The translations under genes were made by a program, and so were the position numbers. Under the pieces are notes generated by a model that worked only from the letters and a program-made list of their open reading frames with translations, did not search any database and was not told the DNA's origin. A stretch of DNA of 61,749 nucleotides, counting the filler, from Globobulimina sp. (taxonomy: Eukaryota), in NCBI GenBank assembly GCA_003354225.1. It is 27 parts of 27 records of this genome, joined end to end, with 100 filler letters (N's around TTAATTAATTAA, not from the genome) between each part and the next. Parts side by side here need not be neighbours in the genome. Positions count along the whole stretch, not along the records: positions 6,879 to 9,070 come from PIVH01008290.1; positions 9,171 to 11,362 come from PIVH01008291.1; 25 more parts are not named here. One strand, given 5' to 3'. This document shows positions 1 to 61,749 of the stretch, one piece after another; position 1 is the stretch's first letter, and each line of letters starts with the position of its first letter.

Positions 1-224
1 CGCATTTTCGCACCTTTTTTTTGTCTTTGTGTGTGTTTTAATTTTTTTGTCTTTGTGTGTTAATGATAATTTGCATGCACATTTCCTAAATTTTATATTT
101 CTTAAATTATATAATCAATTATTCACTTATTAATAGAACGATTGATAACTATAAAATTAACAATGATGAAATAATTGAAAGCAATGCATTTGAGAGGTCC
201 AGAGGTTGGACGTTTGTCAAAAAT

Positions 225-993
225 TTAACAATTTTTGCGAACAAGAGTCTGTACTTTACAATCTGGCTTGAGTGAGAATGACCAATTCCATAACAATGGA
301 ACGATTATCATTGCTATAAACACATCGATAGAATAATGTTTTCGGGAGGCAATTATAAATAGAATTTGTAATATAAACGAGCACCACAAGTATGCATAGA
401 CCATAAGCCTAATTATATATGTTTGAATTCCAAGATGTAGGTATGTCTGTATTCCAATTACATGACTCATTGTAAAGATAATATGCGATGAAAACAATAA
501 ATCACCACATTTACTGAAAAAATCATTGCTTTCCAATACTTGGTACAATGATTGTGGCGGCAAATAGTTGCTTGAGTCAACTTGACAGTGCTCAGCTGAT
601 CCTGGCAGTTGTGTCAATAAAAATGGTATGATTCTAATTGGTGATGCAACAGAAATCACAAAAATTACGCGAAATACTGCAGATATCCACTGCTTTGGTG
701 GTAGGGAGAATGACAAAAAAATTGCTGATATAATAATTGTTGTAAGGAGCCATTCTGAAGCATGGAATAATGAGTCTGTCGACTCTAAATCCAATATCAC
801 TTAATGGCAATGATGGAGTATGTCTGTAATATGCCAAATTGCCTGCTATATTATGCACATATTGTATTGCTAATCCAAATGCTATAATATGCAATCTTTT
901 GAGAACCAATTTCAATCGTAAATAAAACTTAAAATCGTAGGCATTGCTTTTTGAGTTCATGACAAGTGCATCATTTTCACAAGTTTTTGACAT
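225..993 (-). CDS. Inositol phosphorylceramide/sphingomyelin synthase-family protein, frameshifted near 770-790
   Basis: N-part HNIAGNLAYYRH..LSDIGF (ORF 634-993); C-part CGDLLFSSH and IIASRKHYSIDV catalytic motifs (ORF 225-800). Confidence 0.8.
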
Positions 994-1026
994 TTTTAAT
1001 AGTCAGTCAACTCAGTCTAGCATGCA

Positions 1027-1857
1027 ATGAAATTGCTCTATAAACTGTTTGTTTATTCGTTATTCTGCATATTAATGGTATATTTGCTTCTAATTTCGTA
1101 TTATGAGGAGGTTTATAGGTTACAAAGAGGTGTATCCGAGTTGTTGTATATTACAATTGATAATGACAATCGACTGAGAGAATTTGAGAACATGTTATCA
1201 AAATGGCATTCTGTTGCATCTCAAAATAATTTAACGTACTCCATTCATTCTGGAACATTACTAGGATGGGCAAGAAACAGAGCATTTATTCCGTGGGATA
1301 CTGATATTGATATTGTGCTAAGCAATGAAAGTATATCGAGATTTTATAATTTATGCAAAATATATACATGGTGCAGATATAGGAATAGTGTACATGCGAA
1401 AAAGAGAAATATAGAAGAAATAAAATATAGCCTGATTTTGAATGAAGAGCATAAAAACGTTATTCCTTGTCACAGGAATCGCTATTCGTGTGATGGAAAA
1501 ATCGCACATATCCAAGCAGATAAATGCTCATTTATTGGACCAATCGGACGATTATTGGCTAAATTCCATAATGTCCAATTGAATATTGATATAAATTTGT
1601 TGTATTGGAACGAGAGAGGATATGAATATGATGCAAGTTTTATACAAATGAAAAAAGAATGTCAAGTAAATGTATGCACGCAAAGGTCATGCATTGAAAT
1701 GAGTGATTCGGTGGCATCTGCTTTTGAAGTCACTGACTGTATTATCAGTAATCAACACACTAAATGTGTTAAACGGTGGCATTTTATGTTACAGGATATG
1801 TACGGAAAGGACTATCTGCAGCCAGTCAGATGGAGGAAGGCAAACTTTATAAAATGA
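1027..1857 (+). CDS. LicD/fukutin-family nucleotidyltransferase-fold protein with N-terminal anchor
   Basis: SGTLLGWARNRAFIPWDTDIDI motif; C-terminal LQDMYGKDY. Confidence 0.85.
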   Translation: MKLLYKLFVYSLFCILMVYLLLISYYEEVYRLQRGVSELLYITIDNDNRLREFENMLSKWHSVASQNNLTYSIHSGTLLGWARNRAFIPWDTDIDIVLSNESISRFYNLCKIYTWCRYRNSVHAKKRNIEEIKYSLILNEEHKNVIPCHRNRYSCDGKIAHIQADKCSFIGPIGRLLAKFHNVQLNIDINLLYWNERGYEYDASFIQMKKECQVNVCTQRSCIEMSDSVASAFEVTDCIISNQHTKCVKRWHFMLQDMYGKDYLQPVRWRKANFIK

Positions 1858-2193
1858 TGCTACTCCAAATACTGACAAAGATACGTTATAAAGTGTCGTT
1901 GATGGATAAACAAATTGTATTTTATAATCATTAACTGGCATTAAGATATTACAGAGTACTTTTTCTTTTTCTTGCTTTTGTGTTGTAGAATAGATTGCTA
2001 ATTCTTTGCGTTTCCTTTTGCAATAATTACACGCTTTTTTTCTGTTGTACCGTTTGTTTGTTTGTTATATTATAAAATTGTTTTTACTTACTTACGAATC
2101 ACACTCTGTTGATCGAATAGTTGCATTTAACAAAACCAGCACAAAAATTGACATAAAAAGAAAGCATCAAAAAATCAAAAATAAATAGTCTAA

Positions 2194-2293
2194 NNNNNNN
2201 NNNNNNNNNNNNNNNNNNNNNNNNNNNNNNNNNNNNNTTAATTAATTAANNNNNNNNNNNNNNNNNNNNNNNNNNNNNNNNNNNNNNNNNNNN
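2194..2293. other. Artificial contig spacer N44-TTAATTAATTAA-N44 (first of 26, recurring about every 2.29 kb)
   Basis: Identical spacer with stops in all six frames; flanking contigs decrease monotonically in length from 2193 to 2189 bp. Confidence 0.98.
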
Positions 2294-2399
2294 AAATTAT
2301 TAATAATTTGCATGTTTCATATTTGGTATACAAAATTACAAAAAAACAAATTAATTTTAAACGAATTTTACAATACAAATAAATAAATCATTACAATGT

Positions 2400-3563
2400 C
2401 TATTTTATGACTGAACTCATCGAAACCTGCAATTTAGCATTGTTACTCAATATATTTTGATGATGTATTTTACAATGATCCTTCCATCGATGTTTCTGTC
2501 TAAATCCTTTGCTGCAGACATTACATTTAAATGCCAACTCGCCGGTATGGGTCATTTTGTGTTCCATATAATTTGATTTTCGACCAAACCGTTTATTACA
2601 AAATTCGCAAATATAGGCACTATCTGTATGCACTTTTGCATGCGACCGTAAATTGCAAATATATTTATATCTCTTCCTACACACTCCGCATACAAAATAT
2701 TCCCCCTTTTTTATCAAATTAGTAATGTATAATACATACAATATAAACTACACAGTGCAGTACATATATACCTCTTTATTATATTTGACGTTTTCCACTT
2801 TGTTTTGATAATGATTTCCTATTTTTCGATTGAAAGATCTGGTATTTATTTGTCTGTCTGCTTTATTATTCCCAGCTGACTGATTTTCTGATGTACTAAG
2901 TTCTAATTTGATTATTTTGTTAGTTGTTTTATTCTGATTTGGCGTCATAAGCATGTGCTGCTTTTGAGGCACAGTTTGTACGGCAACGGGCGTATCCGCA
3001 CCGCAGTAAAATGCGTTGTTTGCATTGTTATTATTGGCCATAACATCTGGCTCTGTTTTCGGATTGTTGTTACTCTTAAAATGCGGCATGTTTTTCCAGA
3101 TGCTGGACATGTATATGTTTGATGCGTGTGCGTTATAACTGTTATTGGCTGGATTTGACGTCCGATTTGTGGCAAATAAGTGGGTAATAAACAATTCGTA
3201 AATGTTGATCTTTTGTACTAAATCGTTCAAAACAGAAAGAGATACAGTTATCATTGGTTGTTGATTGTTGCTTATGTTATTTGGGTTAATTACTGGATTA
3301 GGCATCGAAGGTAAGACTGAATGTGGAATCTGAAAATTCTGAATTGGTGTTGTTGTCGGTGACACTCTGAGGAAATTGTTGTTGTTCATGTTGTTGAAGG
3401 ATTTATTGTTGTTCTTCTTGTTTATCAGCGTATTAATATTAAATTGTTGTTGCGTTGTATACGGAGCTCGAGATGTTGATTTGTGAGAATTTGATTGCAT
3501 TATTTGGCAAAAGCCGGATGGATAAGTTTCAGAATCGCAGATCGAGGATGTTGTTTTATTCAA
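2400..3563 (-). CDS. C2H2 zinc-finger transcription factor, 2 exons (intron 2706-2771); exact start uncertain
   Basis: Three CxxC-x12-HxxxH fingers with HTGE linker; N/Q-rich N-terminus; a GT-AG intron joins the two ORFs in frame. Confidence 0.85.
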
Positions 3564-3738
3564 TTATTCTATAAAGATATAGTTGAACTGCAGTATTTAA
3601 GCTCGTCGAACTAAGGATGAACAAGATTTATAAGTCAGAAATGAGGAGTGATTAAATTACACCTTGGAACATCTTCATCATGGCGCTTATGTTTCAAACA
3701 ACTGATCATCACTAGTTCTTACCATATCACTAGATAAA

Positions 3739-4486
3739 ATGATATCAGCTTTTCTAAAGAAAACATTCGGCAAAAATTTGGTGAAAGCATTACAAGTCTA
3801 CATACGTGATACATACGGCAAAGACAAAGAGAAGGAAAAGATGAGCAACATTATAGAAATTCAACAATTTCGAGATTGCTGCATTGTGGACGATAAAAAT
3901 GTATCTCCCGTCTCTGCCATAGCAAAGCATGAGAAATATTTAGCATACGTATGTATGTTAGAAAAGCGATTTCCATGGGGCAAATCTGACAGAGGCGTAT
4001 TCTCAAAAGCCTCCAAAGTCCAAGTCTTGTTTATATGGCTCGATTCATACAGAAACACAAAAATCGAACAATCTATGGATATCAGATTGGAAAAATTTGC
4101 TATTATGTTTAATTTGGGTGCCTTAATCTCGTTACATGCAGTCCAGTTATCGGAGCAAGACGAGGATGGCCTCAAAGATGCTTGCAAACTATTCCGTGAA
4201 TCTGGCGGTATATTCCAATATTTATCGCAAAATGCCTCTGAATCCATTCAATTTGTACAAAATATGGATATACAAAAGGATTCATGTCGATTCTTAGCTG
4301 TCTTAATGTTGGCACAAGCACAAGCATGTTTCGCTGAAATGGTATTACAATATTCTACGTCTATACAATTATTAACACCTATCCTGATATGATATACGCA
4401 GGCAATACGCAAGAAAATGAAACCCAAATTGATCTCTGCTTTGGCTATGGGGACATCTGAATTCTTCCAAGAGGTTTGTTACATTT
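3739..4486 (+). CDS. BRO1-domain (ALIX/PalA-like) protein, 3' partial, intron 4342-4401
   Basis: EKFAIMFNLGAL, GLKDACKLFRESGGIF, LMLAQAQACF motifs. Confidence 0.85.
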
Positions 4487-4586
4487 NNNNNNNNNNNNNN
4501 NNNNNNNNNNNNNNNNNNNNNNNNNNNNNNTTAATTAATTAANNNNNNNNNNNNNNNNNNNNNNNNNNNNNNNNNNNNNNNNNNNN

Positions 4587-5520
4587 GAGATCGATGCCGT
4601 CGCTGAGAGCGAATGCATTTTATGTTGCTGGCTTTGACGCAGAAATAATAGCGAAATGTACATTATATTTACTGTTTATAGGCCGATTATACAACCGGAA
4701 TTTCCAAAAAATATATAAATATTCGCGCACATTACTCTATGTCTTGTGGTGTATTGTATTTCTAATTTGTGCCATGGCAGCAACGATTTCCGCATTATTT
4801 GGAATATATTTCTTTTCTCCGCAGTACGATTTGCAGCTTGGCTCCTTGCAGGATATCAATATAATGTATATCTGTTCCATTGCCTCCTTTGTTTTGATGG
4901 ATGTTATATTGTCAATAATTACCTTATATCTATTCATTAAGCCTTTGTGTAGTTATTATCCATTACTTGTTTTGCCCGACGATGCAATGCGAGCATCATT
5001 ATTTCCGCAAACAATTAAAATGAGGAAACAGATTAAAAAGTATTGCATATTGAGCAGCATTGCCATTATCTCATCGACAATTTTTGCACTCACTGCGATG
5101 GGCAGAGAAATATTCAAATTTGATTGGTTCATCACTGGTAAATTAAATGACGACATTTATTCAATTATTTCAAACACTTTATTGCAAATTGATAGTGTCA
5201 TCTCTATGAATTGTATTTATTTTGGATTTGTGAATAATAGCTATTCATGGCTGACAAAGGCAATTTCAATGATGTTTTGTTGTGAATGTGGTAAATGCAG
5301 TCAATGTGCACAGGATTGTTTATATGTTTATTGTATGTGCCCTCATGGCAAACATAATAAATATTATTTTGAGAATGTGTCCACGGGGAGACAGCACAAA
5401 ACAAAATCAGGAGCAGATGAGCAAAGTGATATGGATACTGATAAAAATTCGATGTTGTTAAAGGTTTCGGCAAATAGCTTGCAACAAACACTGCCGCTTG
5501 TCTTCGAAAATATATATTGA
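4587..5520 (+). CDS. Multi-pass (7TM-like) membrane protein, 5' partial
   Basis: Several hydrophobic helices and a Cys-rich tail; same architecture as 22921-23992. Confidence 0.55.
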
Positions 5521-5789
5521 AAACAAATTATGTGTTTTAGACAGTTTGTTATGTATATGTTTATTAAAGAGTTAGCGAGACTTTTCTGATTATTTGTGTT
5601 GCCATTATGCAGATTTGCAATTTATGCGTTTTCTAGTGTCTTTCTTTCGACTTTATTACCATGCATTATACAGCAAATATCCCTATCATTTCAAGTTATA
5701 CATCCTATTAAATCAATTTCAAAGTTTGTTACATAGAATAATAAATACTTACAGCAATTCTATGGATTTACAGCGCAGCAGGATGCCAA

Positions 5790-6395
5790 ATGACATTGAC
5801 AGGATATACTCCACGGAGCACGTCCGATGATGGATGTAAAACGTTAGCAATAATATGTTCGGCAGGAAATGAACGGTGGGATATAGAAGGCTGTGGATGT
5901 GGTTGCAAACCGGATTGTGTGCGATTGGGCGATACATACTTTGGTAACTTTGAAACATGTCAAGCAAATATAGCACGTGTTTCATGTCCAGGAGAAGGAC
6001 AAGAATTTTGGTCTGATGACAAGTGTGGATGTGGTTGTACTTCGAATTCAGGTTTGATATTCAGATTGATATAAATAAATTGTTTCTGAAGAAAATAAAT
6101 ATTTATAGGCATAGCTGCAGATATTAAGGAAGAGGATATAAACTATTTTGGATTTATAAATTTTGATATGAATAGATTTGCAATTTATGAGTTTATATTA
6201 ATGATCTTTATTTTAATGGCATTTGTATTAAATGTAACATTTGTTAGTTATTTCTGTGTGGTAAGATTTAAAGATTTGGATTATTCATTTGTTAGCGATA
6301 TAAATCGGAATAATAGACATAAAATATTATATACAAAAACAGCAACAGATTGTTCTGACGATGACACATCTTTGGAGAATGTGTTCGATTCATAA
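5790..6395 (+). CDS. Small Cys-rich single-pass membrane protein (probable intron about 6052-6109); start uncertain
   Basis: Two CGCGC motifs; downstream exon has a TM helix. Confidence 0.4.
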
Positions 6396-6878
6396 TATAA
6401 TTGCTATATTAGCAGTTATTATTACGTGCGTAATCTATAATTCTTTGGTAACACATATTAATTTATTTAGAGTGTATTTCGTTTCTATCAAAATTATGGA
6501 TTTTTCCATAAAAACACTATAATAATATAAATTGCATGCAACAAATCCGAGCAGTTGGAAAATCGGAAAATAATCTGAAAGAGATTGGAATTAATGACAA
6601 GAAATATAGACACAAATTATTGCAAGCTATTAAGTCGATAAATATTTGAGTATTATGCCATCCCATAAACAGAACTTGTGAGTAGCATAATATTATAACA
6701 GTGTCTTCGAGACTAGTTTTTAATCCTTGGTTGTTTTGCTTCCTTCTTGTTTTTTGGATGATACCACTCTCTTTTGTCNNNNNNNNNNNNNNNNNNNNNN
6801 NNNNNNNNNNNNNNNNNNNNNNTTAATTAATTAANNNNNNNNNNNNNNNNNNNNNNNNNNNNNNNNNNNNNNNNNNNN

Positions 6879-7120
6879 ATGTCAGTAAAAATTAACCGAT
6901 TAAAATTACGATCCCTTTGGAACAGTGAGTACACCATTTTTATTACTCAGATAATTGCTATAGTTACCAAGTACAAGCCCGAAGTATTAAACCTTACAAA
7001 AGCCTTTGGTAAGTTGACCAAATTTGTACCCGAGTTAGCAAAAATTAAAGCACAAGAGCTAGGCAGTGCCCTTAGCAAATTATTACTTAATTTAGATAAT
7101 GAACGCGATATTTTGTTTGA
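6879..7120 (+). CDS. N-terminal fragment of a bacterial DUF6261/HagB-like protein fused to the retroelement (probable chimera)
   Basis: KINRLKLRSLWNSEY...LDNERDILF pattern; RT similarity in another frame begins at about 7121. Confidence 0.5.
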
Positions 7121-8092
7121 TGCTATTGTGGGGCAATTAAAGAGAGAACTGGGAAGACGGTATACTGGTCAATTGATGGTGGTCTACAGGCTCTAGCTAA
7201 AGTGCAAAGAATGGGGAACAGATTACAGAGTGTGCAAACTGCGGACTTCAGCACATTATTTAAAAGTTTTGATCATACAGTTATCAAACAGCAAATTTTC
7301 AAATTATTTGATATGTGTATGCGTAATTCTGGGAAAGCATATGTAGTGGAAGGGAAGCGCAATTTATATTATTCGTCAGCACGGGTGGAGGACTATCTTT
7401 CATTGGAATCAACGGAAATTAAAGAACTAATATCCTATATCATTGATGAAACTTATGTTAAATTTGGACCCTGGATGTTTAGACAAACTTGCGGTGTACC
7501 CATGGGAGGAAATGCATCCCCTACCTTGGCGGACCTTACTCTCAGCATGCTGGAATACAATTTCCTATCCAAAAAAGAGAATCAGCAGGTTGCCAGACGC
7601 ATGGGGAATACAGTACGATATATTGATGATATATTAACTATGAATTTTGAGGATCTAATGGATGTAGCTGCACAGATTTATCCTCCCTCATTGCCTTTGG
7701 AAATTACATCCGCTAATTTTGGTAAATGTGATTTTTTGGACATGACTATTACATGTGGTAATAATGCATATATTGCTGTATATAATAAAACGGATGACTT
7801 CAACTTCAATGTTATTAGATATTTATTCGCTGACAGTAATGTTCATAGTAATTTGGGGCTACAGGTTTATCAATCTCAATTGCTTCGTTTTCTCAGGATT
7901 AGTAATCGCTTGAATAATCTTATTAGCAGAAATAGGGAATTGTTTTTCAGTTTGGTTTCCAATGGTTTTAACAGATTTGATTTGATTAATTGCTCATTTA
8001 AATTCTATGAACGACATAAAATGGAAATACTCAAATTTGGTCTAACAGATAATAAAGAGATAGCACGTTTTATCTGCACTTTTACAAATTAA
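7121..8092 (+). CDS. Reverse transcriptase (C-terminal part) of a Penelope-like element, Naiad/Chlamys-like
   Basis: Frame open from 7121: YCGAIKERTGKTVYWSID, ADFSTLF, QTCGVPMGGNASP, RYIDD, IYPPSL, FLD, YNKTDDFNF, SNVH..VYQSQLLRF; no C-terminal GIY-YIG domain. Confidence 0.88.
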   Translation, partial: CYCGAIKERTGKTVYWSIDGGLQALAKVQRMGNRLQSVQTADFSTLFKSFDHTVIKQQIFKLFDMCMRNSGKAYVVEGKRNLYYSSARVEDYLSLESTEIKELISYIIDETYVKFGPWMFRQTCGVPMGGNASPTLADLTLSMLEYNFLSKKENQQVARRMGNTVRYIDDILTMNFEDLMDVAAQIYPPSLPLEITSANFGKCDFLDMTITCGNNAYIAVYNKTDDFNFNVIRYLFADSNVHSNLGLQVYQSQLLRFLRISNRLNNLISRNRELFFSLVSNGFNRFDLINCSFKFYERHKMEILKFGLTDNKEIARFICTFTN

Positions 8093-8141
8093 AAATTTGC
8101 TCATAGTATTAATTTAGCAGGTAAAATACTGCCCTATTTAA

Positions 8142-8433
8142 AAGCTGTATACCTAGCTGGGGGTATACATTGCCCAGCTTAACCAGTAGTTCAATAGCCG
8201 GTATACTTCGCTGGGAGTATATCCTCAATGGCATTACCAGTTGCTTAGTAACCTTTTTGGTTGAAATGACAATGTGACGTCACTTGGCGTCTTACATATT
8301 AATTTGACGATTCCTTAGCATGACTTCTTAAGCAGTAGGCCTAGCTGGGGGCTTACTTTAATGCTTAACCAGTAGTTCAATTGCCGTACACCTGGCTGGG
8401 AGTGTACATATCATGGCTTACCAGTAGTTCAAT
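8142..8433 (+). repeat. Four ~52-nt structured repeats (8142-8195, 8197-8247, 8329-8381, 8383-8433)
   Basis: Consensus GCn-stem-(N)GCTGG loop-stem-variable-nGC-TT(A)ACCAGTAGTTCAAT, with compensatory stem changes. Confidence 0.9.
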
Positions 8434-8719
8434 ATACTGTAGATTTACTACATGGCGTCAGCCTGATGCCGTTGGTATTGGTTTTACGAATGGACGCACA
8501 AACCCAAAATTGCACGTAATCGACTGTTTTTGATTAAAAATTCGCAAAAATTTGGTTATTACGAGCAAAAAGTGATGATAACAAGAAAACCAGTTTCTTA
8601 AAGACCGTCAAGACGAAAAATTATCTGCGGTAAGAAATTCAGTCTTCTCATAAACGCTTACTTTTTTATTCTGATTTGGTTTCGGCTGTTTTGTTTTTTG
8701 TATATTTTTCAGAATTGCC

Positions 8720-8872
8720 ATGGGTCGTGGATATGGTCGAGGAGGTCGAGGAGGTGGCGGTCATGAGAGAGGAGGTCAAAGAGGACGGGGTGGTGAGCAT
8801 GTTGGACGCAGGCAGCAGCTGAACACAAATAAAAGATCCCGCCGGGAGTATACTCCAGTTAGTTTATTTTAA
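8720..8872 (+). CDS. RGG-rich micro-ORF/first coding exon (MGRGYGRGGRGGGGHERGGQRGRGG...)
   Basis: GCCATGG start context just after putative intron 8630-8712 (GTAAGA...TTTTTCAG); GTTAGT donor at 8858. Confidence 0.6.
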   Translation: MGRGYGRGGRGGGGHERGGQRGRGGEHVGRRQQLNTNKRSRREYTPVSLF

Positions 8873-8949
8873 GAGCGTTTAAATAACTATGTTTTATTAT
8901 ATTTATAATAACGTGTTATGTGGTGTAATTTTCGGTAGCTATTTTTAAT

Positions 8950-9043
8950 GGTTTATTGGTTTCTTCTGATGAAGGTCCCGCCAATAAACCAGCAGGTCTA
9001 CTAAAAATTGAGTCAAGAAACAGGGACCGAAACTCAATTTTTA
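8950..9043 (+). ncRNA. Hammerhead ribozyme, non-circularly permuted
   Basis: CTGATGA 8966-8972, GAAA 9029-9032, GTC 9012-9014; stem I 8959-8965/9015-9021, stem II 8974-8979/9023-9028, stem III 9002-9013/9032-9043. Confidence 0.88.
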
Positions 9044-9685
9044 TTATTATTATTTTATGCTACCTGCAGTNNNNNNNNNNNNNNNNNNNNNNNNNNNNNN
9101 NNNNNNNNNNNNNNTTAATTAATTAANNNNNNNNNNNNNNNNNNNNNNNNNNNNNNNNNNNNNNNNNNNNTGACCATGGGTGGAGAGACAGTCCTTTTTA
9201 CATACATCTAACTGGGGGAATGCATTTTTCTCAATAATGAAAAGTGTCCTATTATTCCTAACAGGGCGACAGTCTGAATGCGGATTTTTAAGATCGATTT
9301 GCTAATCTACTGGACTGTGTAGTAACTATATAACTCTACTTTTCCTAGTGGCAGGCATTTCCTGTATGTATACATCCAAATGGGTTAAATTCCACTGTAC
9401 CAACATAAATGAATGAAATGGCGGATACAAAATTCAATATAGTAGCACTGCGGCGTCCCGCTAGCTACTTTTTGGACACTAGCTGGTGGAGAGACATCCG
9501 TTCATTCCGATCAGGCATATCCAACACCTTAGACGCCCTTAATGGACCAGCAAGTTCACGGATTACTCTTCCTTAGCATACACCTGCTTTATTGCGTCAC
9601 ATATGTTGCCAAATTAATTTTAAATAGTGATTAGCCAATGCCCAACGACTCAGTTGATACCAAGGCACACTGAGATCACCTATCA

Positions 9686-9823
9686 ATGGATCACCAAGTA
9701 TAATCGATGTTGAGTACAATCTCACCCAATATGGATTATAATATGTCAAGGGATCACATGTCAAGGGATCATCCAGTATAATCAATGCTGAGTACAGTCT
9801 CACCCAATGTGAATTGTAATGTG
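9686..9823. repeat. Diverged ~80-bp tandem duplication
   Basis: GGATCA..AGTATAATCRATGYTGAGTACARTCTCACCCAAT at 9686 and 9766; internal ATGTCAAGGGATCA duplication. Confidence 0.8.
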
Positions 9824-10546
9824 GATAGTCGACCTTACCATTTATGCACATACATACATACAGTACCCACAATTTGATGCTAGGAAACCAAAAATTGGTC
9901 AATCTACAGTAAATTAGAGTACTCACAATGGCTGCCCTACTGTAAAAAGATTTATTTCCCAGAAATGATGGTAGGGGACACAATTCAGAGACATTTCCTA
10001 CCTAATTGTTGTTTAAATGAGCCATTATTATTTACCGAATTTAGGAAATAGTTAATTCGAAAATTTACTCCCTAGAAAATGCAGGCTGTCCACACCTACA
10101 TACATACTGACTGTTTGTTGGACACTCAAACTACAGTATGGCTAGATACCTTTCACGCTTTATGGAGACTGACTCAAACCAAAAAAGGATGCAAAAAATA
10201 GTCATTTCTTTACATGCTTATACCAGCTAGAATTGACGAGAGACTCACTGGTATGATTTTAGTCCAGTACAAAACGATAGAATGATAGAATTTTAGCGCG
10301 AAAGGGAGCAATAATTCTGTAACAATTGAATGGAAGATGTAACTATTTCCTAATGTCTCACAACTTCTCAGGTGTAATCATTCAGATGGTACCTTTTCTT
10401 GGACTGTTCTCTCACCAAGCAACATGTGGTGGTAACTTAGGATTTTCACATAAACAAATACATTCATATAAAGAAGAAACACATTCATACTTTTTATACA
10501 TAAGTTCAGTGCATGTTAGTGTACTAAAAATTAAAAAATGGTCACT

Positions 10547-11362
10547 TTATTTCTTTCTATGAGGTTGACCACTGAAATGACACCCAGGACATTGATAAAT
10601 CGATTCTTTCTCCCAAATTATATATGTACCCATCAAACAATGTTGGTCCTCTGGGGTCATTTTCACCGGTAATGTTGTCCAGTTCCTACCATGATCTTTG
10701 AATGCTGTGACCACTGAATTAACTAAATTTAAAATTTTGTTATGCATTTCAAACTTATTTCTCCAATGTTTCTGATGGTCAATTCCTTTATTATCAGACT
10801 CGGCAGATGAGGACACTTTGATGATTTTCTGCAATAGTATATGGCTCAATTCTTGTTCTCCTACATTACCATGATCCAATTGTCTTCCATCCAATGCATC
10901 AAATAATTCTTGCACTCCGTGACACTCTGACCAGTCTGAACCCAAAATAAGCGGGGGGAGATGTACATCGTCAGCAACAACATGTACTATTTGCCAAAAT
11001 TCAAGATTACCTAAACTCAGCAGCATGTAAATTTCGCCTAAAATTGGAATATTCTTTCCATAATTAGACATCGTTTTGTGTTCACATGGATGTAATTGTG
11101 AAGGGGTACCACCGCCATATTCACAGACAGAAAGTTGCATGATAGTATGTGCTATTTTTGTGTCAACACATGCTGCTACAGTGCAAACAGGGGCATAATT
11201 ATATAGGTCTTCCCTTCTATGCAACAGTATACTTACTTCCTTTGCTTGTGGATGACTGTCTGCCTGTTGATATTCTATGGTAATGGGCACTGCAGTAACT
11301 GTAGGACTGTACAATGTGCTGTTAGGTACCTGTTCGGGTGACTCACAAATAGTGTATTCTGC
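10547..11362 (-). mobile_element. Retropepsin-like ORF of LTR-retrotransposon origin with degenerate active site, 5' partial
   Basis: AACVDTK...QIVHVVADDVHLPPLILGSDW aligns with AALADTG...QTVHVVPDDSRLPLVILGTDF in 27503-29693. Confidence 0.7.
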
Positions 11363-11462
11363 NNNNNNNNNNNNNNNNNNNNNNNNNNNNNNNNNNNNNN
11401 NNNNNNTTAATTAATTAANNNNNNNNNNNNNNNNNNNNNNNNNNNNNNNNNNNNNNNNNNNN

Positions 11463-12974
11463 AAAGACAAAGACGCAGATGACCCAGATATAGAAGTACT
11501 AGATAAAGAAACAGGACAATTCGAACCTGATGTAGATGATACAAATATACAAAATATAAATGAACAAAATAGACAATTATTAAGTGCTACTTCATCTCAT
11601 AGTGATGATTTAAGTGGAGAATATGATGTTTTCAGAAAACCAACAGATTGGGAAGTCAGCAGTAGAAGAAGATCTCGAGGTATGAGAAGAGGTGGAAGAG
11701 GTAGATATACTAGAGGAAATGATAGAGCATCACCTCCTTTCTCATTACCTACAGATGATAAACACCCGAGATCTTCATCAAGAGATAGATTAGAAACTGA
11801 AAAACCTGCATATTCATTTATAAATAGAGGTGGACACCAAGTAAATTGGTCTGCAGCTAGAATGTTTGGTCTTAATACAAAAAGGAAATCCTTACACGGA
11901 TCATCAGATAGTATATTTTCAGGCGATGAACATAAAGTTCAAAAAGTTATGAGTCCATTAGAAATGTTTGAAAGTGCTAAAAATAAATGCAAAAAAATCC
12001 CCTATAAAAGGGAATTTAATGAAGACTTTCAATATCATAATCAGACCTTTGCAGATATAACAACTTATTATAAACAAACAGATATACATGCTGATAAATG
12101 TAAAAATATAGATGGAGCAGATACAAAAGGAATACGTACTATTCCGATACCATTAGAAAAAATGGCAGAACGAATAAATATAAATAAATTTGGACAAAGA
12201 TATGACACAAGATCTACATTTAAAATGCCAGGCAATTTAAAAGTATCTGTGATAGGAGACTCAACCATTTATGGGGTAGAATATTTCTTAGATATAACAG
12301 CTAAAGAACCAGAAGTTCAACAGAATGTACACTATTTAGGAATGAAAACTTCAGGAAGTGCATTAATAAGCTGTAGACTTAGACAAATGGCACCCGTTAT
12401 CCCAGCATTAACAATGAGAGACGAGGATGTCATAGTAATAAAATGTATTTTAGATATAGCAGATATTGTTGATACATATTATGCAGCAGGTATGATCGAA
12501 AATTCTTGGATACCATTTGCAGATGAACTTTTAGCAGATATTAGCAAAATTTGTCATAATATAAATGGAATACACAAAAATGTATTGATGCTTGTAAATT
12601 TAACTGCACCAATACTATCAAATAAAAATTATATGTCAGATATTAATGATCCAGGATTTTTGACAATAATTCAAAAAATAGAAAATTATTTGGCACGTAA
12701 AGTAGATGATCTAGCCAAACAGTTCAAAATTCCGATTAGATATATTATGCTACATTCAGCCATAGCAGAACAGACATATAAATTAAAAAATGAAGCTGAA
12801 AAAGAAACTAATGAATCAATTACAGTAGAAAATGCATTAAGTAAATTTGTATCAGGTATTAAATTGACAAGAAATGGAAACAAGGTTTTGGCCAATGAAA
12901 TGTTTAGAGAAATGGTCACTGGTTGGATCAAATTTGTCAATGAGAAAATTTTAACCGGAAATCCGGGAAACTAG
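11463..12974 (+). CDS. Non-LTR retrotransposon ORF1 with SGNH/GDSL esterase-like domain, 5' partial
   Basis: VSVIGDS block I, SGIKLTRNGNKVLA block V-like; frame open to contig edge; 14 bp upstream of the APE ORF. Confidence 0.65.
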   Translation, partial: KDKDADDPDIEVLDKETGQFEPDVDDTNIQNINEQNRQLLSATSSHSDDLSGEYDVFRKPTDWEVSSRRRSRGMRRGGRGRYTRGNDRASPPFSLPTDDKHPRSSSRDRLETEKPAYSFINRGGHQVNWSAARMFGLNTKRKSLHGSSDSIFSGDEHKVQKVMSPLEMFESAKNKCKKIPYKREFNEDFQYHNQTFADITTYYKQTDIHADKCKNIDGADTKGIRTIPIPLEKMAERININKFGQRYDTRSTFKMPGNLKVSVIGDSTIYGVEYFLDITAKEPEVQQNVHYLGMKTSGSALISCRLRQMAPVIPALTMRDEDVIVIKCILDIADIVDTYYAAGMIENSWIPFADELLADISKICHNINGIHKNVLMLVNLTAPILSNKNYMSDINDPGFLTIIQKIENYLARKVDDLAKQFKIPIRYIMLHSAIAEQTYKLKNEAEKETNESITVENALSKFVSGIKLTRNGNKVLANEMFREMVTGWIKFVNEKILTGNPGN

Positions 12975-12988
12975 ACAAGGTCAGTACA

Positions 12989-13654
12989 ATGCCTAGTTTT
13001 CACAATAATCCTAAATTTAATAATTTTACTATTCCAGATTATCAGAAATCAAAAAATCCACAAAGATGGTATTCAGGAAAAAGATCTAAAGATAAGAAAT
13101 TATATTTGGATCAAAATATTGATATATTATATAACAATGTATTATCTATGAATTCAAAAATTGATATTATATATGAACATTTAAAAGAAATAAAATTAGA
13201 TATTATATGTTGTGTTGAAACAAGATATAAAAATGTATTAGACACTCATAAAATACATGGATACGAAAGCTTTCATAAGATGCAAGTAGATAATAAAACA
13301 GGAGGGATTAGTGTATGGGCTAAAGTAGATTCCAAACCTACTAGACTAGATATTGATGACATGGATGATGAGATAAGTACAAATTATCTATGGATATTAT
13401 GTCAAAATAAAAATATGACAGCTGTATGTACAGTGTATCTAAGACATCAAGGAGCAAAAAATGCGCTAGATACCAATATAAAAATCTGTCAAAGACTTGC
13501 AAATCATATTAATTGGTGCAAAATTAGAAATTATAATATTATAATAGTTGGAGATTTTAACGGTCACATTGGCAATGATGATTTGGGTATCATTGGCAAT
13601 CATGATCCGATAAACGACAATGGACATATTATTAGAAATTTTACCAAAGAGTCA
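12989..13654 (+). CDS. Non-LTR retrotransposon ORF2, APE endonuclease domain, 3' partial
   Basis: ILYNNV, DIICCVET, GGISVW, IIVGDFNGHIG. Confidence 0.85.
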
Positions 13655-13754
13655 NNNNNNNNNNNNNNNNNNNNNNNNNNNNNNNNNNNNNNNNNNNNTT
13701 AATTAATTAANNNNNNNNNNNNNNNNNNNNNNNNNNNNNNNNNNNNNNNNNNNN

Positions 13755-14027
13755 CCACGTTTAAGCACATCGGGAATATACAAATATTCTCGAAATCCAT
13801 TTTATGTTGGAAAATTTATTAATTTATTTGGAATTTTAGTATGTAAAGAAAAGACATAGTTTGATGTGATAATATATCCAGGATTTTGCTATTTTTCTTA
13901 TTGTATGTACCATGTGGCATTGGATGAAGAAAAAATGTTAAAAACGCAATTTGGAAATCAATATATTGAATATGAACAACGCGTACCTCGATGGATTGGG
14001 TTCCGTGGAAATCAGAAATCCGAATAA
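13755..14027 (+). pseudogene. ICMT/PEMT-family methyltransferase C-terminus with in-frame TAG at 13857
   Basis: GIYKYSRNPFYVG and EEKML..QFGNQYIEYEQRVPRWI lie in one frame broken by a single TAG. Confidence 0.7.
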
Positions 14028-14213
14028 ATCAATATAATCATACAACATTTGGTTGAATTAAATTAGTGCTTATAAGTTTCAAAAAATGACATGTAAATGT
14101 AATCATACAACATCTACTTTGTATATAAAATGATTAATCGTTGGTGTAATATTTGAGAACAAAAAACGCCACAGTCACTTTAGCCCCATATATAATACTT
14201 TTTAAATAGCACA

Positions 14214-15514
14214 ATGGAAGAAAAAGGATTATTGACCAATGACGATGACCAGAACACTGACTATTTGATTGAGAATGAAAACACCTCTATGAAATGCGGC
14301 GTTGCCTGGGATTTCTTCGACAAAGCAGTTGATTTAGATGTTACAATCGTTGCTTTAGACGCATATTCATTAGATATGGATGCTGCATATTACAATCAAA
14401 CGTCGATATTGAACAATTCAATCATACATTCAGGTGATAATAAAACTGGTATTGGCGAGGGTGATGATGAACAAATTACAATTAATTTGAAAGAATTACC
14501 TTCCCATTGCTATTCAATGTGGTTCATTGTAAATGCATATCACGGCGGAACATTCAAAGATGTAGAAACTGCAAAATTTACATTATATGATCAAAATAAT
14601 CAACAATTACATTCGTATCAAATTACAATGGCTGGACATAATTCAACAGCATTATTATTAGGTGCATTATATCGCGATGTGAATGAAGTTGATTGGAGAT
14701 ATAAACAAATTGAAAAACCTGGCGATGGGCTCAATTTTGTTGAATCTAAATATTTAATGGAAAACGCATTGAGTACTATTTACAATGCAGATATTTTGAG
14801 TGAAAGACCGCGAGACCGAACAAAAACATACCAGCTAAAAAAATCCGATAACTATATCATAAGTCCGTCAATTTCCAAAGTAACAGCAGGTTTAGGTAGG
14901 TTTTTTTTTCCAACATTTTCTAAATCAAAACATGGCTCAACTTTTTTTCATAAATACTGTGGCAATACAAAACAGGATGGGATCCAGCACGTGGCTCAGG
15001 AAATATTGATGTGGATGGAAGTGTTGTCATATTTAGCAAGGATTCTTCAGGCGCATTGAGAGAAACTGATATTATTTTCTATGGTAATTTATCAGATAAA
15101 TTTGGTGGAAATTGTGTCAGACATCACGGTGATAATTTAACTGGTAATGGTGCTGGCGATGATGAACAAATCGATATATTTTTGCATGCGATTGATAATG
15201 ATTCAAATGCGATCGATGTATTATGTGTCGTTATAAATATTTATGGCGGGGCGTCATCATTTAATTCAATCAAGAATTGTTTTGCGCGTTTGGTTGATGA
15301 GAAAGGCAATGAATTGTGTAGATATGCGTTGTCTGGTCAATATAAGACGAAAGGAATGATTATGTGTAGTATCGAAAAAAAGAAAAATGGATGTTGGGCT
15401 TTAAAGGCGTTTGGTGTTGGCTGTAAAGGAAAACAGGCTTCTGAATCTGCTACATCACCTAATGTCCATAATGAAGACACTGTGGATGATACTTGTACTT
15501 GTAATATATTATAA
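14214..15514 (+). CDS. Tandem TerD-domain protein with C-terminal CaaX, 2 exons (intron 14896-14975)
   Basis: GVAWD..VDLD, HSGDNKTGIGEGDDE; spliced GLGWD, HHGDNLTGNGAGDDE; ends CTCNIL. Confidence 0.9.
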
Positions 15515-16595
15515 CAAAACACATATTTTTATGAAACTGACTACATCACAGTTAGTTGTGATTGTGAAGTAATGTTAGTAAATATGATTTATTATGTTTT
15601 ACAGTTCTCAGTGCTACACTAACTTCACATTTTTCCCACATTACCATCCCCTTTTTTTTTGTCTGAACTGGTACTGTAATTTGTATCGTTTCGTTCGACC
15701 ACGAATTAGTTCGTGAATGGAGAATCATCATCAAAAACACCCAAACGATGATAAAAGCAGCAACACAGCCAAACCAAGCATTGATTTTAATTTTTTTTTA
15801 AACACAGAAATAAATGACAGTAAGAACTGCGGCACAGTCAGTGAATGCAAATCAGTTCAAAGAGTGACGAAAGCGTTGATGTATTACGAAAGCTTAAATA
15901 ACACAAAACAGGAAAACAGTAACGGACAGGCAATATTCAGTGCGTTNNNNNNNNNNNNNNNNNNNNNNNNNNNNNNNNNNNNNNNNNNNNTTAATTAATT
16001 AANNNNNNNNNNNNNNNNNNNNNNNNNNNNNNNNNNNNNNNNNNNNAAGAATTCGCCGATTCAACCAAAGAGGCGATGAAAATTTAAGAGATTTGTTGGA
16101 ATTAAAAAAGAAAATGTGCGGTGTACGAAGGATGAATGAAATATTAGCCGTTAAAATGAAGGAAACATTAATTAATCAGTTAGTGGATCAAACTGGTATC
16201 GATGTATTTGAATTAATTAATAATGCGATAATTTAGTAATCTCTCAAGCTTTTGAATTAGTTTAATATTAAATATATGATAATTTAATAATAAATAAGTA
16301 TTAATTTTATCGTTTTCAGATCCTTTCGGATCTTTTTAGATTTGTTATGACATTGATTCTAGGACATTTCGCAATTACAATACTAATATTCTTGCATGTT
16401 CACCCAAATCATCCTGATAAAAAAAATGTACATTTTTGCGTAAGTACTTCAGACTAAAAACAGTTAGGATGGTCAGCTAAATAAGTCATATGCTTCGTCT
16501 TCGTCGTCGTCCATACTTCAGCTGCAATTATGCCATAATTAGCAAATCTAAGCTAATGATATAAAAATAGAATTGATGAATGAATTAAGACAGAC

Positions 16596-18238
16596 ATGTC
16601 ATCAGATGAGCAACAATTCGAATCTTACACTCCGTCCGCTGATTTTGAAAGCCTCTCCATATTAAGCGATGATGACATCGATCCACATTTTGAAGCTCAA
16701 CAAAACACATCAGATATTGATGCACTTTTGGCGATTGACAGTGACCCTGACCCAGAACAAGCAAATAATAATTCTGATGACAACAAAAATGAAACTACAC
16801 CAACGATATTAACAGAATCAGAATCAGACAATGTTACTGGCACTGGATACATACCACCAAGTCATTGGAGACCCGAAAGAAAGAGAAATCGCGGCAAATT
16901 AATTTTGGACGAGTATAAAGATAAAATCAGTGGCAAGGCTAAACAAAGAAAATTAAGATTGCAGGACAAACGAAAAAAATTAAGAGAATTTAAACTGAAC
17001 CAAATTAGAACAAAAGGTCGATATAAATGTTCAATTAAGCAGTGCCAACAAAGATATTTCTCAAAATCAGAGCAAATATTACATTCCATACAGCACCAAA
17101 ATGCATTGGATTATGGATCACAAAGACAACATTTATCTGATTTATTATACAATGCACAGATTATAAAAATGAAATGTGTGGATAGCAGCCATATGTATGA
17201 TATGATGGTCATAATTAAACTAATTGTTCAATTCGTAAATCCCACAGAAATATGGCATACAAAGAGACCAAAAATACAGCAAAATCCAGTCTGTTGCTGT
17301 CAATGTGTTTGTGGCTGTGATAAATATGAAAAAGAAAAAGCAGAGCAATTACAACAAGCAAAACATATTCGATGTCAGTTATTTTTTATTTTTTCTATTT
17401 TCTATTTTTTTCCTCTGACTTTGTGCTTTTCAGCGAAAATAGAGAGAGAAAGATTGATGGAACAAATCGAAAAGAAATATGTGTCTGGAAATAATATGTT
17501 TGAAGTATCTCTTGGAAAGATTGTGGACGAAATAGATTTTAAGTTTGCTGGTCCAAATACTAAAAATATTAAAATCAAAAACAGTTTAGTTTTACTTCTA
17601 ACTTTTATATGTTGAGAATTTGAAATATATTTCAAATGTATATACAGATCAAATGATTGATCCATTGCAAACTGAATGTATTTGTTTGTGTTTTTGTGGC
17701 TCGATACCCTTCGTTTCACGCCATTATTTTGATGAAAATATGCAATTTATTGAACGAGAAACCATTCAAAAAGCTCATACACAAAATTTAAGAAAGTTTT
17801 TCATTGAAATGCAGTCTAAATTTCCTTTGGAAACATATCCCAAAATAAGAGATCCTGCAAATTATTCAAAACATTATTATTTATTCAAACATGAAGTGCA
17901 AAAACATCATTTATTTTGGCAAAATTATCCATTGCCTCGTTCATTGACCAAAATAGCCAAAAATGATTGTTTTGATGATGATGAATATGAATTTTTGAAA
18001 CAAGAATGTGTTCATATATTTAAACAGATTTGTTGCATTCAAGGTCACTGCGCCTACAAAGATCCGCGGAATTTAGCATTTAAAATCATTGAAAAGGGAA
18101 TAAAATTTTATCCAATTCGCGACGAAATATATATGCAAATTATTAAGCAAACCCGAAGAAATCCGCACAAATTGTCAGGTGTAATGGGATGGAAATTAAT
18201 GTATCTATGTTTATCATCATTTACTCCATCAAATGAAA
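16596..18238 (+). CDS. MyTH4-domain protein with upstream C2H2-like finger, multi-exon, 3' partial
   Basis: IRDEIYMQIIKQTRRNP..GWKLMYLCLSSFTPS. Confidence 0.75.
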
Positions 18239-18338
18239 NNNNNNNNNNNNNNNNNNNNNNNNNNNNNNNNNNNNNNNNNNNNTTAATTAATTAANNNNNN
18301 NNNNNNNNNNNNNNNNNNNNNNNNNNNNNNNNNNNNNN

Positions 18339-19546
18339 AAGACCAGATGGCCATTGACGAGGAGGAGAAGAAAGAAGCCCCAGAGAATGACCTGGCATGC
18401 TCGGACATACCGATTTTCAATCGCTATAATAATATCAAATCAGATACAGTGGAAGATATATATCAGAATATCGTGAACATTAAAGCAGTTAAGGCTACGC
18501 AAGTAATGATCGACGAAAATAAATTGCCATCATTAGCGCAAATGAAAAAGTGGGCGGATACCACGCTATATTTTATGAAGAATAACCCGGAGGTCAGGGT
18601 GCCGGACTTTGATTGGTATGACAGTGAAATTTTGGAACATGAAATTAACCGATTATGTGGCAAAGACTTCCGAATTAAAATCGCTAATTTGTATGAGAAA
18701 GTGGCAAATATTGACAGCAAAATTAACGCCGTTTTGTGGAAATGTACTATTTTCGGAGCGCATCCGTCATTCATTCATTGTTTTAAAAATCTGACGATTG
18801 GAACAGAAAATTTCAATATTTATGAATATGAACGCGATTTTAAAAAAGAATGGATAGGAGAGCATATTAGACTCTGTCCAATGTGCGGCCATCCATTCCA
18901 TGATATCTGGCTCTGTGAAGTGTTCTTACATCAACAAGGCTTAGGTAAATCGGCCCAAGCGAGAGCCTGGGAAATTGAAGGCAAAGAGTCCATTTATATC
19001 CGCCGTAATCTGAAAAAAGTAAAAACAGAAATATGTACAACGTGCCAATGCTGGCATCCGGAGACGCGTATTTGTAATAATATGCCGCATTGTGTTGCAT
19101 GTGGCGACGGCCATATTGCCTCCATTAATAACCTTCGATGTGTTGTTCGGGGAGAAATTGGTATTATGTTGGATATGTTTTATATGTGTTATATTTTGAA
19201 TGTAAAGAATTTATTTGAATTATCATTCTCGCAGTTATTATGTTTAGATTTAGAATCGCTGACGACAATTAAGAAAGTCGTGAAAAAAGATGGCATGGTC
19301 CATAAATTAATATTCCCGAATTTTAAACAATATGCAATTGAATCCCCGAAAATTGATTCGAAATACCGTCGCAATAAAAGCCGGCCGAGACCGAATGTGC
19401 GACGAAGAATGAATTTTGATAATAATCGAATTTATGCGCGCGGACAGAGAAAAAATAATGATAACCGCAATAATAAAAATGTAAATGTAAATAATAAACA
19501 AGAAAATGAAGATGAAGACGATGATGCCAATACAGATGAGCCATAA
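18339..19546 (+). CDS. Non-LTR retrotransposon ORF1 (gag-like, three zinc knuckles)
   Basis: CPMCGHPFHDIWLC, CTTCQCWHPETRIC, CVACGDGH...C. Confidence 0.75.
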
Positions 19547-19927
19547 CCATGCCCTAGACACTAAAACCCTATCTATGCTTTCAGCTAACACCCGATCTCC
19601 AATCTTGACCATTAGAATGAACTTTTTTGTCTCCAATCCTTTATTAATACTATTTCCTGTTATATATAACCTTTTCTTTTTTCAAACTTATATTTGGTTT
19701 CTGAAAATGTTCATCCCTTTTAAACTCCGTGTGTTTTTCCTTTTTTTGATTACTAACACACCTTTTGATCTATATACATGTTTAACTTTAAATTTATCTT
19801 TGCCACGTTCCATGTTGTATATTAACCCGACGAATATCTTATATTCCATTATGCCTTCAGCAAATTTTTTCGGATTCAGTTTGTTAAATTATGGTAAGAA
19901 AACTCTTGAGTCGCCGTTTTCCCCGTT

Positions 19928-20529
19928 TTGAGAATTGGCCAAATCAATATTCGTGGATTACAGGATGCAAACCGATCCTTCCACAAACAGAAACAAATTG
20001 AAATATTGCTGCGTAAATATAATTTAGATATTTTATTATTACAAGAATTAGTGGTTACAGCCAGAGCAGACATTAAGAATCAATACTATTACGACAAAAA
20101 CGATAATTATCATAAATTCAGAGTCACCGAAAACAGATTCGATCGTTATAAATTTTGGGCACCGAAAACGGAATGTGGCATTATCTACAGAGATAATTTA
20201 GAAGTGACAAGATTGAATGAGTTCATCCCCGTATCACAATGCAGAGAAACGAATATAGCAATATGTGGAATCCTTATCCACACTAAACACAAACCGATTG
20301 CCGTTTATTCTTATTATCGCCCGCCAAAATATGGTGAAGCCACACAATTATTCCAATTTAAATTTGAAGGTGAAAAAGTTATCCTTGGAGGTGATCTGAA
20401 TCTCCACCACGAAATGTGGGGGAGTAAAAAGCATAATAAAGCCTCAAAGGACTTTGTAACCCTTCTGTCTCATTCGGAGTTCCAAGTAATTAATTCAAAA
20501 ACACCAACCCGATGTGACCCATCCAACCA
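19928..20529 (+). CDS. Non-LTR retrotransposon ORF2 APE endonuclease (I/Jockey/R1-like), 3' partial
   Basis: RIGQINIRG, DILLLQE, VYSYYRPP, GGDLNLHHEMWGS, PTR. Confidence 0.85.
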
Positions 20530-20629
20530 NNNNNNNNNNNNNNNNNNNNNNNNNNNNNNNNNNNNNNNNNNNNTTAATTAATTAANNNNNNNNNNNNNNN
20601 NNNNNNNNNNNNNNNNNNNNNNNNNNNNN

Positions 20630-21708
20630 AATTAATAAAATCATCCTGGTAAAAATTCAAACTTTTCTTAAATAACAAAATATTCCCACTTTTTAATGCT
20701 TGTACAATGGGATAAAACCTATCACACAAAACCTTTGGTATTTTATTTAAATTTGGCAAATATCCCAACATCATTTGTATTGGAATCAGTAGCAATAAAA
20801 TCCTGTATCGATTCACGCTCATTCTATGACATAATTTGAACCCAAACGTTAGCTCTTCCTTTGCTTTGATTAAGTTACTGTTTTTCTGAGAATTGAACCT
20901 TCCATTATAATACAAACGGCGCACCACATCAGACATTGGGAACGAAGTCCACATTGATTTGAATTTATCCACTTCATCCAATGCATGATTCAAATAGGTT
21001 TGGTTATTGATGATATCGCACAGTTTAATAATTTGATTCACTGTGAAAAATAAACCATGGCATAATGTATGCTTACCATTGGAAGTCAGCTTTAGTTGCT
21101 TTGCATTCTTACCATTCGAATTGACGCGGTTTGTATGGTCAGAGGTCATTATACGGACAATTTGCATGATATCATTGAATGCAGTGATAATAATATCGTT
21201 GTCATTGTCAAAATTGCATAAAAATTGATAATATGTGATAGCGATATCCGTGAAATTGCGTAACATTGAATTTATTACTGGTAAATACCAGACATCATTG
21301 CAGTCGAATATGTTCTGCGCAGTGTTTTTGCTGTTTGTGGTAGGTTCAATAACTTGGTCACGCAGCAATTTTAATGCGGTTTTGGTGGATTTCCAGGAAC
21401 ACGAATAGCGATCTTCAAGCATTTCCAAAATGGATTTAAGATGATAGAATATTATCATTGTCCATATCTCTGAGGCGGCTGTTAAGTTTAATGTGGTTTT
21501 GCATACATTTAATAGAGCTGATTCCTGTATGTTTCAATAAATAACATTAATCCTTGCGCAGTTGCACTTAAATGGATTATTTAACTGTTACATCCTCAAA
21601 CACTTGGCGTTTGTTTGTCGTTCTGAATGAAAAACAATGGGCTAACACTTTGCCATTGCTGTTAGTGATACAAACTTTCATTATTTTTAAATAGCTTTTT
21701 AAATCCAT
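20630..21708 (-). CDS. PCID2: PCI domain-containing protein 2 (Thp1/CSN12-like), 3' partial, one intron near 21530-21590
   Basis: YYNGR, AKEELTFGFKLC, NRYRILLLLIPIQMMLGYLP, IVQALKSGN. Confidence 0.75.
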
Positions 21709-21886
21709 TGATTTCTTTTTTTTCTGTTTGAGGGTGATAAGTGTGTTAAGATATGAGGATAGATTATAGAATAATTAATGGACACCTTTTTCTTTTTCGG
21801 TTTCCGTGTTGCAGTCACTATTCGGTGAGCCATGAATCTGTGAGTTAGACTGTAAAGTTTTTAATCAAGAATTATCGGAAAGCGTT

Positions 21887-22820
21887 ATGTTTAATCCGTT
21901 TGTCGTGTTATTATTATTTGTTGTGCATGCATTCAAAACAGAATCAATAACATTACATCATGAATATATTGATGAAGAAACAAATTATGGCAAAGTAAAT
22001 CTCACAGCAATTACAGATAAATCGTCACTTAATTTACAATGGCTAACATCGGACATATTAAAAATCGAAACAAGCAATTTTACGTATCAATATTTTCATT
22101 TAGATGACAATTTGTTAAATAAAAAAATTTTCATATCTCATAATTTTTTAAATCTCGATTTTATAAAGCATACATTGTCAGATTTAGTTGATAATAAAGA
22201 ATATAAAATTGAATCGATTGACAGTAAAGATTTTTTTGTAGTATTTACACCAAAATATCCATCAGATTGCTATATCAAATTGTTGGTTCATCAAAAAGAT
22301 TTTGTTTGTGATATTGATCAGCTCGATGATTTAATACAGGATCCAAATGAATTAACCACACATAATCTTGAAATATTATTCAATATTTTCAAATTAATGT
22401 ATAAAGAAATAAAAAAAGCCAATATTATTAATAATAAATTAAATCATAATTATCAAATATATGATGTTAATAAAGAATTTCCATTTCAATTTATTAATGG
22501 CACTCAAATTGATGCAAAAAACGTTTATGATTTAAAATCATCGGTATATTTTGATATTGATTATGAAATTGCTGTTTCATTGAATGAAATAAATAAGTTT
22601 AAGAGTTCAAACGCTGTGATTTCTGCCAAATTACAGAAGAACAACTATCGACGATGACTTGGTGATTCAGACAAATTCTGTCGTGAAATTGATTAAATAT
22701 CCATATCGTGATCATATTAACATTTTTGAAACGAATGATAAAGTTAAGGTTGAAGGCAGATTAATTATTAAAGACAAATTTATTGAAAATGCAGGGTCTG
22801 AAATTACAATGAATATAGCA
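21887..22820 (+). CDS. Secreted hypothetical protein with apparent frameshift near 22650
   Basis: Signal peptide; two abutting ORFs in different frames. Confidence 0.4.
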
Positions 22821-22920
22821 NNNNNNNNNNNNNNNNNNNNNNNNNNNNNNNNNNNNNNNNNNNNTTAATTAATTAANNNNNNNNNNNNNNNNNNNNNNNN
22901 NNNNNNNNNNNNNNNNNNNN

Positions 22921-23992
22921 CAGAACCACTGCAACCGCATTGTTTACATTCTTTCTATTTTGTGCCATGGCCGACGCTGTTCATTTATATTTCTGCTGGG
23001 TCAATGATTACACAATGCTCGGAGGAGAATACAATATAATCAAAGCATTTGCTGATTTATTTTTCTTTTTTGGCTCTGCTCTATTAAATATAACATTATT
23101 TGGCAGAGTATATTTTACTTTTAAGCACCACTCTCATTTATCTCTGTCATGGTACACCATCTTATTCATAACCACCCAAATCATCACTTCTATCATATTG
23201 GGACTATTGTATTGTATGCTCCTTTTACTTATATCTAAAAACCACGAAGAATTAGCCGACCAGTATTCAAAACCATTGGTAGTAGCCATTGACATAAACG
23301 ATTTAACAGTTTCCGTTTCTATGTTATTTTTATTTAGCTACAAATTGCATCAATTAGTGGTAGGAACGGGTTGTTTCAGCAATACCAAACAAAGAGATAA
23401 TTTTAAAAAGTTCAAAGAGGCATCGACTGCGACGGCAACCCGCTATTCTCAGTATTCTACCGATGCATTCTCAACGGTGACCAGGTTGAATAATACATCA
23501 TTGTTAACGCCGCCACCACGCAACACCAATGCGCAGAGTTTGACTGCTGCACAGAGCGTAAATACAGCACATCACAGTATGAATAGTGATATTTGCAATT
23601 TCTCATTGAATACAACCAATACAACCACAATCTCAATGGCAACAAATCGAGCAGGAAGGGAGAAGTCAGTTACTTTGGATCAAAATCAGCTCCATACCAT
23701 TGTAGTTATTACGCGATATGCAATTCTTGGTGGATTTGCAGTGTTTTTCAATCAAATATATTATGGAGTTGGTTATTATTCGATGAATGAATCGTGGGAA
23801 CATAGTTATTATGACGGATTGTTGGTGTATGCATTGCGAATGCTTGGAATGATTGGAATCATCGTGTCAATATACTTCAGTATGGCATTTGCAAAACCAA
23901 TGTACTTTTATTGCTGTGCCGGGTGTCATTTCGCATGTTATCAATGTTGTATCAAATTCACGCGAAGAAGGCTAAAACTTCAGAAAGGCTAA
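22921..23992 (+). CDS. 7TM-like membrane protein, 5' partial
   Basis: At least 6 hydrophobic helices, long S/T-rich loop, Cys-rich tail YCCAGCH. Confidence 0.6.
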
Positions 23993-24112
23993 AACTTAAT
24001 TCATAATATTTGTTGATTGTTTGTTGATTGTTTGTTATAAAAGTGCTCCGAAAGAGACCGCAAACTTTTTGTTTGCCAAAATCCGATCGCTGCTTAATTT
24101 GCAATTATATAC

Positions 24113-25000
24113 TTACAATTTAGCTTTTTTTGAATTAAGTTTGTTCAACAAACTGTCAATCCTTCTCTGACAACCATCTGTCTGTCGTACCCTTGCAAAC
24201 TCCGCCATACATTCTTCTTTTTCTGTATTCCACTCATTCAAAATAGTTGTTTCCCATAAATAATTTTTCACACTCAAGTAAGCCTCCATTGAATCCGGAT
24301 GAACTCTATTTGCTTCGTCCATACACAAGCGCATTAAATCTGTTTTATCCCTTGCAATCTCTGTCAAATATCCTTCATTATAGGCTTGTTTTGGTGTAAA
24401 TAGTTTGCTTGGTTGAGATATCAATATTTTCCATGCAAACTGCGGTATTCTTTTAGTGATTAATAGGTACATTAAAGATGGAAACGGAACACCAACATCA
24501 ATCTCAGTAATGCCAATCCCAATTTTATCATCATCCAAACCACAGCGTACATCACATGCTAAGCCAAGAAAGAATCCTCCAGCAATGGCATGGCCGTGTA
24601 TTTTTGCAATGGTTCTGTTTTGTAAAGTGGCAATGCGAGCCATTGTATGCTCAAATTGCCCAAATAACTGTTTCGTTGTTGAAATGTCAACCGTTTTCGA
24701 CACTGCTTTGAGATCCATGCCAGCACTGAAACACTTTGCATCATCTGGTGATGTAAAAATAATTGGTTTTCTATAATATATTTGTTTTGTTTCAATTTCA
24801 TCCAATAAATGTCGCCAATCTGTGAATGATTTATCATTGAAAAAATTAGCAACGTTGCTATTCATGGTCGTCAACACAACTTTCCCATCGCTGATTAATT
24901 CAATTGAATATGGCATGGTTGCAGATGAGGTGAATCTTGATGAAAGGAATGATTTATGTGATTTATTTCGTAAAATAACATTCAAACAGCGTTTGAGCAT
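24113..25000 (-). CDS. Crotonase-family enoyl-CoA hydratase/isomerase, likely mitochondrial
   Basis: FSAGMDL, IHGHAIAGG, LACDVR, TEIDVG; basic presequence. Confidence 0.9.
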   Translation of the reverse strand: MLKRCLNVILRNKSHKSFLSSRFTSSATMPYSIELISDGKVVLTTMNSNVANFFNDKSFTDWRHLLDEIETKQIYYRKPIIFTSPDDAKCFSAGMDLKAVSKTVDISTTKQLFGQFEHTMARIATLQNRTIAKIHGHAIAGGFFLGLACDVRCGLDDDKIGIGITEIDVGVPFPSLMYLLITKRIPQFAWKILISQPSKLFTPKQAYNEGYLTEIARDKTDLMRLCMDEANRVHPDSMEAYLSVKNYLWETTILNEWNTEKEECMAEFARVRQTDGCQRRIDSLLNKLNSKKAKL

Positions 25001-25211
25001 TTTAGTATTAGTATATGCATGTTCGCAACATCTGACATCTTCGCATCATACAAAGATTTTTTTACAGTCTAAAACCTTATTTTGAGTCACAGTTGAATTA
25101 ATAATAGAACCNNNNNNNNNNNNNNNNNNNNNNNNNNNNNNNNNNNNNNNNNNNNTTAATTAATTAANNNNNNNNNNNNNNNNNNNNNNNNNNNNNNNNN
25201 NNNNNNNNNNN

Positions 25212-26252
25212 AACATGTAAAATTAGATCTGTTTCATCCAATAAGTTTTCCATTTTCGCAATTGTTGGGAATGCATTTACGTACGTTCCTTGATCGCCAT
25301 ACATTATAAACTGAGTCAAAAACAGAAACATGAATAAAGCACTTCAAATATATTATATATGATATACAGACTTGAAAAGGTGTTTTGTTGTCAGCTGAAG
25401 AAGTTGAAAAAGTATGCTCGTCGCTCCAATAATCATCATTTCCAAATATATAATAATATTTGGTGTCTAACAATATCACAAAAATAAAGCGTTGTTAGAT
25501 TTTGTAGAAACAAGTCTCCACAAACCTGTTTTCAAATGTTTTGCAATAACGGTGTAAATATAACCAGGATGACGGAATTGTGTCGGCGATATGATGGAGG
25601 CGGCTCCACCACACATAAATGTGGTATCATATGTATAATAGGTGGCAATGTATGTACTTGTATATTGTCCTGCACTTGTACCAATTTTTACCATTGGATT
25701 TATAATCAATGAGGACACCCAACGTATTTGCATTTCATTTGGCGAGTTATCAGTCAATGCAATGTGTGCTTGTAATGGTTGATTAGCTGCCACAGCGGCC
25801 ACATTTGAAACACCTTCTAATATGTATTGGGTGTTGCCATTTTCAGCAAAATAACGAACTTGATACGAATCTCTCATATTCCATACACGGACTTGGAATG
25901 TTCCCTTAGTTTGGCCATCAGAATGAAAATAGTCTAAATATTGAGAATCCGATGCATTTGGTGGTGAATAAATGCCAATCCAATCACGACTGTTTCCAGT
26001 CTTTGAATTAAGCCAATTTACATTAATATTTTGTACACCATTTGGTGTTGTCAACTGTGAGGGTGTTATGGTTAATGTTACTGGATATGCATATGGTGCG
26101 TATTTACGAATAATTGCATAATCCAATAATTGTGTTCTTTTTGCCTTTTCATAGCCTAAAAATGTTACCCCTGGTTTTAAACGGGTACTCTCTGCTGATT
26201 CTGTATTGATTACTATGTTTAAATATGCGATTGACAACAGGAAAACCAGCAT
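25212..26252 (-). CDS. Purple acid phosphatase-like metallophosphoesterase, multi-exon, 3' partial
   Basis: Signal peptide, DWIGIYSP, PLQAHIALT, FRHPGYI, YYYIFGND, YGDQG. Confidence 0.85.
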
Positions 26253-26300
26253 GATCACAAAAACAAAAGTTTTTAAGTGAAGTAAAAACTATTTTCATGC

Positions 26301-27000
26301 ATGTTGGTTATAACTTTGCTCATTGCTCGACTCACACGATCTGAAAAGGATTGTATTGGCGCCAAATTTATTGAATTTGCAGGTAATTATGTACCGGATA
26401 CAGACCCTCCCATACCATATCAATTCAAATTGATTGAAGAACCAAACAATGATGAAATATACAAACGTGGTACTACATTTGACGTTTGTTGTGATGAAGG
26501 AATGTACTTTGCCTATCCATGGAGTTCAAAGTCATTAATATGCGATAATGGTGAAATAAAACAAGATGATGTCTCAAAATATAATCACTGCATTTCTGAT
26601 GATCAATGTAGTGCAGCATACTTTGAGTATGATTGGGTCATTGATGGCTATCGATTGCATTCAAAAATCAATAATTTATTAGAAGATGGGCCTTTAATTA
26701 CAAAAAGCATTTCTTTTTTCCGAGACACACTCGACAAATACGGCAAACAATATCCAAATAACATCTTATCGAAATATTCAGATAAGTCACACTCACACAA
26801 CACTTACCCACCATTATTATTATTAACCTGCGATGTTTTATATACATCTTTTAACATAAACCCATCTGCTGATAAACCGCACGCGTATTGTATAAAAAAG
26901 GCAGAATGGAAAATAGATCCGTCACCTTTTTCATTAAAATCAGAAGGAAGTCACCATGTCAACAACAAGTGGTGCATAGAATACACCCTACATGGCTATT
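26301..27000 (+). CDS. Secreted Cys-containing hypothetical protein, probably truncated by a chimeric junction
   Basis: Signal peptide; runs into a convergent bacterial-type gene. Confidence 0.4.
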
Positions 27001-27001
27001 T

Positions 27002-27402
27002 TCACATTACATTTCCTAAAATCATATCAGCGTAGTTAAAAGCACCGTGCCCCAAGATAGCAGGATACAAACTTCCAGAAAAATGGTACAGCCCCCCGGT
27101 TAGAATTCCAAATAAAAAGTACAATAAAAACACTGAATGATCTTCTTGATATATTTGAGGATGAATCGCCATAAAAATTAGTGACTGTAAAATTAGCCCT
27201 TTTAAACAACCAAGTCTGTTACGTAAAAAACCGAAGATAACACCTCTGAAGACCAGTTCTTCAGTAAAAGGTATAATTACAATTTTGCCTGCTCCGAATG
27301 TGATTGGAAAAATAATAGCTTTAATCAGTGAAAAATTAGCCCAATTCAAATCCAATAAAGAGCCAGAATATATTGAAAAATCAATTACCTTTAAAAGTAC
27401 AA
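27002..27402 (-). CDS. CPBP/Abi-family intramembrane protease, bacterial-type fragment
   Basis: EELVFRG, FMAIH, HGAFN motifs. Confidence 0.85.
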
Positions 27403-27502
27403 NNNNNNNNNNNNNNNNNNNNNNNNNNNNNNNNNNNNNNNNNNNNTTAATTAATTAANNNNNNNNNNNNNNNNNNNNNNNNNNNNNNNNNNNNNNNNNN
27501 NN

Positions 27503-29693
27503 TCTGCTTTTGTTTCTTCTTCTCATGTCTATTCTTTGCTCCATTCTTGATCCGGTCGATATTGTTCTGATCCCTTGGTGATAAATGATCAGATTCATCA
27601 TCACTGTCTTCTTCGTTCTGCTGAAGTCCCGGCATCTCTGGCCATGCTGCTGCATAACTAGCAGATGTGCATTTAGCACGTGGTCGTCCCAATAGTTGTT
27701 TTTGACCATACAGAGTCATTGTAGAATCCGCAAAATCGAAACCAACTTGATGACATTGCAAAAAATCTGTACCCAAGATAACCAAGGGTAGACGAGAATC
27801 GTCTGGCACCACATGTACAGTTTGTTCAAAAATTTTATCACCGATGGCAAAAGACATAACAACTTTGCCCAAAATATCAATAGAACCCCCAAAACCGGCC
27901 ATTTTTTTATGATGACAACTACGCAATTCGGACATAGGAATGCGGGCAAATTTACATACAGCTTTTTGTGCGATAGTCAATCCAGAGCCGGTGTCGGCCA
28001 ATGCTGCTAATTTGCATACTGGAACACGCTTCCGAAGTAAATAAAGCGCTAACTCCATTGGTTGTAATACAATAACAGAGTTATTATCAACATCTCCTTC
28101 AGGCACAGCGGTCAACACTTTAGCATTTATAGTATCTTCATTTAACCGATTTGGCCGCACTACACATGGCTCTGGTACTGGGGAAACAAGTTTATGGGTC
28201 ACCCAATCATTGTTGGTAGACTCAACTACTTCGGGCAATACAGATCGATTATTTTGCATCATGGTTGATTCAGATGCTAAGGGTGCATGTACCCATACAG
28301 GTTGATTATTGATAGTCTTACACCGTTTGTTCTCATATATACTACTTTCAGTGTCTGTCTGTATGTCACCCATTGCACCCATACATTCGCCAGTCATTTG
28401 TTTATAGCACAACCCAAAATTATCAATTGGTTTAATTACATCATTTACTGTGCTAGGCGTACCCGGTTCTACTTTAGGTGTTTCCATAAACTCTTTCTCG
28501 AGTCTTGCCACCGTTTCGTTATGATTATGTATTTGTATTTGTGTCAACATTAATGCTACCTCAATTTTATGTTTCTCATACCTTTCGTCCTCTTTGCGTG
28601 ATTTTTCACTCCAAAATGTCCAGTTGTCATAATCAAATTTCAAATCAGGGTAATCTGAATTTGGTATCAAATTGGGTCCAAATGTAGGCAGATTATCCCA
28701 ATTTTCAATTGGATATGAACGTCCTGTCTCGATGGCAAATTGATGTAAGTAATCGGTATATATCATTGGTCCTTGTCCTTTACCACCTTCGCAGTCTATT
28801 AGATTCCATTGAATTCTGGCAATTTCTTCTTTTGTTTTAGCCAATTTTTTTCCACTTTCTTTCACTACTGTACCAACATATGAACTTGACCACGCTGATC
28901 GTCTCCTTGGTTGTTGCTGACTTGATTGTGGTTGATCTACACTACGATTCTGATTTTCGGGACAGTCTGGACGCCAATGTCCTGTTTTATGACATGTATG
29001 ACATACATACCCGGCTCCTGGCGGTCCTCTGGCTCGTGAAGAGTTTCTATTGTTATTGTATAGTCGACTTCCACTATTTCTGGATCGGTAACGTTGATTG
29101 TCCTTGGCTGCTTGTTGTACTGAGTCGCCCATATTCAGTGTAATTCGCAAAATTCGTTCTTTTTCCACTTGGCAGATTTCTTTGTCATACACATTTGGAA
29201 AGTATGTCATTGTTTGCATACCCAAATACCTGGCTGCATTACCTAAACTACCATCCAAACAGTACGAAACAACAGTGTAAACGTCACCTTTACTCAGAGG
29301 TTTCAATCGTGCCACTAAATCCTGTGCTGTCACTGGATGTCCTGCTCTGGCGTTGTCCCATACAAACTTAACTATTTTCCTGGCCACTTCCGACGCAATG
29401 AGTTTGAAGTCCTTGTCTGACTTGAAAACCGTTGGTGATTTTGAATCCTCTGTTATGGAGAATTGTTCCTTCATTGGCGCGGCTGTGTCAACACTGACTG
29501 GAAAAAGAGAATGTGATTCGTATGCAATAGTATTATCTTCAACAACAGCACGAATGCCCACTGGTCGTCTCGATGTGGCAATGGGAAGGTCCGGACTTGT
29601 CTGTACTGTGTTTGTAATTCGCTTGGCCATACAAGTCCAATTCGGTTTGTCCATTCCAGATAAATATTGTTGACACGTTTTGAGATCTTCTCT
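27503..29693 (-). mobile_element. LTR retrotransposon gag-protease polyprotein, open at both contig ends
   Basis: CHTCHKTGHWRPDC knuckle, ALADTGS active site, ILGTDF. Confidence 0.85.
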
Positions 29694-29942
29694 NNNNNNN
29701 NNNNNNNNNNNNNNNNNNNNNNNNNNNNNNNNNNNNNTTAATTAATTAANNNNNNNNNNNNNNNNNNNNNNNNNNNNNNNNNNNNNNNNNNNNCGTCATC
29801 ACAAAAAAATTGACAAATTGACAACAACTTTTTCCTTTTTAAATTATATTTAGAATGATGCGTTTGTAGTACCATCAGTTTACTTAATTTAGCAGTTTTT
29901 AAACTCCTAAAAAAACAGCTTAGTTCCCACATATCCGTTAGT

Positions 29943-31741
29943 ATGATGAACAATGATTCACCAATATTGGATCAAGCCAGTGATTTTATTGTAGGACATG
30001 ATTTTATTAATAATTTAAATTATCAACAATCAATATTAAATACATCAGTAGTCGATGAAGCAATGGATGAAATTAAACAACACCTAACAAGTAAACAATT
30101 AATTGAACTAATAAATGGATCACATAGTACTCAACAATTAATTGCAGAGAAAGCAGTACTGCAGATTCGGAAAACAATAAAGCAAATCGCTTCCGATCAT
30201 TTGGGTTCGCCAAATATTCAATTTGCACACACTGAAAACGAACATAATTCCGATTGCTATATTAATTCACCTCTACATTCACAGCATAACAATTGCACTG
30301 ATAATGACATTGAAATGCAAGACCATAACACCAATAATAATAATAATAATAATGAGAATGAATCAATTTTTTCAGATGAAAGTTTAACTTTATCATTAGA
30401 CTTAGAATTAAGCCAAAAAGCCACCCAATCAACAAACACAATCAATACAAATACTCAAAGTAACCACAACCAAAGTATTGAATTCGAAATTAGTGCAAAG
30501 CAAATATTTATAAATAATATATTTTCACGATATATTTTAGATTTTTTAGATGATATTTCCATATGTATTTATGCACAAATTAACCTAAAATGCAATGAAA
30601 AATCGAAAAATGTTCATAAATATATATTGCTTAATACAAATGATTGGTTATTTAAATATGTTTTAAATGGTACGCATTGTATTAAACATATGGTACATTG
30701 TGCGGAAATTATATTAGATTTCAGTAAATTTGATGAGAGAAACGACGCTTTTTTACTATTTACATTGAATAAAATGAAAGAGGAGCAAATATTTGCCAAA
30801 TGTGAGAAGTTATATATTGTATCAATATCAACCAAAATATCTCGAATATTATCATCAAATATTGGCGCATTAAATTGTGTCAATGAATTATTTTTCAAAA
30901 ACATAGAAATATTTCCGATGATAAATTTAGTGAAACATATTGCTTCGACAATGAGGTTAAAACGCATATCAATGATAAATGTTAATATTAATAGAGACGC
31001 GGCATGCAAATACTATATAGGCACAGATGAATGGATGAATATAAATATTAATACAAATACAATACATCGATTTATTGAGCGATTAATGGAATGTAGTTAT
31101 ATTGCTGTTAGGTATGGTTGTATTCGGAGACGCATAAAAATATAAAAACACTTAATTGAGTAAGTAAGTAATGTTTTTTTACATTTTTATGCGTGTTGAA
31201 TGGCAACTTTACACTTTTAAGTGGTTGGTCTAATAAACATTCATTTTGGAATAAATGGTTGGATTATTTACATAACACATTTGAGTGCAGTAACAGAGAA
31301 AAGTTACCAATACCTTTGCAGAATTCATTGTCATTGTGTCCAATACGAGAATTAATATATTTGCCAGGTGATCCATGTCAAGACAGAATACCGCATATTT
31401 GGTTTAAGTTTATGTTAAAATATAAAGCATTTCAAATTACAAAATTAACATTACATTTTGCATCGAATTCAAACTTATATCATGCAATAATTAATAAAAC
31501 GATGATGCATTATTTAGAAATTGAAATGAATGTATTGAAAGAATTATATTTTGGATGGAATGATAGAGATAGTTATAAAATATTAAATTGTTTTATTAAA
31601 GGGAATAAATTTAAAAAAGTTAAATTATGGTTACCAAAATCACGCAATTTATGCAAACGGGAAGAAAAAATTATTGCCGCTGTCAAACGCAAATCGAATC
31701 ATCTTTCTCTTCAGAAAGGTCTTATGCGCCTATGTATTTAG
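29943..31741 (+). CDS. Hypothetical protein (possibly F-box/LRR-like), probably spliced across about 31110-31190
   Basis: Two long co-oriented ORFs; IFSRYILDFLD F-box-like segment. Confidence 0.4.
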
Positions 31742-32084
31742 CTTGTTTTTATTTTTTCGTTGTTTTGTTTTGTTCTGTTTTTTTTTTTAATTTAATATCA
31801 TTTTACGGCGCTTAATTATTGATTGTTTGAGAATATTTTGATTGTTTGGAAAAATAAATACGCGCATATCTAAAATATTTGAACCAATCTATCAAATAAT
31901 GGAAAGTATTGCCATTTATCTACATACTTTTGTTATCTACCTATTCGTATGCAAGTGACAAACCTTTCTTTTTGGAATGGTATCNNNNNNNNNNNNNNNN
32001 NNNNNNNNNNNNNNNNNNNNNNNNNNNNTTAATTAATTAANNNNNNNNNNNNNNNNNNNNNNNNNNNNNNNNNNNNNNNNNNNN

Positions 32085-32794
32085 TTAGATCTATTTTGAA
32101 CGGAAAACCGGAGTGTCCAATGTGTAGGAAAAAAGTGACAACATCGCAATTAAAAAAACCACCATCGAATAATGAGGAACCGGATAAAAAGGTGAATGAG
32201 GACCGGAATAGCGATAAAAAAGAGGACATTGATGAGGAAGAAATCAGATTTGATTCGAAATTGAAAGTATTGATCAATGAATTGAATAAAATCCGGCACA
32301 GTAAACCGAACGAGAAATCGCTTGTGTTTACGTCTTTTAGCAAGTCATTGAGTTGGATGTGTAGTGAATTGGCGAAGAACGGATTTGAATATCGAACACT
32401 GACTGGTTGTATGAGTATGAATAAAAGGAAAAAGCAGTTGGATGAATTTGCCACCAATGCGAATGTCAAAGTATTTGTATTGACTGTGAGGAGCGGTGCA
32501 GTGGGCATTACGTTGACGAGCGCAAATCATGTGTTTATGTTAGAGCCGCCTTTTAATGCTGCACTGCATCGGCAAGCGACTAACAGAGTTTATAGATTGG
32601 GACAGAAGAAAAATGTGTTTATTCATACATTGATTATGAAAAATTCAATTGAAGAGAAAATATGGAATATAAATAAATGCAAAAATTCAAATCTGAATGG
32701 TAATGATACGAATAATCATAATTTGGCGGGAAATATAGCTGGTGATAAGAGTGCAAACTTGCAACAACATGAAATATCAAAATTGTTTGAATAA
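32085..32794 (+). CDS. SNF2-family RING helicase (RAD5/RAD16-like) C-terminus
   Basis: CPMCR, SKLKVLI, KSLVFTSF, GAVGITLTSANHVFMLEP, QATNRVYRLGQ. Confidence 0.9.
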
Positions 32795-33061
32795 AATTTT
32801 GATGTACGTATATTTGGGTAGCTATGGGTTCTGTGGGTGGCAAATTATTTATTTTTGTTGTATTTTATAGGTAGGCTTTTTCTAATTTATGTATGTAATA
32901 AAGAATGTGACAAATTCCAACACAAAGGCGAAAATCCAACAAGCATGTTTTTATGCAATCTCTAAAAAAGTTGCCAGTCTACGAAAACTTTTCAGCCAAC
33001 AAACTATCAACTTCTTCTCCCTAATCTTCTTTAGCTCTACCTCTCTCAGAAACGTATCATT

Positions 33062-34275
33062 ATGAACAACGAAATTGATCATAGCGATGCAAATTCAGCA
33101 TACAATAATCATTCCCCGCAACAAACAGCAATCGTGATCAGTCCTATGGTGGCTACGGATGATGAATCCACATCAGAAGAAAGCAGTGATGTTATTAATG
33201 ACGAGAGGACTGAGAATGCGGTTTATACCAAAGAAGAAGAAATGAAATATAATACAATTGCAACACTTAAAGTAGATACAGAGTTGAATAATAATAATAA
33301 TATTAAAGTAGATTCAGAGAAGAATAATATGACAACGTTGGCCACGGCCACCACAACAACGAATATTAATAATAAGAGTAATCATATCCGGCAACAATCG
33401 AGTTTGATTTTGGACACCGATGACACTGAAAAAGTGATATTTTTGAGCAGTTTAAATGTGTCATATGACAAACCTCGGTTTGTTTATTGCGCGGCAGAGT
33501 TAACTTTGTTATGTGTAAACTTACAGACACAACTATTTGATGCAGAAATTGAGTTAAGATTTTATTGGAAACAGCCAGAATTAGCGAGGTTTTTGTCGAA
33601 ACCAGAAAATAAAGATCGAAGTTGGTCGTTAAAGGATGATGAATGCTCCATTCCCGTTGACATTGATGATCCATTTGATGGCGATTTAGCCTTAGAATGG
33701 ATTCAAAAGGAGTTTTCCTTTGATTTTGCGACCAACACAGTTTGCATGTTGCTACATTTAAAGGATCAGTTTGCAGAAAGAATGGAATTGGATCGTTTTC
33801 CGGTGGATCGGCAATTTTTGAATATCTTATTATGTGGAAGGAAGAATGAAGTTGATGAAGGTAATTGGATTTGGATCACAAAAGCACCAAACTGGGTTCC
33901 TCAGCAATATCATGACAACCAATCACAAATACAAGCACGATTAGGACCATCTGTTTCTGACTATAAAATGTATCTGTTTCTGACTATTATATTGCACATG
34001 AATGAAATATATGAAATATATAATATGAAATAGGTACACGCCATGGGCAGATTTTCGAATGTTAGATGGCATGGATAGTCAGCCACCGTTTAAATTAAGA
34101 TTTCGAGTGCAGAGATATCCAGGATTTTATATTGGAAATATTGTAATCCCATTAATACTGATTATAGTTTGCTGTTTCTCCTCGTTGGCAGTGCCAAGGG
34201 AAGATACTGCGGACAGATTATCTGTGACAATTACGTTGATGTTGGCCACTGTCGCATTTAGATTCATATTGACTG
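33062..34275 (+). CDS. Cys-less pentameric ligand-gated ion channel subunit, intron 33970-34033, 3' partial
   Basis: MELDRFPVDRQ Pro-loop, RYPGFYIGNIVIP pre-M1/M1, DRLSVTITLMLATVAF M2. Confidence 0.85.
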
Positions 34276-34465
34276 NNNNNNNNNNNNNNNNNNNNNNNNN
34301 NNNNNNNNNNNNNNNNNNNTTAATTAATTAANNNNNNNNNNNNNNNNNNNNNNNNNNNNNNNNNNNNNNNNNNNNTTAGCACTACTTGCACTACAACTGC
34401 TGCTATTAAGATACGCCTCTCAGTCCCCTTAAGTTTTACACGCGCTGCGACACAAGCCTTTGCTG

Positions 34466-34602
34466 GGCTCATGACGTGGCGCGCCACAGCACAATGCCGC
34501 TGGTAGCAACCCATTCGAATGCCCATGCCATTTGTCCCCACGCCCGCAATTTGACCGATAAGCAACTTACCGCAATCGCTGAAAGCGACGGGATGGTGGG
34601 GG
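34466..34602 (+). CDS. Bacterial membrane dipeptidase (M19) fragment, probable chimera
   Basis: GC-rich island encoding PLVATHSNAHAICPHARNLTDKQL..IAESDGMVG. Confidence 0.75.
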
Positions 34603-35630
34603 AAATTGCGAGGTACACTACTCTGACATTAAAAATTTACTTCGTTTTACTTGTGTATAAAATCAGAACACGAGAAAGGAGCTCCTGTGGCCGATGATGC
34701 ACCGTTAAAATTACCACGTTTTCAAACACCAATAGCACGGCGATATGCATCATATCGCAAAAATAATAATGTCCCACGTCATAATACAACCAAACCGCAC
34801 AGGAAAGCACAGTATGCGCATAAAAGCAGAGTGCATTCAAATCGTAATCAGGTATTTTTATGTGAAAGTGTTTTTTTTTTTAATTTTGTCATTTTGCTTT
34901 GTGTTGAGTTATCGTTTGATTATCCGTCAGAATCATCGTCAGATTCAGAACTTGAACAACTTGGTATTTATAAACATGCAAAGCATGATCCGTCATCATA
35001 TTCATTTGTTGCTTCACAGAAAGCAATTCATGAAATGAAGAAAAACAATAATTATGATGATGATTCTAAAGAAATACCGCAGATAATTAAGCATTGTAAA
35101 CCACTAAAACGATTGAAAAAATTACCACCAGTTTTATCGTTGACGCACAGTTATTTTGCACTCTCTTTTTGTTAATTTGATGATGATTTGTGTGATTTAT
35201 GTACAGCAATCCGTCATAAATCGATAAGAAAAAGAAAACCATCACCAAAAAAAGCAAAGAGGAGAGGTTTTAAAAAACGTACGTTTTTGTTTTTTGTGAT
35301 TTTGATTTTTTATGTGATATTTGCAATCATTTATCATTTTATGATATGATGCAATGTAGCACGACAATTGAAGGAAAATAGAGTATCAACTTCAGGCAAA
35401 TCTGCTCAACACAAGGTAGGAGGACAAAAAATGTAATTTTGTTTTGTGATATTTCTGTTGTGATATATTTATAGGTGGATACCGTTGCGACATGGCATAG
35501 AAATAACAGATATTCAGGCAAACGGAAAATGAATTTTCATGCTGAACAGCCAAAGTATGCACAAATATCTTTGTACAGATTCATTGTTTGTATGTAGTAT
35601 GAAATATGTAGCAAAAAGAGGAAAATTAGC

Positions 35631-36565
35631 ATGAATCATAATGGATATCGAGCAACAGTGCCTAAATGTGGACAAAATATACATTTCAACTTGCCAGATT
35701 TTAGCACCTTACCAACATTGAAAGACATAGCAAATAATAACACCATAAGTCACGAACTACCATCATTCACAAAACAACAATTATCAAAGCAATTTGGTGT
35801 ATCATCAGACATATTAAATATGTCCTTTACAAATGCAGGCAATTATAAATTTAATGATAACCAATCAAACAAAAACCTAACAAGAAAGATAATATTTAAT
35901 GAAGACGATGCATTCGTGGACTATACAGCTGATAATAGTTACGATGCAGATGCAGTCAATCAAGGAAATAATGATATTTTATTACACGACGACTGGGGCC
36001 ATATTGCATCAGATCAAGCATTTGATCGCCATCTGAGAAACGCACCAAAACCCCCACACAAAAATGCTAACAATAATAAAAATAATACAGTTACAAACGA
36101 AGGCAACGCCGCAGGCAAAGGATGGAAAGAGGCATATAAAGAATTACTTGCATCTGGCTGTGATACCCAACTATTGACTGAAAAATGGGTATTAAACCAC
36201 TGGAGAATGATTGTGTGGACCTTAGCTTGTACGGAGCGCTCATTTGCCTTTAAATTGAGTGGCATTTATTGTAATTATCACAATGTATTACGGCATTTAC
36301 AATATCGATATGAGTATGAAATAAATGGGGGTCATGCTGGCGTTTTGTCGAAAATATATCGCGGGGATCAGTCTGCGGGCTGTTATATGGTATTATGTGT
36401 CTCGCGTATTATTTATGCCGCGTCTGCCAATAATATGAAAACAACGCGCTTGTATTTAACCGATGGTTGGTACGAAATGGAGGCCACTTTTTACGTCGAA
36501 TCGTTAGTGGATGGAGGCGATATTGTCATTGGTGATAAATTAAAGGTTTGCATGGCGAGAAGAGA
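35631..36565 (+). CDS. BRCA2: BRCA2 homolog (helical and OB1 domains), 3' partial; upstream exons probably from about 34690
   Basis: WVLNHWRMIVWTLACTERSF, LQYRYEYEI, MVLCVSRI, LTDGWY. Confidence 0.88.
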
Positions 36566-36840
36566 NNNNNNNNNNNNNNNNNNNNNNNNNNNNNNNNNNN
36601 NNNNNNNNNTTAATTAATTAANNNNNNNNNNNNNNNNNNNNNNNNNNNNNNNNNNNNNNNNNNNNGCTTTATTTCGGTGCTCACTTTGCGATCTGTTACG
36701 TGATGGTATTAAATCATTTGATTTTATATCAACATCATCGGCTTTTTTTCGCACTGAACGAAATTTGCCTTTTGGCTTTGTTGCCATGTATTTAAAAACT
36801 GTTTTTTAGGCTAAAACTATTAAAGAAATAACAATTAATT

Positions 36841-36945
36841 ATTAAGAGACATGCAACAAGAATTGAACGAAATTATACTTCCATTTATCACTTGTAGTGT
36901 ATAAATATCACAGTTTGTTCAATGCTAACTATTGCTGTCCTTAAT
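36841..36945 (-). promoter_or_regulatory. Putative SECIS element
   Basis: Long 3'UTR hairpin with GUGA (36911-36908) opposite GGAA (36882-36879), ~10-bp upper helix and AUUGAAC/GUUCAAU lower helix. Confidence 0.7.
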
Positions 36946-36974
36946 AAGTATATTGATCATTGATAATATGATGA

Positions 36975-37763
36975 TTATTTTGCAATATCATGTAATATTT
37001 TGTGAATTTTATCCATTTCTGTGTGAGTATCAGTAAAATATGATGTTTTATATACAATTTGATTCTGATATAAAATAACGATTCTTTCTGGAATTGTATT
37101 AAATGATATTAATAAGTCATCATTCATACTATCCAATAAAAATAAAAATGAATCAAAGTTTAATATACATTTACTTTGCCATTGTTTGAGAGTAAATTTT
37201 AATGCATTTTGCCTGTCTTGAATAGTTTGATGCACTTTTAAAGTATGATATTGGTTATCAAATTTAAACCACTCTGTATTGCTTTTAAATGGATGTTCTT
37301 CTCTGTTATAAACCAATCCAAATTGTATCTTATCTCTGAATTTCAAATATTTGATATAAATATCATAATATTTTTCTAATGCGGTGATAAAAGGCGGTCA
37401 ACTGCAAGAACCGAAGTATAATATCGTATATTTATTTGAATCTATAGTATCGGAAAATAATTTCTTGGAAATATTGTTAACATTATCATTTTCCATTTGG
37501 TACACCATCAATGTTTGTGGGTAATACTCATTCACCAAATATTCATCAAATATACATCGTTTAAGTCGAATAATATTTTCTAAAATAATACCAACAAATG
37601 AAGAAAAATTTAATTCCAAATTGATATTTACGCCCATAAACGAACCATCTTTGATTTTTAATGCACCACAATTGTATATAATGAGTGGAATCAAAATAAT
37701 AAACTTGGTGATGATTTTATACACCACAGAAAATGCAAAAAAAGACCTTTGAATGAAAGTCAT
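36975..37763 (-). CDS. Iodothyronine deiodinase-like selenoprotein (UGA at 37400-37398 read as Sec)
   Basis: FGSCS-TGA-PPF continues in frame to LVYNREEHP; N-terminal hydrophobic helix. Confidence 0.9.
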
Positions 37764-37837
37764 ATCCGATATTACCTTAAATCAAAAAACTTTAAAGGTT
37801 TTCGAGCCTATAAATCCCAACAAGGCATTGAAAAAAA

Positions 37838-38855
37838 ATGCAAGAAAAATATGATTTCAAGAAAACGGACAATATCCGTGTGATAGCTAGATTTCGCCCA
37901 GCAAACGAAACCGAGAAACGAGAAGAAAAGATCCAAGGATTAGAGCCAAATGACCCTAAATTTCGTTCCATTCAGGAATGCGTCCTGAAAAATGCAGGTA
38001 ACGCTGTCGACCGCCAAGCCTTCAAAGCTGTGTTAGATCACATATTTCGAATGTCGGTCACGCAAAAGAAGATATTCGATTTAGTGGGCCGGCCTATGGT
38101 CCAGGCCGTGTTGGAGGGTTACAACGCGACCATATTCGCCTACGGCCAGACCGGCTCCGGCAAAACCTTCACCATGTTCGGCCCCGAAAAGCGTAAAACC
38201 GAATTGCATTTAGGTTTGGTGCAGCGATGTTGCACGTATTTATTCGACAAACTACGCAAATTAACGCAAGGCGTCTCGGCAGAAGTGGTGGAGTGGCAGG
38301 TCGGCGCCAGCTTCATTCAGATATACAAAGAGCATTTATCCGACTTATTAGAGCCTTCCTCGCGGGCCTTACGGATCCGCACCAACTTCCAAACCGACAC
38401 GCCCTACGTCGAAAACTTGAAAACTGTCTCTGTCAACAACATCGAAGACGTATTGATCCATCTCGGCATTGCCTTTAGTAATCGGATTGTGGCCTCACAT
38501 AAATTAAACTCCACTTCGTCGCGATCGCATATGTTGTTAATGCTCAATGTCGAACAAAAGGTATGCCCTCCATGCCATTGCCTGCGATTTATGCGATTTT
38601 GCGTACGCATTAATTCTATATAACAGACGCGAGATGGAGCTGTCAAGCGAAGTAAACTCAATTTTGGAGACCTGGCTGGCTCTGAGGATATCCGTAAAGC
38701 CCTTGGCAGCGATCCAGATCCCGAACGCATGAAAGAAGCCATTGCGATCAACAGCAGTTTGACTGCGTTGACCACGGCCATCCATAATCTCTCCAAAGGC
38801 CAACGACCTTCGTATCGATCCTCTGCACTCACGCATATGTTGCAAGACTCGTTGG
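37838..38855 (+). CDS. Kinesin motor protein, intron 38561-38626, 3' partial
   Basis: GQTGSGKT, NSTSSRSH, DLAGSE, INSSL. Confidence 0.95.
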
Positions 38856-38955
38856 NNNNNNNNNNNNNNNNNNNNNNNNNNNNNNNNNNNNNNNNNNNNT
38901 TAATTAATTAANNNNNNNNNNNNNNNNNNNNNNNNNNNNNNNNNNNNNNNNNNNN

Positions 38956-41054
38956 CACTCGCCAAACAGATCAAAATCTGTTCGATCCAAATACGTTCGA
39001 TTGGAGCACCCAAACCGATGTGGGAAACCGAAGGCATTCCGGTAGTAATGACCGAATCGGAACAGAGAGCAAAAAGAGCAGCCGACAGGCACGCAGCACG
39101 AGAGAAAGCAGATAGAGAAGCTCGAGCCAAAGCAGCGCAGGACGCTTTGGATAAAGAGGAGGAAGAGGCCAAGCAGGCGATGACGATTAAAAACGGGCCA
39201 ACGCAGAAAAGGAGGAACAAGACATAAGGATGAAGACGAGAAGAATCGCAGATGAAAAGAGGCGAAAAAAAAGAGAGAAGGAAGACGCCGATCGCGAAGA
39301 AGCCCGAAAGAAGCAAGATGAAAAACGCGAACAAAAGCGAAGGAAAGATGAAGAGAGAAGAAAGAAAGAAGCGGCAGAGGCTGATGAAAGGCGCAGACAC
39401 AAAGGCAGCATCGACACAGAAACGATGTACGAGCTCATCATGGTCAGCACCGAGAGCCCAAAGGGTATGATGGAGAAAGCAACAGAAATGATGGAGGTAA
39501 AAGTTAAGTAAACTCCAACAAATAACAATCAAACATAAAATTTGCATGTCCGAAATTGCTGACGAATTGAACAGTACCAGAAACGAAAAAGAAAAAGAAA
39601 AAGAAGGATCGAAGAACTGTCGGACACATCGTCCAGCGACGAAGCGGGATTCGTGGACACATTCATCAAAGAGGGGGTACACGACCCATATAAAGCGATG
39701 AAAAAGAAATTTCCCGGAGATACGAGTGGATTGGCCATCATCAGGGCATTACGAACCGACAATTCGCAGCAGATGCAAACGATGATCACGATGCTACTCA
39801 ATCTATCGGCATCGGTGAACTCCGACATCGACTCAACATTCAATAAGAAAATGGTATTTGCGAAGGGATTGAGAGGGATAATATTGAAGACATTGGGCTG
39901 CCAAATCTTAAGAAGGAGAAAGTTTGCCGCCCAATCGCGAAACATAATGGATGATTGGAGCAAAAGCCCGAATTAGATCCATTGGAAACGCCGGAGATTG
40001 ACCACTTTAAAAAATTAAAGGATTTATTGGAGGACCATGCGAAAGATATCCTTTTTCGCAGTTATAAACTATACGCATACAAATCAACAATCAATCCTTG
40101 CACTCAGATCTCAAAAATAAACAGTTTTTCATACCCACTTAAATTTAAAAAACTTAGCACACCTTAAAACACAAAACAACACGACAGACAACAAAGTCGA
40201 CAAACGTAAACTATTATGGCCAATAATCGCCATAACAGAGCTCGGAGAATATCGTGATTACCTCATACACAACAGATTGTCAGCAGGAACAATCATCGCA
40301 TGGAATCTATCACAAAAACACTGGATGCAATGGAACAAAACCTACGGATATTGTCCCACCATAGCGACACAAGACAAATTATGCCTATATGGCTCCTATA
40401 GATTCAAAGTGCACGGAGTAAAGTCCGGAACAATCCGAACGGAATGCTATGGAATAAGAGATCTGTTCCTATCCACTTTGGACACAGTCATCAGAGTTGA
40501 CAGGAAAGCAATGCCAAGATTGCACGCGATGTTTGATGGAAGGAAAGTAGAATAATCACATCTGAAATGATAATGACATGGTTCAAAGCGCCAATCCTAG
40601 ACAACAAGATATACAATAACCAAATATATCGAGTAGGAATATCCATGTTACACAACACCATCAGAAGGAGTGATGAGCTCATCAGAAAAAACTTCACCAA
40701 AATTCAGTTGCAAAATATCGTTTTTGAAAACGGTACGTCAACCCCGAAACCCAGCGATCAAAGCGCCATTTTCATGTTCTCGTTTTCAAAGAAAAATCAA
40801 GCCGGAAACATACAATCCGCCCCATTATTCCATTGGTGCAAACACAACTTAGTATGTGCTCTCTGCGAAATCATCCGATTATACAAATTCAGACCCAAAG
40901 AATGGAATGATACGGATAATTTATTGATGTTAAAAGATAGATCAGTCTTAACATATCAAAAACTGAAAGCGAGATTTAAATTAATCTGTGAAGACCAAGG
41001 ATTGGACACCACTGAGCATCAATTGCATATGGAACACGCGGAGGAAGCAATTAT
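38956..41054 (+). mobile_element. Decayed tyrosine-recombinase element (DIRS/Ngaro/Crypton-like): broken coiled-coil ORF followed by YR at about 40240-41050
   Basis: SAM-like GTI..W..W..P...VKSGTIR..YGIR; catalytic RRSDEL, SKKNQ, VCAL, LTY; several stops and frameshifts. Confidence 0.7.
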
Positions 41055-41145
41055 GAACCGACAATTCGCAGCAGATGCAAACGATGATCACGATGCTACT
41101 CAATCTATCGGCATCGGTGAACTCCGACATCGACTCAACATTCAA
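41055..41145 (+). repeat. Exact 91-bp direct copy of 39753-39843 at the contig end
   Basis: GAACCGACAATTCGC...CTCAACATTCAA present twice. Confidence 0.95.
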
Positions 41146-41478
41146 NNNNNNNNNNNNNNNNNNNNNNNNNNNNNNNNNNNNNNNNNNNNTTAATTAATTA
41201 ANNNNNNNNNNNNNNNNNNNNNNNNNNNNNNNNNNNNNNNNNNNNTTAATTTTTCCCCTTAAAATTATGCCCGAGTTATATTTTGATAATATATTTGAAT
41301 ATAATATATATAATATATATAATATATACTTATTCACTTGACAGCTCCACAATTTCGTAAATATATGATTAGATAAAATATATATTTTAGTACTAATATG
41401 CGTACCTCTTATCGGGAACACTACTGTACCATATTTTAGTTCAATGTGAGTAATTAATACAAATATTTTATATACAGT

Positions 41479-42726
41479 GTCAAGATCTATACACCAACAT
41501 CAGACCCAACAACATCACCTTCCAATATCCCATCCATAGCGCCAACTTCAACACCAAGTTTTCCATCCATTGCGCCTTCATCGACCCCGACATGTGTTCC
41601 ATTTGCCCCACCTTCCAATTTTCCAACAGTAGCTCCCTCGCAATTCCCCACCACAAATCCAACCGATGCGCCGACAAAATCTCCAACAACAATACCTTCG
41701 ATTGCTCCCACATCACAACCAACCATATCTCCCACATTACGACCAACCATATCTCCCACATTACGACCAACAGCGGTGCCTACTTTAGTTCCATCATTAA
41801 TTCCAACAATAAATCCAAGCGTAATGCCAAGTTCAAGTCCAACAAAGCAACCAACACTGATTCCTACATTTATTCCATCCCCTTCACCAACAATATTACC
41901 AACAATATATCCCAGTATAATGCCGAGCTCATATCCCACTTTTATTCCATCACTAACTCCAACTACGAAAGAAACAGAAGAATCAATTTCCAAAATGGCA
42001 GGCGAGCACTCTGAAAATAGCAATTTATTCATTATTGGAACAGCGGTGGTATTGGTTCTTGTACTATTTATTGTAATATGTATTATGTGTTTGGTGGTGG
42101 TTAAATTAAAAAAGAAAAATGATAAACAACTCGTAGTACAAGAACATTTCGATGGTCACGATCAAACTGAGCTTGGGAATATAAATGCGATGAATGTTGA
42201 TGTTGGACATGAACAGAGGCGAACTGATATATTAGTTGCTAATGATAATGATAATGGGTCCGGACAAAGTCGAGATAGCAACTATGAGCAAATACGGAAT
42301 GGGAGTGATAAGAGTGACAGTGAACAATTGTTTGTTCCAATTATACAGAATGATGAAACAAAGAATGAGATTGAAGCGCATCTCAACAACAATTTAAATG
42401 AAGAAAATAAAACTAATCCATTTAAAACATGGTTTGAAGCAAAGATAAATATACCAAATTCAAAAAATATTTATTATCAATTGTTTGTTGATAACGGTTA
42501 TGAAACTGTTGAAATTGTTCAATTTTTGACTAGGAATAAATTACAAAATATGGGCATTACAAAGGCAGGGCATATTGATAAGATTATGATGGAAATTGAA
42601 GATTTGAAGAAAAGATCTGAAGTGGAGGGAAATGCGGTGAGTGAAGGAATAGATGGAAGTAATACTGGTACTGATAAACAGATTGAATTGCAAACATTAT
42701 TAAAATATAATGGTTTCGTAAATTAA
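41479..42726 (+). CDS. Mucin-like PT/PS-repeat single-pass membrane protein with C-terminal SAM domain (last exon)
   Basis: Many P[TS]xx tetrapeptide repeats, TM helix, YYQLFVDNGYET..LQNMGITKAGHIDKIM. Confidence 0.8.
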   Translation, partial: VKIYTPTSDPTTSPSNIPSIAPTSTPSFPSIAPSSTPTCVPFAPPSNFPTVAPSQFPTTNPTDAPTKSPTTIPSIAPTSQPTISPTLRPTISPTLRPTAVPTLVPSLIPTINPSVMPSSSPTKQPTLIPTFIPSPSPTILPTIYPSIMPSSYPTFIPSLTPTTKETEESISKMAGEHSENSNLFIIGTAVVLVLVLFIVICIMCLVVVKLKKKNDKQLVVQEHFDGHDQTELGNINAMNVDVGHEQRRTDILVANDNDNGSGQSRDSNYEQIRNGSDKSDSEQLFVPIIQNDETKNEIEAHLNNNLNEENKTNPFKTWFEAKINIPNSKNIYYQLFVDNGYETVEIVQFLTRNKLQNMGITKAGHIDKIMMEIEDLKKRSEVEGNAVSEGIDGSNTGTDKQIELQTLLKYNGFVN

Positions 42727-42976
42727 AATTAAATTTTATTCTAATGTTTTTTACTTTTGTTAAATATAATGATTGATTGTGTATTCACTATGTTATTTTC
42801 ACTATTGTATTTTTTCTTTTTTGTCGATTGAGTTAAATGCTTATAAATTTATACTACTTCTAATATAAGTTCCTATGGTCTTTAGATCCTGGCAAAATAA
42901 TAGCAACTGACTGATCGGACTTTGTCATTTTGTTGTGAACAAAAACAATTCTTTAAGCTGTTTTTCATAGCGAAAC

Positions 42977-43435
42977 ATGGACGATGCAACAGAAGAAAAT
43001 AAAACTGAATTGGATGAGTCATGGTATCCGACATCAACTGAAGAATTGCATGAATTATTAACATTTTATCGTAAGCAAACAATTGTATTTAAAAATGAAA
43101 GAAAAGAATATGAAAATATAGTGTCGTCATTAAAAATGAGCAATGAAGAAAAGCATAAATTTGAATGGGAATTACATCAGAAAAGCGAAACAAATGAAGA
43201 ATTAAAAAAACAATTATCTGATACCAATATTTTATTGTTTCAAGAGAAAAACGCAAACATTTCATTTGAATCCGACATTAAATCATTAAGTGCTCAGCTA
43301 AACGAATTAAAAAATGAAAAGTCACATTTATTACAATTATTACAATCAGCAAATATTAATATAAATGACCTGCCGGATCCCCACAAAGACGCAAACCCAA
43401 AACATAAGCGATGCAAAGCATGCAATCATCACCGC
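42977..43435 (+). CDS. CCDC77-like coiled-coil protein, 3' partial
   Basis: ELLTFYRKQ, HKFEWEL, LKKQLSD..LFQEK. Confidence 0.6.
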
Positions 43436-43535
43436 NNNNNNNNNNNNNNNNNNNNNNNNNNNNNNNNNNNNNNNNNNNNTTAATTAATTAANNNNNNNNN
43501 NNNNNNNNNNNNNNNNNNNNNNNNNNNNNNNNNNN

Positions 43536-44865
43536 TGCTCACAACAGCATCGTTACCGGCATGCACCGCCACATTGCTGTCACCGCCACTCAGTGCATTC
43601 AACTTATTCAATGCGTCGGCACTCAAAACGCCCACTTTCTTCTCCTCATCCTCCTCCTCCTCCGCCTCCGCCTCAATGCTGATGCTGTCCCGCTTCTTAT
43701 TGCTGAGCCGAAACAATTCTGCTTTTTGATTCTTCATCGCATTGTTGTAATATGCATGAATGTACATAATGGTTAGCAATGTCTCATAGTTTAATGACTT
43801 CAAAATGTCAAACAGCAAATTGCTCCTCGGCGATATCACCAATTCGCCCAACTTATCTTTCAAATTATGGACGCTCGCCGTCTGCTCAATGCGTAACGCC
43901 ACATTGGCCAATAATTTAATTACACGGTATGGGATATACAACAAATCCGTAATGATATTGTTCTGATTCTGCTCGTTTTTCATCAACTTATTGCTCCATA
44001 GCGGGAACGCAACGTTTCTGTGACGCCAATCGCTGAGCAACTGATAGTTTATGATCTCGTTAATCACGCGCTTGTTCCTCGTCGTGTGCTGTTTCAATAA
44101 GTCCCGGAAATAACTCTCCATTCGATCCAATGCGATCTCTGCAATGTTGCCGAGATTATGAATGGCCGCAGCCGAGGATTTGAAGCGGTTCTTTTCAAAG
44201 TAATTCTTGGCTTCGTTGATCTTTTCGATCCAAATTAAAAACGGACCGTTCCATTCATCATCGTTGAAATCCTGATTGTTGGCAGACTCATCCACCAAAC
44301 CGGAGGAGGCTTTCAATGTTTTCTTTTTGATGGACGCCAATGGCTCAGTGGTCAATTTGTGATATTCCATCACGCGATGCAGCTCATTCATGGTCTTATT
44401 TATGTTTTTTTCGGCTGTGGCCACTTGTGTGGTATCCCTGCGGATGGGATCCAACGTCGTTTGCAGTTTCTTCAATTTATCCTGCAAATTTTGCAACACT
44501 CCGTTCATTTTTAACGATAATTTCTGACATTGACACAGGGATTCATTGAAAAACTGCAATTTCTCGTGTTCTTGTTCTAATAATTGCTGTGCGTCTAATT
44601 CGCCGATACCGTCTACGTTGACTCCATCACTGTCGTCTGAATCATCGCTTTTATTGTCATGGGCCAATCGATGAAGCATTCCACTCTCAGAGTAATGGCT
44701 ATAGAAATTGGAGGAGGTTGTGCTTAGACGACGAGTGCCTGCTAATTTGCCACCTAAAATGGAGTCGCGTTGACCATTGGTGTTGATTTTCTCATCAAAC
44801 GCGTCCTCGTTTGAATCGTCTCCTCCTGCGGAGGATAGTGTTCCTGAACTATCTGAATCTGTCAT
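43536..44865 (-). CDS. EXO70: Exocyst subunit Exo70, 3' partial
   Basis: LDPIRRDT..AEKNINKTMNEL..VMEYH, AKNYFEKNRFKSS, ESYFRDLL. Confidence 0.75.
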
Positions 44866-44910
44866 TGCAAACTTGTGAAAACCTCCACTATTCAAAGTTA
44901 TTATTTCACA

Positions 44911-45403
44911 ATGCTTTCGTCACAATCACAGTGCAGACTGCCGTCCTTGTTCAAACAGTATGCTATTTTATTTATTATGGGTTGTGTCAGATGAGACTTA
45001 TTCAGCACTTTGCACTTAGTATAGATTTATCCGTGCTCATTCCAGTGGTGTCCGACCGCGCAGATCTTTCCTTTACATGCCAGTAAACAATGACAAGTTT
45101 GTGCACAAAGCAACAACATTAGATGTTGACACATTGGTATTTGATTTGGAAGACGCAATTGCTCCAAATCAAAAAAAAGAAGCCAGGCAATGTGCAATAG
45201 ACACATTGAATAATTATACATTTAATAAACGAACAGAAGTATCAATCCGAATAAATCCGGTTTCCTCCGGCTTAGCAGAGGATGATATTGCTGCCATTCT
45301 GTCTGCCAATATAATGCCAAATGCAATCTGTTTACCCAAAGTTCAAAAAGCAGATGAAATCTTTTCAAGACTCGGCAATGCGATATTTGTGTTGCGCAAC
45401 TGA
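44911..45403 (+). CDS. Citrate lyase beta-like (CitE/CLYBL) N-terminal half, intron 44958-45024, homology ends at about 45365
   Basis: RPRRSFLYMP, VFDLEDAIAP, IRINP, LPKV. Confidence 0.85.
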
Positions 45404-45825
45404 AAAAGTATGAGTCCAAATTACAAAATGAAGTGGAATATTTGCAAGTGGAATATGAGCGCATCAAATGGGGAAAACAGCCGATTGGATATCTCCAGCA
45501 AAATTATCAAAGTTTCCTCATCGGATCAGCACAAAATGCAAAATAAATACAACGCGGAATAAAAACAAGAACAACAATTTAGATTACAATCTGTCAAAAC
45601 ATAAGGTATCTTCTTTCCTATCATATGAATTTGTTGTGATATTTAATGATATTATAAATTGTGTTTGATTTAATTGATTCAACTCTTTATTCATTAAAAT
45701 ATATTCATTATAAATCCAACTACGANNNNNNNNNNNNNNNNNNNNNNNNNNNNNNNNNNNNNNNNNNNNTTAATTAATTAANNNNNNNNNNNNNNNNNNN
45801 NNNNNNNNNNNNNNNNNNNNNNNNN

Positions 45826-46438
45826 CGAAATGAAAAAATGCTACAAAGACATTGAAAATGAAGAAATCCGAAAGCATGAACAAAGAATGAGAATTTTATA
45901 TAGATTCAGATTACAGAGATTACAAAATACTTTAAAATGTAAAAATCGCTCAGTTTTGCAGAATAAGCCAATAATATTTATGCCAGAATTGGATGAACAT
46001 ATAAATCCATACAATCCGGCAATAAATAGGATGGAACAGTACATGCATGGCCATAACGTAACAATTGACCGGTTATCTGAACCAAAATTAAGATGCAGTG
46101 CGCAAACACCGCTATTTGCAGATTTTGATGTGCCGGAAATACGTAAAATTATTAAATCAATCAAAGATCTGAAAAATATACGATATCAATATCATTGGAG
46201 GTCATTTGTTCATCGAGATGATGCTGATGATAATATGTCGCAATGCACAGTAGATACAGTATCAACGTGTTCTGGTGTCTCAGATATTAAATTTATTCAA
46301 CGACCATCCCCGAGTATTTATTATGGCACAGTTCAACAAAAAAAGAACAATGGGAAAGAAAGAAAAGAATGTTTGGATCAACTCAATGAATTTGAAAATA
46401 AATTAAGTTATTTGACACGTACAGAAAAACAAAAATAA
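45826..46438 (+). CDS. Hypothetical protein, 5' partial
   Basis: 202-aa ORF open from the contig edge. Confidence 0.4.
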
Positions 46439-46637
46439 TTATATGCAAATTAAATATCATAATTTATATTGTTGCCATTTTAAACTTTATTGTAAACTTT
46501 GTTTTATTGTTTTATTGTAAACTTTATATCGTCAGAAACATGCCAAAATACAATCATTTCGGAAAACAAAATGAAGAAAACAAAAAACGAAATCGTTAAT
46601 TAAATATCAGATAAATATTGTGACAATATGCAATTTT

Positions 46638-46976
46638 CTAAGATGTGCTAATAAAGTTTCTAAGATGTGCTAATAACTCTGATTTAATATTTTCTGGAAC
46701 AGTTGATCGAGCAAAAGGCGTTATTTCTTCAATTAATTGTTGTACAGTAATTTTTTCCAATCCTTTATTTTGTATTATCTCTTTGCATTTTGTTTTTAAT
46801 TGGTCTCTCCAGCCACTTTCAATCAATCGAGTATGTAATAATTCCTTTAACTTTTCACGTTCTCCGGATTCCGTTAACTTATCATTTATTTGTGATCGAA
46901 TTTGTGTTGCTTTTATTGGTTGCTTATTATCCTTTGTTTTGTGTTCATTAACTCCTAATTCTAAAGCATTGCTCAT
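46638..46976 (-). CDS. ENY2: ENY2/Sus1 transcription and mRNA export factor
   Basis: ESGEREKLKELL..RLIESGWRDQLK..ITPFARSTVP. Confidence 0.95.
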   Translation of the reverse strand: MSNALELGVNEHKTKDNKQPIKATQIRSQINDKLTESGEREKLKELLHTRLIESGWRDQLKTKCKEIIQNKGLEKITVQQLIEEITPFARSTVPENIKSELLAHLRNFISTS

Positions 46977-47060
46977 TTTGCTTCACCTGAAGTAAACTTG
47001 TATTTCACAAACAAACTCACAAAAATCCCAAACCCATTTTTACCAGCAACAAACACAAAC

Positions 47061-48015
47061 ATGGAGGACTTCATTCCTATAGACGAAGGCGATGATGATC
47101 TAGTTCGATTACCAATCGATTGGACCACTTTGTATGTCTCCATCTCCATCCCATCATTTTAACACCAACTGATATTAACATACATTAATTAACCACAGAC
47201 CACGTAAATCAAACTTAACCTCTTTGGAAAAAGATGACTCGTCAGTTTAGTACAATTTGTTAATAAACCTATTTTATTTTATTTATTTATGCATTAGAAA
47301 CAAAGGTTGCTTCCATCCATGCCATGGAAAGATTGGAATGAATTTAAATATGTTTATTATAATTTATTTGATCATTTTTATAAAATAAATGGAGTGATAA
47401 ACAACGACAAAGAAACAGAAAAACACTTAAAATCAAAAGATGACTCATTAATAAATTTAAAACATAGTTATAATATAATTGAAATGTGGAGGACACGAAA
47501 CTTTAATAATTTACCAATCTGCGTCGATGTAACACAACAATTATTACATTCATTATACTTATTTGCCGCAAATAATGGGAATAATGAGATTTTACGACGT
47601 TTATTATCAATAAATATAAGTCGATTAACAAATCGTTTAATTGACCCCAAATATAATAAGCCGACCGCATATTGGGCCAAACAGATTTCATATCCCACCC
47701 AATTAATATCACTTCGACATAACATTATTCATGAAAATTTGCCATCAATTTGTACATTAAAACAACATTCAATGTTATTACTAAATTGGTTAATTACACA
47801 TTATTGGAAATATCACATCAATAAAATTGATAATATCTGTAATTCAAATTTAATTAAATTATTAGCATTAAAAAATAAACAAAATACTTTAACAAATAAA
47901 GATTGTGACGAAATTATGTATTATTTAGCACATAATTTATCCGATAATTACTTATCAAAAATGCAATATTTTATTCCACAGTTTATTGATAAATGTTTAA
48001 TTGAGATCTCTGGCT
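47061..48015 (+). CDS. LAS1: Las1 HEPN pre-rRNA endonuclease, two short 5' introns, 3' partial
   Basis: PWKDWNEF, WRTR..LP, LRHNIIHENLPS (RxxxxH), WLITHYW. Confidence 0.85.
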
Positions 48016-48115
48016 NNNNNNNNNNNNNNNNNNNNNNNNNNNNNNNNNNNNNNNNNNNNTTAATTAATTAANNNNNNNNNNNNNNNNNNNNNNNNNNNNN
48101 NNNNNNNNNNNNNNN

Positions 48116-48583
48116 AGAGTTCGACAACAAATTCTAATAAGGACAAACAAGAAGAAATGACAATTTGCGCTGGAGAATTTAGCATCGGTTTAGACCCTCA
48201 TATTCGGATTGCATTTCAAATAATTATCGTTTTTGGAAACATATTTTATGGAACTTTATTTTATAATAAATTATATCATATAATTAAGGGATTTGACAGT
48301 GATTCAATCGTTCAGTCATCAACGCCTCCACACCAATCCATATTGGAAATGGGTTTGATTAAAATATAAATTAATGAAAAAACAAACAAATTTAGTAATG
48401 GTTTCGATCACATCTACATTTCTTTTGTGGAGTATTGCAAATATTTTGCATTTTCATAATAAATATTATAAGGTATATTGCAAAATATGTTCAAAACAAA
48501 GCAGCACTGGGATCACTAGTTTAAATTTTGCAAAAGTTGTATCGTATGATGATGGTGGAAATATGACAAATAAAGTACTGTAA
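48116..48583 (+). pseudogene. Fragment of a 7TM-like family gene with frameshift at about 48367
   Basis: Resembles the C-halves of the 4587 and 22921 proteins; broken frame. Confidence 0.4.
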
Positions 48584-48692
48584 CTGTGGAAGAGAGGAAT
48601 GAGGAAGAAATCGAGTTAATGGCTATTGATCAATGACTTAATGGCCACACTTTTGAAGTGAAAATAAAATGTAACATTTCAAACAAAAAATA

Positions 48693-49474
48693 TTATAACA
48701 GATTTCCTTGCCATTCATTGACAAACGCTTTCATAAATAATTCCATAATTTGATGTTTTTTTTGTGCCATTTCCTTCCCAGTTTTTGTTTTCATCATATC
48801 CTTCAATAAAAGTAATTTGTCATAAAAATGTCCGATTGTAGTTTCGTTTGCTTTTTTATTCTCAATCCATTTATTAATTGTATCACCATATTTATTGTCC
48901 TGTAATGGATAATTAAATAATGACAAACATTTATTGCCACCGAAACAAAAAGTCCGTCCAATTCCGATGGCTCCGATTGCATCCAAACGATCTGCATCTT
49001 GCACGCAACCTAACTCTGGGTTTGATTTAATAAGCGATAAATATGCGGAATAACTATCTTTATTTTCATCATTTTTAATTTTTATTTCTTTACTAAATGA
49101 CATACAATCAATAATTAAATTTATTTTATTTTGTTTCTCCGAACTTATATTATATGCATCCAATAAATCTTTGATTTTATCATTATTATTTTTATTCTCA
49201 TTTTTATCAATATATTTATAATCATTTACATCGTGTAACAACGCTGTTAATTCAATTAATTCTAAATCTTTGATGCCTTCTTTGATCGCAATATGAAGGG
49301 CTAAATTCCGGACTCTTTCAACATGATAAAAATCATGTGATGCATCAAAGCTTTCCATGCATTGTTTGACTGTGCATATAAAAGTACAATTAGTATATTT
49401 CCGAAATTCCAAAATAAAATCAACAAAATAACCTAACCAATGGCTTCTAATTCTTTTCGCATATTTGGATCCAT
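48693..49474 (-). CDS. HD-domain phosphohydrolase (YedJ-like), one 5' intron
   Basis: DASHDFYHVERV, LLHDVND, VQDADRLDAIGAIGI, HFYDKL. Confidence 0.9.
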
Positions 49475-49636
49475 AGTGGATGAAGGATGCTTATTTGATG
49501 CTTCTGAATAATATAAAGTTTTCTTTATTTTGTTCAAGAATGGCTGGGTTTTTCAAATCGTCCTAAAATTGTTGTATTAAATATAAATAAAACACTCAGA
49601 ACAATTATAACTCTTAAAAAACATTACACACAAAAT

Positions 49637-50304
49637 CTAATTCATTAAAACTTGTTTCTCATTCTCCACCAAAACATCCTCCGCACCATCAACATTATCC
49701 TTTATCATCACATCATGGTTCGGAGCCTCCGGTAATTCATTTTTAATATTCTCCATCTCCAAATCCTCGTATTCTTTCAACAATTCCTCGTTCTCCATCT
49801 CCATGCCATTGTCATCTGTGTCCATGGGTTTGCTCAAAACATCGCCAATCTCCTCATTTATGCCAATGCTTTCCTTCATATCTTCACACATTTCTGTTAT
49901 CTGTGTAATGCTTGGCGTTGTTTTTAAAATATCTTTTAATATTTTATCCGCATTCTTCATCTCTGCGAAAACCATTTTATTCAAATTTAAATCCTGCATC
50001 GAATGCAATGTTGTCTCCAAATTATAAATACTTCCATCAATGCAAGAAATCCTTTTTTTTAAAAGCTTTTTCTTTTCAAACAACAAAACATTTTCATGCA
50101 GGAATTCTTTCCGTTTTTTCGCACCGGAAACTTTCTTAAACTTTGACAATATTTTCTCATTTAAATGATTTAAATTATTTTCATTTTCTGTCTTTTGGAA
50201 CACCAAATGTTTCATAGTTAAATTAATCGATAATAACTGCATTTTATTCAATATTTCCTGACTCGTTATTTGCGGCTCAAAATCTTTTATATTGCAACAA
50301 AAAA
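49637..50304 (-). CDS. Snf7/ESCRT-III family protein
   Basis: Basic N-terminal coiled coil, NLETTL..MQD..LNKMVF, EELLKEYEDLE acidic tail. Confidence 0.75.
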
Positions 50305-50404
50305 NNNNNNNNNNNNNNNNNNNNNNNNNNNNNNNNNNNNNNNNNNNNTTAATTAATTAANNNNNNNNNNNNNNNNNNNNNNNNNNNNNNNNNNNNNNNN
50401 NNNN

Positions 50405-51307
50405 ATCTTTACAATGATGAATATATTGTGAAATATAAGAATGCTCATCACTTTCATATACAGTGCGTCCCTGCGGTTTATCTAAAATCCATTCTTTCTT
50501 TTTTGTCTTTGAATTATTCGATATCTTCGGAATAACATTAATTAATTTTTCATTGCCATATTCATCAACAATTTGACAAAAACCCTTTAATTTATTTATT
50601 AATTTATTATCTTTCATATTAAAATAACCATCACCTAATTCAAAGCAATCATGATCACCGCGCACATGATATAAACCTAAACAATCTTTGATTATTTCTT
50701 GCATTGAAGTTGTAAATAAATTGAATCGAATCATAACATCTTTCGGCGAATAAAAAATATGTAATAAATCCAAGCCATTCCAAAGTCTTTTAATCAATTC
50801 AATCTCCTCTTTGTTATCTAATATATCTATTAAATAAATGATTGTTTTATAATCCAAGAATAGTAACAATGTGGATAAACACGGACGTAATACATTAATA
50901 ATTTCCATAATTTCACATCGTCGCTGTTTAACATAATGCTGAGTGTCAATCATTTGAGCATCAACTTTGTCGCTGAATGATTTAACATTGTTTTGTATGA
51001 CTTTGAACAATCCATCAAATTCATTACATTCATTGACAAATGTGCTTATTTTGTTTGTCGCAACAGTCAATTGCTTCAATTTCATATTCTTTAAGTTGAT
51101 GCTATTTAAGCCATTGATTGATATCTTTAGTTCGTACAATTGTATCAACACCTTTGTTAATGAAATGTTTGCAATCGAGTCCACCTTATTACCTTCCCAT
51201 GTTTTATCTAATTTTTCTTCATTGCTTTTCCTTTCTTCTTCTTCTTTTTTTTTTCTTTCTTCTTCTCTTTTTCTTTCTGCTTCCATCCTTTTTCTTTCTT
51301 CTTCCAT
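50405..51307 (-). CDS. Hypothetical coiled-coil protein, partial
   Basis: Long ORF with an E/K/R-rich N-terminal part. Confidence 0.4.
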
Positions 51308-51488
51308 TTTTTAGATCTTTTTTCTTTGCAAGTGACTGTACTTCAAGATATACCGCTATTTAATAATAATCCTCGCACAACTTGAGCCTAAAAAAAATTG
51401 TGAGAATTTTCTTGCCAATATACTGACTTAACACACTGCTCACAAAAACAAAAACGAATGGAACAATAGAAAATAATCATAATAAATT

Positions 51489-52364
51489 TCACTGAAAGGC
51501 ATCAGATTCGTAATTTGCAGTTTTGTCTCTGGACCTATCCGGCGCATTAATTAATCCACGATGCTCTTGAACAGTAATATACGCTCTGCCTTTATAACAA
51601 CAACAACACCAAATATTTGCATTTGGGATATTGCCCAAACAATCGCACCAATGGTGATACCTCCATCCATTCATTATATATCCAGTGCAACAATAAAAAA
51701 AACAAATAACGCCCGATATGATGGCCAACCATATGGTAGCACGCAATGCTTTTGATAAAGCATCATTTTTCTCGGTCAAACAGGCCAATTTGGTCGGTAT
51801 CAACATCTCATAATAACAGATCCCATTATTGCTTTTTTCATACGGCAATTGTTTACATGTTAGATTTGCCTCTGATATCAATTCGATATAATCATTGCAA
51901 ATATAGGTCACATTTAAATACCTACCATTGGTGCAATTGCCATTCGTTTGTTTGTAACCGTTTTTATATTCAAATATGTATTGTTCTTTATTATTTAATT
52001 TATTTTTCGCATAAATTGGTTGCGTTTTACCGGCATCCCATACTCCTAAATAGGCAGCGCAGGCTGGCAATGACTTGTTGCTTAGCTGTGAGACCATGGT
52101 GACATTATGCACATTTTTATCTGGGATGGAACAATTTACACCATTCCGACAGGGGGTGTACACCAATAACCATTCGGCCTCAATTTTATTAGTTTTGGAT
52201 CGCGAATCTAATGCACATTCAATTGGTTTGTTTAACTTTTGTAAACGTTGTAAGTCCAACGTCACTGTTTTGTTTTTAACCTTGACATCCCATTGACAAT
52301 GAGAATCTGAATCGGCATTGCAGAATGAGAATAATATTGTTGATAATAAGATAAACCACGACAT
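51489..52364 (-). CDS. Mannose-6-phosphate receptor/ATG27-like type I membrane protein
   Basis: Signal peptide, YTPCRNG, YKNG..C..GR..VTYIC, IPTKLAC, TM helix, IPNANIW. Confidence 0.75.
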   Translation of the reverse strand: MSWFILLSTILFSFCNADSDSHCQWDVKVKNKTVTLDLQRLQKLNKPIECALDSRSKTNKIEAEWLLVYTPCRNGVNCSIPDKNVHNVTMVSQLSNKSLPACAAYLGVWDAGKTQPIYAKNKLNNKEQYIFEYKNGYKQTNGNCTNGRYLNVTYICNDYIELISEANLTCKQLPYEKSNNGICYYEMLIPTKLACLTEKNDALSKALRATIWLAIISGVICFFYCCTGYIMNGWRYHHWCDCLGNIPNANIWCCCCYKGRAYITVQEHRGLINAPDRSRDKTANYESDAFQ

Positions 52365-52693
52365 TATTTCTCAACTCAGCTGTTTTTTTTTAAAACAAGG
52401 TTCAAAAACATTTTTTTAACACAGAAAACAAATAACAGACCGACACAGCAACAAAACAATAAATAATTTTTTTCTTATAAGTCAGTCATCCCTTTCATAT
52501 TATAATAATCCATTTCCCTTTTTTTTTCTCGTTGGTCAAGCAAAAATCTCCATCCTGCATGAAATACTCCACAAATCATTATAAATATAATAANNNNNNN
52601 NNNNNNNNNNNNNNNNNNNNNNNNNNNNNNNNNNNNNTTAATTAATTAANNNNNNNNNNNNNNNNNNNNNNNNNNNNNNNNNNNNNNNNNNNN

Positions 52694-52915
52694 CGCGCTC
52701 CACGCGACCCGTTGATCTTGAGCTAAGTCGGTAATCTCGGCTTCTGTATATCCCTTGCTGCCCATAATCATCGCCATAATCGGAAACATCACTTTAGCCA
52801 TCAACCAGGGCGCATTGCTTGGCGGCTGCTCCTCTGTGCGAAAACGCGAACCAACCACAACTGGCCCCTCGGTCAATTGGGTCATCTTTCCAGGCTGGTG
52901 GTTCCATTCAACATG
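52694..52915 (-). CDS. Bacterial-type SRPBCC-like fragment, probable chimera
   Basis: GC-rich island at the contig end; QLTEGPVVVGSRF...AEITDL..DQRVAW. Confidence 0.5.
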
Positions 52916-53119
52916 TCGTGGAAAATTGCGTTATTTGGTTCGAAACGCAACTGCTTGTAAAGAAGGAGATTCTGATGGAGTAGGTTTTGGTAAACTAACA
53001 GAAAAATTTGAACAAGTACCATCGTTAAATGCTATAGAATCAATCCAAATAATACCAAATGTTACTGTTGAACTTCGTACAATGGCAAAAATCAACTGGA
53101 ACCACAAAAGGCAATAGAA

Positions 53120-54829
53120 TTGGTTGATAAAATGGATGCTGAAATAATGGAATTATCTTTACCAAAAGAAGAGACTATGATAGAAGATGAAATCGAATTG
53201 TTACAGAAACAAAACGAAGCTGCTACATATCGACGAGTGATTCAAACTGAAATTGTCGGTTCAGATGCTGGTTGTATGTATTTTGACGATGAAGAAGAAG
53301 TTGAATATCAGTCAATAAAAAAAAATCTAGAACAAGAAATTCTACCCTTCTTAGATCTGAATAATGAAATCAATATTCCAATGTCGTTAGATCATCCTTT
53401 GGCTTCAATTCCTAAAGATCAACCCTACATTCCAGAAATTGTAAGTCGTCAAAAAGTACTCAATGAACGAAGAATAGCCAACAAAAACAGTTTGACATTG
53501 GGTTATCATCTTCAATCGATGTCTATTCAAACAACACATGAACATGAAAATCAACAACCAAGTTTATCTGAAAAAGAAGATGAAGAAATTCAACGAATGT
53601 TACAACTTCAGGATGAAATGCTAGATGGATGTTTAGAAGGTACCACATCGACACCTTTGCGAGACCACTCATCTACTGTTGGAAAACGGCTAAAAGAACG
53701 TTGTGGTTATTCTGATAAACCAACTACTTTTCAAGAAATGTCACCAGGATCACCGTCTTTAACAAGACTAGTACCATCTGTAAACATGTGTGGACCATTT
53801 GAAGAACGAGCTCAAACATATCCGGGTAAAAACGAACTTCCGACCAACTATTTTCCTAATGATTGGACATCACCTTTTCTCAACCCATGGGGACAAGCTG
53901 GACGAAATCGTATTTCTCAATCATATCACAAATTCGTTGATCAAGACCCGATTGCAGATTATTATGTTAAAGCAACGAATGAAATGTCCTTCCAATTCAA
54001 TCAAGGTGTCAGATTAAATCCACTGGCGTTCAAGGAATTGTTTGATTTGGAAGTAGTAGATGGACCTTTTTTCCAGCGTGATAAATGGTTTGTAGATTTT
54101 CCATCAAGTTTGATCATTCCCGACATTGACAATCAATCGGTATGGATCGTACTTCAAGCCATGAGCTACATAAATTGTGAAAATTATGGTTTTGGTTTGC
54201 GAAATGTCTATCGAGAAGCTATGGATTATAACTCCCTTTTGTTTTCGACAAGTGTAGAAGATCAACGTTTAATGTTGGATCCACGAATTCCATGGTTAGG
54301 AATTGGCTCATACAATCCTGATATTGAAACTGTATGGAGAGCATCTCAACTTCCTTTGCTGATCTATGAACTTGAGTATAAATTTCCAGATATCAATGCT
54401 CGAGACTTAGCTTGTATGATTTATTGGCAACAACCAGAAAATGTGCGCAAAATGTGGGAAGTAGTCTGTGGAACAACTTTTGAAAGAGACTTACCAAAAA
54501 GTACCGAATTTGGATCGCAATTTTCTACGTATGATAAGAAGCGTATGGCTCTTAGTACAATTGCAAAAGGAATAATGGTATTCCGATGTATGCATAGAGA
54601 AGCAGAGAATGATCGAGATTCAAAATTTTACAAGAGCGATGCCAAACCAATGTCACAACTGGAAAGCGTATTCTACAGAGATCAAGTAATTCGCCCAGAA
54701 AAGTCAAAGGAGTATCGTATCCAATTGTATGACGTTCACGACCGTTCTAACAATTATTGTCAACCTATTTATAAACTTTTCGATTGGTCCGTTCCAAGTG
54801 ACGCTCTGATGACAGGTAAATTAAGTTAA
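53120..54829 (+). CDS. Unknown 569-aa intronless protein, possibly element-borne
   Basis: Long ORF with acidic N-half and aromatic-rich globular C-half; family not recognised. Confidence 0.55.
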   Translation: MVDKMDAEIMELSLPKEETMIEDEIELLQKQNEAATYRRVIQTEIVGSDAGCMYFDDEEEVEYQSIKKNLEQEILPFLDLNNEINIPMSLDHPLASIPKDQPYIPEIVSRQKVLNERRIANKNSLTLGYHLQSMSIQTTHEHENQQPSLSEKEDEEIQRMLQLQDEMLDGCLEGTTSTPLRDHSSTVGKRLKERCGYSDKPTTFQEMSPGSPSLTRLVPSVNMCGPFEERAQTYPGKNELPTNYFPNDWTSPFLNPWGQAGRNRISQSYHKFVDQDPIADYYVKATNEMSFQFNQGVRLNPLAFKELFDLEVVDGPFFQRDKWFVDFPSSLIIPDIDNQSVWIVLQAMSYINCENYGFGLRNVYREAMDYNSLLFSTSVEDQRLMLDPRIPWLGIGSYNPDIETVWRASQLPLLIYELEYKFPDINARDLACMIYWQQPENVRKMWEVVCGTTFERDLPKSTEFGSQFSTYDKKRMALSTIAKGIMVFRCMHREAENDRDSKFYKSDAKPMSQLESVFYRDQVIRPEKSKEYRIQLYDVHDRSNNYCQPIYKLFDWSVPSDALMTGKLS

Positions 54830-54982
54830 AGTTTGTTTTTCTTTACAATACAGTATGTGTTCATATAAAAATATAAACCATCNNNNNNNNNNNNNNNNNN
54901 NNNNNNNNNNNNNNNNNNNNNNNNNNTTAATTAATTAANNNNNNNNNNNNNNNNNNNNNNNNNNNNNNNNNNNNNNNNNNNN

Positions 54983-55352
54983 GAAAGAAGAAAGAGATAA
55001 TAATTTTTTCTATTTGAAGACGATTCCCTATGATTGGCTATTTCCAAAAGTAGCCGCAGTCGTGCATCATGGAGGTGCCGGAACATTATCAAACGCCATG
55101 CGGGCCGGCGTACCCTCTATTGTGATTCCATTTTTTGCCGACCAACCCTTCTGGGCAAAACGCGCCTATAATTTTGGAGTGGCTGCAAAACCGATTAAAA
55201 GGAGTCAGCTAAACGAAAAACGTCTTACGACCGCTCTAAGGGCTGTAATCAACGACAAAACTCTGCAAGAAAAAGCCCGGGAATTAGGTTATTCAATCCG
55301 AAAAGAGGATGGAATAGCAAGGGCAATTACTATTATCCAACAGTATCTTTGA
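54983..55352 (+). CDS. GT1 glycosyltransferase (sterol glucosyltransferase-like) C-terminus, bacterial-type
   Basis: PYDWLFPKVAAVVHHGGAGT, PFFADQPFW. Confidence 0.9.
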
Positions 55353-55833
55353 TGACGTCGTAAAAAGTCCGCTCTCCTGCTCGCTCTTCATAATTTCTTA
55401 ATGTCCAGGCTGTATGATCAACCATTTGGACATTGTAAGCAATCTTTAGGCAGTTGTATTTTGCTACGTACTAACCCTGGTGAACAGGAAGAGAGCCAGG
55501 ATAAGTACCTTGGTGGTATGTGCAACCAAGGAGTTTCAAAATATAATCCTCGTTTTCTTGTTTTTTTTGCCAGAAGATGGGGAGTAAGGTACTAATGTAT
55601 TCAGTAAAACACACCACAACAAGGCGTGTAACCGAAAATGGATTATTGCTTACCTCTACAACAAATGCTCCTATATATTTGGCATTACGTTTTATAAACT
55701 TAATCAAACAAATCGTGAAAAACTTCAGTAAACTCGTTTTAAAGGTGCCTCAATGAAAGAGATTGCATACACAACACACGGACAACAAGTAACAATATTA
55801 TACGGTGGGTCAATTTACAACCGGAGCTTATTC

Positions 55834-57171
55834 ATGAAGCGGAAAATGATCTTATCGATATTGTTTTCTATGCTGCTGGGTACTTTTTCGGTTGCTAATT
55901 CTACAGTCCAAGCTGTCACTTTTACTTGTACAGCAAGCCGCACAAGTGGCGTTGCTCCTTTAGGCGTTTTTTTTAATAGTGGTTTTTCTGAAAACACCAC
56001 ATCTGATAATCCGTTTCACGAATTGGAATATTCATGGAATTTCGGGGATACTGCCAGCGATTACTGGGCCATTGAAGAAGATTCTGTTTCCAAGAGATCA
56101 AAAAATATCGACAAGGGACCTGTTGCAGCACACGTTTTTGAAACCCCCGGAACCTATACTGTGACACTAAGAGTTCGAGATGAAACTGGAGTGATTGCCA
56201 CGGAACAATTATCAATTACAGTTGAAGATCCAAATTCGGTTTACAGCGGTACTGATACTATTTGTGTTGCTGATTTAGCTTCAAACGATTTTACAGATTG
56301 CCCAAGCAATGCAAACCAAGTTGCTACAAACGATATCACTAACGTTCAGGACCACCTCGGTGCAAATAAGCGGATACTTTTAAGACGAGGTTCCGCGTGG
56401 GTTGTTTCGGATGCAGGTATTTTAAGAGATGTACAAAATTTTGACCGTGTGACTATAGGCGCTTACGGGGATTGTACAAATCCTGACAGTCGCGGCATTT
56501 GTGATAATGCGCCAGAAATTGCGATTACCGGCAGCGGATATTTTTTAGCTTATAATTCTACTTCGGACTGGCGTGTGCAGGATATTAGTTTTATCGGAAG
56601 CACCAGCGCTACTATTATTAGCGGAGCAACAGATGCCGAGTCTTTGCTCGCATTACGGTTGAAGAGTACAGGGTTAGGTGTTCCAATTGCTTTTAGCGAC
56701 TATCTTACAAATGGACATGATCAACTTATGCTTGTTGATTGTGATTTCTCCAATTCTGCTGGGAATATCTTTTTTATAGGTTCGGAGCGTTTGGTTTTGA
56801 TGGGAAATTACCTGAGAAATGCTGGACACCATGTTATTCGAATTTGGCAGGCTTATTTAGGGGTGATCAGTCATAATAATGTATCCGGATCAAGTAACAC
56901 TGCTCCTGGCCTTCATGCGCTCAAGTTTCACGGCAAGGCCGAAAATGGCATATCAACTACCGATGATGACTTAGTGGATCATCGTTCTGAGTACGTAGTG
57001 ATCTCAGACAATATTTTTGGGAGTTCAGGTCCATGGCCAGTGGCGGTCGGCCCACAGAATACAGATAACGATGAGCGCCTTAGTAATATTATCATAGAAA
57101 AAAACCGGTTTATTGCAGGGTATGGTCAACAGAATCCTTCTGCAGTACAAGTACTTCTACTTATCTGGGCC
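55834..57171 (+). CDS. Secreted bacterial PKD-domain plus right-handed beta-helix protein, 3' partial
   Basis: GGAG RBS at 55823, signal peptide MKRKMILS, SGVAPLGVFF, YSWNFGD, HVFETPGTYTVTL, Asn-ladder repeats. Confidence 0.85.
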
Positions 57172-57777
57172 NNNNNNNNNNNNNNNNNNNNNNNNNNNNN
57201 NNNNNNNNNNNNNNNTTAATTAATTAANNNNNNNNNNNNNNNNNNNNNNNNNNNNNNNNNNNNNNNNNNNNAATCTACAGAAGTATGTAAAAAAAAAAGA
57301 AAAAAATCTGCAAAAAAACAGTGCGGTTCGGACAAGTTTTCGAATTTAGGAATTTAGGATTTAACTATTTATCGCAGTTCTAGAAGGTACAATGTATACG
57401 AAAATAAAAAAAACACAAAAAAATATATAAGAATTTAGGAATATATAAAAATATGTATATAAATTTTCAACAAAAAAAATAAACAATGACAGAACCCATT
57501 TTTCTCGGCTCTGACATATGTATCGCAGTGCTGATATTTACGTCAATTTGTTATGTGGTTGAGAGCTGATATATTTATCCTAATTTCCAAACGAGGACAA
57601 TTAAACAAATGGAAAAAATGCCAAAACTTTATAAACAAAATGATTTTTTCCGTTTGTTTTCAGAGGTCAACCAAATACTAATTCCCGTAAATATAAAGCT
57701 AGTGTATACAATACATATCGGTTCAATTTTATTTTAAAATTGACGCTAACATAAAATAAAAATCGCGGCGTCGAACG

Positions 57778-59057
57778 TTATAACTGATCCACTAAAAAAT
57801 CGACGTTGGCAGAATTATGCAACTCGCAAATATTTCGCACAAATTGGCTCCAATGATTTTTAATGATCAATCTCCTTATTTCCATCTCAACGTTTTTAAA
57901 ATAGCCAATTGAGATTTGTGAGGTCATCCAAGTTTGGTTTAATTTTTTGAATGAATCTAATAAATCCGTCCGTGTCTCGTAAGAAATGTTTATAGCAAAC
58001 TCACCATTCGAACAAATACATTTTTTAATCACTTCTTTAGCGACAATATAGCGCTGTTTATCACCGCTCTGATTCTTGAATTTCTTCATTAACTCCAAAT
58101 ACACAGTCAATTCGGAGCAGAAATTCTGATGCAAAAAACTGTAAAAATATTCACGACCAATATCAGACAATAAACATTCTTCCAATGAGTGCAAAAATGC
58201 TGTGTTCACTCCATGAAATCCTCTCGTTCGAGTACCGGTATTAAAGGATTTTCTCTTCGAATGGTTGCTGTTCTCAATGTTTTCTCCCATCATTATTCTC
58301 GCCGATAAGGTGATAATCTCTTCCATTGCATATTGTACCTGTTTTATTTTGTATATTGCTCTGTATTTATGTTGAAAACACCAAAGTTATTTTGTCTTAA
58401 CATTGATGTTGTATTGTTTCGGGAAATAAAAAGTCATCGTTTCGTGTATCGCTTGTTGCATAAAATGAAAATAGTTTGTCGTTATACCCATTGTCTGATG
58501 TAATGCGCCTAATTGTGCCAATAATGAATATGCGTCGACGTTGGTATTGGTGATGGTTCTTAACAGCCATCCAATCATTTCAATGTATTTTAAACTCGTT
58601 GTTTCTAATTTGGTATTCGATGATAAATTACGTTTCCGCACTTTTCTCATTGCCTCTTTGTTTGCTGACAACATTGAAAAATATATTGAACAGCCAATTT
58701 CCTGTTGATTTATAACCAAATATAGCAACAAAAATCGACATAGTTATTATGTGTACATGTACAAATTTTGGGTATATGTACCAATTTGTCTTCAGTTCTC
58801 ATGGACTGTATGTTTTGAAACCAAAATGTCGTAGCAACTAAAACCAGTCTTTCGGACAGATATTTACCAATAACACCATTATGTGCACCGTCATGATCAA
58901 CTGTATCATGCGCCGACGGTGTTACTGGTACTATTTCTTCTTCTTTTGCATTACAGCTTGTTAGCGTTGTTGACCGCGCACTGATTGTCCTCCCAGATAT
59001 CAAGGAAAATGGGTCAAACGTTTCGATGCTAGCGCTGCTGCCATGTTCGTTACCCAT
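57778..59057 (-). CDS. Globin-RGS fusion protein, 3 exons (introns 58702-58781 and 58339-58401)
   Basis: GT-AG splicing joins three ORFs in frame; globin LAQLGALHQTMGI; RGS GREYFYSFL..NFCSEL, AINISYETR, HWSQF; MG N-terminus. Confidence 0.85.
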
Positions 59058-59128
59058 GGAAAAGAAATGTTTGTTGGTTATATATAACCTTAAAAAACTT
59101 CACTAAACAACATCCCAAATCCGCCAGC

Positions 59129-59460
59129 ATGAGCGAGCAGCAAACTGCTTTGTTGAGCAATTCAAATGGCACCAGCCACTATGATACATCCATTGTAGTT
59201 ACAACTCCGAATGATGATAAAGTAAACATTGACGAAGAAACGCAACACAGAATCAGACGGTTGAGTTCAATGCTATATGAAGAAATGGACACAGACGACC
59301 CATTAAAGGTAGATTTGAACGAAAGTGAATGGTTAACCTGCTGTAACAAGAAAATCAAAATCTCACTAACTGCAGCAACTATATTCGGCGCCTTTGTGGG
59401 TGGCATTATCGGCACAGTGCTCAGTTTATATGGACATATGACCGAGACCTGGTATAAAAT
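59129..59460 (+). CDS. Probable dicarboxylate/amino acid:cation symporter (SLC1-like) N-terminus
   Basis: LTAATIFGAFVGGIIG resembles TM1; only a short fragment is visible. Confidence 0.45.
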
Positions 59461-59635
59461 NNNNNNNNNNNNNNNNNNNNNNNNNNNNNNNNNNNNNNNN
59501 NNNNTTAATTAATTAANNNNNNNNNNNNNNNNNNNNNNNNNNNNNNNNNNNNNNNNNNNNTAAATATATAAATATTTGATCTGCAAAAACGAAATAAAGC
59601 ACAATATACAAAAAGAAATGTATAAAATAAAATAT

Positions 59636-60496
59636 TTACAAACCAGCAGTCTCGCCGGGAGCATGAACAATTTCCATCTCCACGCCGTCGATGATATGCG
59701 TAGTTTGGTTTGGATCTAATAATTTCGTCGGCATATGCATAGACTTTCGGAATTGAGGGTGATGTAACAAAAACGGCCCAATTCCAGAATTCTCAAAAAC
59801 ATTCGAAAACCCGTTAGAATTATCTGAAATATACGTATTATTGCCCAGTTTATAAAGATTGGATCGCCACTCAGCAGAGGCACTGTTATTAGTGATACTG
59901 CTGTCAATGTCATGATGTTCGTAATGTGTCTGGTCATATTCATGCAACAACGGACCAAACTGCCGAATCCCGCGTATATTGGAAATAGCGGACGAAATGG
60001 AAAGTACTCGACTCATTCCTTTCATTGTCCGTCGATGGGAGATGATGGTCGGAAAGAAGTTCGTCTCTGCATCTATCCAGGCACCAGAACCAAACGTGTG
60101 GTCCGGATGATAATGTGTGTATATTATGGTACCCACTGGTTTGCTGTGAATGGATGGATGAGTCATTGCAATAAAATCATTGCGAACCTGCTGTGACGAC
60201 TCTACAGATTCTAATGTGTCTACGATTGTTAACGTGGTGTCACATTCAATGATTATGCTATTAGCCAATGCGTAGCCAATTGCTACATAAACACCATCTG
60301 TTACACGTAATATTTCCGCTTTAGAAAATTGAGAACTATGTGCTTTTAGTTTTTCGTGCACTTGTTGTGGTGGTAAATAACTATTATGGATGATATTATT
60401 TAATGAGGAATTGAAGTGTGCTACGCGTTTTTCTCTGATGAAATACACAATTACTGCTAGTAATATTGCTATTGTCGTGTTCTTGGGGTCTAACAT
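59636..60496 (-). CDS. Alkyl/aryl sulfatase (SdsA-like metallo-beta-lactamase fold), first exon
   Basis: VTDGVYVAIGYALANS, IVDTLES, YTHYHPDH, HAPGET. Confidence 0.88.
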   Translation of the reverse strand: MLDPKNTTIAILLAVIVYFIREKRVAHFNSSLNNIIHNSYLPPQQVHEKLKAHSSQFSKAEILRVTDGVYVAIGYALANSIIIECDTTLTIVDTLESVESSQQVRNDFIAMTHPSIHSKPVGTIIYTHYHPDHTFGSGAWIDAETNFFPTIISHRRTMKGMSRVLSISSAISNIRGIRQFGPLLHEYDQTHYEHHDIDSSITNNSASAEWRSNLYKLGNNTYISDNSNGFSNVFENSGIGPFLLHHPQFRKSMHMPTKLLDPNQTTHIIDGVEMEIVHAPGETAGL

Positions 60497-60767
60497 TCTG
60501 CAAATGATGGTATGTTATTTAGGGATGGTTGGGATGAATGTAGACGAGATGGTGTTTGGTTAAGAAAAAGAGGATGAAAATTTCATTATTCTTACTACTA
60601 ACTAATATTAATGAAAAAACTTTTTTCAAATCAATTTCCCATAATAATCTGGCTGTTAATCTGGGCATTTTATTCTATTTTTACAATATTGAATTATCAA
60701 AGCATACAGCTGTAACAGCGGAGATATGATTATGTAATTCATATAATTAGCTATTTATAATTAATTA

Positions 60768-61627
60768 TTGCCAATGTGTACAAATTCATCAATGGATGAT
60801 TTATTAGAAAATGAGCAATTAAAAATACCCTCTCACAAACAGCTAACATGGGAAGAATATTACAAATTTGGTCTAACTTTATCTCTGTTGATTGCTTATT
60901 CAATTTCTTTTTTTTTGGTATCAATTTACAATCTCAATTTTTATCAATTAATGTCGATGGTTTTGGGCATAAACACAAGTATTGTTTGTGTATCATTGTG
61001 GCTTATTTTATCCTCATCCGATAATTTATATATCATATTCAAACGAAAAAGAAAAGAGACCCTTTGACATCCGGTGCTTTCCTGTTTGTTCCCTGTGGTA
61101 TTGTATCAGATAAAAGAAAGCCTATAACCTCAGTATCTGCAATGGTTGGTTTAGTCGGTTCAAATTTGGAACAAATATTTTCTTCATTCGGCTATTTGTG
61201 CATTGGTATCGTAGCAACTGTTTGTGTCTCAAATATGATGCACACTCAGAAATACTATGAACAAAATAGCAAAATGTTGTTTGCCTCATTTGGTATGTGG
61301 CTAATTTTGACATTTGGTATACAGAAAAATTGGAAGACAAAATGGGTGACAAATATCTTCCATTTAACTGGGTGCGTGATGTTATTTTACGGCGTTTTGT
61401 CATCAATTCTCACACAGCAAAATTATTCATTTATTTCTATTTCAATGACAAGTGGTGCTGTTGCGTGGATTGCTGTGTATTCCATTATTATTTTGATCAA
61501 TATTGTATGCCCAAAAAGTATTAATATTCATTTTCAAAGTATGGCTGCAATATTTTGTGAAACTGTCTCACTTTTACTTGTATTTGGAGCAATATCCGTT
61601 TATTGTTGGCATTTAACAGATGAATGA
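60768..61627 (+). CDS. Multi-pass membrane protein with apparent frameshift at about 61060
   Basis: Two overlapping hydrophobic ORFs in different frames. Confidence 0.45.
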
Positions 61628-61749
61628 GACAAAAGTGTTTTTTATCCTCCTGGGTAATAAGCTAACGAAGTGCTTATTTCTATAAAGGAGTTTGTAATGA
61701 CAACTAGCAACTAGATGTATTTATTTGAATTAAAAAAGTTTCTCTAAAT

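What the first reader, a model, noticed from the sequence alone, without database searches (positions are those of the whole stretch)
7121..9070. Integrated PLE module: RT, structured RNA array, spliced RGG exon and permuted ribozyme on one strand
Seen in sequence: the RT ends without a GIY-YIG domain and is followed in order by the RNA array, further hairpins, intron 1, the RGG exon and the hammerhead. Established: Naiad/Chlamys PLEs place the endonuclease N-terminal to the RT, and PLEs form partial tandems in which the 3' region doubles as the 5' region of the next copy. Inference: 8093-9070 is the pseudo-LTR, and the element combines splicing, self-cleavage and the repeat fold to make distinct mRNA and template RNAs. 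This combination is the best candidate in the window for an undescribed system.
Basis: partly seen in the sequence, partly recalled or inferred. Interest (0 to 1): 0.85.

Follow-up and report, generated by a model that had tools for sequence, protein, structure and literature searches.

The report
Permuted hammerhead ending a Naiad retrotransposon
The stretch is the back half of a Naiad-type Penelope-like retrotransposon whose tail carries a rare, rearranged ("type-CSG") hammerhead self-cutting RNA, which gives that little-known ribozyme form a natural home and shows that a retrotransposon group thought to lack hammerheads does have them.

Summary
Window 6879-9070 is a single 2192-base contig. 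From about 7121 it carries, on the + strand:
- an intact C-terminal reverse transcriptase (RT) reading frame (7121-8092)
- four paralogous hairpins (8142-8438)
- a GT-AG bounded 83-nt candidate intron (8630-8712)
- an ATG-started RGG-rich mini-exon (8720-8857, GT donor at 8858)
- a complete hammerhead core whose three strands lie in the order CUGAnGA block, cleavage-site block, GAAA block (8949-9043)

The RT belongs to the Naiad clade of Penelope-like elements, which have an N-terminal GIY-YIG endonuclease. The same hammerhead architecture, with different helix sequences, occurs 3' of the RT in three divergent relatives (L009, L010, L011) and on one more contig (L025). It includes a fourth stem that ties stems I and II together. 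Across these, 147 of 150 helix cells pair and 27 of 30 positions show compensatory changes.

The permutation itself is already published. Eckert et al. 2023 named it type-CSG, from two similar metagenomic sequences that self-cleave in vitro, without a genetic context in the text I read. Craig et al. 2021 state that Naiads lack canonical hammerheads. Linking the two appears new.

Comparative gene models suggest the ribozyme sits in an intron between an ORF1 start exon and the next unit. There is no RNA evidence. The 5' 240 bases of the contig may be a chimeric join.

The parts
6879..7120 (+). 5' flank of the contig, not part of the element: an open frame unrelated to the RT; possibly a chimeric join or the site of a 5'-truncated insertion
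   Evidence: Frame 1 is open for 105 codons with no RT similarity. Pfam and NCBIfam give nothing. ESM-atlas look-alikes are Bacteroidota hypothetical/DUF6261-type clusters, score 0.95, with recognition below the tool's threshold, so this is a weak lead. A contig of run X1 matches from 7127 onward and continues upstream with other letters that keep the RT frame open.
7121..8092 (+). C-terminal 323 codons of a Naiad-type PLE reverse transcriptase (motifs A-C, thumb) plus stop; N-terminal RT motifs and the endonuclease are missing from this copy
   Evidence: frame, motifs. RVT_1 E 6.4e-4; 40 relatives at 31-47% identity; 53 longer relatives, 24 of them with a precomputed GIY-YIG hit; the relatives end at the same C-terminus.
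8142..8438 (+). Four paralogous ~52-59-nt units (two pairs, 8142-8254 and 8330-8438), each a 9-bp hairpin with an invariant GCUGGG-containing loop followed by an invariant ACCAG-containing stretch
   Evidence: families D1, D2; 5 of 13 pairs have compensatory changes, and a U-G pair present in all four copies points to RNA of the + strand; no excess stability of the whole region.
8630..8712 (+). Candidate 83-nt intron in the leader (GTAAGA ... T-rich tract ... CAG)
   Evidence: Sequence only. L001 has a similar GT...TTTTTGCAG just before its RGG ORF. No RNA evidence.
8713..8857 (+). Candidate exon with ATG at 8720 encoding 46 RGG-rich, then basic, residues; GTTAGT donor at 8858 (phase 0); if unspliced, the stop is at 8870-8872
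   Evidence: A counterpart lies in L001 2172-2327 with donor GTGGGT, phase 0. Analogous ATG mini-exons lie 5' of the ribozyme in L009, L010 and L011.
8949..8991 (+). Hairpin X. Stem IV: 8949-8960 pairs with 8980-8991. Its loop holds block C: stem I strand 8959-8965, CUGAUGA 8966-8972, extra A 8973, stem II strand 8974-8979
   Evidence: A 12-14-bp stem IV is present at the same place in all five examples.
9002..9043 (+). Hairpin Y. Stem III: 9002-9013 pairs with 9032-9043. Its loop holds block S (GUC, cleavage after C9014; stem I strand 9015-9021), a 1-nt linker (9022) and block G (stem II strand 9023-9028, GAA 9029-9031). The predicted 3' product is 29 nt
   Evidence: Contigs of the same sample diverge from the window right behind 9041 and 9043, which is the end of stem III (table 7).

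Best explanation
Window 7121-9043 is the 3' part of a Naiad-type Penelope-like retrotransposon. Either the copy is 5'-truncated or the contig is mis-joined at about 7121-7127.

After the RT stop comes a 3' region that, in tandem or pseudo-LTR arrangements, also serves as the leader of the next unit. It holds an array of short RNA hairpins directly behind the stop codon, a short leader intron, an ATG mini-exon (here RGG-rich) ending in a splice donor, and a type-CSG hammerhead ribozyme at the very end of the element.

The ribozyme is built from two adjacent hairpins. The loop of the first carries one strand of stem I, CUGAnGA, and one strand of stem II. The loop of the second carries the GUC cleavage site, the other strand of stem I, a 1-6-nt linker, the other strand of stem II, and GAA. 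Pairing of the two loops makes stems I and II and assembles the standard hammerhead core. Stem IV and the short linker hold stems I and II side by side, in place of the usual loop-loop contact.

Shown: the conserved core, four covarying helices, the position 3' of the RT in divergent Naiads, and head-to-tail units.

Inferred:
- The RNA cuts itself after C9014.
- The mini-exon supplies the start codon of ORF1 of the next unit through an intron that contains the ribozyme and the unit junction. Splicing would then give mRNA without the ribozyme, while unspliced read-through RNA would be cut to unit length.
- The hairpin array is a protein (RT) recognition site in the 3' UTR.
For: Naiad identity:
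- Relatives end at the same thumb C-terminus and have an N-terminal GIY-YIG. In L010 it is at residues 112-194 with RVT_1 at 634-815 of 967 aa; L009 and L011 are alike.
- Among 42 relatives of 800 aa or more: DKA in 37, GIY-CxxC-YIG in 38, and CxC...GH in 30.

Ribozyme:
- All conserved core positions are present in 5 of 5 examples: C3-A9, G12-A14, the A15.1-U16.1 pair, the C15.2-G16.2 pair, the G10.1-C11.1 pair, and C17.
- 147 of 150 helix cells pair in register, against 51-62 of 150 when the partner is slid by 1-3 nt. 27 of 30 positions carry a both-sides change that keeps the pair.
- Stem IV is 12-14 bp and starts within 2 nt of stems I and II in 5 of 5.
- Nested MFE folding gives the two adjacent hairpins in 5 of 5.
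- One uniform strict descriptor hits the window once, 2 of 18 RT-bearing loci, and L025. It hits 0 of 117 viral loci (1.09 Mb) that had been preselected for the core pattern.
- Shuffle control: observed 25 bp against a maximum of 15 in 200 shuffles.
- In the RT tree the ribozyme-bearing elements fall in at least two well-separated lineages: L010 with L011 (support 98/97), and ctg and L009 elsewhere.
- Type-CSG hammerheads cleave in cis in vitro (PMC10085705, section read).

Tandem structure.

Splicing model:
- The ORF1 frames of L009 and L010 open directly behind an AG (523/524 and 5504/5505). They have no in-frame ATG for about 33 and about 90 codons.
- Phase-0 ATG mini-exons with GT donors lie 30-130 nt 5' of the ribozyme: L009 4777-4887 and L010 4958-5011.
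- An RGG ORF stands in the same position in L001.

Hairpin arrays directly behind the RT stop also occur in L010 (4225-4425) and L011 (about 3823-3900).

Element end: contigs of the sample diverge behind 9041 and 9043.
Against: - No RNA data exist: cleavage, splicing and expression are untested for these sequences.
- Rfam finds no hammerhead here even at E up to 10, as expected for a pseudoknotted order but not supportive.
- The motif is absent from 15 of 18 RT-bearing loci. Nine or more of these have at least 500 nt 3' of the RT (L001, L002-L006, L012, L013, L015), so it is not universal.
- L001, the only other locus with an RGG ORF, has no detectable ribozyme in the 295 nt behind its donor.
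- L009 has a 30-nt insertion between A9 and stem II, which block C is not expected to tolerate (PMC10085705). L025 has a 6-nt linker and a U-U mismatch in stem III.
- In L011 and L025 the spacer between stem IV and stem III is only 2 and 0 nt. This may be hard to reconcile with a cis fold and may point to action in trans.
- In L009 the element runs 90 nt beyond the cleavage site, so the ribozyme does not simply define the template's 3' end.
- The stem IV anchors were chosen by optimisation, which inflates its paired-cell count.
- Splice sites are consensus matches only, and the L011 mini-exon has just 5 codons.
Confidence: 0.72

Rival explanations
1. The motif is a real hammerhead, but it works only between molecules or between tandem copies. 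The loop of hairpin X of one RNA pairs with the loop of hairpin Y of another, for example in a symmetric dimer, so that cutting is coupled to RNA dimerisation, as with the small dimeric hammerheads of other PLEs.
For: The spacer between stem IV and stem III is 0-2 nt in L025 and L011, which would favour coaxial stacking of the two hairpins with their loops far apart. Covariation cannot tell cis from trans. Dimeric hammerheads of PLEs are in print (Lunse et al. 2017; I saw this only as a reference-list entry in PMC10085705).
Against: Both published type-CSG RNAs cleaved co-transcriptionally as single 77-78-nt molecules (PMC10085705), though a dimer was not excluded in the text I read. Spacers are 6-12 nt in ctg, L009 and L010. 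Stem I and stem II lengths track each other (7 and 6+1; 4 and 5; 6 and 5+1), as a cis bridge by a 1-3-nt linker would need.
Confidence: 0.15
2. The RGG ORF is not a spliced first exon of ORF1. It is either a free-standing small ORF translated from the 3' region or not coding at all, and the GT/AG matches are chance.
For: The unspliced frame closes after 50 codons. No acceptor is in the contig. None of the 42 long relatives has an RG-rich N-terminus. L009, L010 and L011 have non-RGG mini-exons. There are no RNA data.
Against: An RGG ORF of similar size, likewise preceded by a pyrimidine tract plus CAG and ending at a phase-0 GT donor, lies 3' of the RT in L001 at only 40% RT identity. The ORF1 frames of L009 and L010 lack their own start codons and begin at an AG.
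Confidence: 0.3
3. 8093-9070 is joined to the RT only by mis-assembly and is unrelated to the element.
For: The window is a chain of ~2.19-kb contigs from a fragmented assembly. The contig's 5' end does look like a foreign join. The laid contigs are unitigs that overlap by about 30 nt and come from the same sample.
Against: One laid record (7779-8170) bridges the RT stop into the first hairpin, and others bridge 8141-8620, 8591-8838, 8809-8952 and 8923-9043 (table 8). The same order of RT stop, hairpin array, ATG mini-exon and type-CSG ribozyme is found on independent contigs L009, L010 and L011.
Confidence: 0.03
4. The hammerhead-like motif is an inactive relic or a structural element, for example a protein-binding double hairpin, that only resembles a hammerhead.
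For: No activity data exist for these sequences. Published type-CSG rates are slow (0.004 and 0.026 per min). L009 has a large insertion in the core strand.
Against: Every catalytic-core nucleotide is kept in 5 of 5 examples while all four helices change sequence. A purely structural element would not need the invariant unpaired CUGAnGA, GAA and C17.
Confidence: 0.08

Closest known systems
Type-CSG hammerhead ribozymes, a non-circular permutation (Eckert, Friedrich, Weinberg & Weinberg, NAR 2023, PMC10085705; outline, sections 13 and 15 and passages read; figures and supplements not seen)
   Same: Block order is C (CUGAnGA), S (site), G (GAAA), with all conserved core nucleotides. Stems I-III cross each other as pseudoknots. 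For type-SGC the paper describes a short linker joining one side of stem I to one side of stem II, and an extra stem tying the other sides. The predicted 3' product of 29 nt in the window equals the 29-nt 3' fragments of their constructs.
   Different: They had two similar sequences from metagenomes, 'modest' covariation, and no genetic context in the text I read, and they rated the biological relevance as weaker. Here there are five mutually divergent examples with covariation in four helices, at a defined place in a retrotransposon.
Naiad clade of Penelope-like elements (Craig, Yushenova, Rodriguez & Arkhipova, MBE 2021, PMC8557442; abstract and passages read)
   Same: The RT forms the C-terminal end of the ORF. 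Relatives have an N-terminal GIY-YIG with CCHH cysteines, the CX2-5CxxC linker, the CxC motif and DKA. Also shared are 5'-truncation, partial tandems/pLTRs, and the absence of a canonical hammerhead.
   Different: The paper reports that Naiads lack canonical hammerheads. It notes unexplained 'HHR_core' and eight 'HHR_half_core' cases (the two core halves 35-50 nt or more apart) that fit no descriptor. The elements here have a complete hammerhead in the CSG order, with the two halves 45-57 nt apart in four of the five. A separate ORF1 with its start on an upstream mini-exon is not described for Naiads in the passages I read.
pLTR organisation of Penelope (D. virilis) and Chlamys-3_cRei, as summarised in PMC8557442
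   Same: The 3' region doubles as promoter and leader of the next unit. An intron lies in the leader, and in Chlamys-3_cRei it spans the pLTR/body boundary.
   Different: In those elements the intron is in the 5' UTR. Here the predicted intron would lie behind the start codon and would contain the ribozyme. Nothing here is verified by RNA.
Canonical type I (CGS) hammerheads of other PLEs and animal retrozymes (Cervera & de la Pena 2014 and Lunse et al. 2017 as cited in PMC8557442 and PMC10085705; bioRxiv 10.64898/2026.07.22.740005, abstract and passages)
   Same: A hammerhead in the terminal repeat region of a PLE; a presumed role in cutting tandem transcripts to unit length.
   Different: Strand order and topology differ. 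Stem III is long here (10-12 bp or more), whereas, by my recollection, it is minimal in the dimeric PLE hammerheads. Rfam models do not detect the motif.

Membership tests
Hammerhead ribozyme | Conserved core: C3 U4 G5 A6 N7 G8 A9, G12 A13 A14, A15.1-U16.1 pair, H17 (not G) at the cleavage site | tested here: met
   All are present in ctg, L009, L010, L011 and L025. There is one extra nucleotide between A9 and 10.1 in ctg and L011, and a 30-nt insertion there in L009.
Hammerhead ribozyme | Three helices (I, II, III) abutting the core, supported by covariation | tested here: met
   Stems I, II and III pair in 20/20, 20/20 and 48/50 cells. Compensatory changes are seen at 4/4, 3/4 and 8/10 positions. 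Slid controls pair in 3-11/20 and 16-25/50 cells.
Hammerhead ribozyme | Site-specific self-cleavage 3' of position 17 | not testable with these tools
   No RNA runs were listed. Activity is shown only for the two published type-CSG sequences (PMC10085705).
Hammerhead ribozyme | Match to a curated Rfam hammerhead model | tested here: not met
   No hammerhead family hit at the gathering score or at E up to 10 in the contig, nor at E up to 1 in 15 related loci. Covariance models cannot represent this pseudoknotted order.
Type-CSG hammerhead (Eckert et al. 2023) | 5'-to-3' order: block C, block S, block G | tested here: met
   in all five examples.
Type-CSG hammerhead (Eckert et al. 2023) | [quoted passage not shown] | tested here: inconclusive
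   Met in ctg, L010, L011 and L025 (0-1 nt). Not met in L009, which has a 30-nt insertion forming two hairpins between A9 and stem II.
Type-CSG hammerhead (Eckert et al. 2023) | Sequence relationship to CSG-1/CSG-2 | not tested
Naiad PLE (Craig et al. 2021) | GIY-YIG endonuclease N-terminal to the RT; the ORF ends with the RT thumb | tested here: met
   The ORF end was tested in the window copy. The N-terminal EN could be tested only in relatives, because this copy is truncated: L009, L010 and L011, and 24 of 53 long relatives with a precomputed PF01541 hit.
Naiad PLE (Craig et al. 2021) | CxC motif between EN and RT; DKG changed to DKA; CCHH cysteines between GIY and YIG; CX2-5CxxC linker | tested here: met
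   Tested in relatives only, by regular expressions: DKA 37/42, GIY-CxxC-YIG 38/42, CxC...GH 30/42, upstream CX2-5CxxC 27/42. L009-L011 have DKA, the cysteines and the linker. These regions are missing from the window copy.
Naiad PLE (Craig et al. 2021) | Placement inside the Naiad clade in an RT tree with named PLE clades and TERT | not tested
   No named reference sequences were available. The tree holds only unnamed loci.
Naiad PLE (Craig et al. 2021) | Partial tandems / pseudo-LTRs and 5'-truncation | tested here: met
   L010 1-780 = 5276-6050 (93%). L009 1-98 = 5008-5105, followed by the body. L012, L002 and L006 have identical ends. The window copy lacks everything 5' of 7121.

The most novel reading that the evidence does not exclude
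Type-CSG hammerheads are the regular, functional terminal ribozyme of a large part of the Naiad clade, and the unexplained 'HHR_half_core' cases of Craig et al. are this motif. The ribozyme lies inside an intron that runs from an ORF1 start mini-exon in the pseudo-LTR, across the unit junction, to the body of the next unit. Splicing and self-cleavage would then compete for each read-through transcript: spliced RNA becomes ORF1/EN-RT mRNA without the ribozyme, and unspliced RNA is cut to unit length with 5'-OH and 2',3'-cyclic phosphate ends. Such RNA could be ligated into circles and copied by rolling-circle reverse transcription, which would explain the partial tandems and terminal 'tails' of these elements.
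Probability: 0.3. Interest if true: 0.82.

Novelty: new member of a known kind. Interest (0 to 1): 0.6.

Why it matters
Two published loose ends meet here.

1. Eckert et al. 2023 showed that hammerheads can exist in non-circular permutations. For type-CSG they had only two similar metagenomic sequences, modest covariation and no biology.
2. Craig et al. 2021 concluded that Naiads, which they describe as dominating many invertebrate genomes, are the PLE clade without hammerheads. They took this as a hint that the ribozyme is dispensable, or merely parasitic on PLEs.

If Naiads carry type-CSG hammerheads at their 3' ends, two things follow. The ribozyme class gains a natural context and a much richer alignment, with five divergent members and four covarying helices. 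And the argument that PLEs can do without hammerheads weakens.

The predicted placement of the ribozyme inside an intron that bridges pseudo-LTR and body gives a concrete, testable model for how one transcript family could yield both mRNA and template RNA. Practically, descriptor or covariance searches for hammerheads in transposon annotation need to include the three non-circular orders.

Tried and rejected
- Rfam at gathering score on the whole window and at E up to 10 on the contig: only three chance-level snoRNA/sRNA hits, no ribozyme.
- ARAGORN on the contig: 0 tRNA genes, so the hairpin units are not tRNA-like by that test.
- Whole genome of the window: not held.
- BLAST of the contig against the rest of the window: no other copy.
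- Viral-contig scan with the RT alignment: no relative.
- Viral-contig scan with the core pattern: 117 loci, all failing the helix test. I used these as a negative control.
- Pattern search in five MAGs behind the loci: 7 matches. Of these, 2 were the known loci, 1 was new (L025) and 4 were chance.
- MAFFT alignment of the five ribozymes did not put block S in register. I therefore did not use the count of structure pairs and counted pairs from core anchors in a script.
- CUGAnGA sites in L002, L006, L012, L013 and L015 were read by eye and fit neither the CSG order nor a canonical order.
- L001 has no CUGAnGA at all.
- RG-rich ORFs: only in ctg and L001 among the 18 loci held at that point (L001-L018) and the window.
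- No long relative has an RG-rich N-terminus.
- Sequencing runs: no RNA holder listed.
- Only three runs of one sample, kept as contigs, were laid. Run X1 gave no cover for 6879-7100 and X3 none at all. None of the 9 listed pieces bridges 7121-7127 (7 more pieces were not shown). Contig depths were not used to rank parts.
- The idea that the published 30-40-bp 'tail' of Naiads equals the 26-31-nt 3' cleavage product fits the window (29 nt; the element ends at 9043) but not L009, where the element runs 90 nt past the cleavage site. I keep it only as a loose thought.
- ORF1 of L009, L010 and L011 has no Pfam or meaningful NCBIfam match.
- Earlier findings of this scan: nothing on this genome or sequence, and nothing for the five words searched together. 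Seven notes on canonical Athena hammerheads of rotifers do not bear on this case.
- Literature searches: no paper in the held library links type-CSG or non-circular hammerheads with Naiad or other PLEs. Supplements of PMC8557442 (HHR_core/HHR_half_core lists) and PMC10085705 (CSG sequences and sources) could not be seen and may bear on this.


Full report
WHAT THE WINDOW IS

The 61,749-base window is a chain of 27 contigs of 2189-2193 bases, sorted by size and joined by N/TTAATTAATTAA/N spacers. The finding lies wholly inside one of them, 6879-9070. No whole genome is held for the window. The rest of the window holds no other copy of this sequence.

THE REVERSE TRANSCRIPTASE

The + strand frame that starts at 7121 is open to the stop at 8090-8092, 323 codons. 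It contains RT motifs A, B and C and about 157 residues of thumb behind YIDD. Pfam sees only a weak RVT_1 match (E 6.4e-4).

The protein database gives 40 relatives of similar length at 31-47% identity and 53 longer ones, 24 of which carry a precomputed GIY-YIG hit. The full-length relatives (about 900-1060 aa) end at the same C-terminal position as the window's ORF and have the GIY-YIG module near their N-terminus. In L009, L010 and L011, Pfam places GIY-YIG at residues about 112-234 and RVT_1 at about 627-861.

The diagnostics that Craig et al. 2021 give for Naiads (PMC8557442, passages read) are present in the relatives. Among 42 proteins of 800 aa or more:
- DKA in 37
- two cysteines between GIY and YIG in 38
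- the CxC motif in 30
- the upstream CX2-5CxxC linker in 27

The window copy lacks everything upstream of 7121, so these features could be checked only in relatives. A tree with named clades was not possible.

THE 5' END OF THE CONTIG

Upstream of 7121 a different frame is open for 105 codons and is unrelated to RTs. Its only look-alikes are Bacteroidota hypothetical/DUF6261-type clusters in the ESM atlas, a weak lead. When contigs of three runs of one sample were laid, one contig matched from 7127 onward and continued upstream with other letters that keep the RT frame open. Another contig, from a second run, ended at 7121. So there is a longer copy in the sample, and the window's 5' 240 bases are either the flank of a 5'-truncated insertion or a chimeric join. 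This does not touch the rest.

THE REGION BEHIND THE RT STOP

- Four paralogous units (starts 8142, 8196, 8330, 8381) each form a 9-bp hairpin with an invariant loop, followed by an invariant stretch. Among the four copies, 5 of 13 predicted pairs change on both sides and stay paired, and one U-G pair is kept in all four, which points to RNA of the + strand. The region as a whole is not unusually stable (z -0.40).
- Arrays of short hairpins directly behind the RT stop are also seen in L010 (4225-4425) and L011 (about 3823-3900), with unrelated sequences.
- Next come a GTAAGA...CAG candidate intron (8630-8712) and an ATG at 8720. It opens 46 RGG-rich, then basic, codons up to a GTTAGT donor at 8858.
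- L001, whose RT is 40% identical, has a G/R-rich ORF of 52 codons in the same place. It too is preceded by a pyrimidine tract plus CAG and ends at a phase-0 GT donor.

THE RIBOZYME

At 8949-9043 every conserved hammerhead element is present, but in the order block C, block S, block G:
- block C: stem I strand, CUGAUGA, stem II strand
- block S: stem III strand, GUC, stem I strand
- block G: stem II strand, GAA, stem III strand

The helices have 7, 6 and 12 bp. Two hundred shuffles of the window never exceeded 15 bp in total, against 25 observed. Rfam does not see it.

Scanning the loci fetched with the RT (8 from metagenome contigs; 10 from genome contigs) found the same order on the + strand 3' of the RT in L010 and L011. 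Reading by eye found it in L009, where a 30-nt two-hairpin insertion follows A9. A core-pattern search of the five MAGs behind the loci added L025, a 731-base contig.

In all five examples a fourth stem of 12-14 bp joins the sequence just 5' of the stem I strand to the sequence just 3' of the stem II strand. The motif is therefore two adjacent hairpins whose loops pair with each other, and nested MFE folding predicts these two hairpins in 5 of 5.

Counted from the core anchors:
- 147 of 150 helix cells are standard pairs, against 51-62 when the partner is slid by 1-3 nt.
- 27 of 30 positions show a change on both sides that keeps the pair.
- G10.1-C11.1, A15.1-U16.1, C15.2-G16.2 and the GUC triplet are invariant.

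One uniform strict descriptor hits the window once, 2 of 18 RT loci and L025. It hits none of 117 viral loci (1.09 Mb) that had been preselected for the core pattern.

In an RT tree of 13 rows the ribozyme-bearing elements lie in at least two well-separated lineages. The more distant group (L002, L003, L006, L013, L015) lacks the motif.

WHAT IS ALREADY KNOWN

My first impression was that this topology was unknown. That was wrong. Eckert, Friedrich, Weinberg and Weinberg (NAR 2023, PMC10085705; outline, sections 13 and 15 and passages read) describe non-circular hammerhead permutations and name them by block order. The order here is their type-CSG.

Their type-CSG rests on two similar metagenomic (DNA) sequences with 'modest' covariation. 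Both cleave at the expected site during transcription (kobs 0.004 and 0.026 per min; 3' fragments of 29 nt). They call the evidence for biological relevance weaker than for type-SGC. For type-SGC they describe the same two devices seen here: a short linker from stem I to stem II, and an extra stem tying the other sides. All four helices were needed for cleavage.

On the transposon side, Craig et al. 2021 state that Naiads lack canonical hammerheads. They mention unexplained 'HHR_core' and eight 'HHR_half_core' cases that fit no descriptor. In four of the five examples here the two core halves are 45-57 nt apart.

Six literature searches found no paper in the held library that connects non-circular hammerheads with Naiads or any PLE.

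HOW THE PARTS FIT TOGETHER

L010 is a head-to-tail pair of units (1-780 = 5276-6050 at 93%). In L009 the last 98 nt of the element, including the 3' part of the ribozyme, stand directly in front of the body (1-98 = 5008-5105). After 5105 the sequence is unrelated. So the region behind the RT does precede the next unit, as a pseudo-LTR.

These relatives have an ORF1 of about 200 aa before the EN-RT ORF. The ORF1s are 27-30% identical to one another and belong to no Pfam or NCBIfam family. The ORF1 frames of L009 and L010 open directly behind an AG and have no in-frame ATG for about 33 and about 90 codons.

Phase-0 ATG mini-exons ending in GT donors lie 30-130 nt 5' of the ribozyme: L009 4777-4887, L010 4958-5011, and a 5-codon one in L011. 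The window's RGG exon has the same position relative to its ribozyme.

The simplest reading is that the start of ORF1 is supplied from the pseudo-LTR through an intron that contains the ribozyme and the unit junction. This resembles the pLTR/body-spanning intron of Chlamys-3_cRei and the leader intron of Penelope. It rests on consensus splice signals only.

In the window, contigs of the sample diverge right behind 9041 and 9043, the last bases of stem III. This family therefore ends with the ribozyme. In L009 the element runs 90 nt further.

LIMITS

- No RNA run was listed for this sequence, so cleavage, splicing and expression are untested.
- The ribozyme is absent from most of the related loci, including L001.
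- Cis and trans action cannot be told apart by covariation, and the 0-2-nt spacers between the two hairpins in L025 and L011 may favour trans.
- The stem IV anchors were optimised, which flatters its pair count.

VERDICT

It is a Naiad retrotransposon tail with a type-CSG hammerhead. Its value lies in joining two published puzzles and in the testable intron-versus-ribozyme model.

Noticed in passing
L003 3076-3135; L004 3014-3073; L005 22-81 and 3771-3830 (+ strand): A Twister-P5-like match (28.7 bits, gathering 37.6, E 0.018) lies about 255 nt 3' of the EN-RT ORF stop in a more distant N-terminal-EN PLE family. In L005 it is at both ends, 3749 nt apart, a pseudo-LTR-like position. The copies are identical, so there is no covariation. 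If real, some of these elements would carry a twister where others carry a hammerhead.
   Followed up: partly
window 6879-7120: The first 240 bases of the contig hold an open frame unrelated to the element. Its only look-alikes are Bacteroidota hypothetical/DUF6261-type clusters (weak). A contig of the same sample continues the RT upstream of 7127 with other letters. This may be a chimeric join between bacterial and eukaryotic DNA.
   Followed up: partly
window 8275-8282: A perfect TGACGTCA palindrome sits between the two pairs of hairpin units. From memory, this is the consensus of a cAMP-response element. It might belong to an internal promoter of the pseudo-LTR. One laid contig lacks 6 letters at 8281.
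   Followed up: no
L009 524-1120; L010 214-867 and 5487-6050; L011 1-453: An ORF1 of about 200 aa precedes the EN-RT ORF in three Naiad relatives. The ORF1s are 27-30% identical to one another and have no Pfam or meaningful NCBIfam match. From memory, a conserved HSRR/K-N-hydrophobic stretch recalls LINE-1 ORF1 proteins. This was not tested.
   Followed up: partly
L009 4947-4976: The 30-nt insertion between A9 and stem II of the L009 ribozyme forms two small hairpins. The 3' arm of the second can also pair with the stem I strand, and MFE folding prefers that pairing. It could be decay, or a switch that masks stem I.
   Followed up: no
L002 347-487: A partial match to Metazoan SRP RNA (42 bits, gathering 70, E 1.4e-7) lies in the non-coding part of a circularly assembled PLE unit whose ends are identical over 123 nt.
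   Followed up: no
window 11682-13702 (another contig): An ORF starts with an RGG-rich N-terminus (MRRGGRGRY...). It is followed by a second ORF that looks, from memory, like an AP-type endonuclease of a LINE. So an RGG start on a first ORF may be common among retrotransposons of this organism.
   Followed up: no
window 8331/8644 and 8085-8140, 8281, 8451-8544, 8990: Laid contigs of the same sample show variant copies with substitutions and small indels, including 3 letters missing at 8990 at the edge of stem IV. One joint on opposite strands runs between 8331 and 8644, as expected for a multi-copy element with inverted partial copies.
   Followed up: no

Follow-up and report, generated by a model that had tools for sequence, protein, structure and literature searches.

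Penelope-like elements (PLEs) with an endonuclease N-terminal to the reverse transcriptase (RT) form a branch that is abundant in invertebrates, algae, and protists. To our knowledge, almost nothing is known of the RNA signals used by PLEs. Among non-LTR elements, the eel element UnaL2, which is of the stringent kind, reportedly carries a 3′UTR stem-loop that is recognised by its RT, and the RT of R2 is likewise said to recognise 3′UTR RNA. The hairpin array described here resembles these stem-loops in lying near the end of an RT gene and in that the loop keeps its letters, whereas the stem keeps its pairing but not its sequence. It differs in that the UnaL2 and R2 stem-loops are single, lie at the extreme 3′ end, and come with binding data, whereas the array has four copies in a PLE and is known from its sequence.

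The layout of PLEs is described in Craig 2021 (PMC8557442). There, pseudo-LTRs (pLTRs) are reported to form through 5′ truncation together with partial copies in tandem or inverted orientation, most insertions are 5′-truncated, and a GIY-YIG endonuclease that is N-terminal to the RT and joined to it by a CxC motif marks the Naiad/Chlamys branch. The pLTR carries the promoter and the transcription start (Craig 2021, PMC8557442; Frangieh 2024, PMC11167929). Canonical PLE pLTRs carry hammerheads, which often work as tandem dimers (Cervera and de la Pena 2014, PMC4209133), and the Naiad-type N-terminal-endonuclease clade is reported in Craig 2021 (PMC8557442) to be without the canonical pLTR hammerhead.

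Like the PLE hammerheads (PMC4209133), the array is a small RNA motif in a pLTR, present in tandem copies that maybe act in pairs. Unlike them, it has no hammerhead core, folds as a simple hairpin whose loop is fixed, and comes from a clade reported to be hammerhead-less. A second likeness is with the Chlamys-type PLEs (PMC8557442), where tandem repeats lengthen the non-coding part of N-terminal-endonuclease elements; the available part of that paper does not mention a hairpin, stem-loop, or covariation for those repeats.

PAc of the green anole is the only PLE studied in vitro (Frangieh 2024, PMC11167929). Its reverse transcription starts inside an AC-rich stem-loop, where two neighbouring sites are used, and a dimer is predicted for its protein. 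The RNA bound by the protein lies within the first 172 nt of its ORF, and the reaction does not need the full pLTR. PAc and the present element share a stem-loop in the PLE RNA, that of PAc being protein-recognised. They differ in position, as the PAc site lies 111–118 nt inside the ORF and the array lies in an untranslated stretch of an element from another PLE clade. The array is an example of structured repeats in a retrotransposon untranslated region, an already known kind of thing. In the article texts searched, we found no such array in PLEs and no cis-acting RNA for the N-terminal-endonuclease branch.

Reverse transcriptase fragment and element context

The window, that is, the whole stretch of DNA analysed here, is 61,749 bases long and consists of 27 joined pieces of about 2,192 bases, with 44-N runs on either side of a 12-base spacer recurring every ~2,292 bases. 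The context of the array is the piece at 6879–9070 (PIVH01008290.1) alone, in which two reading frames were annotated:

7121–8092, + strand: RT fragment, C-terminal part of a PLE, 323 codons plus TAA (ORF, 41% identity to the protein P0001, tblastn)
8720–8872, + strand: short Arg/Gly-rich (RG-rich) ORF, 50 codons plus stop (ORF call, similar starts in relatives)

The RT frame ended with the TAA at 8090–8092, and Pfam gave a sub-threshold RVT_1 score (20 bits against a cut-off of 29.6). In a collection of 5.8 billion proteins, 64 longer proteins matched the fragment (E ≤ 1e-3), the best with 41% identity over 98% of the query. Among proteins of near its own length, the closest was 47% identical over part of the query, and no relative closer than these was found in the collection. 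The fragment aligned to residues 684–1001 of P0001 (1006 aa), which has a GIY-YIG domain at 152–237 and RVT_1 at 647–854. An N-terminal GIY-YIG nuclease domain was found in all four relatives scanned and a C-terminal RVT_1 domain in three of them, and the CxC columns were present in a 41-sequence alignment of relatives. The fragment corresponds to the last third of relatives of 845–1050 aa (41% identity, 320 aa), and its frame ends after the thumb, leaving no C-terminal endonuclease.

The copy in the window is cut off at ~7121, and the GIY-YIG and CxC parts would lie upstream of this point. In a tblastn search of the whole window, 7124–8074 was the sole match. A contig of another copy ceases to agree with the window immediately upstream of 7127, and the copy in the window is therefore 5′-truncated. 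Judged by its protein relatives, the fragment belongs to a PLE with an N-terminal GIY-YIG endonuclease, of the Naiad/Chlamys kind, which bears out the PLE context given in the initial annotation.

An RG-rich ORF also started 140–325 nt after the RT stop in four related loci (L001, L002, L003, and L019). No second full element copy was present in the 2192-nt piece, and the RG-rich ORF at 8720 is likely the first part of the ORF of the element itself, in a partial tandem. With this ORF start ~290 nt downstream of the array, the array therefore lies in a pLTR-like stretch between reading frames and not in a plain 3′UTR.

Layout of the array

A repeat search (families D1 and D3) located four units of ~52 nt at 8142–8433, with start-to-start spacings of 54, 134, and 51 nt. 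The loop-plus-tail pattern of the units had four matches in the window and none in 100 dinucleotide shuffles. The four units after the RT stop were thus found where they had first been reported, and the distance from the stop to the array, given then as about 50 nt, was measured as 49 nt. Each unit was parsed into an outer 5′ strand, a hairpin arm, a six-base loop, the second hairpin arm, a linker, an outer 3′ strand, and a tail:

8142–8195, + strand: unit U1 (A type); arms 8147–8154 and 8161–8168, loop 8155–8160; by the unit parse, outer strands 8142–8146 and 8176–8180, linker 8169–8175, tail 8181–8195
8195–8249, + strand: unit U2 (B type); arms 8200–8208 and 8215–8223 (one extra base pair), loop 8209–8214; tail 8235–8249, the most diverged of the four
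8250–8329, + strand: spacer of block 1; 10-nt palindrome at 8274–8283, core TGACGTCA
8330–8381, + strand: unit U3 (A type); arms 8335–8342 and 8349–8356, loop 8343–8348, tail 8367–8381
8381–8433, + strand: unit U4 (B type); arms 8386–8393 and 8400–8407 (one C-A mismatch), loop 8394–8399, tail 8420–8433
8434–8520, + strand: spacer of block 2; homologous to 8250–8329, much more diverged than the units
8840–8868, + strand: partial fifth module-like stretch; loop and 3′ arm fused to a tail-like stretch, 92% to a stretch of U2 (family D4)

Alignment of 8125–8328 with 8312–8520 showed that a block of ~187 nt, made up of one A unit, one B unit, and one spacer, is duplicated. The two tandem pairs of the earlier description are present, but they are not independent arrays: they belong to one duplicated block. 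The A units of both blocks have the same loops and tails, their linkers are not the same, and divergence is far greater in the spacers. Each spacer contains a CRE-like palindrome (8274–8283, with a near copy at 8453–8460). A perfect 12-nt palindrome was also observed at 8845–8856, inside the partial fifth module-like stretch.

Covariation of the inner hairpin

The inner hairpin has 8–9 bp and was paired in 31 of 32 cells (96.9%) across the four units, the lone unpaired cell being the C-A mismatch in U4. Three of its eight pairs change on both sides, one of them occurring in three forms, and the stem includes G-U pairs on the + strand. RNAalifold predicted this hairpin unprompted from the four units. 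The loop GCUGG and the downstream CCAGU were the same in all four units, as was the ACCAGU of the tail, while the linker differed in both sequence and length (5–7 nt). In these respects, namely inner stems that differ yet pair, an invariant loop and CCAGU, and a free linker, the initial annotation was accurate.

In the sister A units U1 and U3, 6 of 26 stem positions have diverged and all 13 pairs are kept, and random placement of six changes does as well with P = 0.0007. For an 11-pair core, 43 of 44 cells were paired (P = 0.0009, within-column permutation). The whole entered structure, which has three helices, was paired in 95.2% of cells, compared with 32–47% when the 3′ partners were slid by 1–3 columns. 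Its covariation score was 0.260 vs 0.123 in shuffles and was reached by 2 of 500 shuffles, although related sequences can beat shuffles without any structure. The more robust covariation measures were moderate (9 of 500 shuffles for both-side changes, 85 of 500 for further pair types), and all of these values come from the same four sequences from which the structure was read, which are one family at one locus.

Stem pairing that is kept, a loop and tail that do not change, and a linker that varies freely are together the usual mark of a selected RNA hairpin. On this pattern, we consider it fairly probable that the hairpin of the array is a structure under selection. The selected RNA fold proposed at the outset is accordingly retained for the inner hairpin with its fixed loop, on the strength of the compensatory changes and the frozen loop and tail, and the tests gave no backing to the hairpin–pseudoknot architecture.

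The same units could instead be a neutral repeat, in which a quasi-palindromic stretch of ~52 nt was duplicated twice and is now decaying, its stem matches arising by templated correction at the DNA level or by chance, with a functionless RNA. The ancestral arm core GTATAC is self-reverse-complementary, so the arms are direct and inverted repeats at once, and with only four related copies the caution on relatedness applies to the covariation. Such decay accounts poorly for the loops and tails, in which the blocks do not differ although the spacers duplicated along with them have become far more diverged. Two stem pairs have become G-U, a change not expected from DNA correction, and between U1 and U3 no pair was broken by the six differences. 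We regard a neutral repeat as unlikely, though still to be taken seriously.

Selection could also act on the DNA. The 187-nt block would then be a promoter or enhancer repeat of the pLTR, comparable with the enhancer duplications of LTRs, and its conserved letters would bind a protein on double-stranded DNA. This fits the promoter and transcription start reported for PLE pLTRs (Craig 2021, PMC8557442; Frangieh 2024, PMC11167929), the ORF start ~290 nt downstream, the CRE-like palindrome of each spacer, and the fact that the most conserved parts, the loop and the tail, are fixed blocks. A binding site on the duplex should keep its letters, however, and not swap both arms in matched fashion, and in U3 and U4 the arms have lost through mutation the palindromic symmetry that each would have by itself. 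Control at the DNA level is rather improbable in our judgement.

Outer stem, tail, and strand

The outer stem is weaker than the inner hairpin as a covarying helix. The four units share a core of 3 bp, two pairs of which never vary, and the single covarying position can equally serve as a ninth pair of the inner stem. RNAalifold paired the outer 3′ strand with the start of the tail instead, giving a mini-hairpin of 4 bp with ACCAGU in its loop and one both-side change, in U2. The two pairings use the same 3′ strand and are mutually exclusive. From the covarying outer stems first described, what stands is the 3-bp core in all units; their covariation is weaker than described, as two pairs are invariant, the third is ambiguous, and RNAalifold prefers the other pairing.

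The pseudoknot between the loop GCTGG and the downstream CCAGT, also part of the initial annotation, drew no support from covariation. In this reading the loop pairs with CCAGU, and the resulting knot would stall exonucleases or favour translation. The five bases of the loop have their complement in every unit, but all five pairs are invariant and show no covariation. A 5-bp match arose by chance in 12% of shuffled tails and in 23% of random 27-mers. A simple H-type knot, with a first loop of one base and a third loop of 13–15 bases, would be sterically ordinary with the outer stem open, and would be possible only then; a closed outer stem leaves 1–3 bases to the knot strand, which seems too short. 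RNAalifold, moreover, pairs part of the tail elsewhere, and no exonuclease-resistant or translation-element family of Rfam was matched. A pseudoknot that acts in this way is quite improbable.

Folding energies of single units were ordinary against shuffles (z = −1.0, −1.2, −1.2, and +0.75 for U1–U4), a point on the side of a neutral repeat. The minimum-free-energy fold of U1 prefers an alternative pairing of the loop with the linker, and in U2 both the inner hairpin and the 3′ mini-hairpin were predicted. For the 250-nt stretch 8113–8362 the folding z was −0.77, and for the whole of 8093–8720 it was −2.8, from 20 shuffles only.

The + strand of the array is the sense strand of the RT. Unit energies were −15.4, −14.9, −16.6, and −10.3 kcal/mol on the + strand and −13.8, −11.4, −11.0, and −10.4 kcal/mol on the − strand, so the + strand was more stable in three of four units. 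With the invariant closing pair counted, there were six G-U pairs on the + strand vs one on the − strand; without it, two vs one. The hairpins are read on the + strand, and our confidence in this is moderate.

Covariation shows pairing and not which nucleic acid pairs, so the hairpins could also act in the minus-strand cDNA or in other single-stranded DNA, for example in second-strand priming. The small G-U asymmetry that remains without the closing pair leaves room for such a role. Counting that pair, the + strand has six G-U pairs and one mismatch and the − strand the reverse, and the − strand folds are weaker in three of four units. A role in cDNA is very unlikely.

Variant copy in a sequencing run

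Contigs of the public run X1, which contains 73% of the sampled words of the stretch, were aligned to the window and gave a variant version of the array region; no RNA run was among those listed for the stretch. Substitutions were found 5′ of the units at 8106, 8118, 8120, 8134, and 8138 and 3′ of them at 8467, 8477, 8481, 8538, and 8544. Small indels occurred at 8085, 8140, 8281 (a 6-nt deletion), 8451, and 8539. No substitution was listed at 8171–8433 in these contigs, and the chance that all ten miss this stretch is ~3e-4 (random placement over 8093–8590 outside the contig-end zones). Differences within ~30 nt of contig ends (8141–8170) are unlisted, and by the totals one or two could lie there. 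The comparison is of contigs and not reads, and run X1 may be the sample of the window itself. Read with these limits, the lack of listed substitutions at 8171–8433 speaks against neutral decay. One contig of the run joins 8331 to 8644 on opposite strands.

Known RNA families and ribozymes

Rfam gave no match at gathering score in the whole window. At E up to 10 over 7800–8900, only SNORD87, snR13, SprD, and SCARNA7 appeared, all far below the gathering score, and no ribozyme, SECIS, exonuclease-resistant, or translation-element family was among them. The same search gave no covariance-model match to twister, twister-sister, pistol, hatchet, HDV-like, or hairpin ribozymes. That the units do not resemble SECIS, HDV, twister, or pistol, as noted from the outset, therefore agrees with Rfam both in the window at gathering score and around the array at E up to 10. 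ARAGORN found no tRNA genes in 6879–9070. A SECIS element was rejected, as Rfam had no match and the RT frame at 7121–8089 is open without UGA read-through. Coding on the minus strand was likewise rejected: no ORF of ≥60 aa runs over the array, and the differences between units follow pairing, not codons.

No hammerhead was detected by Rfam in the window or in 20 related loci, nor at E up to 1 in L006 and L009. A hammerhead would show the conserved core CUGANGA, helix II, GAAA, and a cleavage triplet. The sole CUGAUG string of the array region (~8461–8468), judged by eye, lacks the next core A and GAAA and is not kept in the sister spacer, so it was not accepted as a hammerhead core.

Since canonical PLE pLTR hammerheads often work as tandem dimers (PMC4209133), the N-terminal-endonuclease clade is reported without them (PMC8557442), and the units stand in tandem pairs in that same pLTR region, they might be a new kind of RNA that processes itself or docks the enzyme and so takes the place of the hammerhead in this branch. 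In its boldest form, this would make them a new class of self-cleaving ribozyme. The units match no known ribozyme family at E up to 10 and have no hammerhead core, conserved internal-loop sequence such as catalytic cores show is scarce in the module, and none of 79 related loci carries it. We consider a new ribozyme highly improbable.

Candidate function of the array

Our preferred reading is that the units are docking sites for a protein of the element on the + strand RNA. We hold it tentatively, at somewhat less than an even chance, from the pattern of conserved and free positions. The module would be a cis-acting hairpin of 8–9 bp on the + strand that displays an invariant six-base loop, followed by a free linker, a short GC core, and an invariant tail containing ACCAGU. 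Selection would maintain base pairing in the stem and the sequence itself in the loop and tail. The protein that docks on the hairpins may be the whole RT or just the Arg/Gly-rich N-terminal part of it. Such binding would tag the transcript as belonging to the element, both for the assembly of ribonucleoprotein and for the choice of template. Pairs of A and B units would suit a dimeric enzyme. In PAc the full pLTR is dispensable and the binding RNA lies in the ORF, and the analogy with its docking site is therefore weakened.

A four-fold covarying hairpin with a fixed loop is a small and concrete object that may bear on protein binding, on the start of reverse transcription, and on processing. 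If it is a template tag, it would help to explain how N-terminal-endonuclease PLEs pick their own RNA, and it could serve retrotransposon-based insertion tools.

Related loci and other genomes

The array was searched for in 79 loci from metagenomes whose encoded proteins are related to the RT (21–45% identity). The motif pattern was found in none of them. A covariance model built from the four units was searched in the window and in the same 79 loci. It scored its own units at 79.3 and 72.5 bits (the latter being U4) and lists two of the four, as neighbouring units overlap by a few bases; the best score outside them was 12.7 bits (E = 2.2). The motif had been expected in related elements, and neither the pattern nor the covariance model bears this out at these RT identities. 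The absence says little, because relatives sharing no more than 42% RT identity would hardly retain a recognisable untranslated sequence.

Across 596 billion bases of prokaryote genomes a longer pattern matched four stretches, and it matched one more in viral contigs; none of the five encodes the RT. The closest of them, L080, falls within the gene for a bacterial ABC-transporter ATPase and has lost the hairpin pairing, and it was treated as chance. So many extra matching letters among five matches have a probability of ~1% by a rough estimate, which makes it an odd coincidence. The lack of a homologue in the related loci, the prokaryote genomes, and the viral contigs is compatible with a neutral repeat.

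Tandem repeats after the RT stop were fairly common in the relatives. Usable coordinates were available for 71 of the 79 loci, and 47 had ≥300 nt after a nearby stop; in at least 7 of these 47, Tandem Repeats Finder detected repeats with a period ≥20 starting within 600 nt of the stop. The program does not detect the array of the window itself, and the count is therefore a lower bound. This frequency also favours a neutral repeat, as does L064, whose repeats form an array without convincing structure: its four 75-nt repeats were rejected as a comparable structure, with a consensus of −1.5 kcal/mol and no useful covariation. In L004, two 288-nt repeats were too alike for covariation.

Among 53 loci chosen for enough sequence, 49 were compared for stability, and the 250 nt after the stop had no extra stability (mean z −0.54, median 0.05) vs coding sequence (mean z −0.83, median −0.87). 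An excess of perfect hairpins (P ≤ 0.01) was present in 2 of 47 untranslated regions (L004 and L045) vs 1 of 47 coding stretches. L004 was a striking exception, with 11 hairpins vs 1.4 expected.

Palindromes and open reading frame around the hairpin array

The window strings together 27 pieces, each about 2,192 bases long, and adjacent pieces are not necessarily adjacent in the genome. At each join between pieces (e.g., 6779-6878), a stop-rich spacer of 12 bases is flanked by 44 N on either side. Besides the four hairpin units U1 to U4, the following features were identified in the piece that carries the array:

8274-8283, perfect 10-nt palindrome with a TGACGTCA core (CRE/ATF-like), in the first block spacer
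8453-8460, copy of the TGACGTCA-core palindrome with one mismatch, in the second block spacer
8720-8872, short Arg/Gly-rich ORF, 50 codons and then its end
8840-8868, partial fifth module-like stretch, 92% identical to U2 (loop and 3' arm)

The spacer palindromes at 8274-8283 and 8453-8460 are possible transcription-factor sites of the pseudo-LTR (pLTR), the untranslated stretch between the reading frames of the Penelope-like element (PLE). In the variant contig, which holds a second version of the array stretch in a public sequencing run, a 6-nt deletion was located at 8281, at the palindrome of the first spacer.

In the window, as in four of the closest relatives (metagenome loci L001, L002, L003, and L019), a short Arg/Gly-rich ORF starts 140-630 nt 3' of the RT stop. 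It probably represents the N-terminal exon of a tandem copy that comes next. In the partial fifth module-like stretch, the U2-like loop and 3' arm are fused directly to tail-like sequence, and a perfect 12-nt palindrome is present at 8845-8856. The stretch lies approximately 120-150 nt inside the ORF, roughly the position at which reverse transcription begins in the anole PLE, PAc (Frangieh et al. 2024, PMC11167929).

One contig of the public run was observed to fuse positions 8331 and 8644 on opposite strands, and 8331 sits at the second 187-nt block's boundary. Such a junction may reflect an inverted arrangement of the kind typical of PLEs, or else a repeat artefact, which is possible because its short side spans only 33 letters.

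Related and look-alike sequences

A U4-like stretch was seen within a bacterial ABC-transporter ATPase gene (L080:2954-2988, minus strand), matching U4 at about 34 letters beyond chance expectation. We treated this match as a coincidence, because the hairpin was not preserved and there was no RT nearby.

CUGAUGA and GAAAC strings, hammerhead-like by eye, occur in relatives L006 and L009 within 350 nt 3' of the RT stop; an Rfam search of these post-stop stretches at E up to 1 returned no hammerhead. Related element L004 carries a 288-nt block in two copies (L004:2560-2760 and its repeat), with six different hairpins in a run, having stems of 4-6 bp and U-rich loops. Perfect hairpins in L004 numbered 11 within 500 nt against 1.4 expected, and L045 also showed an excess (6 against 1.8 expected).

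Follow-up and report, generated by a model that had tools for sequence, protein, structure and literature searches.

The 3' region of a retroelement from Globobulimina sp. carries a short coding segment, rich in glycine and arginine and bordered by splice-like signals, ahead of a ribozyme-like sequence, which raises the question to which protein such a segment could belong and how it would be joined to it. The window, meaning the whole analysed stretch of 61,749 nucleotides, consists of 27 unrelated pieces of ~2.2 kb each with N linkers between them; because it was built in this way, position 9070 is an artificial end. In the initial annotation the segment was read as an RGG micro-exon between two introns, with the ribozyme inside the second. 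Its motifs were found in place: GTAAGA at 8630-8635, a T-rich tract and a CAG ending at 8712, an ATG at 8720 in GCCATGG, 46 codons, a phase-0 CCA/GTTAGT (the slash marks an exon border) with its G at 8858, a stop ending at 8872, and CTGCAG at 9064-9069. We consider it moderately probable that the segment is a detached first exon of ORF1, placed ahead of a type-CSG hammerhead, which would be spliced across a tandem junction. The basis in hand is the anatomy of the region, its conservation, the agreement of phase in two relatives arranged in tandem, and the fold of ORF1.

Judged by its sequence, the region is the 3'-terminal part of a 5'-truncated Naiad-type Penelope-like element (PLE), with the following limits on the window:

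7124 to 8092, plus strand: C-terminal third of the EN-RT ORF, stop codon at 8090-8092, located by tblastn of relatives
8142 to 8440, plus strand: four copies of a ~30-nt hairpin (GTATAC..GCTGGGGG..GTATAC type), repeat families D1 and D2
9044 to 9070, plus strand: sequence beyond the element's 3' end, (ATT)4-rich, containing CTGCAG at 9064-9069

All seven full-length relatives (906-1061 aa) align in tblastn from 7124 (to 8074) and reach their own C-termini. The window RT gives only a sub-threshold match to Pfam RVT_1 (E 6.4e-4) and shows homology to RTs from PLEs whose GIY-YIG endonuclease is N-terminal. PF01541 (GIY-YIG) is carried by 24 of the 53 longer relatives, and its position is N-terminal in the relatives' sequences inspected, including L081, whose ORF2 has GIY-YIG at residues 128-211 and RVT_1 at residues 627-831. 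The DKA motif is visible in the relatives P0041, P0043 and P0044. The 5' limit is marked by a run X1 contig whose sequence departs before 7127, and the N-terminal part with EN, CxC and DKA is absent from the window copy because this copy is truncated at ~7124. As the Naiad clade is described in the cited sections of Craig et al. 2021 (PMC8557442), the window and its relatives resemble it in the C-terminal RT, in the N-terminal GIY-YIG of full-length relatives, in frequent 5' truncation, in partial tandems among the relatives and in AT-rich repeats at the insertion site. No relatives were found among viral contigs.

Past the RT stop, the element continues with a 3' region of 950 nt, which ends at ~9043. 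Each of the four hairpin copies in it is followed by a conserved box of 24 nt, and the stability of the folded repeat region was not unusual (z = -1.08). Three runs were used as contigs (X1-X3, one sample from one study). None of these runs is on record as RNA, so their contigs have no bearing on splicing; they gave no splice-like joint at 8629/8713 or 8857, and the only joints found on the window are a 114-nt skip (7302/7417) and an opposite-strand joint (8331/8644).

The coding segment and its borders lie between the hairpin repeats and the ribozyme:

8630 to 8712, plus strand: putative 83-nt 5'-UTR intron, GCG/GTAAGA ... TATATTTTTCAG, from motif reading, GC content and analogues in relatives
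8713 to 8857, plus strand: start exon, with a 7-nt leader, ATG at 8720 in GCCATGG and 46 codons
8858 to 8863, plus strand: phase-0 donor GTTAGT (CCA/GTTAGT) of a putative second intron, conserved in relatives

With a GC content of 0.56, the exon stands out from the proposed intron 1 (0.29) and from the sequence past the donor (0.22). A GT...AG pair with a pyrimidine tract is conserved at the place of the putative intron 1: L002 has GTGAGT ... TATATTTTTGCAG, ending 17 nt ahead of its ATG, L083 has a long Y-tract with a CAG 20 nt ahead of the ATG, and in L081 TTTTTCAG lies 27 nt ahead of the ATG. An RGG/RG region is one with several closely spaced RGG or RG repeats. Such repeats are found in the exon, whose 46 residues include 15 G and 11 R, with 4 RGG and 6 RG; the RGG box is accompanied by a basic NKRSRRE cluster and a C-terminal ..EYTP, and an RNA-binding role is predicted. 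An RG-rich ORF occupies the equivalent place in the closest two relatives, L001 and L002, and among 106 loci no others have RG-rich ORFs past the RT stop on the RT strand. A paralogous contig differs from the exon at three positions (8839, 8842 and 8851), all of them synonymous third positions, which speaks for coding constraint when set against the changes just past the donor described below. A Pfam search assigned the peptide to no family, and a protein search with 95 candidates returned none at E <= 10; P0152, a contiguous ORF1 homologue, is weakly similar at its N-terminus (T.KR.R..TP, E 0.052).

A loose filter (GTRAGH donor, Y-rich YAG 50-200 nt on, ATG within 30 nt, ORF of at least 40 codons), applied to both strands of the 61.7-kb window, returned the RGG site and three others, and a stricter splice-constellation filter missed the RGG site altogether. 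By themselves, the splice and ATG motifs are only modestly above chance. The observation rises above chance because the arrangement is conserved in relatives. The ORF could nevertheless be a product of chance in a G-rich low-complexity repeat, with splice-like signals that are fortuitous in AT-rich DNA, and its internal 9- and 21-nt repeats (family D3), the similar donor/acceptor/ATG constellations at the three other sites and the empty protein search are all in keeping with such an origin. This is quite improbable given the sharp GC step, the three out of three synonymous changes, and the recurrence of the same arrangement at the same place relative to RT stop and ribozyme in L001, L002, L081, L082 and L083. 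The RGG ORF probably represents a genuine exon.

The fit of CCA/GTTAGT to the usual donor consensus is weak. Equivalent exons end at phase-0 GT donors in L001 (EYQ/GTACGC, compared with YTP/GTTAGT in the window), L002 (PKQ/GTGGGT), L081, L082 and L083; the phase of the intron 2 donor is kept in six elements, and L081 and L082 alone show an acceptor. In the paralogous contig the donor is intact, and 8864-8952 has 8 substitutions and a 6-nt deletion. Without splicing, the RGG ORF comprises 50 aa, its stop ending at 8872, and might be self-standing, either as an R/G-rich peptide or as a regulatory uORF translated from unspliced RNA and never joined to anything. Its ATG is in good context, its stop comes 4 codons past the GT, the RG-rich ORFs of L001 and L002 stop 14 and 3 codons past theirs, and synonymous-only variation would suit any coding use. 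However, a self-standing ORF leaves unexplained both the phase-0 GT just before each stop in six elements and an ORF1 in L081 and L082 that has no start codon and opens at an AG of the same phase, and we regard it as unlikely.

The sequence downstream of the donor was assessed by our own motif scan, and the parts of the ribozyme were assigned from hammerhead anatomy:

8949 to 9043, plus strand: type-CSG (non-circularly permuted) hammerhead
8949-8959 with 8981-8991, plus strand: bridging stem
8959-8965 with 9015-9021, plus strand: helix I
8966-8972 (and A8973), plus strand: CUGAUGA core
8974-8979 with 9023-9028, plus strand: helix II
9002-9013 with 9032-9043, plus strand: helix III
9029-9032, plus strand: GAAA core

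The core is that of type CSG (CUGANGA, GAAA and a non-G residue 17 after U16.1) and is the same in eight of eight examples. The cut is predicted after C9014, at which the GUC ends, and would release a 29-nt 3' piece (9015-9043). In the MFE fold the hammerhead forms two nested hairpins (z = -3.44, 0 of 200 shuffles equally stable), and its bridging stem was matched by 4 of 2000 shuffles; this stem is better than shuffles in 6 of the 8 hammerheads. The paralogue changes 8989 C>T, 8990 C>T and 9011 A>G retain their pairs as G-U. Core and helix II are separated by one additional A (8973); L063 and L083 have a 1-nt bulge as well, and some paralogues lack it.

The C-S-G block order occurs in the window and in 7 of 106 related loci, always on the RT strand and downstream of the stop, and a search of the other strand of the 106 loci gave one weak match. 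A strict scan yielded 4 plus-strand matches, 0 minus-strand matches and 1 in 20 shuffles. Each of G10.1-C11.1, C15.2-G16.2 and the GUC triplet is present in all eight hammerheads, and N7 can be U, A, G or C. Block order and helices persist while helix sequences vary between loci in a covarying manner, with 2-5 pair types per position, counts that are partly circular because the scan demanded pairing. The pair counts were core-anchored by our own script and use no covariance model, as a MAFFT alignment of the eight hammerheads misplaced the 3' half of the window's. In L081 two hairpins are inserted between CUGAUGA and helix II, the motif of L084 is degenerate, and in L002 no hammerhead was found in the remaining 283 nt. 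The Rfam search of the window gave 0 gathering hits, and for 8000-9070 it gave 6 hits at E <= 10, with no hammerhead or other ribozyme among them. With no match to an Rfam hammerhead model, the motif is not a canonical hammerhead (types I-III). The earlier placement of a hammerhead downstream of the donor holds, but the hammerhead is of the permuted type CSG and not canonical. To the extent that architecture and conservation can tell, the ribozyme is real and of the non-circularly permuted type CSG; its self-cleavage is predicted.

The type-CSG hammerheads CSG-1 and CSG-2 cleave in vitro, and only two similar sequences with modest covariation are known for the type according to the cited sections of Eckert et al. 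2023 (PMC10085705). The window shares with them the CUGANGA, cleavage-site, GAAA block order, a helix tying stems I and II, and a metagenomic source. The 3' product measured 29 nt in their assays, although the constructs may include flanking bases, and the same length is predicted here (9015-9043). The window and its relatives provide eight diverse type-CSG examples at Naiad 3' ends, their likeness to CSG-1 and CSG-2 being one of architecture, and the main text of PMC10085705 contains no link of the type to transposons. In the cited parts of PMC8557442, Naiads are reported without canonical hammerheads, with only unexplained 'HHR_core/half_core' cases. The data place this rare ribozyme, known from two metagenomic sequences of unknown origin, at Naiad 3' ends; if true, Naiads, described as lacking hammerheads, would have them, and the orphan type-CSG ribozymes would gain a first biological home.

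This leaves the position of the acceptor. The initial annotation had proposed CTGCAG ending at 9069, so that intron 2 would be 8858-9069 and the exon would continue past 9070 into an EN-RT ORF. The motif is present, and the piece does end at 9070. Only 27 nt follow the 3' end of the window copy, and summed contig depth climbs from ~6 to 33 towards 9043. In run X1 loose ends with other continuations follow 9041 (1 contig) and 9043 (3 contigs). Because these same-sample contigs diverge after 9041/9043, where helix III has its last pair, the stretch 9044-9070 does not count as conserved element sequence, and the proposed acceptor falls into flanking DNA. In the tandem relatives, moreover, the acceptor lies ~270-480 nt beyond the ribozyme and opens ORF1 rather than EN-RT, and the window copy's own EN-RT ORF is upstream, not downstream. 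An intron ending at 9069 is hence extremely improbable. The putative intron 2 must extend past 9043, with its acceptor outside the window; of the earlier claim of an exon between introns, the putative first intron, the coding exon and, by comparison with relatives, the phase-0 donor stand.

A partial tandem ('pseudo-LTR') arrangement is seen in the relatives L081 and L082. In L082, 1-780 corresponds to 5276-6050 with 93% identity. Its ATG exon starts at 4958 and has 18 codons, with the donor CAA/GTAATA at 5012 and the hammerhead after it; the acceptor GATTTGCAG ends at 231 and again at 5504, and the 212-aa ORF1 that continues it in phase has residue 85 as its first in-frame Met. In L081 the first 98 nt of the contig belong to the upstream copy, the ATG exon starts at 4777 and has 37 codons up to the donor CAG/GTAGAT, and the ORF1 frame opens right after ...TTTGCATAG at 524. 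In both elements the ATG exon and the next unit's ATG-less ORF1 are in phase 0. A third relative, L083, has the order Y-tract-CAG, ATG, 5 codons, /GTAAGC, hammerhead. The suggestion that the exon adds an N-terminus to the element's protein is supported by comparison, through the phase match in L081 and L082, but the partner in relatives would be an L1-ORF1p-like ORF1 and not EN-RT.

The model of L082 ORF1 has a pLDDT of 93.3, and its top nine PDB matches are all human LINE-1 ORF1p (E 3.7e-7 to 5.7e-6). Like LINE-1 ORF1p (PDB 2ykq, 2yko, 2ykp), it has a predicted long coiled coil, an RRM and a C-terminal domain, at ~20% identity and with the Pfam L1 trimerisation domain sub-threshold (E 0.044); it differs in belonging to a PLE, not a LINE, and in a start codon that apparently comes from a remote exon. 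The window's own family has shown neither an ORF1 nor a unit downstream; ORF1 was found only in L081-L083, whose RT is 37-38% identical to that of the window, and their ORF1s had no tblastn match in the window. The ORF1 homologues P0097, P0099, P0100 and P0152 are contiguous with their own Met, and because several are, the split start exon is not general.

RGG N-termini are common among host RNA-binding proteins. The exon might derive from a host gene, of which the element captured a piece (5'-UTR intron, first RGG exon and the start of intron 1) and carried it along, and PLEs reportedly keep introns and mobilise host genes that contain them (cited sections of PMC8557442, citing Arkhipova 2003, 2013). 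Yet no host-like homologue was found, and L081-L083 fill the same slot with a start exon that is not RGG. In L081 this exon matches ORF1 N-termini, its SSRKRPRDD resembling the N-terminal NSRKRPADD of P0097, a contiguous ORF1 homologue (E 0.005). Host capture is thus very improbable.

For the detached ORF1 exon, the following mechanism is suggested. The module would consist of the short 5'-UTR intron (8630-8712) and the first coding exon (8713-8857), which with its ATG, RGG box and NLS-like basic cluster would supply the element's ORF1 protein with its N-terminus; the ORF1 of relatives is a predicted LINE-1-ORF1p-like coiled-coil/RRM/CTD RNA-binding protein. The phase-0 donor at 8858 would be followed by the permuted hammerhead (8949-9043) that terminates the element. 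A copy placed ahead of a full-length copy would form the usual PLE partial tandem, or 'pseudo-LTR', and transcription would begin in the upstream copy. Intron 2 would then cover the hammerhead and the copy junction, and its acceptor would open the following unit's ORF1, which lacks an ATG. Were the hammerhead to cut first, after C9014, the start exon would be severed and an uncapped unit-length RNA would result. The transcription start, the splicing, the self-cleavage, an ORF1 in the window's own family and any competition of the two RNA fates, including the splice-versus-cleave switch suggested in the initial annotation, are what we infer from the comparison.

In the cited parts of PMC8557442 and PMC4209133, Penelope of Drosophila virilis and Chlamys-3_cRei have the TSS in the pseudo-LTR and an intron at or across the boundary. 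They thus resemble the mechanism suggested here in partial tandem, upstream start, boundary intron and a hammerhead near the intron. Their intron, as described there, lies in the 5' UTR and is non-coding, whereas exons of the window type hold the start codon and up to 82 codons of a protein, and therefore the gene parts of a single unit are in permuted order; a further difference is that the whole ribozyme would sit inside the putative intron. Most Naiad ORFs are uninterrupted, and ORF1 is named only in the Fig. 1 legend, in the cited parts of PMC8557442.

A more far-reaching interpretation, which we hold only tentatively and find rather doubtful, is that a Naiad subclade has a permuted gene with an L1-ORF1p-like start exon at its 3' end, and that a slow permuted hammerhead inside the intron divides the transcripts into spliced mRNA and uncapped, unit-length templates for transposition. 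With the start exon at the 3' end, the only source of ORF1 would therefore be a tandem copy (or circularised RNA processed by the ribozyme), spliced across the junction.

PLEs are the least understood class of eukaryotic retroelements, and why they insert as partial tandems, keep introns and carry hammerheads is treated as open in the cited sections of PMC8557442 and PMC4209133. If an exon reaches its ORF only across a tandem junction, the pseudo-LTR would have a definite role, and the same arrangement would set splicing against self-cleavage, a competition that is directly testable. The literature searched, outside most subscription journals and supplements, held no report linking type CSG to Naiads or a coding exon to the tandem junction. 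Among the other relatives, the tandem-like L003 yielded no in-phase acceptor. The upstream sequence of L005 is a GC-rich flank.

The putative RGG start exon and its surroundings lie within the piece at 6879-9070, which makes the "contig end" at 9070 artificial; the 61,749-base window consists of 27 pieces of about 2,190 bases and is not a single locus (52 N runs of 44 bases each, paired round a linker). The initial annotation had proposed that splicing of this exon competes with ribozyme cleavage, and every motif it named is present at the given position.

Motifs of the RGG region in the window
8630: donor GTAAGA (sequence check)
ending 8712: T-rich tract with CAG (sequence check)
8720: ATG of the start GCCATGG (sequence check)
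from 8720: RGG frame of 46 codons, with 15 Gly, 11 Arg and 4 RGG
8858: donor CCA/GTTAGT, phase 0
ending 8872: stop of the unspliced RGG ORF
ending 9069: CTGCAG (sequence check)

The acceptor tract, TATATTTTTCAG, ends 7 nt upstream of the ATG; after the 46 codons the frame reads ..YTP/GTTAGT. The GC content steps from 0.29 in intron 1 to 0.56 in the exon and 0.22 past the donor. Taken by themselves, the motifs stand out only modestly. Set to require a donor, an acceptor, an ATG and an open frame of 40 codons or more, a loose filter run on both strands of the window picks up the RGG site and three others; a stricter filter misses it. One unrelated piece carries a similar set at 55435-55756 (GTAAGC at 55435, Y-tract-AG acceptor ending 55573, ATG at 55577, 59 codons), which served solely as a chance control.

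Upstream of the exon is an RT fragment:
7202-8092: ORF with a sub-threshold Pfam RVT_1 match

Of 406 candidates, 40 are homologues of comparable length. A search of longer proteins gave 1267 candidates, of which 53 score; these are 539-1061 aa long, and 24 of them carry GIY-YIG. In the eight longer relatives whose sequences were inspected, GIY-YIG lies at the N-terminus and the RT closes the protein. ORF2 of the tandem locus L081 has GIY-YIG at 128-211 and RVT_1 at 627-831. This domain order, N-terminal GIY-YIG and RT, is that of the Naiad/Chlamys clade of Penelope-like elements (PLEs; PMC8557442). The alignment covers 7124 through to the C-termini in all seven full-length relatives. The window copy is 5'-truncated near 7124, and one contig of run X1 departs to other sequence before 7127. 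The junction at ~7124 may mark a true insertion site or stem from the assembly, an ambiguity that arises because window 6907-7121 is covered by run X2, not X1. A 105-aa open frame without a Pfam match occupies 6879-7123. Directly past the RT stop, at 8142-8440, a hairpin occurs four times, and a conserved 24-nt box comes after each copy; in the related loci L003 (2510-3075), L082 (4227-4427) and L083 (3820-3900) the RT stop likewise precedes repeated hairpins or tandem repeats.

An Rfam search of the window did not find a hammerhead. A hammerhead core was nevertheless found, its blocks in an unusual order: helix I 5' strand, CUGAUGA and helix II 5' strand; then helix III 5' strand, C17 and helix I 3' strand; then helix II 3' strand, GAAA and helix III 3' strand. 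A fourth stem (8949-8959/8981-8991) connects helix I with helix II at their distal ends, a feature also of the type-CSG non-circular permutation described by Eckert et al. 2023 (PMC10085705). The window ribozyme is of this type, with cleavage predicted. When the C-S-G order was required in a custom script, 4 of 80 metagenome loci matched, all on the RT strand past the stop, with no match on the opposite strand in 263,822 bases and one in 20 shuffles of all loci. Looser rules and 26 further loci gave 7 of 106 on the RT strand and one weak match on the opposite strand.

Type-CSG hammerheads, window and related loci (loci on the RT strand)
window 8949-9043
L001 2777-2849
L003 3460-3553
L004 2913-2991
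L041 1255-1347
L063 1676-1767
L082 5143-5235
L083 4353-4436

In these Naiad-type elements 0.5-1.1 kb separate the RT stop from the hammerhead downstream, and the predicted 3' fragments are 22-29 nt long. Helix sequences vary among the eight (2-5 pair types per position), counts that are partly circular because pairing was a search condition. Free of the search conditions are the identities G10.1-C11.1, C15.2-G16.2 and the GUC triplet, each found in 8 of 8; position 7 is U, A, G or C. The bridging stem is matched by at most 22 of 2000 shuffles in six of the eight (226 in L001, 380 in L004). The nested part folds as predicted (z = -3.44), and three paralogue substitutions at paired positions each retain the pair as G-U. 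One A at 8972-8973 is absent in some paralogous copies (depth 8.4 of 23), leaving no extra base between the core and helix II. At L081 4925-5045 helices I and III and the GAAA block fit; the block rule fails there because two small hairpins stand between CUGAUGA and the strand pairing with helix II 3', and the motif may be inactive or a further variant. Locus L084 (2230-2360) has cleavage-site and GAAA blocks and a 13-bp helix III, with CGGAAGA downstream and no intact CUGANGA, and looks like a decayed or differently ordered relative.

Only three runs, all of a single sample and study and none recorded as RNA, matched the stretch, as contigs; the piece 6879-9070 is fitted by 17 X1 contigs and one X2 contig. 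Their summed depth is ~5-7 up to 8802 and reaches 33 at the end, the profile that 5'-truncated copies should give. Of these contigs, four continue into dissimilar sequence, one after 9041 and three after 9043, and 9043 is also the final pair of helix III; 9044-9070 is thus not common element sequence. The CTGCAG ending at 9069, which had been put forward as a candidate for the second acceptor, falls in this segment, outside the shared element, and is not credible.

Among the 106 loci, only the two closest relatives have an RG-rich frame past the stop on the RT strand.

RG-rich frames of the two closest relatives
L001: ATG 2350, 82 codons, ending ..EYQ/GTACGC
L002: TATATTTTTGCAG ending 17 nt before ATG 2172, 52 codons, ending ..PKQ/GTGGGT

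In the window, L001 and L002 the frame stops 3-14 codons past the GT. A diverged X1 paralogue differs from the window within the exon at 8839, 8842 and 8851, every one a synonymous third position; it keeps GTTAGT and beyond that, as far as 8952, carries 8 substitutions and a deletion of 6 nt. The RGG peptide as query found no protein homologues. Judged by conservation, the exon, the first intron, the second donor and the placement of the ribozyme within the second intron are credible.

What the donor might be spliced to is suggested by two tandem loci, L081 and L082. L082 1-780 is repeated at 5276-6050 with 93% identity. About 850 nt past its ORF2 is an exon (ATG 4958, 18 codons, donor CAA/GTAATA at 5012), followed by the hammerhead, the next unit and GATTTGCAG ending at 5504; the equivalent in the first unit ends at 231. 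This acceptor is in phase with a 212-aa ORF1; a stop closes the ORF1 frame 6 codons ahead of it, and no in-frame Met occurs before residue 85. The upstream copy of L081 is identical over 98 of 98 bases and diverges afterwards; the L081 exon (ATG 4777, 37 codons) ends at CAG/GTAGAT, and the L081 ORF1 frame begins at 524, immediately past ...TTTGCATAG. L083 has the order Y-tract-CAG, ATG, 5 codons, /GTAAGC, hammerhead. Start-codon exon, phase-0 donor and permuted hammerhead thus make up a conserved 3' module. Both loci in which the following unit can be read have a phase-0 acceptor there and an ORF1 that lacks its own start.

ORF1 upstream of EN-RT
L081 524-1120
L082 232-867 and 5505-6050
L083 1-453

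Fusion of the RGG exon to EN-RT, as first envisaged, is not credible, since the L081 and L082 acceptors open ORF1. The original observation is confirmed, and its interpretation is partly supported: the exon, intron 1, the donor and the ribozyme in intron 2 stand by conservation, and the acceptor and the EN-RT fusion do not.

The L081 and L082 ORF1 proteins are homologous (E 6e-10), and against Pfam every family was below cut-off. A profile search of a representative library gave 117 proteins at E <= 0.001. The L082 ORF1 model (38 sequences; pLDDT 93.3) has a long helix followed by alpha/beta domains. In the PDB, the human LINE-1 ORF1p trimer accounts for every one of the 9 best matches to this model, at E 3.7e-7 to 5.7e-6 over roughly 182-189 aligned columns. 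ORF1 is thereby predicted to fold like LINE-1 ORF1p, with coiled coil, RRM and CTD. Some homologues are contiguous and open with Met and a basic cluster: SSRKRPRDD of the L081 exon aligns with NSRKRPADD of the contiguous P0097 (E 0.005), and the N-terminus of P0152, MRGKWARGAFRG..TRKRYRDDSTP, with ..TNKRSRREYTP/ of the window (E 0.052). Only 1 of the 117 homologues has an RG-rich N-terminus. ORF1 was looked for in the window and not found.

We infer every RNA step of the following scheme. Transcription of the window element would begin in the 3' module of a copy lying upstream, in many cases a truncated one, as has been shown for Penelope and Chlamys-3_cRei (PMC8557442). Intron 1 would be spliced out and the RGG/NLS exon joined to ORF1 across the hammerhead and the copy junction, yielding an ORF1p-like chaperone with an RGG N-terminus. 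Alternatively, hammerhead cleavage after C9014 would sever the exon and leave an uncapped RNA starting 29 nt before the unit end; a cut at the same site in the element's own 3' end would shorten the RNA to one unit. The type-CSG hammerhead was described from CSG-1 and CSG-2, two metagenomic DNA sequences that resemble each other, with in vitro cleavage rates of 0.004 and 0.026 per min (PMC10085705); rates this slow would leave time for splicing to compete with cleavage. Since no downstream unit is visible, the window copy may be silent and express nothing.

In Penelope the intron end abuts helix I, so that spliced and unspliced RNA differ in the hammerhead (PMC4209133). The window arrangement would be a variant of the known PLE theme of pseudo-LTR, intron and hammerhead. 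Craig et al. report that canonical hammerheads are absent from Naiads and give unexplained "HHR_core/half_core" cases (PMC8557442). The main text of PMC10085705 lacks the words transpos, reverse transcriptase, marine, sponge and coral, and gene context. The present data suggest that type-CSG hammerheads belong to Naiad 3' ends and that some Naiads have an L1-ORF1p-like ORF1 with its start exon in the 3' module; in searches of article texts we found no publication stating either. A separate piece of the window (11682-13654) holds a LINE-like pair, a 430-aa ORF with the RG-rich N-terminus MRRGGRGRY and, after it, a second ORF that weakly matches Exo_endo_phos (E 0.0016).

What the first reader, a model, noticed from the sequence alone, without database searches (positions are those of the whole stretch)
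8950..9069. Complete hammerhead ribozyme with its strands in a non-circular (A-C-B) order in a Penelope-like element
Seen in sequence: strand A = GTTTCTT-CTGATGA-A-GGTCCC (8959-8979), strand C = TAAAAATTGAG-TC-AAGAAAC (9002-9021), strand B = GGGACC-GAAA-CTCAATTTTTA (9023-9043). All three stems are perfectly Watson-Crick (7, 6 and 12 bp) around an intact core with one extra A before stem II. Predicted cleavage is after GUC at 9014. Established: type I/II/III hammerheads are circular permutations of A-B-C, so the A-C-B order here is none of them and is pseudoknotted. Stems I and II are joined by a single A (9022). An extra 10-bp helix (GGTTTATTGG 8950-8959 / CCAATAAACC 8981-8990) clamps strand A, and GCAGGT 8992-8997 can pair with ACCTGC 9062-9067. 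Inference: these replace the usual loop I/II tertiary contact, and standard covariance models would miss the fold. PLEs are known to carry hammerheads, and I recall reports of natural non-circular permutations, so the novelty of this exact topology needs checking.
Basis: partly seen in the sequence, partly recalled or inferred. Interest (0 to 1): 0.92.

Follow-up and report, generated by a model that had tools for sequence, protein, structure and literature searches.

The report
Permuted hammerhead ribozyme in Penelope-like retroelement
A self-cutting hammerhead RNA motif whose three parts lie in a rare scrambled order sits at the tail of a truncated jumping gene, and relatives of that jumping gene, a group thought to lack hammerheads, carry the same scrambled motif.

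Summary
All stems pair perfectly at the stated coordinates around an intact hammerhead core.

- **Topology.** The order A-C-B is not new. It is the "type CSG" non-circular permutation of Eckert et al. 2023 (PMC10085705), known there from two similar metagenome sequences that cleave in vitro.
- **Context.** The motif lies about 870 nt downstream of a 5'-truncated reverse-transcriptase ORF. Full-length relatives carry an N-terminal GIY-YIG nuclease, a CxC motif, a DKA motif and a C-terminal RT. That is the Naiad-type Penelope-like element, a clade reported to "lack canonical hammerheads" (Craig et al. 2021).
- **Recurrence.** In window plus 90 related loci my descriptor found ten complete CSG hammerheads. 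All are on the RT strand, 323-1061 nt past the RT match. Five more are truncated or variant.
- **Support.** Stems I, II and III covary. A "clamp" helix that the descriptor did not ask for is 6-14 bp, against at most 8 bp at 182 control sites. All 15 copies fall on one side of a well-supported RT tree branch.

Catalysis is untested. Verdict: a new member of a known rare ribozyme class, in a context I found unreported.

The parts
7106..8092 (+). 5'-truncated ORF remnant of a Penelope-like element. It holds the C-terminal ~320 aa with RT motifs (DFSTLF, GVPMGGNASP, YIDD) and ends at the stop codon 8090-8092.
   Evidence: tblastn of five full-length homologues matches 7106/7124-8074 to their residues ~605-1033 and nothing upstream. 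Weak RVT_1 hit. 267 representative proteins at E<=1e-30.
8093..8948 (+). 3' untranslated region of the element. It contains short internal repeats and a 50-codon RGG-rich mini-ORF at 8720-8872.
   Evidence: The 3'UTRs of the ten hammerhead-bearing loci do not align with each other.
8950..8959 (+). Clamp helix, 5' arm. It pairs with 8981-8990.
   Evidence: Perfect 10 bp, extendable to 12 with a G-U pair. An equivalent helix of 6-14 bp is present in 10 of 10 complete relatives, against a maximum of 8 at 182 other CTGANGA sites.
8959..8979 (+). Block C: stem I 5' strand (8959-8965), CUGAUGA (8966-8972), extra A (8973) and stem II 5' strand (8974-8979).
8981..8990 (+). Clamp helix, 3' arm.
9002..9021 (+). 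Block S: stem III 5' strand (9002-9013, with U16.1 at 9013), C17 (9014, predicted cut on its 3' side) and stem I 3' strand (9015-9021).
9022..9022 (+). Single-A linker between the stem I and stem II strands.
   Evidence: Linkers are 0-9 nt in relatives.
9023..9043 (+). Block G: stem II 3' strand (9023-9028), G12 A13 A14 (9029-9031) and stem III 3' strand (9032-9043, with A15.1 at 9032).
8992..8997 (+). 5' arm of an outer 6-bp helix with 9062-9067. It is specific to the window and is not a family feature.
9044..9070 (+). AT-rich (TTA)n-like tract and the end of the contig. Other copies in the same sample diverge at 9041/9043, so the element probably ends at or just after stem III.
   Evidence: Loose ends at 9041 and 9043 in Logan contigs of run X1..

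Best explanation
This is a type-CSG (non-circularly permuted) hammerhead ribozyme at the 3' end of a 5'-truncated Naiad-like Penelope-like retroelement, the PLE type with an N-terminal GIY-YIG nuclease. The RNA first forms two hairpins. One is the clamp hairpin, whose 21-nt loop carries stem I strand-CUGAUGA-A-stem II strand. The other is the stem III hairpin, whose loop carries UC-stem I strand-A-stem II strand-GAA. The two loops then pair to form stems I and II, which rebuilds the normal hammerhead three-way core. The clamp helix and the 1-nt linker tie the far ends of stems I and II together, in place of the usual loop-loop contact. Cleavage after C9014 would leave the element RNA ending in GUC with a 2',3'-cyclic phosphate. 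It would release a 5'-OH fragment that starts at 9015. In head-to-tail arrays such as those seen in relatives, this would cut read-through transcripts into units, which is the role proposed for canonical PLE hammerheads. Shown here: the sequence, the pairings, their conservation and covariation, the link to the RT family, and the strand and position. Inferred: the folding order, catalysis, and the role in the element's life cycle.
For: (1) The core and all stems are intact. (2) The block order C-S-G and a helix joining stems I and II match the published type CSG, whose two examples cleave in vitro at the analogous site. (3) Strict six-order descriptor on window plus 90 RT-related loci (369,753 nt, both strands): 9 hits, of which 8 are CSG on the RT strand. 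Fifty block shuffles gave 1.56 hits per shuffle over all orders and 0.2 for CSG. A compact relaxed CSG descriptor hit 10 sources, all on the + strand. (4) Core-anchored pairs: 47 of 50, 49 of 50 and 67 of 70 canonical in stems I, II and III. Double changes occur at 5 of 5, 4 of 5 and 5 of 7 positions. None of 10,000 partner-strand permutations reached the observed value. G10.1-C11.1, A15.1-U16.1 and C15.2-G16.2 are invariant in 10 of 10. The cleavage triplet is GUC in 9 of 10 and GUA in 1 of 10. (5) The clamp, which the descriptor did not ask for, is 6-14 bp (median 11.5) against at most 8 at 182 control sites. (6) The nested minimum-energy fold gives the two-hairpin pre-organisation in 9 of 10. 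For the window it is -34.9 kcal/mol, z -4.2. (7) L008 and L009 are 60-85% identical in RT DNA and unalignable in the 3'UTR, yet 101 of 108 identical across the ribozyme. (8) All 15 complete, partial or variant copies lie among 25 loci on one side of a 99% branch of the RT tree, with 0 among the other 66. (9) A nucleotide between A9 and G10.1 (window and 3 others, 4 of 10) and a conserved G10.1-C11.1 are listed as hallmarks of PLE hammerheads by Cervera & de la Pena 2014 (passages read). (10) Hammerhead-bearing loci L082, L083, L081 and L011 encode GIY-YIG plus RT in one ORF. L082 and L081 are head-to-tail repeats with periods of about 5273 and 5007 nt.
Against: No cleavage assay and no RNA data: no listed sequencing run is on record as RNA. 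The ten sequences were picked by a descriptor that demands pairing, so the pairing percentages are inflated by selection. The independent evidence is the clamp, the strand, the position, the clade restriction and the shuffle rates. This copy of the element is 5'-truncated, so its ribozyme may serve nothing now. The 1-nt linker and a base shared between clamp and stem I (G8959) may cost one or two terminal pairs. The published CSG examples are slow (kobs 0.004 and 0.026 per min). In a canonical PLE, hammerhead mutants did not affect insertion in vitro (Frangieh et al. 2024), so the biological role of any PLE hammerhead is unsettled. Ten of the 25 loci in the hammerhead clade show no motif. Eight of these have under 800 nt of 3' flank, but L014 and L084 have 1191 and 3188 nt.
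Confidence: 0.82

Rival explanations
1. It is a structured 3'UTR element that keeps a hammerhead-like shape but does not cleave. For example it could be a recognition or priming structure for the element's RT.
For: 3' ends of retroelements are often protein-recognition structures (general knowledge). Hammerhead mutants did not change insertion by a canonical PLE in vitro. The motif lies at the very 3' end of the element.
Against: Every catalytic-core nucleotide is kept in 10 of 10 diverged copies while the stems vary freely. That is the pattern of a catalytic constraint, not of a mere shape. The two published type-CSG RNAs cleave.
Confidence: 0.1
2. It cleaves only between molecules or between neighbouring units, as a dimer or in trans, like the minimal hammerheads of canonical PLEs.
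For: Canonical metazoan PLE hammerheads are thought to act as dimers. Relatives of this element are tandemly arranged.
Against: Dimer-type hammerheads have a 1-2 bp palindromic helix III. Here stem III is 12 bp, and 4-15 bp uninterrupted in relatives. All three blocks lie within 73-102 nt, and the clamp holds them in cis.
Confidence: 0.05
3. It is a chance look-alike or a rearranged dead relic of a normal hammerhead.
For: Weak hits of the strict descriptor occur in 39 of 200 shuffles of the window. This element copy is truncated.
Against: No shuffle hit reached 25 bp; the largest was 21. Nine further complete copies with different stem sequences and the same order, strand, position and clamp exist.
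Confidence: 0.02

Closest known systems
Type-CSG hammerhead ribozymes (CSG-1, CSG-2) of Eckert, Friedrich, Weinberg & Weinberg, Nucleic Acids Res 2023 (PMC10085705; sections 13 and 15 and passages read)
   Same: The block order is the same: stem I-CUGANGA-stem II, then stem III-cleavage site-stem I, then stem II-GAAA-stem III. There are two pseudoknots in the core. A helix brings stems I and II together. They were found only in DNA (metagenomes). Product sizes are similar: 48-49 and 29 nt there including flanks, against 46 and 27 nt for L001 and 66 and 29 nt for the window, counted from the clamp start.
   Different: Only two similar sequences with modest covariation were known, and the main text gives no genetic context: 'reverse transcriptase' occurs 0 times. 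Here there are 10 complete, diverged copies tied to a retroelement. Whether CSG-1/2 belong to this same family could not be tested, because their sequences are in supplements that were closed.
Hammerheads of canonical Penelope-like elements (Cervera & de la Pena 2014, PMC4209133; Lunse et al. 2017, seen only in a reference list)
   Same: Both are associated with a PLE and lie in the non-coding terminal region on the sense strand. G10.1-C11.1 is conserved. A nucleotide is frequently present between A9 and 10.1.
   Different: Those are type I (order C-G-S) with a 1-2 bp palindromic helix III, and are thought to work as dimers. This one has order C-S-G, a long stem III and a clamp helix, and is built to fold in cis.
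Naiad / Chlamys N-terminal-endonuclease PLEs (Craig, Yushenova, Rodriguez & Arkhipova 2021, PMC8557442; passages read)
   Same: Relatives of the window's RT have an N-terminal GIY-YIG with CX4CxxC and CCHH-like residues, a CxC motif, ADKA (DKA), a C-terminal RT, head-to-tail copies and 5' truncation.
   Different: That paper states these clades lack canonical hammerheads. It notes only 'HHR_core' cases and eight 'HHR_half_core' cases, with CUGANGA in the 3'UTR and GAAA 35-50 nt away. Here the two halves, 40-57 nt apart, are shown to belong to a complete permuted hammerhead. The hosts of the present elements are unknown: they come from metagenome contigs, and the bacterial MAG labels are probably binning artefacts.
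Type-SGC hammerheads (HRIMA-1) of the same 2023 paper
   Same: The stem I strand is joined directly to the stem II strand by a short linker, typically 3 nt there and 0-9 nt here. A helix ties the other two strands.
   Different: The block order differs (S-G-C). They are found in metatranscriptomes next to hairpin ribozymes, not in DNA next to an RT.

Membership tests
Hammerhead ribozyme | Conserved core: C3 U4 G5 A6 N7 G8 A9, G12 A13 A14, and H17 after U16.1 | tested here: met
   CUGAUGA 8966-8972, GAA 9029-9031, U9013 C9014. The same holds in 10 of 10 relatives. One extra A (8973) lies between A9 and G10.1, as in 4 of 10 copies. Cervera & de la Pena 2014 report this for PLE hammerheads.
Hammerhead ribozyme | Three helices I, II and III meeting at the core, supported by covariation | tested here: met
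   7, 6 and 12 bp in the window. 47/50, 49/50 and 67/70 canonical pairs in ten copies, with double changes at 14 of 17 positions; 0 of 10,000 permutations reach this. Caveat: the copies were found with a pairing descriptor.
Hammerhead ribozyme | Site-specific self-cleavage 3' of position 17 | not testable with these tools
   No RNA run was listed. This needs an in vitro assay.
Hammerhead ribozyme | Match to Rfam hammerhead covariance models (types I, II, III, HH9, HH10) | tested here: not met
   0 matches at gathering score in the window. No hammerhead family appears at E<=10 in 8600-9071. This is expected for a non-circular permutation.
Type-CSG permuted hammerhead (Eckert et al. 2023) | Blocks in 5'-3' order C, S, G | tested here: met
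   judged against the definitions read.
Type-CSG permuted hammerhead (Eckert et al. 2023) | An extra helix bringing stems I and II together | tested here: met
   Clamp 8950-8959/8981-8990. It is 6-14 bp in 10 of 10 copies. The published statement was read.
Type-CSG permuted hammerhead (Eckert et al. 2023) | Sequence relationship to CSG-1/CSG-2 | not testable with these tools
   Their sequences are in Supplementary Table S1, and supplements were closed.
Penelope-like element, N-terminal-EN (Naiad-type) | PLE-type RT | tested here: met
   The window ORF 7121-8092 aligns at 37-44% with residues ~605-1033 of 929-1041-aa proteins. The consensus holds PKLHK..PY.FR.IAGA, DFSTL, G.PMGGN.SP and RYIDD.
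Penelope-like element, N-terminal-EN (Naiad-type) | GIY-YIG endonuclease N-terminal to the RT in one ORF | tested here: inconclusive
   It is absent from the window because the copy is 5'-truncated. It is present in 7 of 8 full-length homologues and in hammerhead-bearing loci L082, L083 and L081, and more weakly in L011.
Penelope-like element, N-terminal-EN (Naiad-type) | CxC motif, DKA instead of DKG, CX2-5CxxC and CCHH in the EN (diagnostics named by Craig et al. 2021) | tested here: met
   Read in the 80% consensus of 14 full-length relatives: C....C..C, Y...C..C..QY.GET...H...HF....H, C.C and ADKA.NN. This is a motif reading by eye, not a phylogeny with reference Naiads.
Penelope-like element, N-terminal-EN (Naiad-type) | Head-to-tail partial tandems (pseudo-LTRs) | tested here: inconclusive
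   Seen in L082 (1-589 against 5276-5859, 91-100% identical) and L081 (1-103 against 5008-5110, 98%). It cannot be judged in the window, whose contig ends 27 nt after the motif.
Canonical PLE minimal hammerhead (type I, dimeric) | Order C-G-S with a 1-2 bp palindromic helix III | tested here: not met
   The order is C-S-G and stem III is 12 bp. Among the 8 compact RT-strand hits of the strict descriptor none has a type I, II or III order.

The most novel reading that the evidence does not exclude
Type-CSG hammerheads are the 'missing' ribozymes of N-terminal-endonuclease (Naiad-type) Penelope-like elements. On this reading the clade described as lacking hammerheads carries non-circularly permuted ones that type I-III descriptors cannot see. 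The 'HHR_half_core' cases of Craig et al. 2021 and the two orphan metagenomic CSG ribozymes of Eckert et al. 2023 would belong to the same family. The permutation would have arisen inside the PLE lineage from the ordinary PLE hammerhead, with which it shares the extra nucleotide between A9 and G10.1.
Probability: 0.45. Interest if true: 0.8.

Novelty: new member of a known kind. Interest (0 to 1): 0.68.

Why it matters
Non-circular permutation of an RNA fold has so far rested on one well-supported case (type SGC) and on a two-sequence case (type CSG) with modest covariation and no known biology.

This finding does three things:
- It gives type CSG ten diverged natural copies, with covariation in all three core helices and in the clamp.
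- It gives type CSG a genetic home, the 3' end of a retrotransposon.
- It offers a concrete answer to an open remark in the transposon literature, that Naiad and Chlamys PLEs proliferate without hammerheads.

If cleavage is confirmed, hammerheads become a more general PLE trait than thought. Searches for ribozymes in mobile elements would then need descriptors for all six block orders.

Tried and rejected
- **Rfam.** Scans at gathering score and at E<=10 found no hammerhead family.
- **Window's own genome.** None is held.
- **Structure counting on an alignment.** MAFFT alignments A2 and A3 misplace block S in 3 of 10 sequences. A covariance model built on A3 with stem III only (R1) reproduced that misalignment. 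I therefore did not use the count of structure pairs, and counted pairs by anchoring on the core in my own scripts.
- **What R1 added.** It confirmed L009, L003 (cut by the contig end) and two L081 copies. It gave nothing convincing elsewhere. L049 at E 0.077 has CTGACGGA instead of CUGANGA and no matching stems.
- **Loose descriptor.** Stems of at least 3 bp with one mismatch was as noisy as shuffles for long-range hits, so I dropped it in favour of a compact one.
- **GCS hit in L081.** The strict-descriptor hit is a chance pairing. That locus holds a CSG variant with about 30 nt inserted after A9.
- **Clamp swap control.** A control with unrestricted helix search had too high a background: mean 8.1 against 11.8. 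I replaced it with the position-restricted test.
- **RNA evidence.** No RNA holder is listed, and only contigs of one sample could be laid.
- **Earlier notes of this scan.** Nothing on this genome or sequence. Seven notes on canonical rotifer PLE hammerheads do not bear on this.
- **Host identity.** The named relatives carry only bacterial MAG labels, which I do not take at face value.
- **Literature.** 'type-CSG' occurs only in Eckert 2023. 'hammerhead' plus 'Naiad' gives four papers, none describing a permuted hammerhead. Subscription journals and supplements were not searched.

Full report
**What is in the window.** The window is not one stretch of genome. It is 27 contigs of about 2.19 kb joined by 100-base linkers of N runs around a short AT motif. 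The finding lies in the contig 6879-9070.
- Stem I: 8959-8965 with 9015-9021, 7 bp.
- Stem II: 8974-8979 with 9023-9028, 6 bp.
- Stem III: 9002-9013 with 9032-9043, 12 bp counting U16.1-A15.1.
- Clamp: 8950-8959 with 8981-8990, 10 bp.
- Outer helix: 8992-8997 with 9062-9067, 6 bp.

The core is complete. CUGAUGA is at 8966-8972, GAA at 9029-9031 and GUC at 9012-9014, so the predicted cut is after C9014. One extra A (8973) lies between A9 and G10.1.

**Chance.** My strict descriptor covers all six block orders, with stems of at least 4 bp. It finds this one hit in the window, with 25 bp in total. In 200 block shuffles of the window, 39 gave some hit, but none exceeded 21 bp. Rfam sees nothing here, at gathering score or at E up to 10.

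**The topology is published.** Eckert, Friedrich, Weinberg and Weinberg (2023, PMC10085705) split the hammerhead into three blocks:
- Block C: stem I, CUGANGA, stem II.
- Block S: stem III, cleavage site, stem I.
- Block G: stem II, GAAA, stem III.

Types I, II and III are the orders CGS, GSC and SCG. The non-circular orders are SGC, CSG and GCS.

That type was known from two similar sequences found only in metagenomic DNA. Both cleaved at the expected site during transcription, with kobs of 0.004 and 0.026 per min. [quoted passage not shown] Their main text gives no genetic context: 'reverse transcriptase' occurs nowhere in it.

**The element.**
- *Window copy.* Upstream on the same strand is an open frame, 7121-8092, with RT motifs and a weak RVT_1 match. 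An exhaustive search found 267 representative proteins at E<=1e-30. The full-length ones are 800-1050 aa, and the window's 323 residues match their C-terminal third. Homology of the window to such proteins starts at 7106-7124 with nothing upstream. This copy is therefore 5'-truncated and cannot be autonomous.
- *Family.* Seven of eight full-length homologues tested carry an N-terminal GIY-YIG domain. An alignment of 14 full-length relatives shows CX4CxxC and CCHH-like residues in the nuclease, a CxC motif, and ADKA..NN upstream of the RT. Craig et al. 2021 (PMC8557442, passages read) give N-terminal GIY-YIG, CxC and DKA as the marks of Naiad elements. I read the motifs by eye and did not build a tree with reference Naiads, so I call the family Naiad-like.
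- *Host.* All close relatives come from metagenome contigs or bacterial-labelled MAGs. The host is unknown.

**Recurrence.** I fetched 80 related loci from metagenome contigs and 10 from MAG-labelled genome contigs.
- The strict descriptor, run on window plus 90 loci (369,753 nt, both strands), gave 9 hits. Eight are type CSG on the RT strand. The ninth, a long-range GCS hit in L081, is a chance pairing.
- Fifty block shuffles gave 1.56 hits per shuffle over all orders and 0.2 for CSG.
- A compact, relaxed CSG descriptor hit ten sources and nothing on the minus strand: window, L001, L004, L005, L008, L011, L048, L066, L082 and L083.
- The motif lies 323-1061 nt past the end of the RT match.
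- Five more copies are incomplete or variant. L003 and L063 are cut by the contig end. L009 is an L008-like copy with C15.2 changed to A. L006 has a long S-G linker and stem I shifted by one base. L081 has about 30 nt forming two small hairpins between A9 and the stem II strand, and is present in two tandem units.

**Covariation and independent features.**
- *Pair counts.* Anchoring positions on the core, the ten complete copies form 47 of 50, 49 of 50 and 67 of 70 canonical pairs in stems I, II and III. Changes on both sides occur at 5 of 5, 4 of 5 and 5 of 7 positions. Swapping partner strands between sequences gives 48-68% paired. None of 10,000 permutations reaches the observed counts, and sliding the partner by 1-2 nt gives 29-54%.
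- *Invariant positions.* G10.1-C11.1, A15.1-U16.1 and C15.2-G16.2 are invariant. The cleavage triplet is GUC in nine copies and GUA in one.
- *Selection bias.* The copies were selected for pairing, so these percentages are inflated. Several features that the descriptor did not ask for carry the independent weight.
- *Clamp.* It is 6-14 bp (median 11.5), against a maximum of 8 at 182 other CTGANGA sites in the same sequences.
- *Strand, position and clade.* All copies are on the RT strand and in the 3'UTR. All 15 copies lie among 25 loci on one side of a 99% branch of the RT tree, with none among the other 66 (FastTree, local support only).
- *Loci without the motif.* Ten loci of that clade lack it. 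Eight of them have under 800 nt of 3' flank. L014 and L084 have more and still show none.
- *Sequence divergence.* The 3'UTRs of the ten copies do not align with one another. The best local alignment falls in the ribozyme in only 6 of 45 pairs, all with noise-level scores. The shared structure is therefore not recent shared sequence.
- *Conservation island.* In the one close pair, L008 and L009, RT DNA is 60-85% identical and the 3'UTR is unalignable. The ribozyme region is 101 of 108 identical, and similarity stops about 15 nt after stem III.

**How it probably folds and works.** This section is inference.
- *Folding.* Nested minimum-energy folding gives two hairpins in 9 of 10 copies. One is the clamp hairpin with block C in its loop. 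The other is the stem III hairpin with the S-G junction in its loop. The window value is -34.9 kcal/mol, z -4.2. Pairing of the two loops would form stems I and II and so rebuild the ordinary three-way core. At their far ends, stems I and II meet the clamp in a second three-way junction.
- *Linker.* On the other strand they are joined by a linker of 0-9 nt, 1 nt in the window. The published type SGC has the same direct stem I to stem II link, typically 3 nt, and is active. In the window G8959 is shared by clamp and stem I, so one terminal pair must give way.
- *Shared PLE trait.* The extra nucleotide after A9 (4 of 10 copies) and the fixed G10.1-C11.1 pair are listed by Cervera and de la Pena (2014) as recurrent traits of PLE hammerheads. 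This hints at common descent with the ordinary PLE ribozyme.
- *Tandem units.* Relatives are arranged head to tail. The L082 unit is about 5273 nt and the L081 unit is 5007 nt, with the ribozyme in each unit.
- *Element end.* In contigs of the one sample that holds the window's sequence, depth rises from about 5 over the ORF to 15-30 over the ribozyme. Copies diverge at 9041/9043. This fits many 5'-truncated copies whose element end lies at the end of stem III.
- *Role.* The most likely role is the one proposed for canonical PLE hammerheads: cutting read-through or tandem transcripts to unit ends. That role is itself unproven. In a canonical PLE, hammerhead mutants did not affect insertion in vitro (Frangieh et al. 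2024).

**Novelty.** The fold order is known, so the ribozyme is a new member of a known, very rare kind. The context appears to be new.

Craig et al. state that Naiad and Chlamys lack canonical hammerheads and that relaxed type-I descriptors found none. They record 'HHR_core' cases and eight 'HHR_half_core' cases, with CUGANGA in the 3'UTR and GAAA 35-50 nt away. In the copies found here the two boxes are 40-57 nt apart and belong to a complete permuted hammerhead.

In the searchable library, 'type-CSG' occurs only in Eckert 2023, and no paper with both 'hammerhead' and 'Naiad' describes a permuted form. Subscription journals and supplements were not covered. I could not test whether CSG-1/2 or the animal 'half-core' cases are the same thing.

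**The outer helix.** A helix of at least 6 bp in that place exists in 3 of 10 copies, and in L004 and L066 it simply extends stem III.

Noticed in passing
window 1-61749: The window is a chain of 27 contigs of 2189-2193 nt, sorted by length and joined by 44 N + a 12-base AT linker + 44 N. Neighbouring 'genes' across linkers are not neighbours in any genome.
   Followed up: yes
window 27447-29654 (-): A 735-aa ORF with a zf-CCHC zinc knuckle (PF13696, E 2e-6). Of seven long ORFs from other contigs, five had no Pfam family at E<=1e-5 and one had PKD domains. The assembly may hold more eukaryote-like or mobile-element contigs.
   Followed up: partly
window 8720-8872 (+): A 50-codon ORF rich in RGG/GRG repeats lies in the 3'UTR between the RT stop and the ribozyme. 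It has no Pfam hit. I did not check whether relatives have it.
   Followed up: no
window 8130-8450 (+): Several copies of a short unit (about 13 nt core, followed by similar flanks) recur in the 3'UTR just after the RT stop.
   Followed up: no
window 7121-7127: Homology to PLE proteins starts here. A contig of run X1 diverges upstream of 7127, while a contig of run X2 covers 6907-7121. This is either the 5'-truncation junction of the copy or an assembly join.
   Followed up: partly
L081:4923-5070 and L081:1-36: A variant copy in which about 30 nt forming two small hairpins lie between A9 and the stem II strand, inside the clamp. If it is active, 'block C' can be interrupted, which Eckert et al. 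assumed it cannot.
   Followed up: partly
L009:3410-3489: A near-copy of the L008 ribozyme with C15.2 changed to A, which breaks the pair that is invariant in the ten complete copies. It is probably a decaying copy.
   Followed up: partly
proteins P0125, P0127, P0139: Some more distant relatives (GIY-YIG plus RT) carry an extra C-terminal ubiquitin carboxyl-terminal hydrolase domain (PF00443, E 2e-29 to 4e-10). This recalls the protease domains reported on some Chlamys and Dualen elements.
   Followed up: no
L082:4227-4427: Two 96-nt direct repeats (77% identical) lie in the 3'UTR. L082 also has a 218-codon ORF upstream of the main ORF, and that ORF is repeated in the next tandem unit.
   Followed up: no

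What the first reader, a model, noticed from the sequence alone, without database searches (positions are those of the whole stretch)
57778..59057. Putatively myristoylated globin-RGS fusion: candidate O2/NO-sensing regulator of G-protein signalling
Seen in sequence: removing two GT-AG introns (80 and 63 nt) joins MGNEHGS..., a globin-like domain (A-helix W, EIGCSIYFSML, F-helix LAQLGALH with proximal His, G/H helices) and an RGS domain (SLEECL, GREYF..FL..NFCSEL, AINISYETR, HWSQF). Established: globin-coupled sensors usually drive kinases, cyclases or chemoreceptors, and RGS domains are G-alpha GAPs. I do not know of a characterised globin-RGS. The distal pocket looks atypical, with no obvious E7 His/Gln or CD1 Phe. 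Inference: a membrane-anchored gas or redox sensor that gates G-protein signalling.
Basis: partly seen in the sequence, partly recalled or inferred. Interest (0 to 1): 0.8.

Follow-up and report, generated by a model that had tools for sequence, protein, structure and literature searches.

The report
Expressed globin–RGS fusion gene, foraminiferal family
This is a real, spliced and transcribed gene for a protein that joins a haemoglobin-type domain to a domain that switches off G-protein signals, one of a large and apparently undescribed family in foraminifera that may link oxygen or nitric-oxide levels to cell signalling.

Summary
A three-exon gene on the minus strand (59057..57778; GT..AG introns of 80 and 63 nt) encodes 378 aa starting MGNEHGS. 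Pfam finds Globin in exon 2 and RGS in exon 3, both above the curated cut-offs. Assembled contigs from three public runs of three studies skip exactly these two introns, and two contigs bridge both joints. The two domains therefore sit on one transcript.

The protein belongs to a family of 256 representatives at E<=0.001. All 22 of the 30 looked-up members that carry an organism name are foraminiferal. A high-confidence model of a 50%-identical homologue shows a complete 3-on-3 globin (Z 17.4) followed by an RGS fold. The proximal His is kept in 40 of 44 two-domain members, the key RGS Asn in 36 of 44, and an MG start in 30 of 44.

Ten literature searches found no description of a globin–RGS protein. 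Haem binding, GAP activity and coupling between the domains remain inferred. This copy has odd polar residues at two haem-pocket columns. Verdict: a real new variant of haem-sensor signalling proteins; function plausible but untested.

The parts
57778..59057 (-). Whole coding region of the globin-RGS gene (3 exons, 378 codons plus TAA)
   Evidence: spliced form seen in contigs of runs X5, X6 and X7
58782..59057 (-). Exon 1 (aa 1-92): MGNEHGS myristoylation-type start (Gly2 = 59054..59052), about 55 aa of low-conservation linker, then globin helix A with Phe78-Trp79
   Evidence: 30 of 44 two-domain members start MG. F78 is kept in 44/44 and W79 in 40/44. Residues 1-29 of the homologue model have pLDDT <50
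58702..58781 (-). Intron 1, 80 nt, GT..AG, phase 0
   Evidence: a joint that skips 80 in X5, X6 and X7; retained in X1 record 2
58402..58701 (-). Exon 2 (aa 93-192): globin helices B to G. Tyr99 lies at the B10 column and His160 (58500..58498) at the proximal F8 column
   Evidence: Pfam Globin 30.5 bits; alignment to 3s1i; H160 kept in 40/44
58339..58401 (-). Intron 2, 63 nt, GT..AG, phase 0
   Evidence: a joint that skips 63 in X5, X6 and X7; X1 record 1 runs into it
57778..58338 (-). Exon 3 (aa 193-378 plus stop): globin helix H, a short linker, and the RGS domain
58279..58862 (-). Approximate globin domain (aa ~66-212, interrupted by both introns)
   Evidence: Mapped from residues 54-200 of the P0006 model (Z 17.4, rmsd 1.9-2.0 A) through the BLAST register
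57832..58188 (-). RGS domain (aa ~243-361). Asn309 (57990..57988) aligns with the Asn of the alpha5-alpha6 loop of RGS18
   Evidence: Pfam RGS 36.1 bits on exon-3 residues 51-169; alignment to RGS18; N309 kept in 36/44; RGS fold in the homologue model
59129..59460 (+). Start of a divergent neighbouring gene (MSEQQTALL.., one hydrophobic segment), cut by the end of the contig. Only 71 bases separate the two ATGs. It is not part of the fusion gene
   Evidence: no Pfam family above cut-off; long contigs of X5 and X7 run out of the stretch here (records 13 and 25)

Best explanation
The gene encodes a 378-aa protein that is probably held on the inner face of a membrane by an N-terminal myristate (MGNEHGS). 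After a flexible stretch of about 55 residues comes a complete 3-on-3 globin domain. It is most like bacterial single-domain globins of the Hell's Gate globin I type, plant non-symbiotic haemoglobins and neuroglobin, and it keeps the proximal histidine (His160). A short linker joins it to an R4-like RGS domain that keeps the key asparagine (Asn309).

I read it as a haem-based sensor. The ligand or oxidation state of the haem (O2, NO or redox) would change the globin domain and so alter how well the adjacent RGS domain speeds GTP hydrolysis on a G-alpha subunit at the membrane.

Shown here: the gene structure, its splicing and transcription, both domain assignments, both folds (on a 50%-identical homologue), conservation of the key residues, purifying selection, and membership of a large family whose named members are all foraminiferal.

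Inferred: myristoylation, haem binding, the identity of the ligand, GAP activity on G-alpha, and allosteric coupling between the domains.

My odds: real expressed fusion >0.95; haem bound by this copy about 0.6; RGS acts on a G-alpha about 0.6; the whole mechanism about 0.5.
For: Pfam Globin and RGS both score above the curated cut-offs.

The spliced form is present in three runs of three studies, and contigs X6 record 19 and X7 record 22 bridge both joints.

Among the differences listed between the window and the 90-95%-alike contigs, 26 of 34 changed codons are synonymous (the tool withheld 18 further differences).

The profile search gave 256 proteins at E<=0.001 and 67 at E<=1e-30, many matched as one stretch across both domains. 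43 of them align to the window's protein from residue <=90 to >=350.

Conservation in these 44 sequences: F78 44/44, G157 43/44, His160 40/44, C247 44/44, C266 41/44, E268 39/44, Asn309 36/44, W355 43/44, and 36/44 keep both His160 and Asn309.

The family profile against PDB sequences gave Hell's Gate globin I (3s1i) at E 7e-19, RGS18, RGS2 and RGS1 at about 1e-16, and neuroglobin at 5e-8.

The AlphaFold model of homologue P0006 has pLDDT 86.3 and pTM 0.74. Its globin part reaches Z 17.4 at rmsd 1.9-2.0 A over 131-133 residues. Its RGS part reaches TM 0.76-0.88 to RGS16, RGS8 and RGS4.

30 of 44 members start MG, and 5 more have an internal MG(N/H)xxx that could be the true start.

Related proteins combine the same globin with an RGS domain behind 6-7 hydrophobic segments. 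This ties the globin repeatedly to G-protein-type signalling at membranes.

Precedent for a globin acting on G-alpha: human ferric neuroglobin acts as a GDI for G-alpha-i/o (PMC4842972; abstract and passages read).
Against: No haem, ligand or GTPase measurement is possible here.

This copy carries Arg114 where the family has F/L/M (the CD1 column) and Gln174 where 34/44 have Leu (a G-helix, pocket-facing column). It is the only one of the 44 with Arg at the first column or Gln at the second. The 90-95%-alike contigs have Ile at 174. The register around 114 is uncertain because of a one-residue insertion.

There is no distal His or Gln at E7 (Thr127).

In the RGS domain the columns aligned to the Ser-Glu-Glu-Asn motif of RGS18 read Cys-Ser-Glu-Leu, and the Asp of the last helix pair is Asn. 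The G-alpha pocket is therefore not canonical.

No G-alpha of this organism or of any foraminifer was examined.

The structure model is of a homologue, not of the window's protein.

The runs that hold the spliced form are recorded as '?' or 'RNA? (a guess)'. Their RNA nature rests on the exact GT..AG excision.
Confidence: 0.5

Rival explanations
1. A membrane-tethered working globin rather than a sensor. The haem domain would carry out chemistry at the membrane, such as NO dioxygenation, nitrite reduction or superoxide generation. The RGS domain would mainly bring it to G-alpha or receptor complexes.
For: The closest solved relatives of the globin domain are single-domain globins of the flavohaemoglobin lineage, plant non-symbiotic haemoglobins and neuroglobin, not sensor globins. 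The window's exons give no Protoglobin match even at E<=10. From recall, N-myristoylated globins with redox roles exist (globin X, C. elegans GLB-12). From recall, the named hosts of the family include nitrate-respiring foraminifera of anoxic sediment.
Against: The RGS domain is as conserved as the globin. His160 and Asn309 are kept together in 36/44 members, and all 4 members that lack the His also lack the Asn. This suggests the two activities are used together. There is no reductase partner domain.
Confidence: 0.17
2. A haem-independent globin fold used as a second G-alpha-binding module. In this reading the protein is a two-handed G-alpha regulator, GDI-like plus GAP, in the manner of RGS12/RGS14 (RGS plus GoLoco) and does not sense gas.
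For: Neuroglobin binds GDP-bound G-alpha-i and acts as a GDI (PMC4842972). This copy has polar Arg114 and Gln174 at columns that are hydrophobic in the rest of the family. Four family members have Tyr instead of the proximal His.
Against: The proximal His is kept in 40/44 members, and the B10, E11 and G-helix pocket columns stay hydrophobic or aromatic across the family. That pattern is what haem binding would select. Neuroglobin's GDI activity itself depends on the haem state (ferric form; PMC4842972).
Confidence: 0.15
3. The C-terminal domain is an RGS-homology domain that does not act on G-alpha, as in axin, sorting nexins, AKAP10 or GRKs. The protein would then belong to some other pathway.
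For: Columns aligned to the Ser, Asn and Asp contact residues of R4-type RGS proteins are Cys, Leu/Ile and Asn in the family. Axin also appears among the profile matches at E 1.6e-9. No G-alpha partner was examined.
Against: The best sequence and fold matches are true GAPs: RGS18, RGS2, RGS1, RGS16, RGS8 and RGS4. The Asn of the alpha5-alpha6 loop and the Glu of the SEEN motif are conserved (36/44 and 39/44). From recall, Cys and Asn at the two deviating columns are what RGS2, an active Gq GAP, carries.
Confidence: 0.15
4. The fusion is an artefact: two separate genes or a chance open frame joined by imagined introns.
For: The contig that carries the gene is only about 2.2 kb long, and the assembly is a string of short pieces.
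Against: Single contigs from two studies bridge both joints. The introns are removed exactly at GT..AG in three runs. 43 homologues are colinear over both domains. 26 of 34 changed codons are synonymous.
Confidence: 0.02

Closest known systems
Globin-coupled sensors of bacteria and archaea (HemAT, DosC/YddV, AfGcHK; names recalled)
   Same: An N-terminal haem globin is followed by a C-terminal signalling output domain on one chain. The proposed logic is the same: haem ligand state controls the output.
   Different: Those use the sensor (protoglobin-like) globin lineage. Their outputs are MCP, GGDEF or kinase domains. Here the globin is of the myoglobin-like/flavohaemoglobin-related lineage: best PDB match 3s1i, and no Protoglobin match for the window's exons. 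The output is a eukaryote-type RGS domain, and the chain starts with a myristoylation motif.
Hell's Gate globin I and related single-domain 'hemoglobin-like flavoprotein' globins (PDB 3s1i, 3ubc, 3wfw)
   Same: Best sequence-profile match (E 7e-19) and a top fold match (Z 17.4, rmsd 2.0 A, 131 residues) for the globin domain. The proximal His and a Tyr at the B10 column are shared.
   Different: Those are free-standing, or Roadblock-fused, bacterial proteins with Gln at E7 and Phe at CD1. The window's protein has Thr and Arg at those columns and carries an RGS domain.
R4-type RGS proteins (RGS18, RGS2, RGS1, RGS16, RGS8, RGS4)
   Same: Pfam RGS is above the cut-off. The fold matches at TM 0.76-0.88. 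The Glu of the SEEN motif and the Asn of the alpha5-alpha6 loop are conserved.
   Different: Cys replaces the Ser, Leu/Ile replaces the Asn of SEEN, and Asn replaces the Asp of the last helix pair. From recall, the Cys and Asn resemble RGS2. No animal RGS protein carries a globin.
Neuroglobin as a GDI for G-alpha-i/o (PMC4842972)
   Same: A globin whose haem state controls an action on a heterotrimeric G-protein alpha subunit. Neuroglobin is among the profile and fold matches.
   Different: Neuroglobin is a single-domain protein that acts in trans as a GDI. Here a GAP-type domain is fused in cis, and nothing has been measured.
N-acylated membrane globins (vertebrate globin X, C. elegans GLB-12 and GLB-26) and the 7TM-globin GLB-33 (all recalled, not checked here)
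   Same: Globins placed at membranes by an MG.. start or by fusion to a receptor-like membrane domain, with proposed signalling or redox roles.
   Different: None of these has an RGS domain, and they are animal proteins.

Membership tests
Globin (Pfam PF00042; 3-on-3 globin fold) | Profile score above the curated cut-off | tested here: met
   Exon 2 scores 30.5 bits against a cut-off of 22, E 5.6e-7. 43 of 145 family sequences, fragments included, match at E<=0.001.
Globin (Pfam PF00042; 3-on-3 globin fold) | Complete A-to-H helical 3-on-3 fold | tested here: met
   Tested on homologue P0006, which is 50% identical to the window's protein. Model pLDDT is 86.3. Residues 54-200 reach Z 17.4 at rmsd 1.9-2.0 A against whole haemoglobin alpha chains and 3s1i. 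The window's own spliced protein could not be handed to the structure tool.
Globin (Pfam PF00042; 3-on-3 globin fold) | Proximal histidine (F8) | tested here: met
   His160 aligns with the F8 His of 3s1i and is kept in 40/44 two-domain members; the other 4 have Tyr.
Globin (Pfam PF00042; 3-on-3 globin fold) | Canonical distal pocket (E7 His/Gln, CD1 Phe) | tested here: not met
   By alignment to 3s1i, E7 is Thr127 (family L/T/Q/V) and CD1 is Arg114 (family F/L/M; the register is uncertain by one residue). These residues vary among true globins, so this does not exclude membership.
Globin (Pfam PF00042; 3-on-3 globin fold) | Binds haem | not testable with these tools
   Needs spectra of purified protein.
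RGS domain (Pfam PF00615) | Profile score above the curated cut-off | tested here: met
   Exon 3 scores 36.1 bits against a cut-off of 23.9, E 9.9e-9. 79 of 145 family sequences match at E<=0.001.
RGS domain (Pfam PF00615) | All-helical RGS fold | tested here: met
   On the P0006 model, Foldseek gives TM (target) 0.76-0.88 at rmsd 1.7-3.9 A to RGS16, RGS8, RGS4, RGS1 and RGS3.
RGS domain (Pfam PF00615) | Asn of the alpha5-alpha6 loop that contacts switch II (Asn128 in RGS4 numbering, recalled) | tested here: met
   Asn309 aligns with the Asn of EVNLD in RGS18 and is kept in 36/44 members.
RGS domain (Pfam PF00615) | The other G-alpha pocket residues (Ser-Glu-Glu-Asn motif; Asp and Arg of the last helix pair) | tested here: inconclusive
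   The Glu is kept (E268, 39/44). The Ser column is Cys (41/44), the Asn column is I/L/M, the Asp column is Asn (35/44), and the Arg column is variable.
RGS domain (Pfam PF00615) | GAP activity on a G-alpha subunit | not testable with these tools
Needs a GTPase assay.
Globin-coupled sensors in the strict sense | Globin domain of the sensor (protoglobin-like, PF11563) lineage | tested here: not met
   None of the window's exons matches Protoglobin even at E<=10. The best solved relatives are 3s1i, plant non-symbiotic haemoglobins and neuroglobin. Only 6 of 145 family sequences match Protoglobin at E<=0.001.
Globin-coupled sensors in the strict sense | N-terminal globin plus C-terminal signalling output on one chain | tested here: met
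N-myristoylated proteins | Met-Gly start with a small residue at position 6 and no Pro at 7 (rule recalled) | tested here: met
   The start is MGNEHGS. 30/44 members start MG, and 23 of these have S/T/A/G/C/N at position 6.
N-myristoylated proteins | Lipid actually attached | not testable with these tools
   Needs labelling or mass spectrometry.

The most novel reading that the evidence does not exclude
Foraminifera may carry a large, lineage-specific set of membrane-bound haem sensors. At 50% identity there are at least 8 clusters in Bolivina argentea and 10 in Nonionella stella. These would feed O2, NO or redox state straight into heterotrimeric G-protein signalling. One route is the myristoylated globin-RGS proteins such as this one. 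Another is receptor-like proteins with 6-7 membrane segments, an RGS domain and the same globin. This could be the unknown oxygen and nitrogen-oxide sensing system behind their migration, dormancy and switch to nitrate respiration in oxygen-poor sediment.
Probability: 0.3. Interest if true: 0.85.

Novelty: new variant of a known kind. Interest (0 to 1): 0.68.

Why it matters
Haem-globin sensors wired to signalling outputs are well known in bacteria. In eukaryotes few globins have a defined signalling role, and none is known to be fused to a regulator of G-protein signalling.

A conserved, expressed and expanded globin–RGS family would give a direct, testable link between oxygen, NO or redox state and G-protein signalling. 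It occurs in a group of protists noted (from recall) for living without oxygen and respiring nitrate.

The idea that globins can act on G-alpha subunits has so far rested mainly on neuroglobin. This family would provide a natural fusion in support of it. It also shows that public records hide the architecture: the Reticulomyxa filosa paralogue is named only 'RGS domain-containing protein', and Pfam sees only its RGS domain.

Tried and rejected
- Whole genome of the window: none is held, so other genes of the organism, G-alpha among them, could not be searched.

- Genomic context: the window is a string of about 2.29-kb pieces joined by N runs around TTAATTAATTAA (26 linkers). Only 57262..59460 is true context, and it holds just the start of one divergent neighbour with no family above cut-off.

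- Single-sequence search of exon 3 against PDB sequences gave only RGS12 at E 0.0012. The family profile was needed.

- No RNA holder is listed for the stretch. The spliced contigs come from runs whose kind is unknown or guessed.

- Structure of the membrane-RGS-globin relative P0158 from a 6-sequence alignment: pLDDT 49.8, too poor to search with or to call a 7TM fold. Pfam finds no membrane family in these proteins even at E<=10.

- ESM Atlas look-up of P0006: no usable hit.

- Earlier notes of this scan: nothing for this place and nothing relevant for 'globin RGS'.

- Literature: ten full-text searches found no globin-RGS description. Subscription journals, for example reviews of microbial eukaryote globins and the Reticulomyxa genome paper, and paper supplements were not searchable. 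A mention there cannot be excluded.

- The artefact reading was considered and rejected (see rivals).

- The co-loss of the proximal His and the RGS Asn in 4 members was not tested on a tree. It may be a single event in one subclade, so I do not count it as independent evidence of coupling.
Full report
WHAT IS THERE

The finding lies on the minus strand.
- The ATG at 59057..59055 opens exon 1 (59057..58782, 92 codons, MGNEHGS...EDKL).
- An 80-nt GT..AG intron (58781..58702) separates it from exon 2 (58701..58402, 100 codons).
- A 63-nt GT..AG intron (58401..58339) separates exon 2 from exon 3 (58338..57778, 186 codons plus TAA).
- Both introns are in phase 0.
- The joined CDS is 1137 nt and gives 378 aa with a single terminal stop.

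DOMAINS

Pfam places Globin (PF00042, 30.5 bits, cut-off 22) in exon 2. It places RGS (PF00615, 36.1 bits, cut-off 23.9) in exon 3. Exon 1 matches no family.

IS THE SPLICING REAL, AND ARE BOTH DOMAINS ON ONE TRANSCRIPT?

There are two independent lines of evidence.

1. Homologues. A search with exon 3 among longer proteins returned three full-length relatives of 355-409 aa: two EukProt records and one complete MMETSP transcript ORF. They run without a break across both predicted joints (EDKLEI(G/A)CS; QYNI(D/Q)(V/T)QY(A/S)M).

2. Sequencing runs.
- In runs X5 (99% or more alike), X6 and X7 (90-95% alike), from three different studies, contigs skip exactly 63 and 80 bases. The ends are CT..AC on the + strand, that is GT..AG on the gene's strand.
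- Depth is zero inside intron 1 in all three runs.
- X6 record 19 (657 nt) and X7 record 22 (780 nt) each bridge both joints. They run from the RGS region into exon 1.
- Run X1 holds the unspliced form: record 1 runs into intron 2 and record 2 spans intron 1.
- Caveat: these runs are recorded as '?' or 'RNA? (a guess)'. The RNA reading rests on the exact excision.

Among the differences the tool listed between the window and the X6/X7 contigs, 34 codons change and 26 of those changes are synonymous. The tool did not show 18 further differences. This is the signature of a protein under purifying selection across the whole gene.

THE FAMILY

A profile of the three homologues plus the window's exons (A1) was scored against 1.84 billion representative proteins. 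It found 256 at E<=0.001, 147 at E<=1e-10 and 67 at E<=1e-30. Many were matched as one stretch over both domains.

The window's spliced protein aligns to P0004 at 54.5% identity over residues 23-375 (E 1.9e-145). It aligns to 43 proteins from residue <=90 to >=350.

I looked up 30 representatives. 22 carry an organism name and all 22 are foraminifera:
- Nonionella stella, 10
- Bolivina argentea, 8
- Elphidium margaritaceum, 2
- Ammonia sp., 1
- Reticulomyxa filosa, 1

The other 8 are unnamed metagenome, Logan, MERC or MMETSP records. The R. filosa member (ETO32836.1, X6P3R6) is named only 'RGS domain-containing protein', and Pfam sees only its RGS domain. I did not try to identify the window's own source. 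Its closest relatives are foraminiferal.

FOLD

The window's spliced protein cannot be handed to the structure tool, so I modelled P0006 with a 145-row family alignment (A2). P0006 is 355 aa and 50% identical to the window's protein over residues 60-374. The model has pLDDT 86.3 and pTM 0.74, and only residues 1-29 fall below 50.
- Foldseek finds the RGS fold (RGS16, RGS8, RGS4, RGS1, RGS3; target TM 0.76-0.88). It also finds the globin fold (3s1i, target TM 0.85; neuroglobin and myoglobin about 0.7).
- VIA-align gives Z 17.4 at rmsd 1.9-2.0 A over 131-133 residues. Model residues 54-200 align to whole haemoglobin alpha chains and to Hell's Gate globin I.
- The globin is therefore a complete A-to-H, 3-on-3 domain and not a fragment.
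- Mapped to the window's protein, the globin is about aa 66-212 and the RGS about aa 243-361.

WHICH GLOBIN, AND IS THE HAEM SITE KEPT?

The family profile against PDB sequences gave:
- Hell's Gate globin I type 'hemoglobin-like flavoprotein' (3s1i, 3ubc): E 7e-19 and 4e-18
- the Roadblock-fused relative 3wfw: 2e-15
- plant non-symbiotic haemoglobins: 2e-9
- neuroglobin: 5e-8

The window's exons give no Protoglobin match even at E<=10. Only 6 of 145 family sequences do at E<=0.001. The domain belongs to the myoglobin-like/flavohaemoglobin-related lineage, not to the sensor-globin lineage of bacterial globin-coupled sensors.

Columns in the 3s1i alignment, with family counts over 44 sequences:

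| Column | Window | Family |
|---|---|---|
| B10 | Tyr99 | F 20, Y 16, L 5 |
| CD1 | Arg114 | F 14, L 13, M 9 |
| E7 | Thr127 | L 11, T 6, Q 4, V 4 ... |
| E11 | Tyr131 | F 17, Y 11, L 8 |
| F8 | His160 | H 40, Y 4 |

Other strongly kept positions are F78 (44/44), W79 (40/44), G157 (43/44), H178 (36/44), Y189 (43/44) and M208 (40/44).

Two points count against haem binding in this particular copy.
- Arg114 is the only Arg among the 44 sequences at the CD1 column. The register there is uncertain by one residue because of an insertion.
- Gln174 is the only Gln among the 44 sequences at a column that is Leu in 34/44. The 90-95%-alike contigs have ATA (Ile) at this codon, while X5 agrees with the window. 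The change is therefore real and recent.

THE RGS DOMAIN

In the profile alignment to RGS18, family counts are:
- The SEEN motif columns read Cys266 (C 41/44), Ser267 (variable), Glu268 (E 39/44) and Leu269 (I/L/M).
- The Asn of EVNLD aligns with Asn309 (36/44).
- The Asp of EQDSY aligns with Asn353 (35/44).

From recall, these correspond to RGS4 Ser85, Glu87, Asn88, Asn128 and Asp163. Also from recall, RGS2, an active Gq-directed GAP, has Cys and Asn at the first and last of them. The switch-II Asn and the Glu are kept, but the switch-I pocket is not canonical. Cys247 is invariant (44/44). I have no explanation for it.

36 of 44 members keep both His160 and Asn309. The 4 with Tyr at F8 (P0057, P0061, P0125, P0132) all lack the Asn. 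These 4 may form a single subclade, so I treat this only as a hint of joint use.

N-TERMINUS

MGNEHGS fits the recalled N-myristoyltransferase rule: Gly2, a small residue at position 6, and no Pro at 7.
- 30 of 44 two-domain members start MG.
- 5 of the 14 others have an internal MG(N/H)xxx that may be the true start. One example is P0004, at residue 20.
- 7 of the 30 also have a Cys within residues 3-8, which could be a palmitoylation site.
- The window's protein has no hydrophobic segment by Kyte-Doolittle.

RELATED ARCHITECTURES

Some relatives place the same globin behind other parts.
- P0093, P0158, P0062 and P0160 (708-908 aa, EukProt) have 6-7 hydrophobic segments in residues 1-273. These are followed by an RGS domain (about 300-490) and then the globin (about 570-810). 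Pfam sees both RGS and Globin in P0158.
- P0021 and P0144 have several hydrophobic segments ahead of a globin-RGS unit.
- A model of P0158 was too poor (pLDDT 49.8) to call the membrane part a 7TM fold, and no Pfam membrane family matches.

HOW IT MOST LIKELY WORKS

My best reading, at about 0.5, is a membrane-tethered haem sensor whose ligand or redox state tunes the GAP action of the fused RGS domain on a G-alpha subunit.

Shown: gene, splicing, transcript, domains, folds (on a homologue), conserved key residues, selection, and family.

Inferred: lipidation, haem binding, ligand, GAP activity, and coupling.

Supporting context from papers:
- Human ferric neuroglobin acts as a GDI for G-alpha-i/o (PMC4842972; abstract and passages read).
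- The rhizarian Bigelowiella natans has over 30 G-alpha subunits, and R. filosa has GPCR-type genes in a highly fragmented assembly (PMC5784254; passages read).
- No foraminiferal G-alpha was examined here.

The rivals are a working (enzymatic) membrane globin targeted by its RGS domain (0.17), a haem-free globin fold used as a second G-alpha-binding module (0.15), an RGS-homology domain that does not act on G-alpha (0.15), and an artefact (0.02, refuted).

NOVELTY

Ten full-text searches found no paper describing a globin fused to an RGS domain, and none on foraminiferal globins. Subscription-journal censuses of protist globins, the Reticulomyxa genome paper and all supplements were outside the search.

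The sequences themselves are public but unannotated or half-annotated. I rate this a new variant of a known kind: a haem-globin sensor protein with a new, eukaryote-type output, from a different globin lineage, and with a lipid-anchor motif.

Interest is 0.68. The architecture and the family are solid and testable. The function is still inferred, and this copy has an odd pocket.

Noticed in passing
window 1..61749 (linkers at 2238, 4531... 57216, 59505): The window is not one contiguous locus. 26 copies of TTAATTAATTAA inside N runs, spaced about 2290 bases apart, join some 27 short pieces of nearly equal length (0.14 expected by chance). Genes in different pieces are not true neighbours. The finding's piece is about 57262..59460.
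   Followed up: yes
proteins P0093, P0158, P0062, P0160 (relatives, not in the window): A second architecture uses the same globin: 6-7 hydrophobic segments (residues 1-273), then an RGS domain (about 300-490), then the globin (about 570-810). This looks like a receptor-like membrane-RGS-globin protein. The structure model was too poor to confirm a 7TM fold.
   Followed up: partly
window 58456..58458 (codon 174) and 58636..58638 (codon 114): This copy has Gln174 and Arg114 at two haem-pocket columns that are hydrophobic in the other 43 aligned members. Contigs 90-95% alike have Ile at 174 through a two-base change. This may be a recent change of ligand chemistry, or a loss of haem binding in this lineage.
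   Followed up: partly
family members P0057, P0061, P0125 (Reticulomyxa filosa RFI_04280), P0132: The four members with Tyr in place of the proximal His all also lack the conserved RGS Asn (K, D, E and D respectively). This may be a subfamily that lost both activities together. It was not tested on a tree.
   Followed up: partly
window 59058..59128 and 59129..59460 (+): A divergent gene starts only 71 bases from the globin-RGS ATG, so the two may share a very short bidirectional promoter. Its product (MSEQQTALL.., one hydrophobic segment) is cut by the contig end and matches no Pfam family above cut-off. Long contigs of X5 and X7 cover it.
   Followed up: partly
aa 247 and 266 of the protein (window 58176..58174 and 58119..58117): Two cysteines in the RGS domain are almost invariant in the family (C247 44/44, C266 41/44). 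C266 sits at the column of the G-alpha-contacting Ser of R4 RGS proteins. They could be sites of redox, S-nitrosylation or acylation control; this was not tested.
   Followed up: no
window 7121..8092, 12944..13702, 19910..20581, 27447..29741, 10547..11410: Long open frames that look by eye like retroelement parts (reverse transcriptase, endonuclease, and gag/protease-like with a CCHC knuckle) occur in several of the joined pieces. No profile search was run on them.
   Followed up: no
window 55732..57174 (+) and 59636..60514 (-): In the pieces on either side, one intron-free ORF has PKD domains (E 3.8e-10) and another has a metallo-beta-lactamase fold domain (E 5.9e-8). Neither is linked to the finding.
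   Followed up: partly
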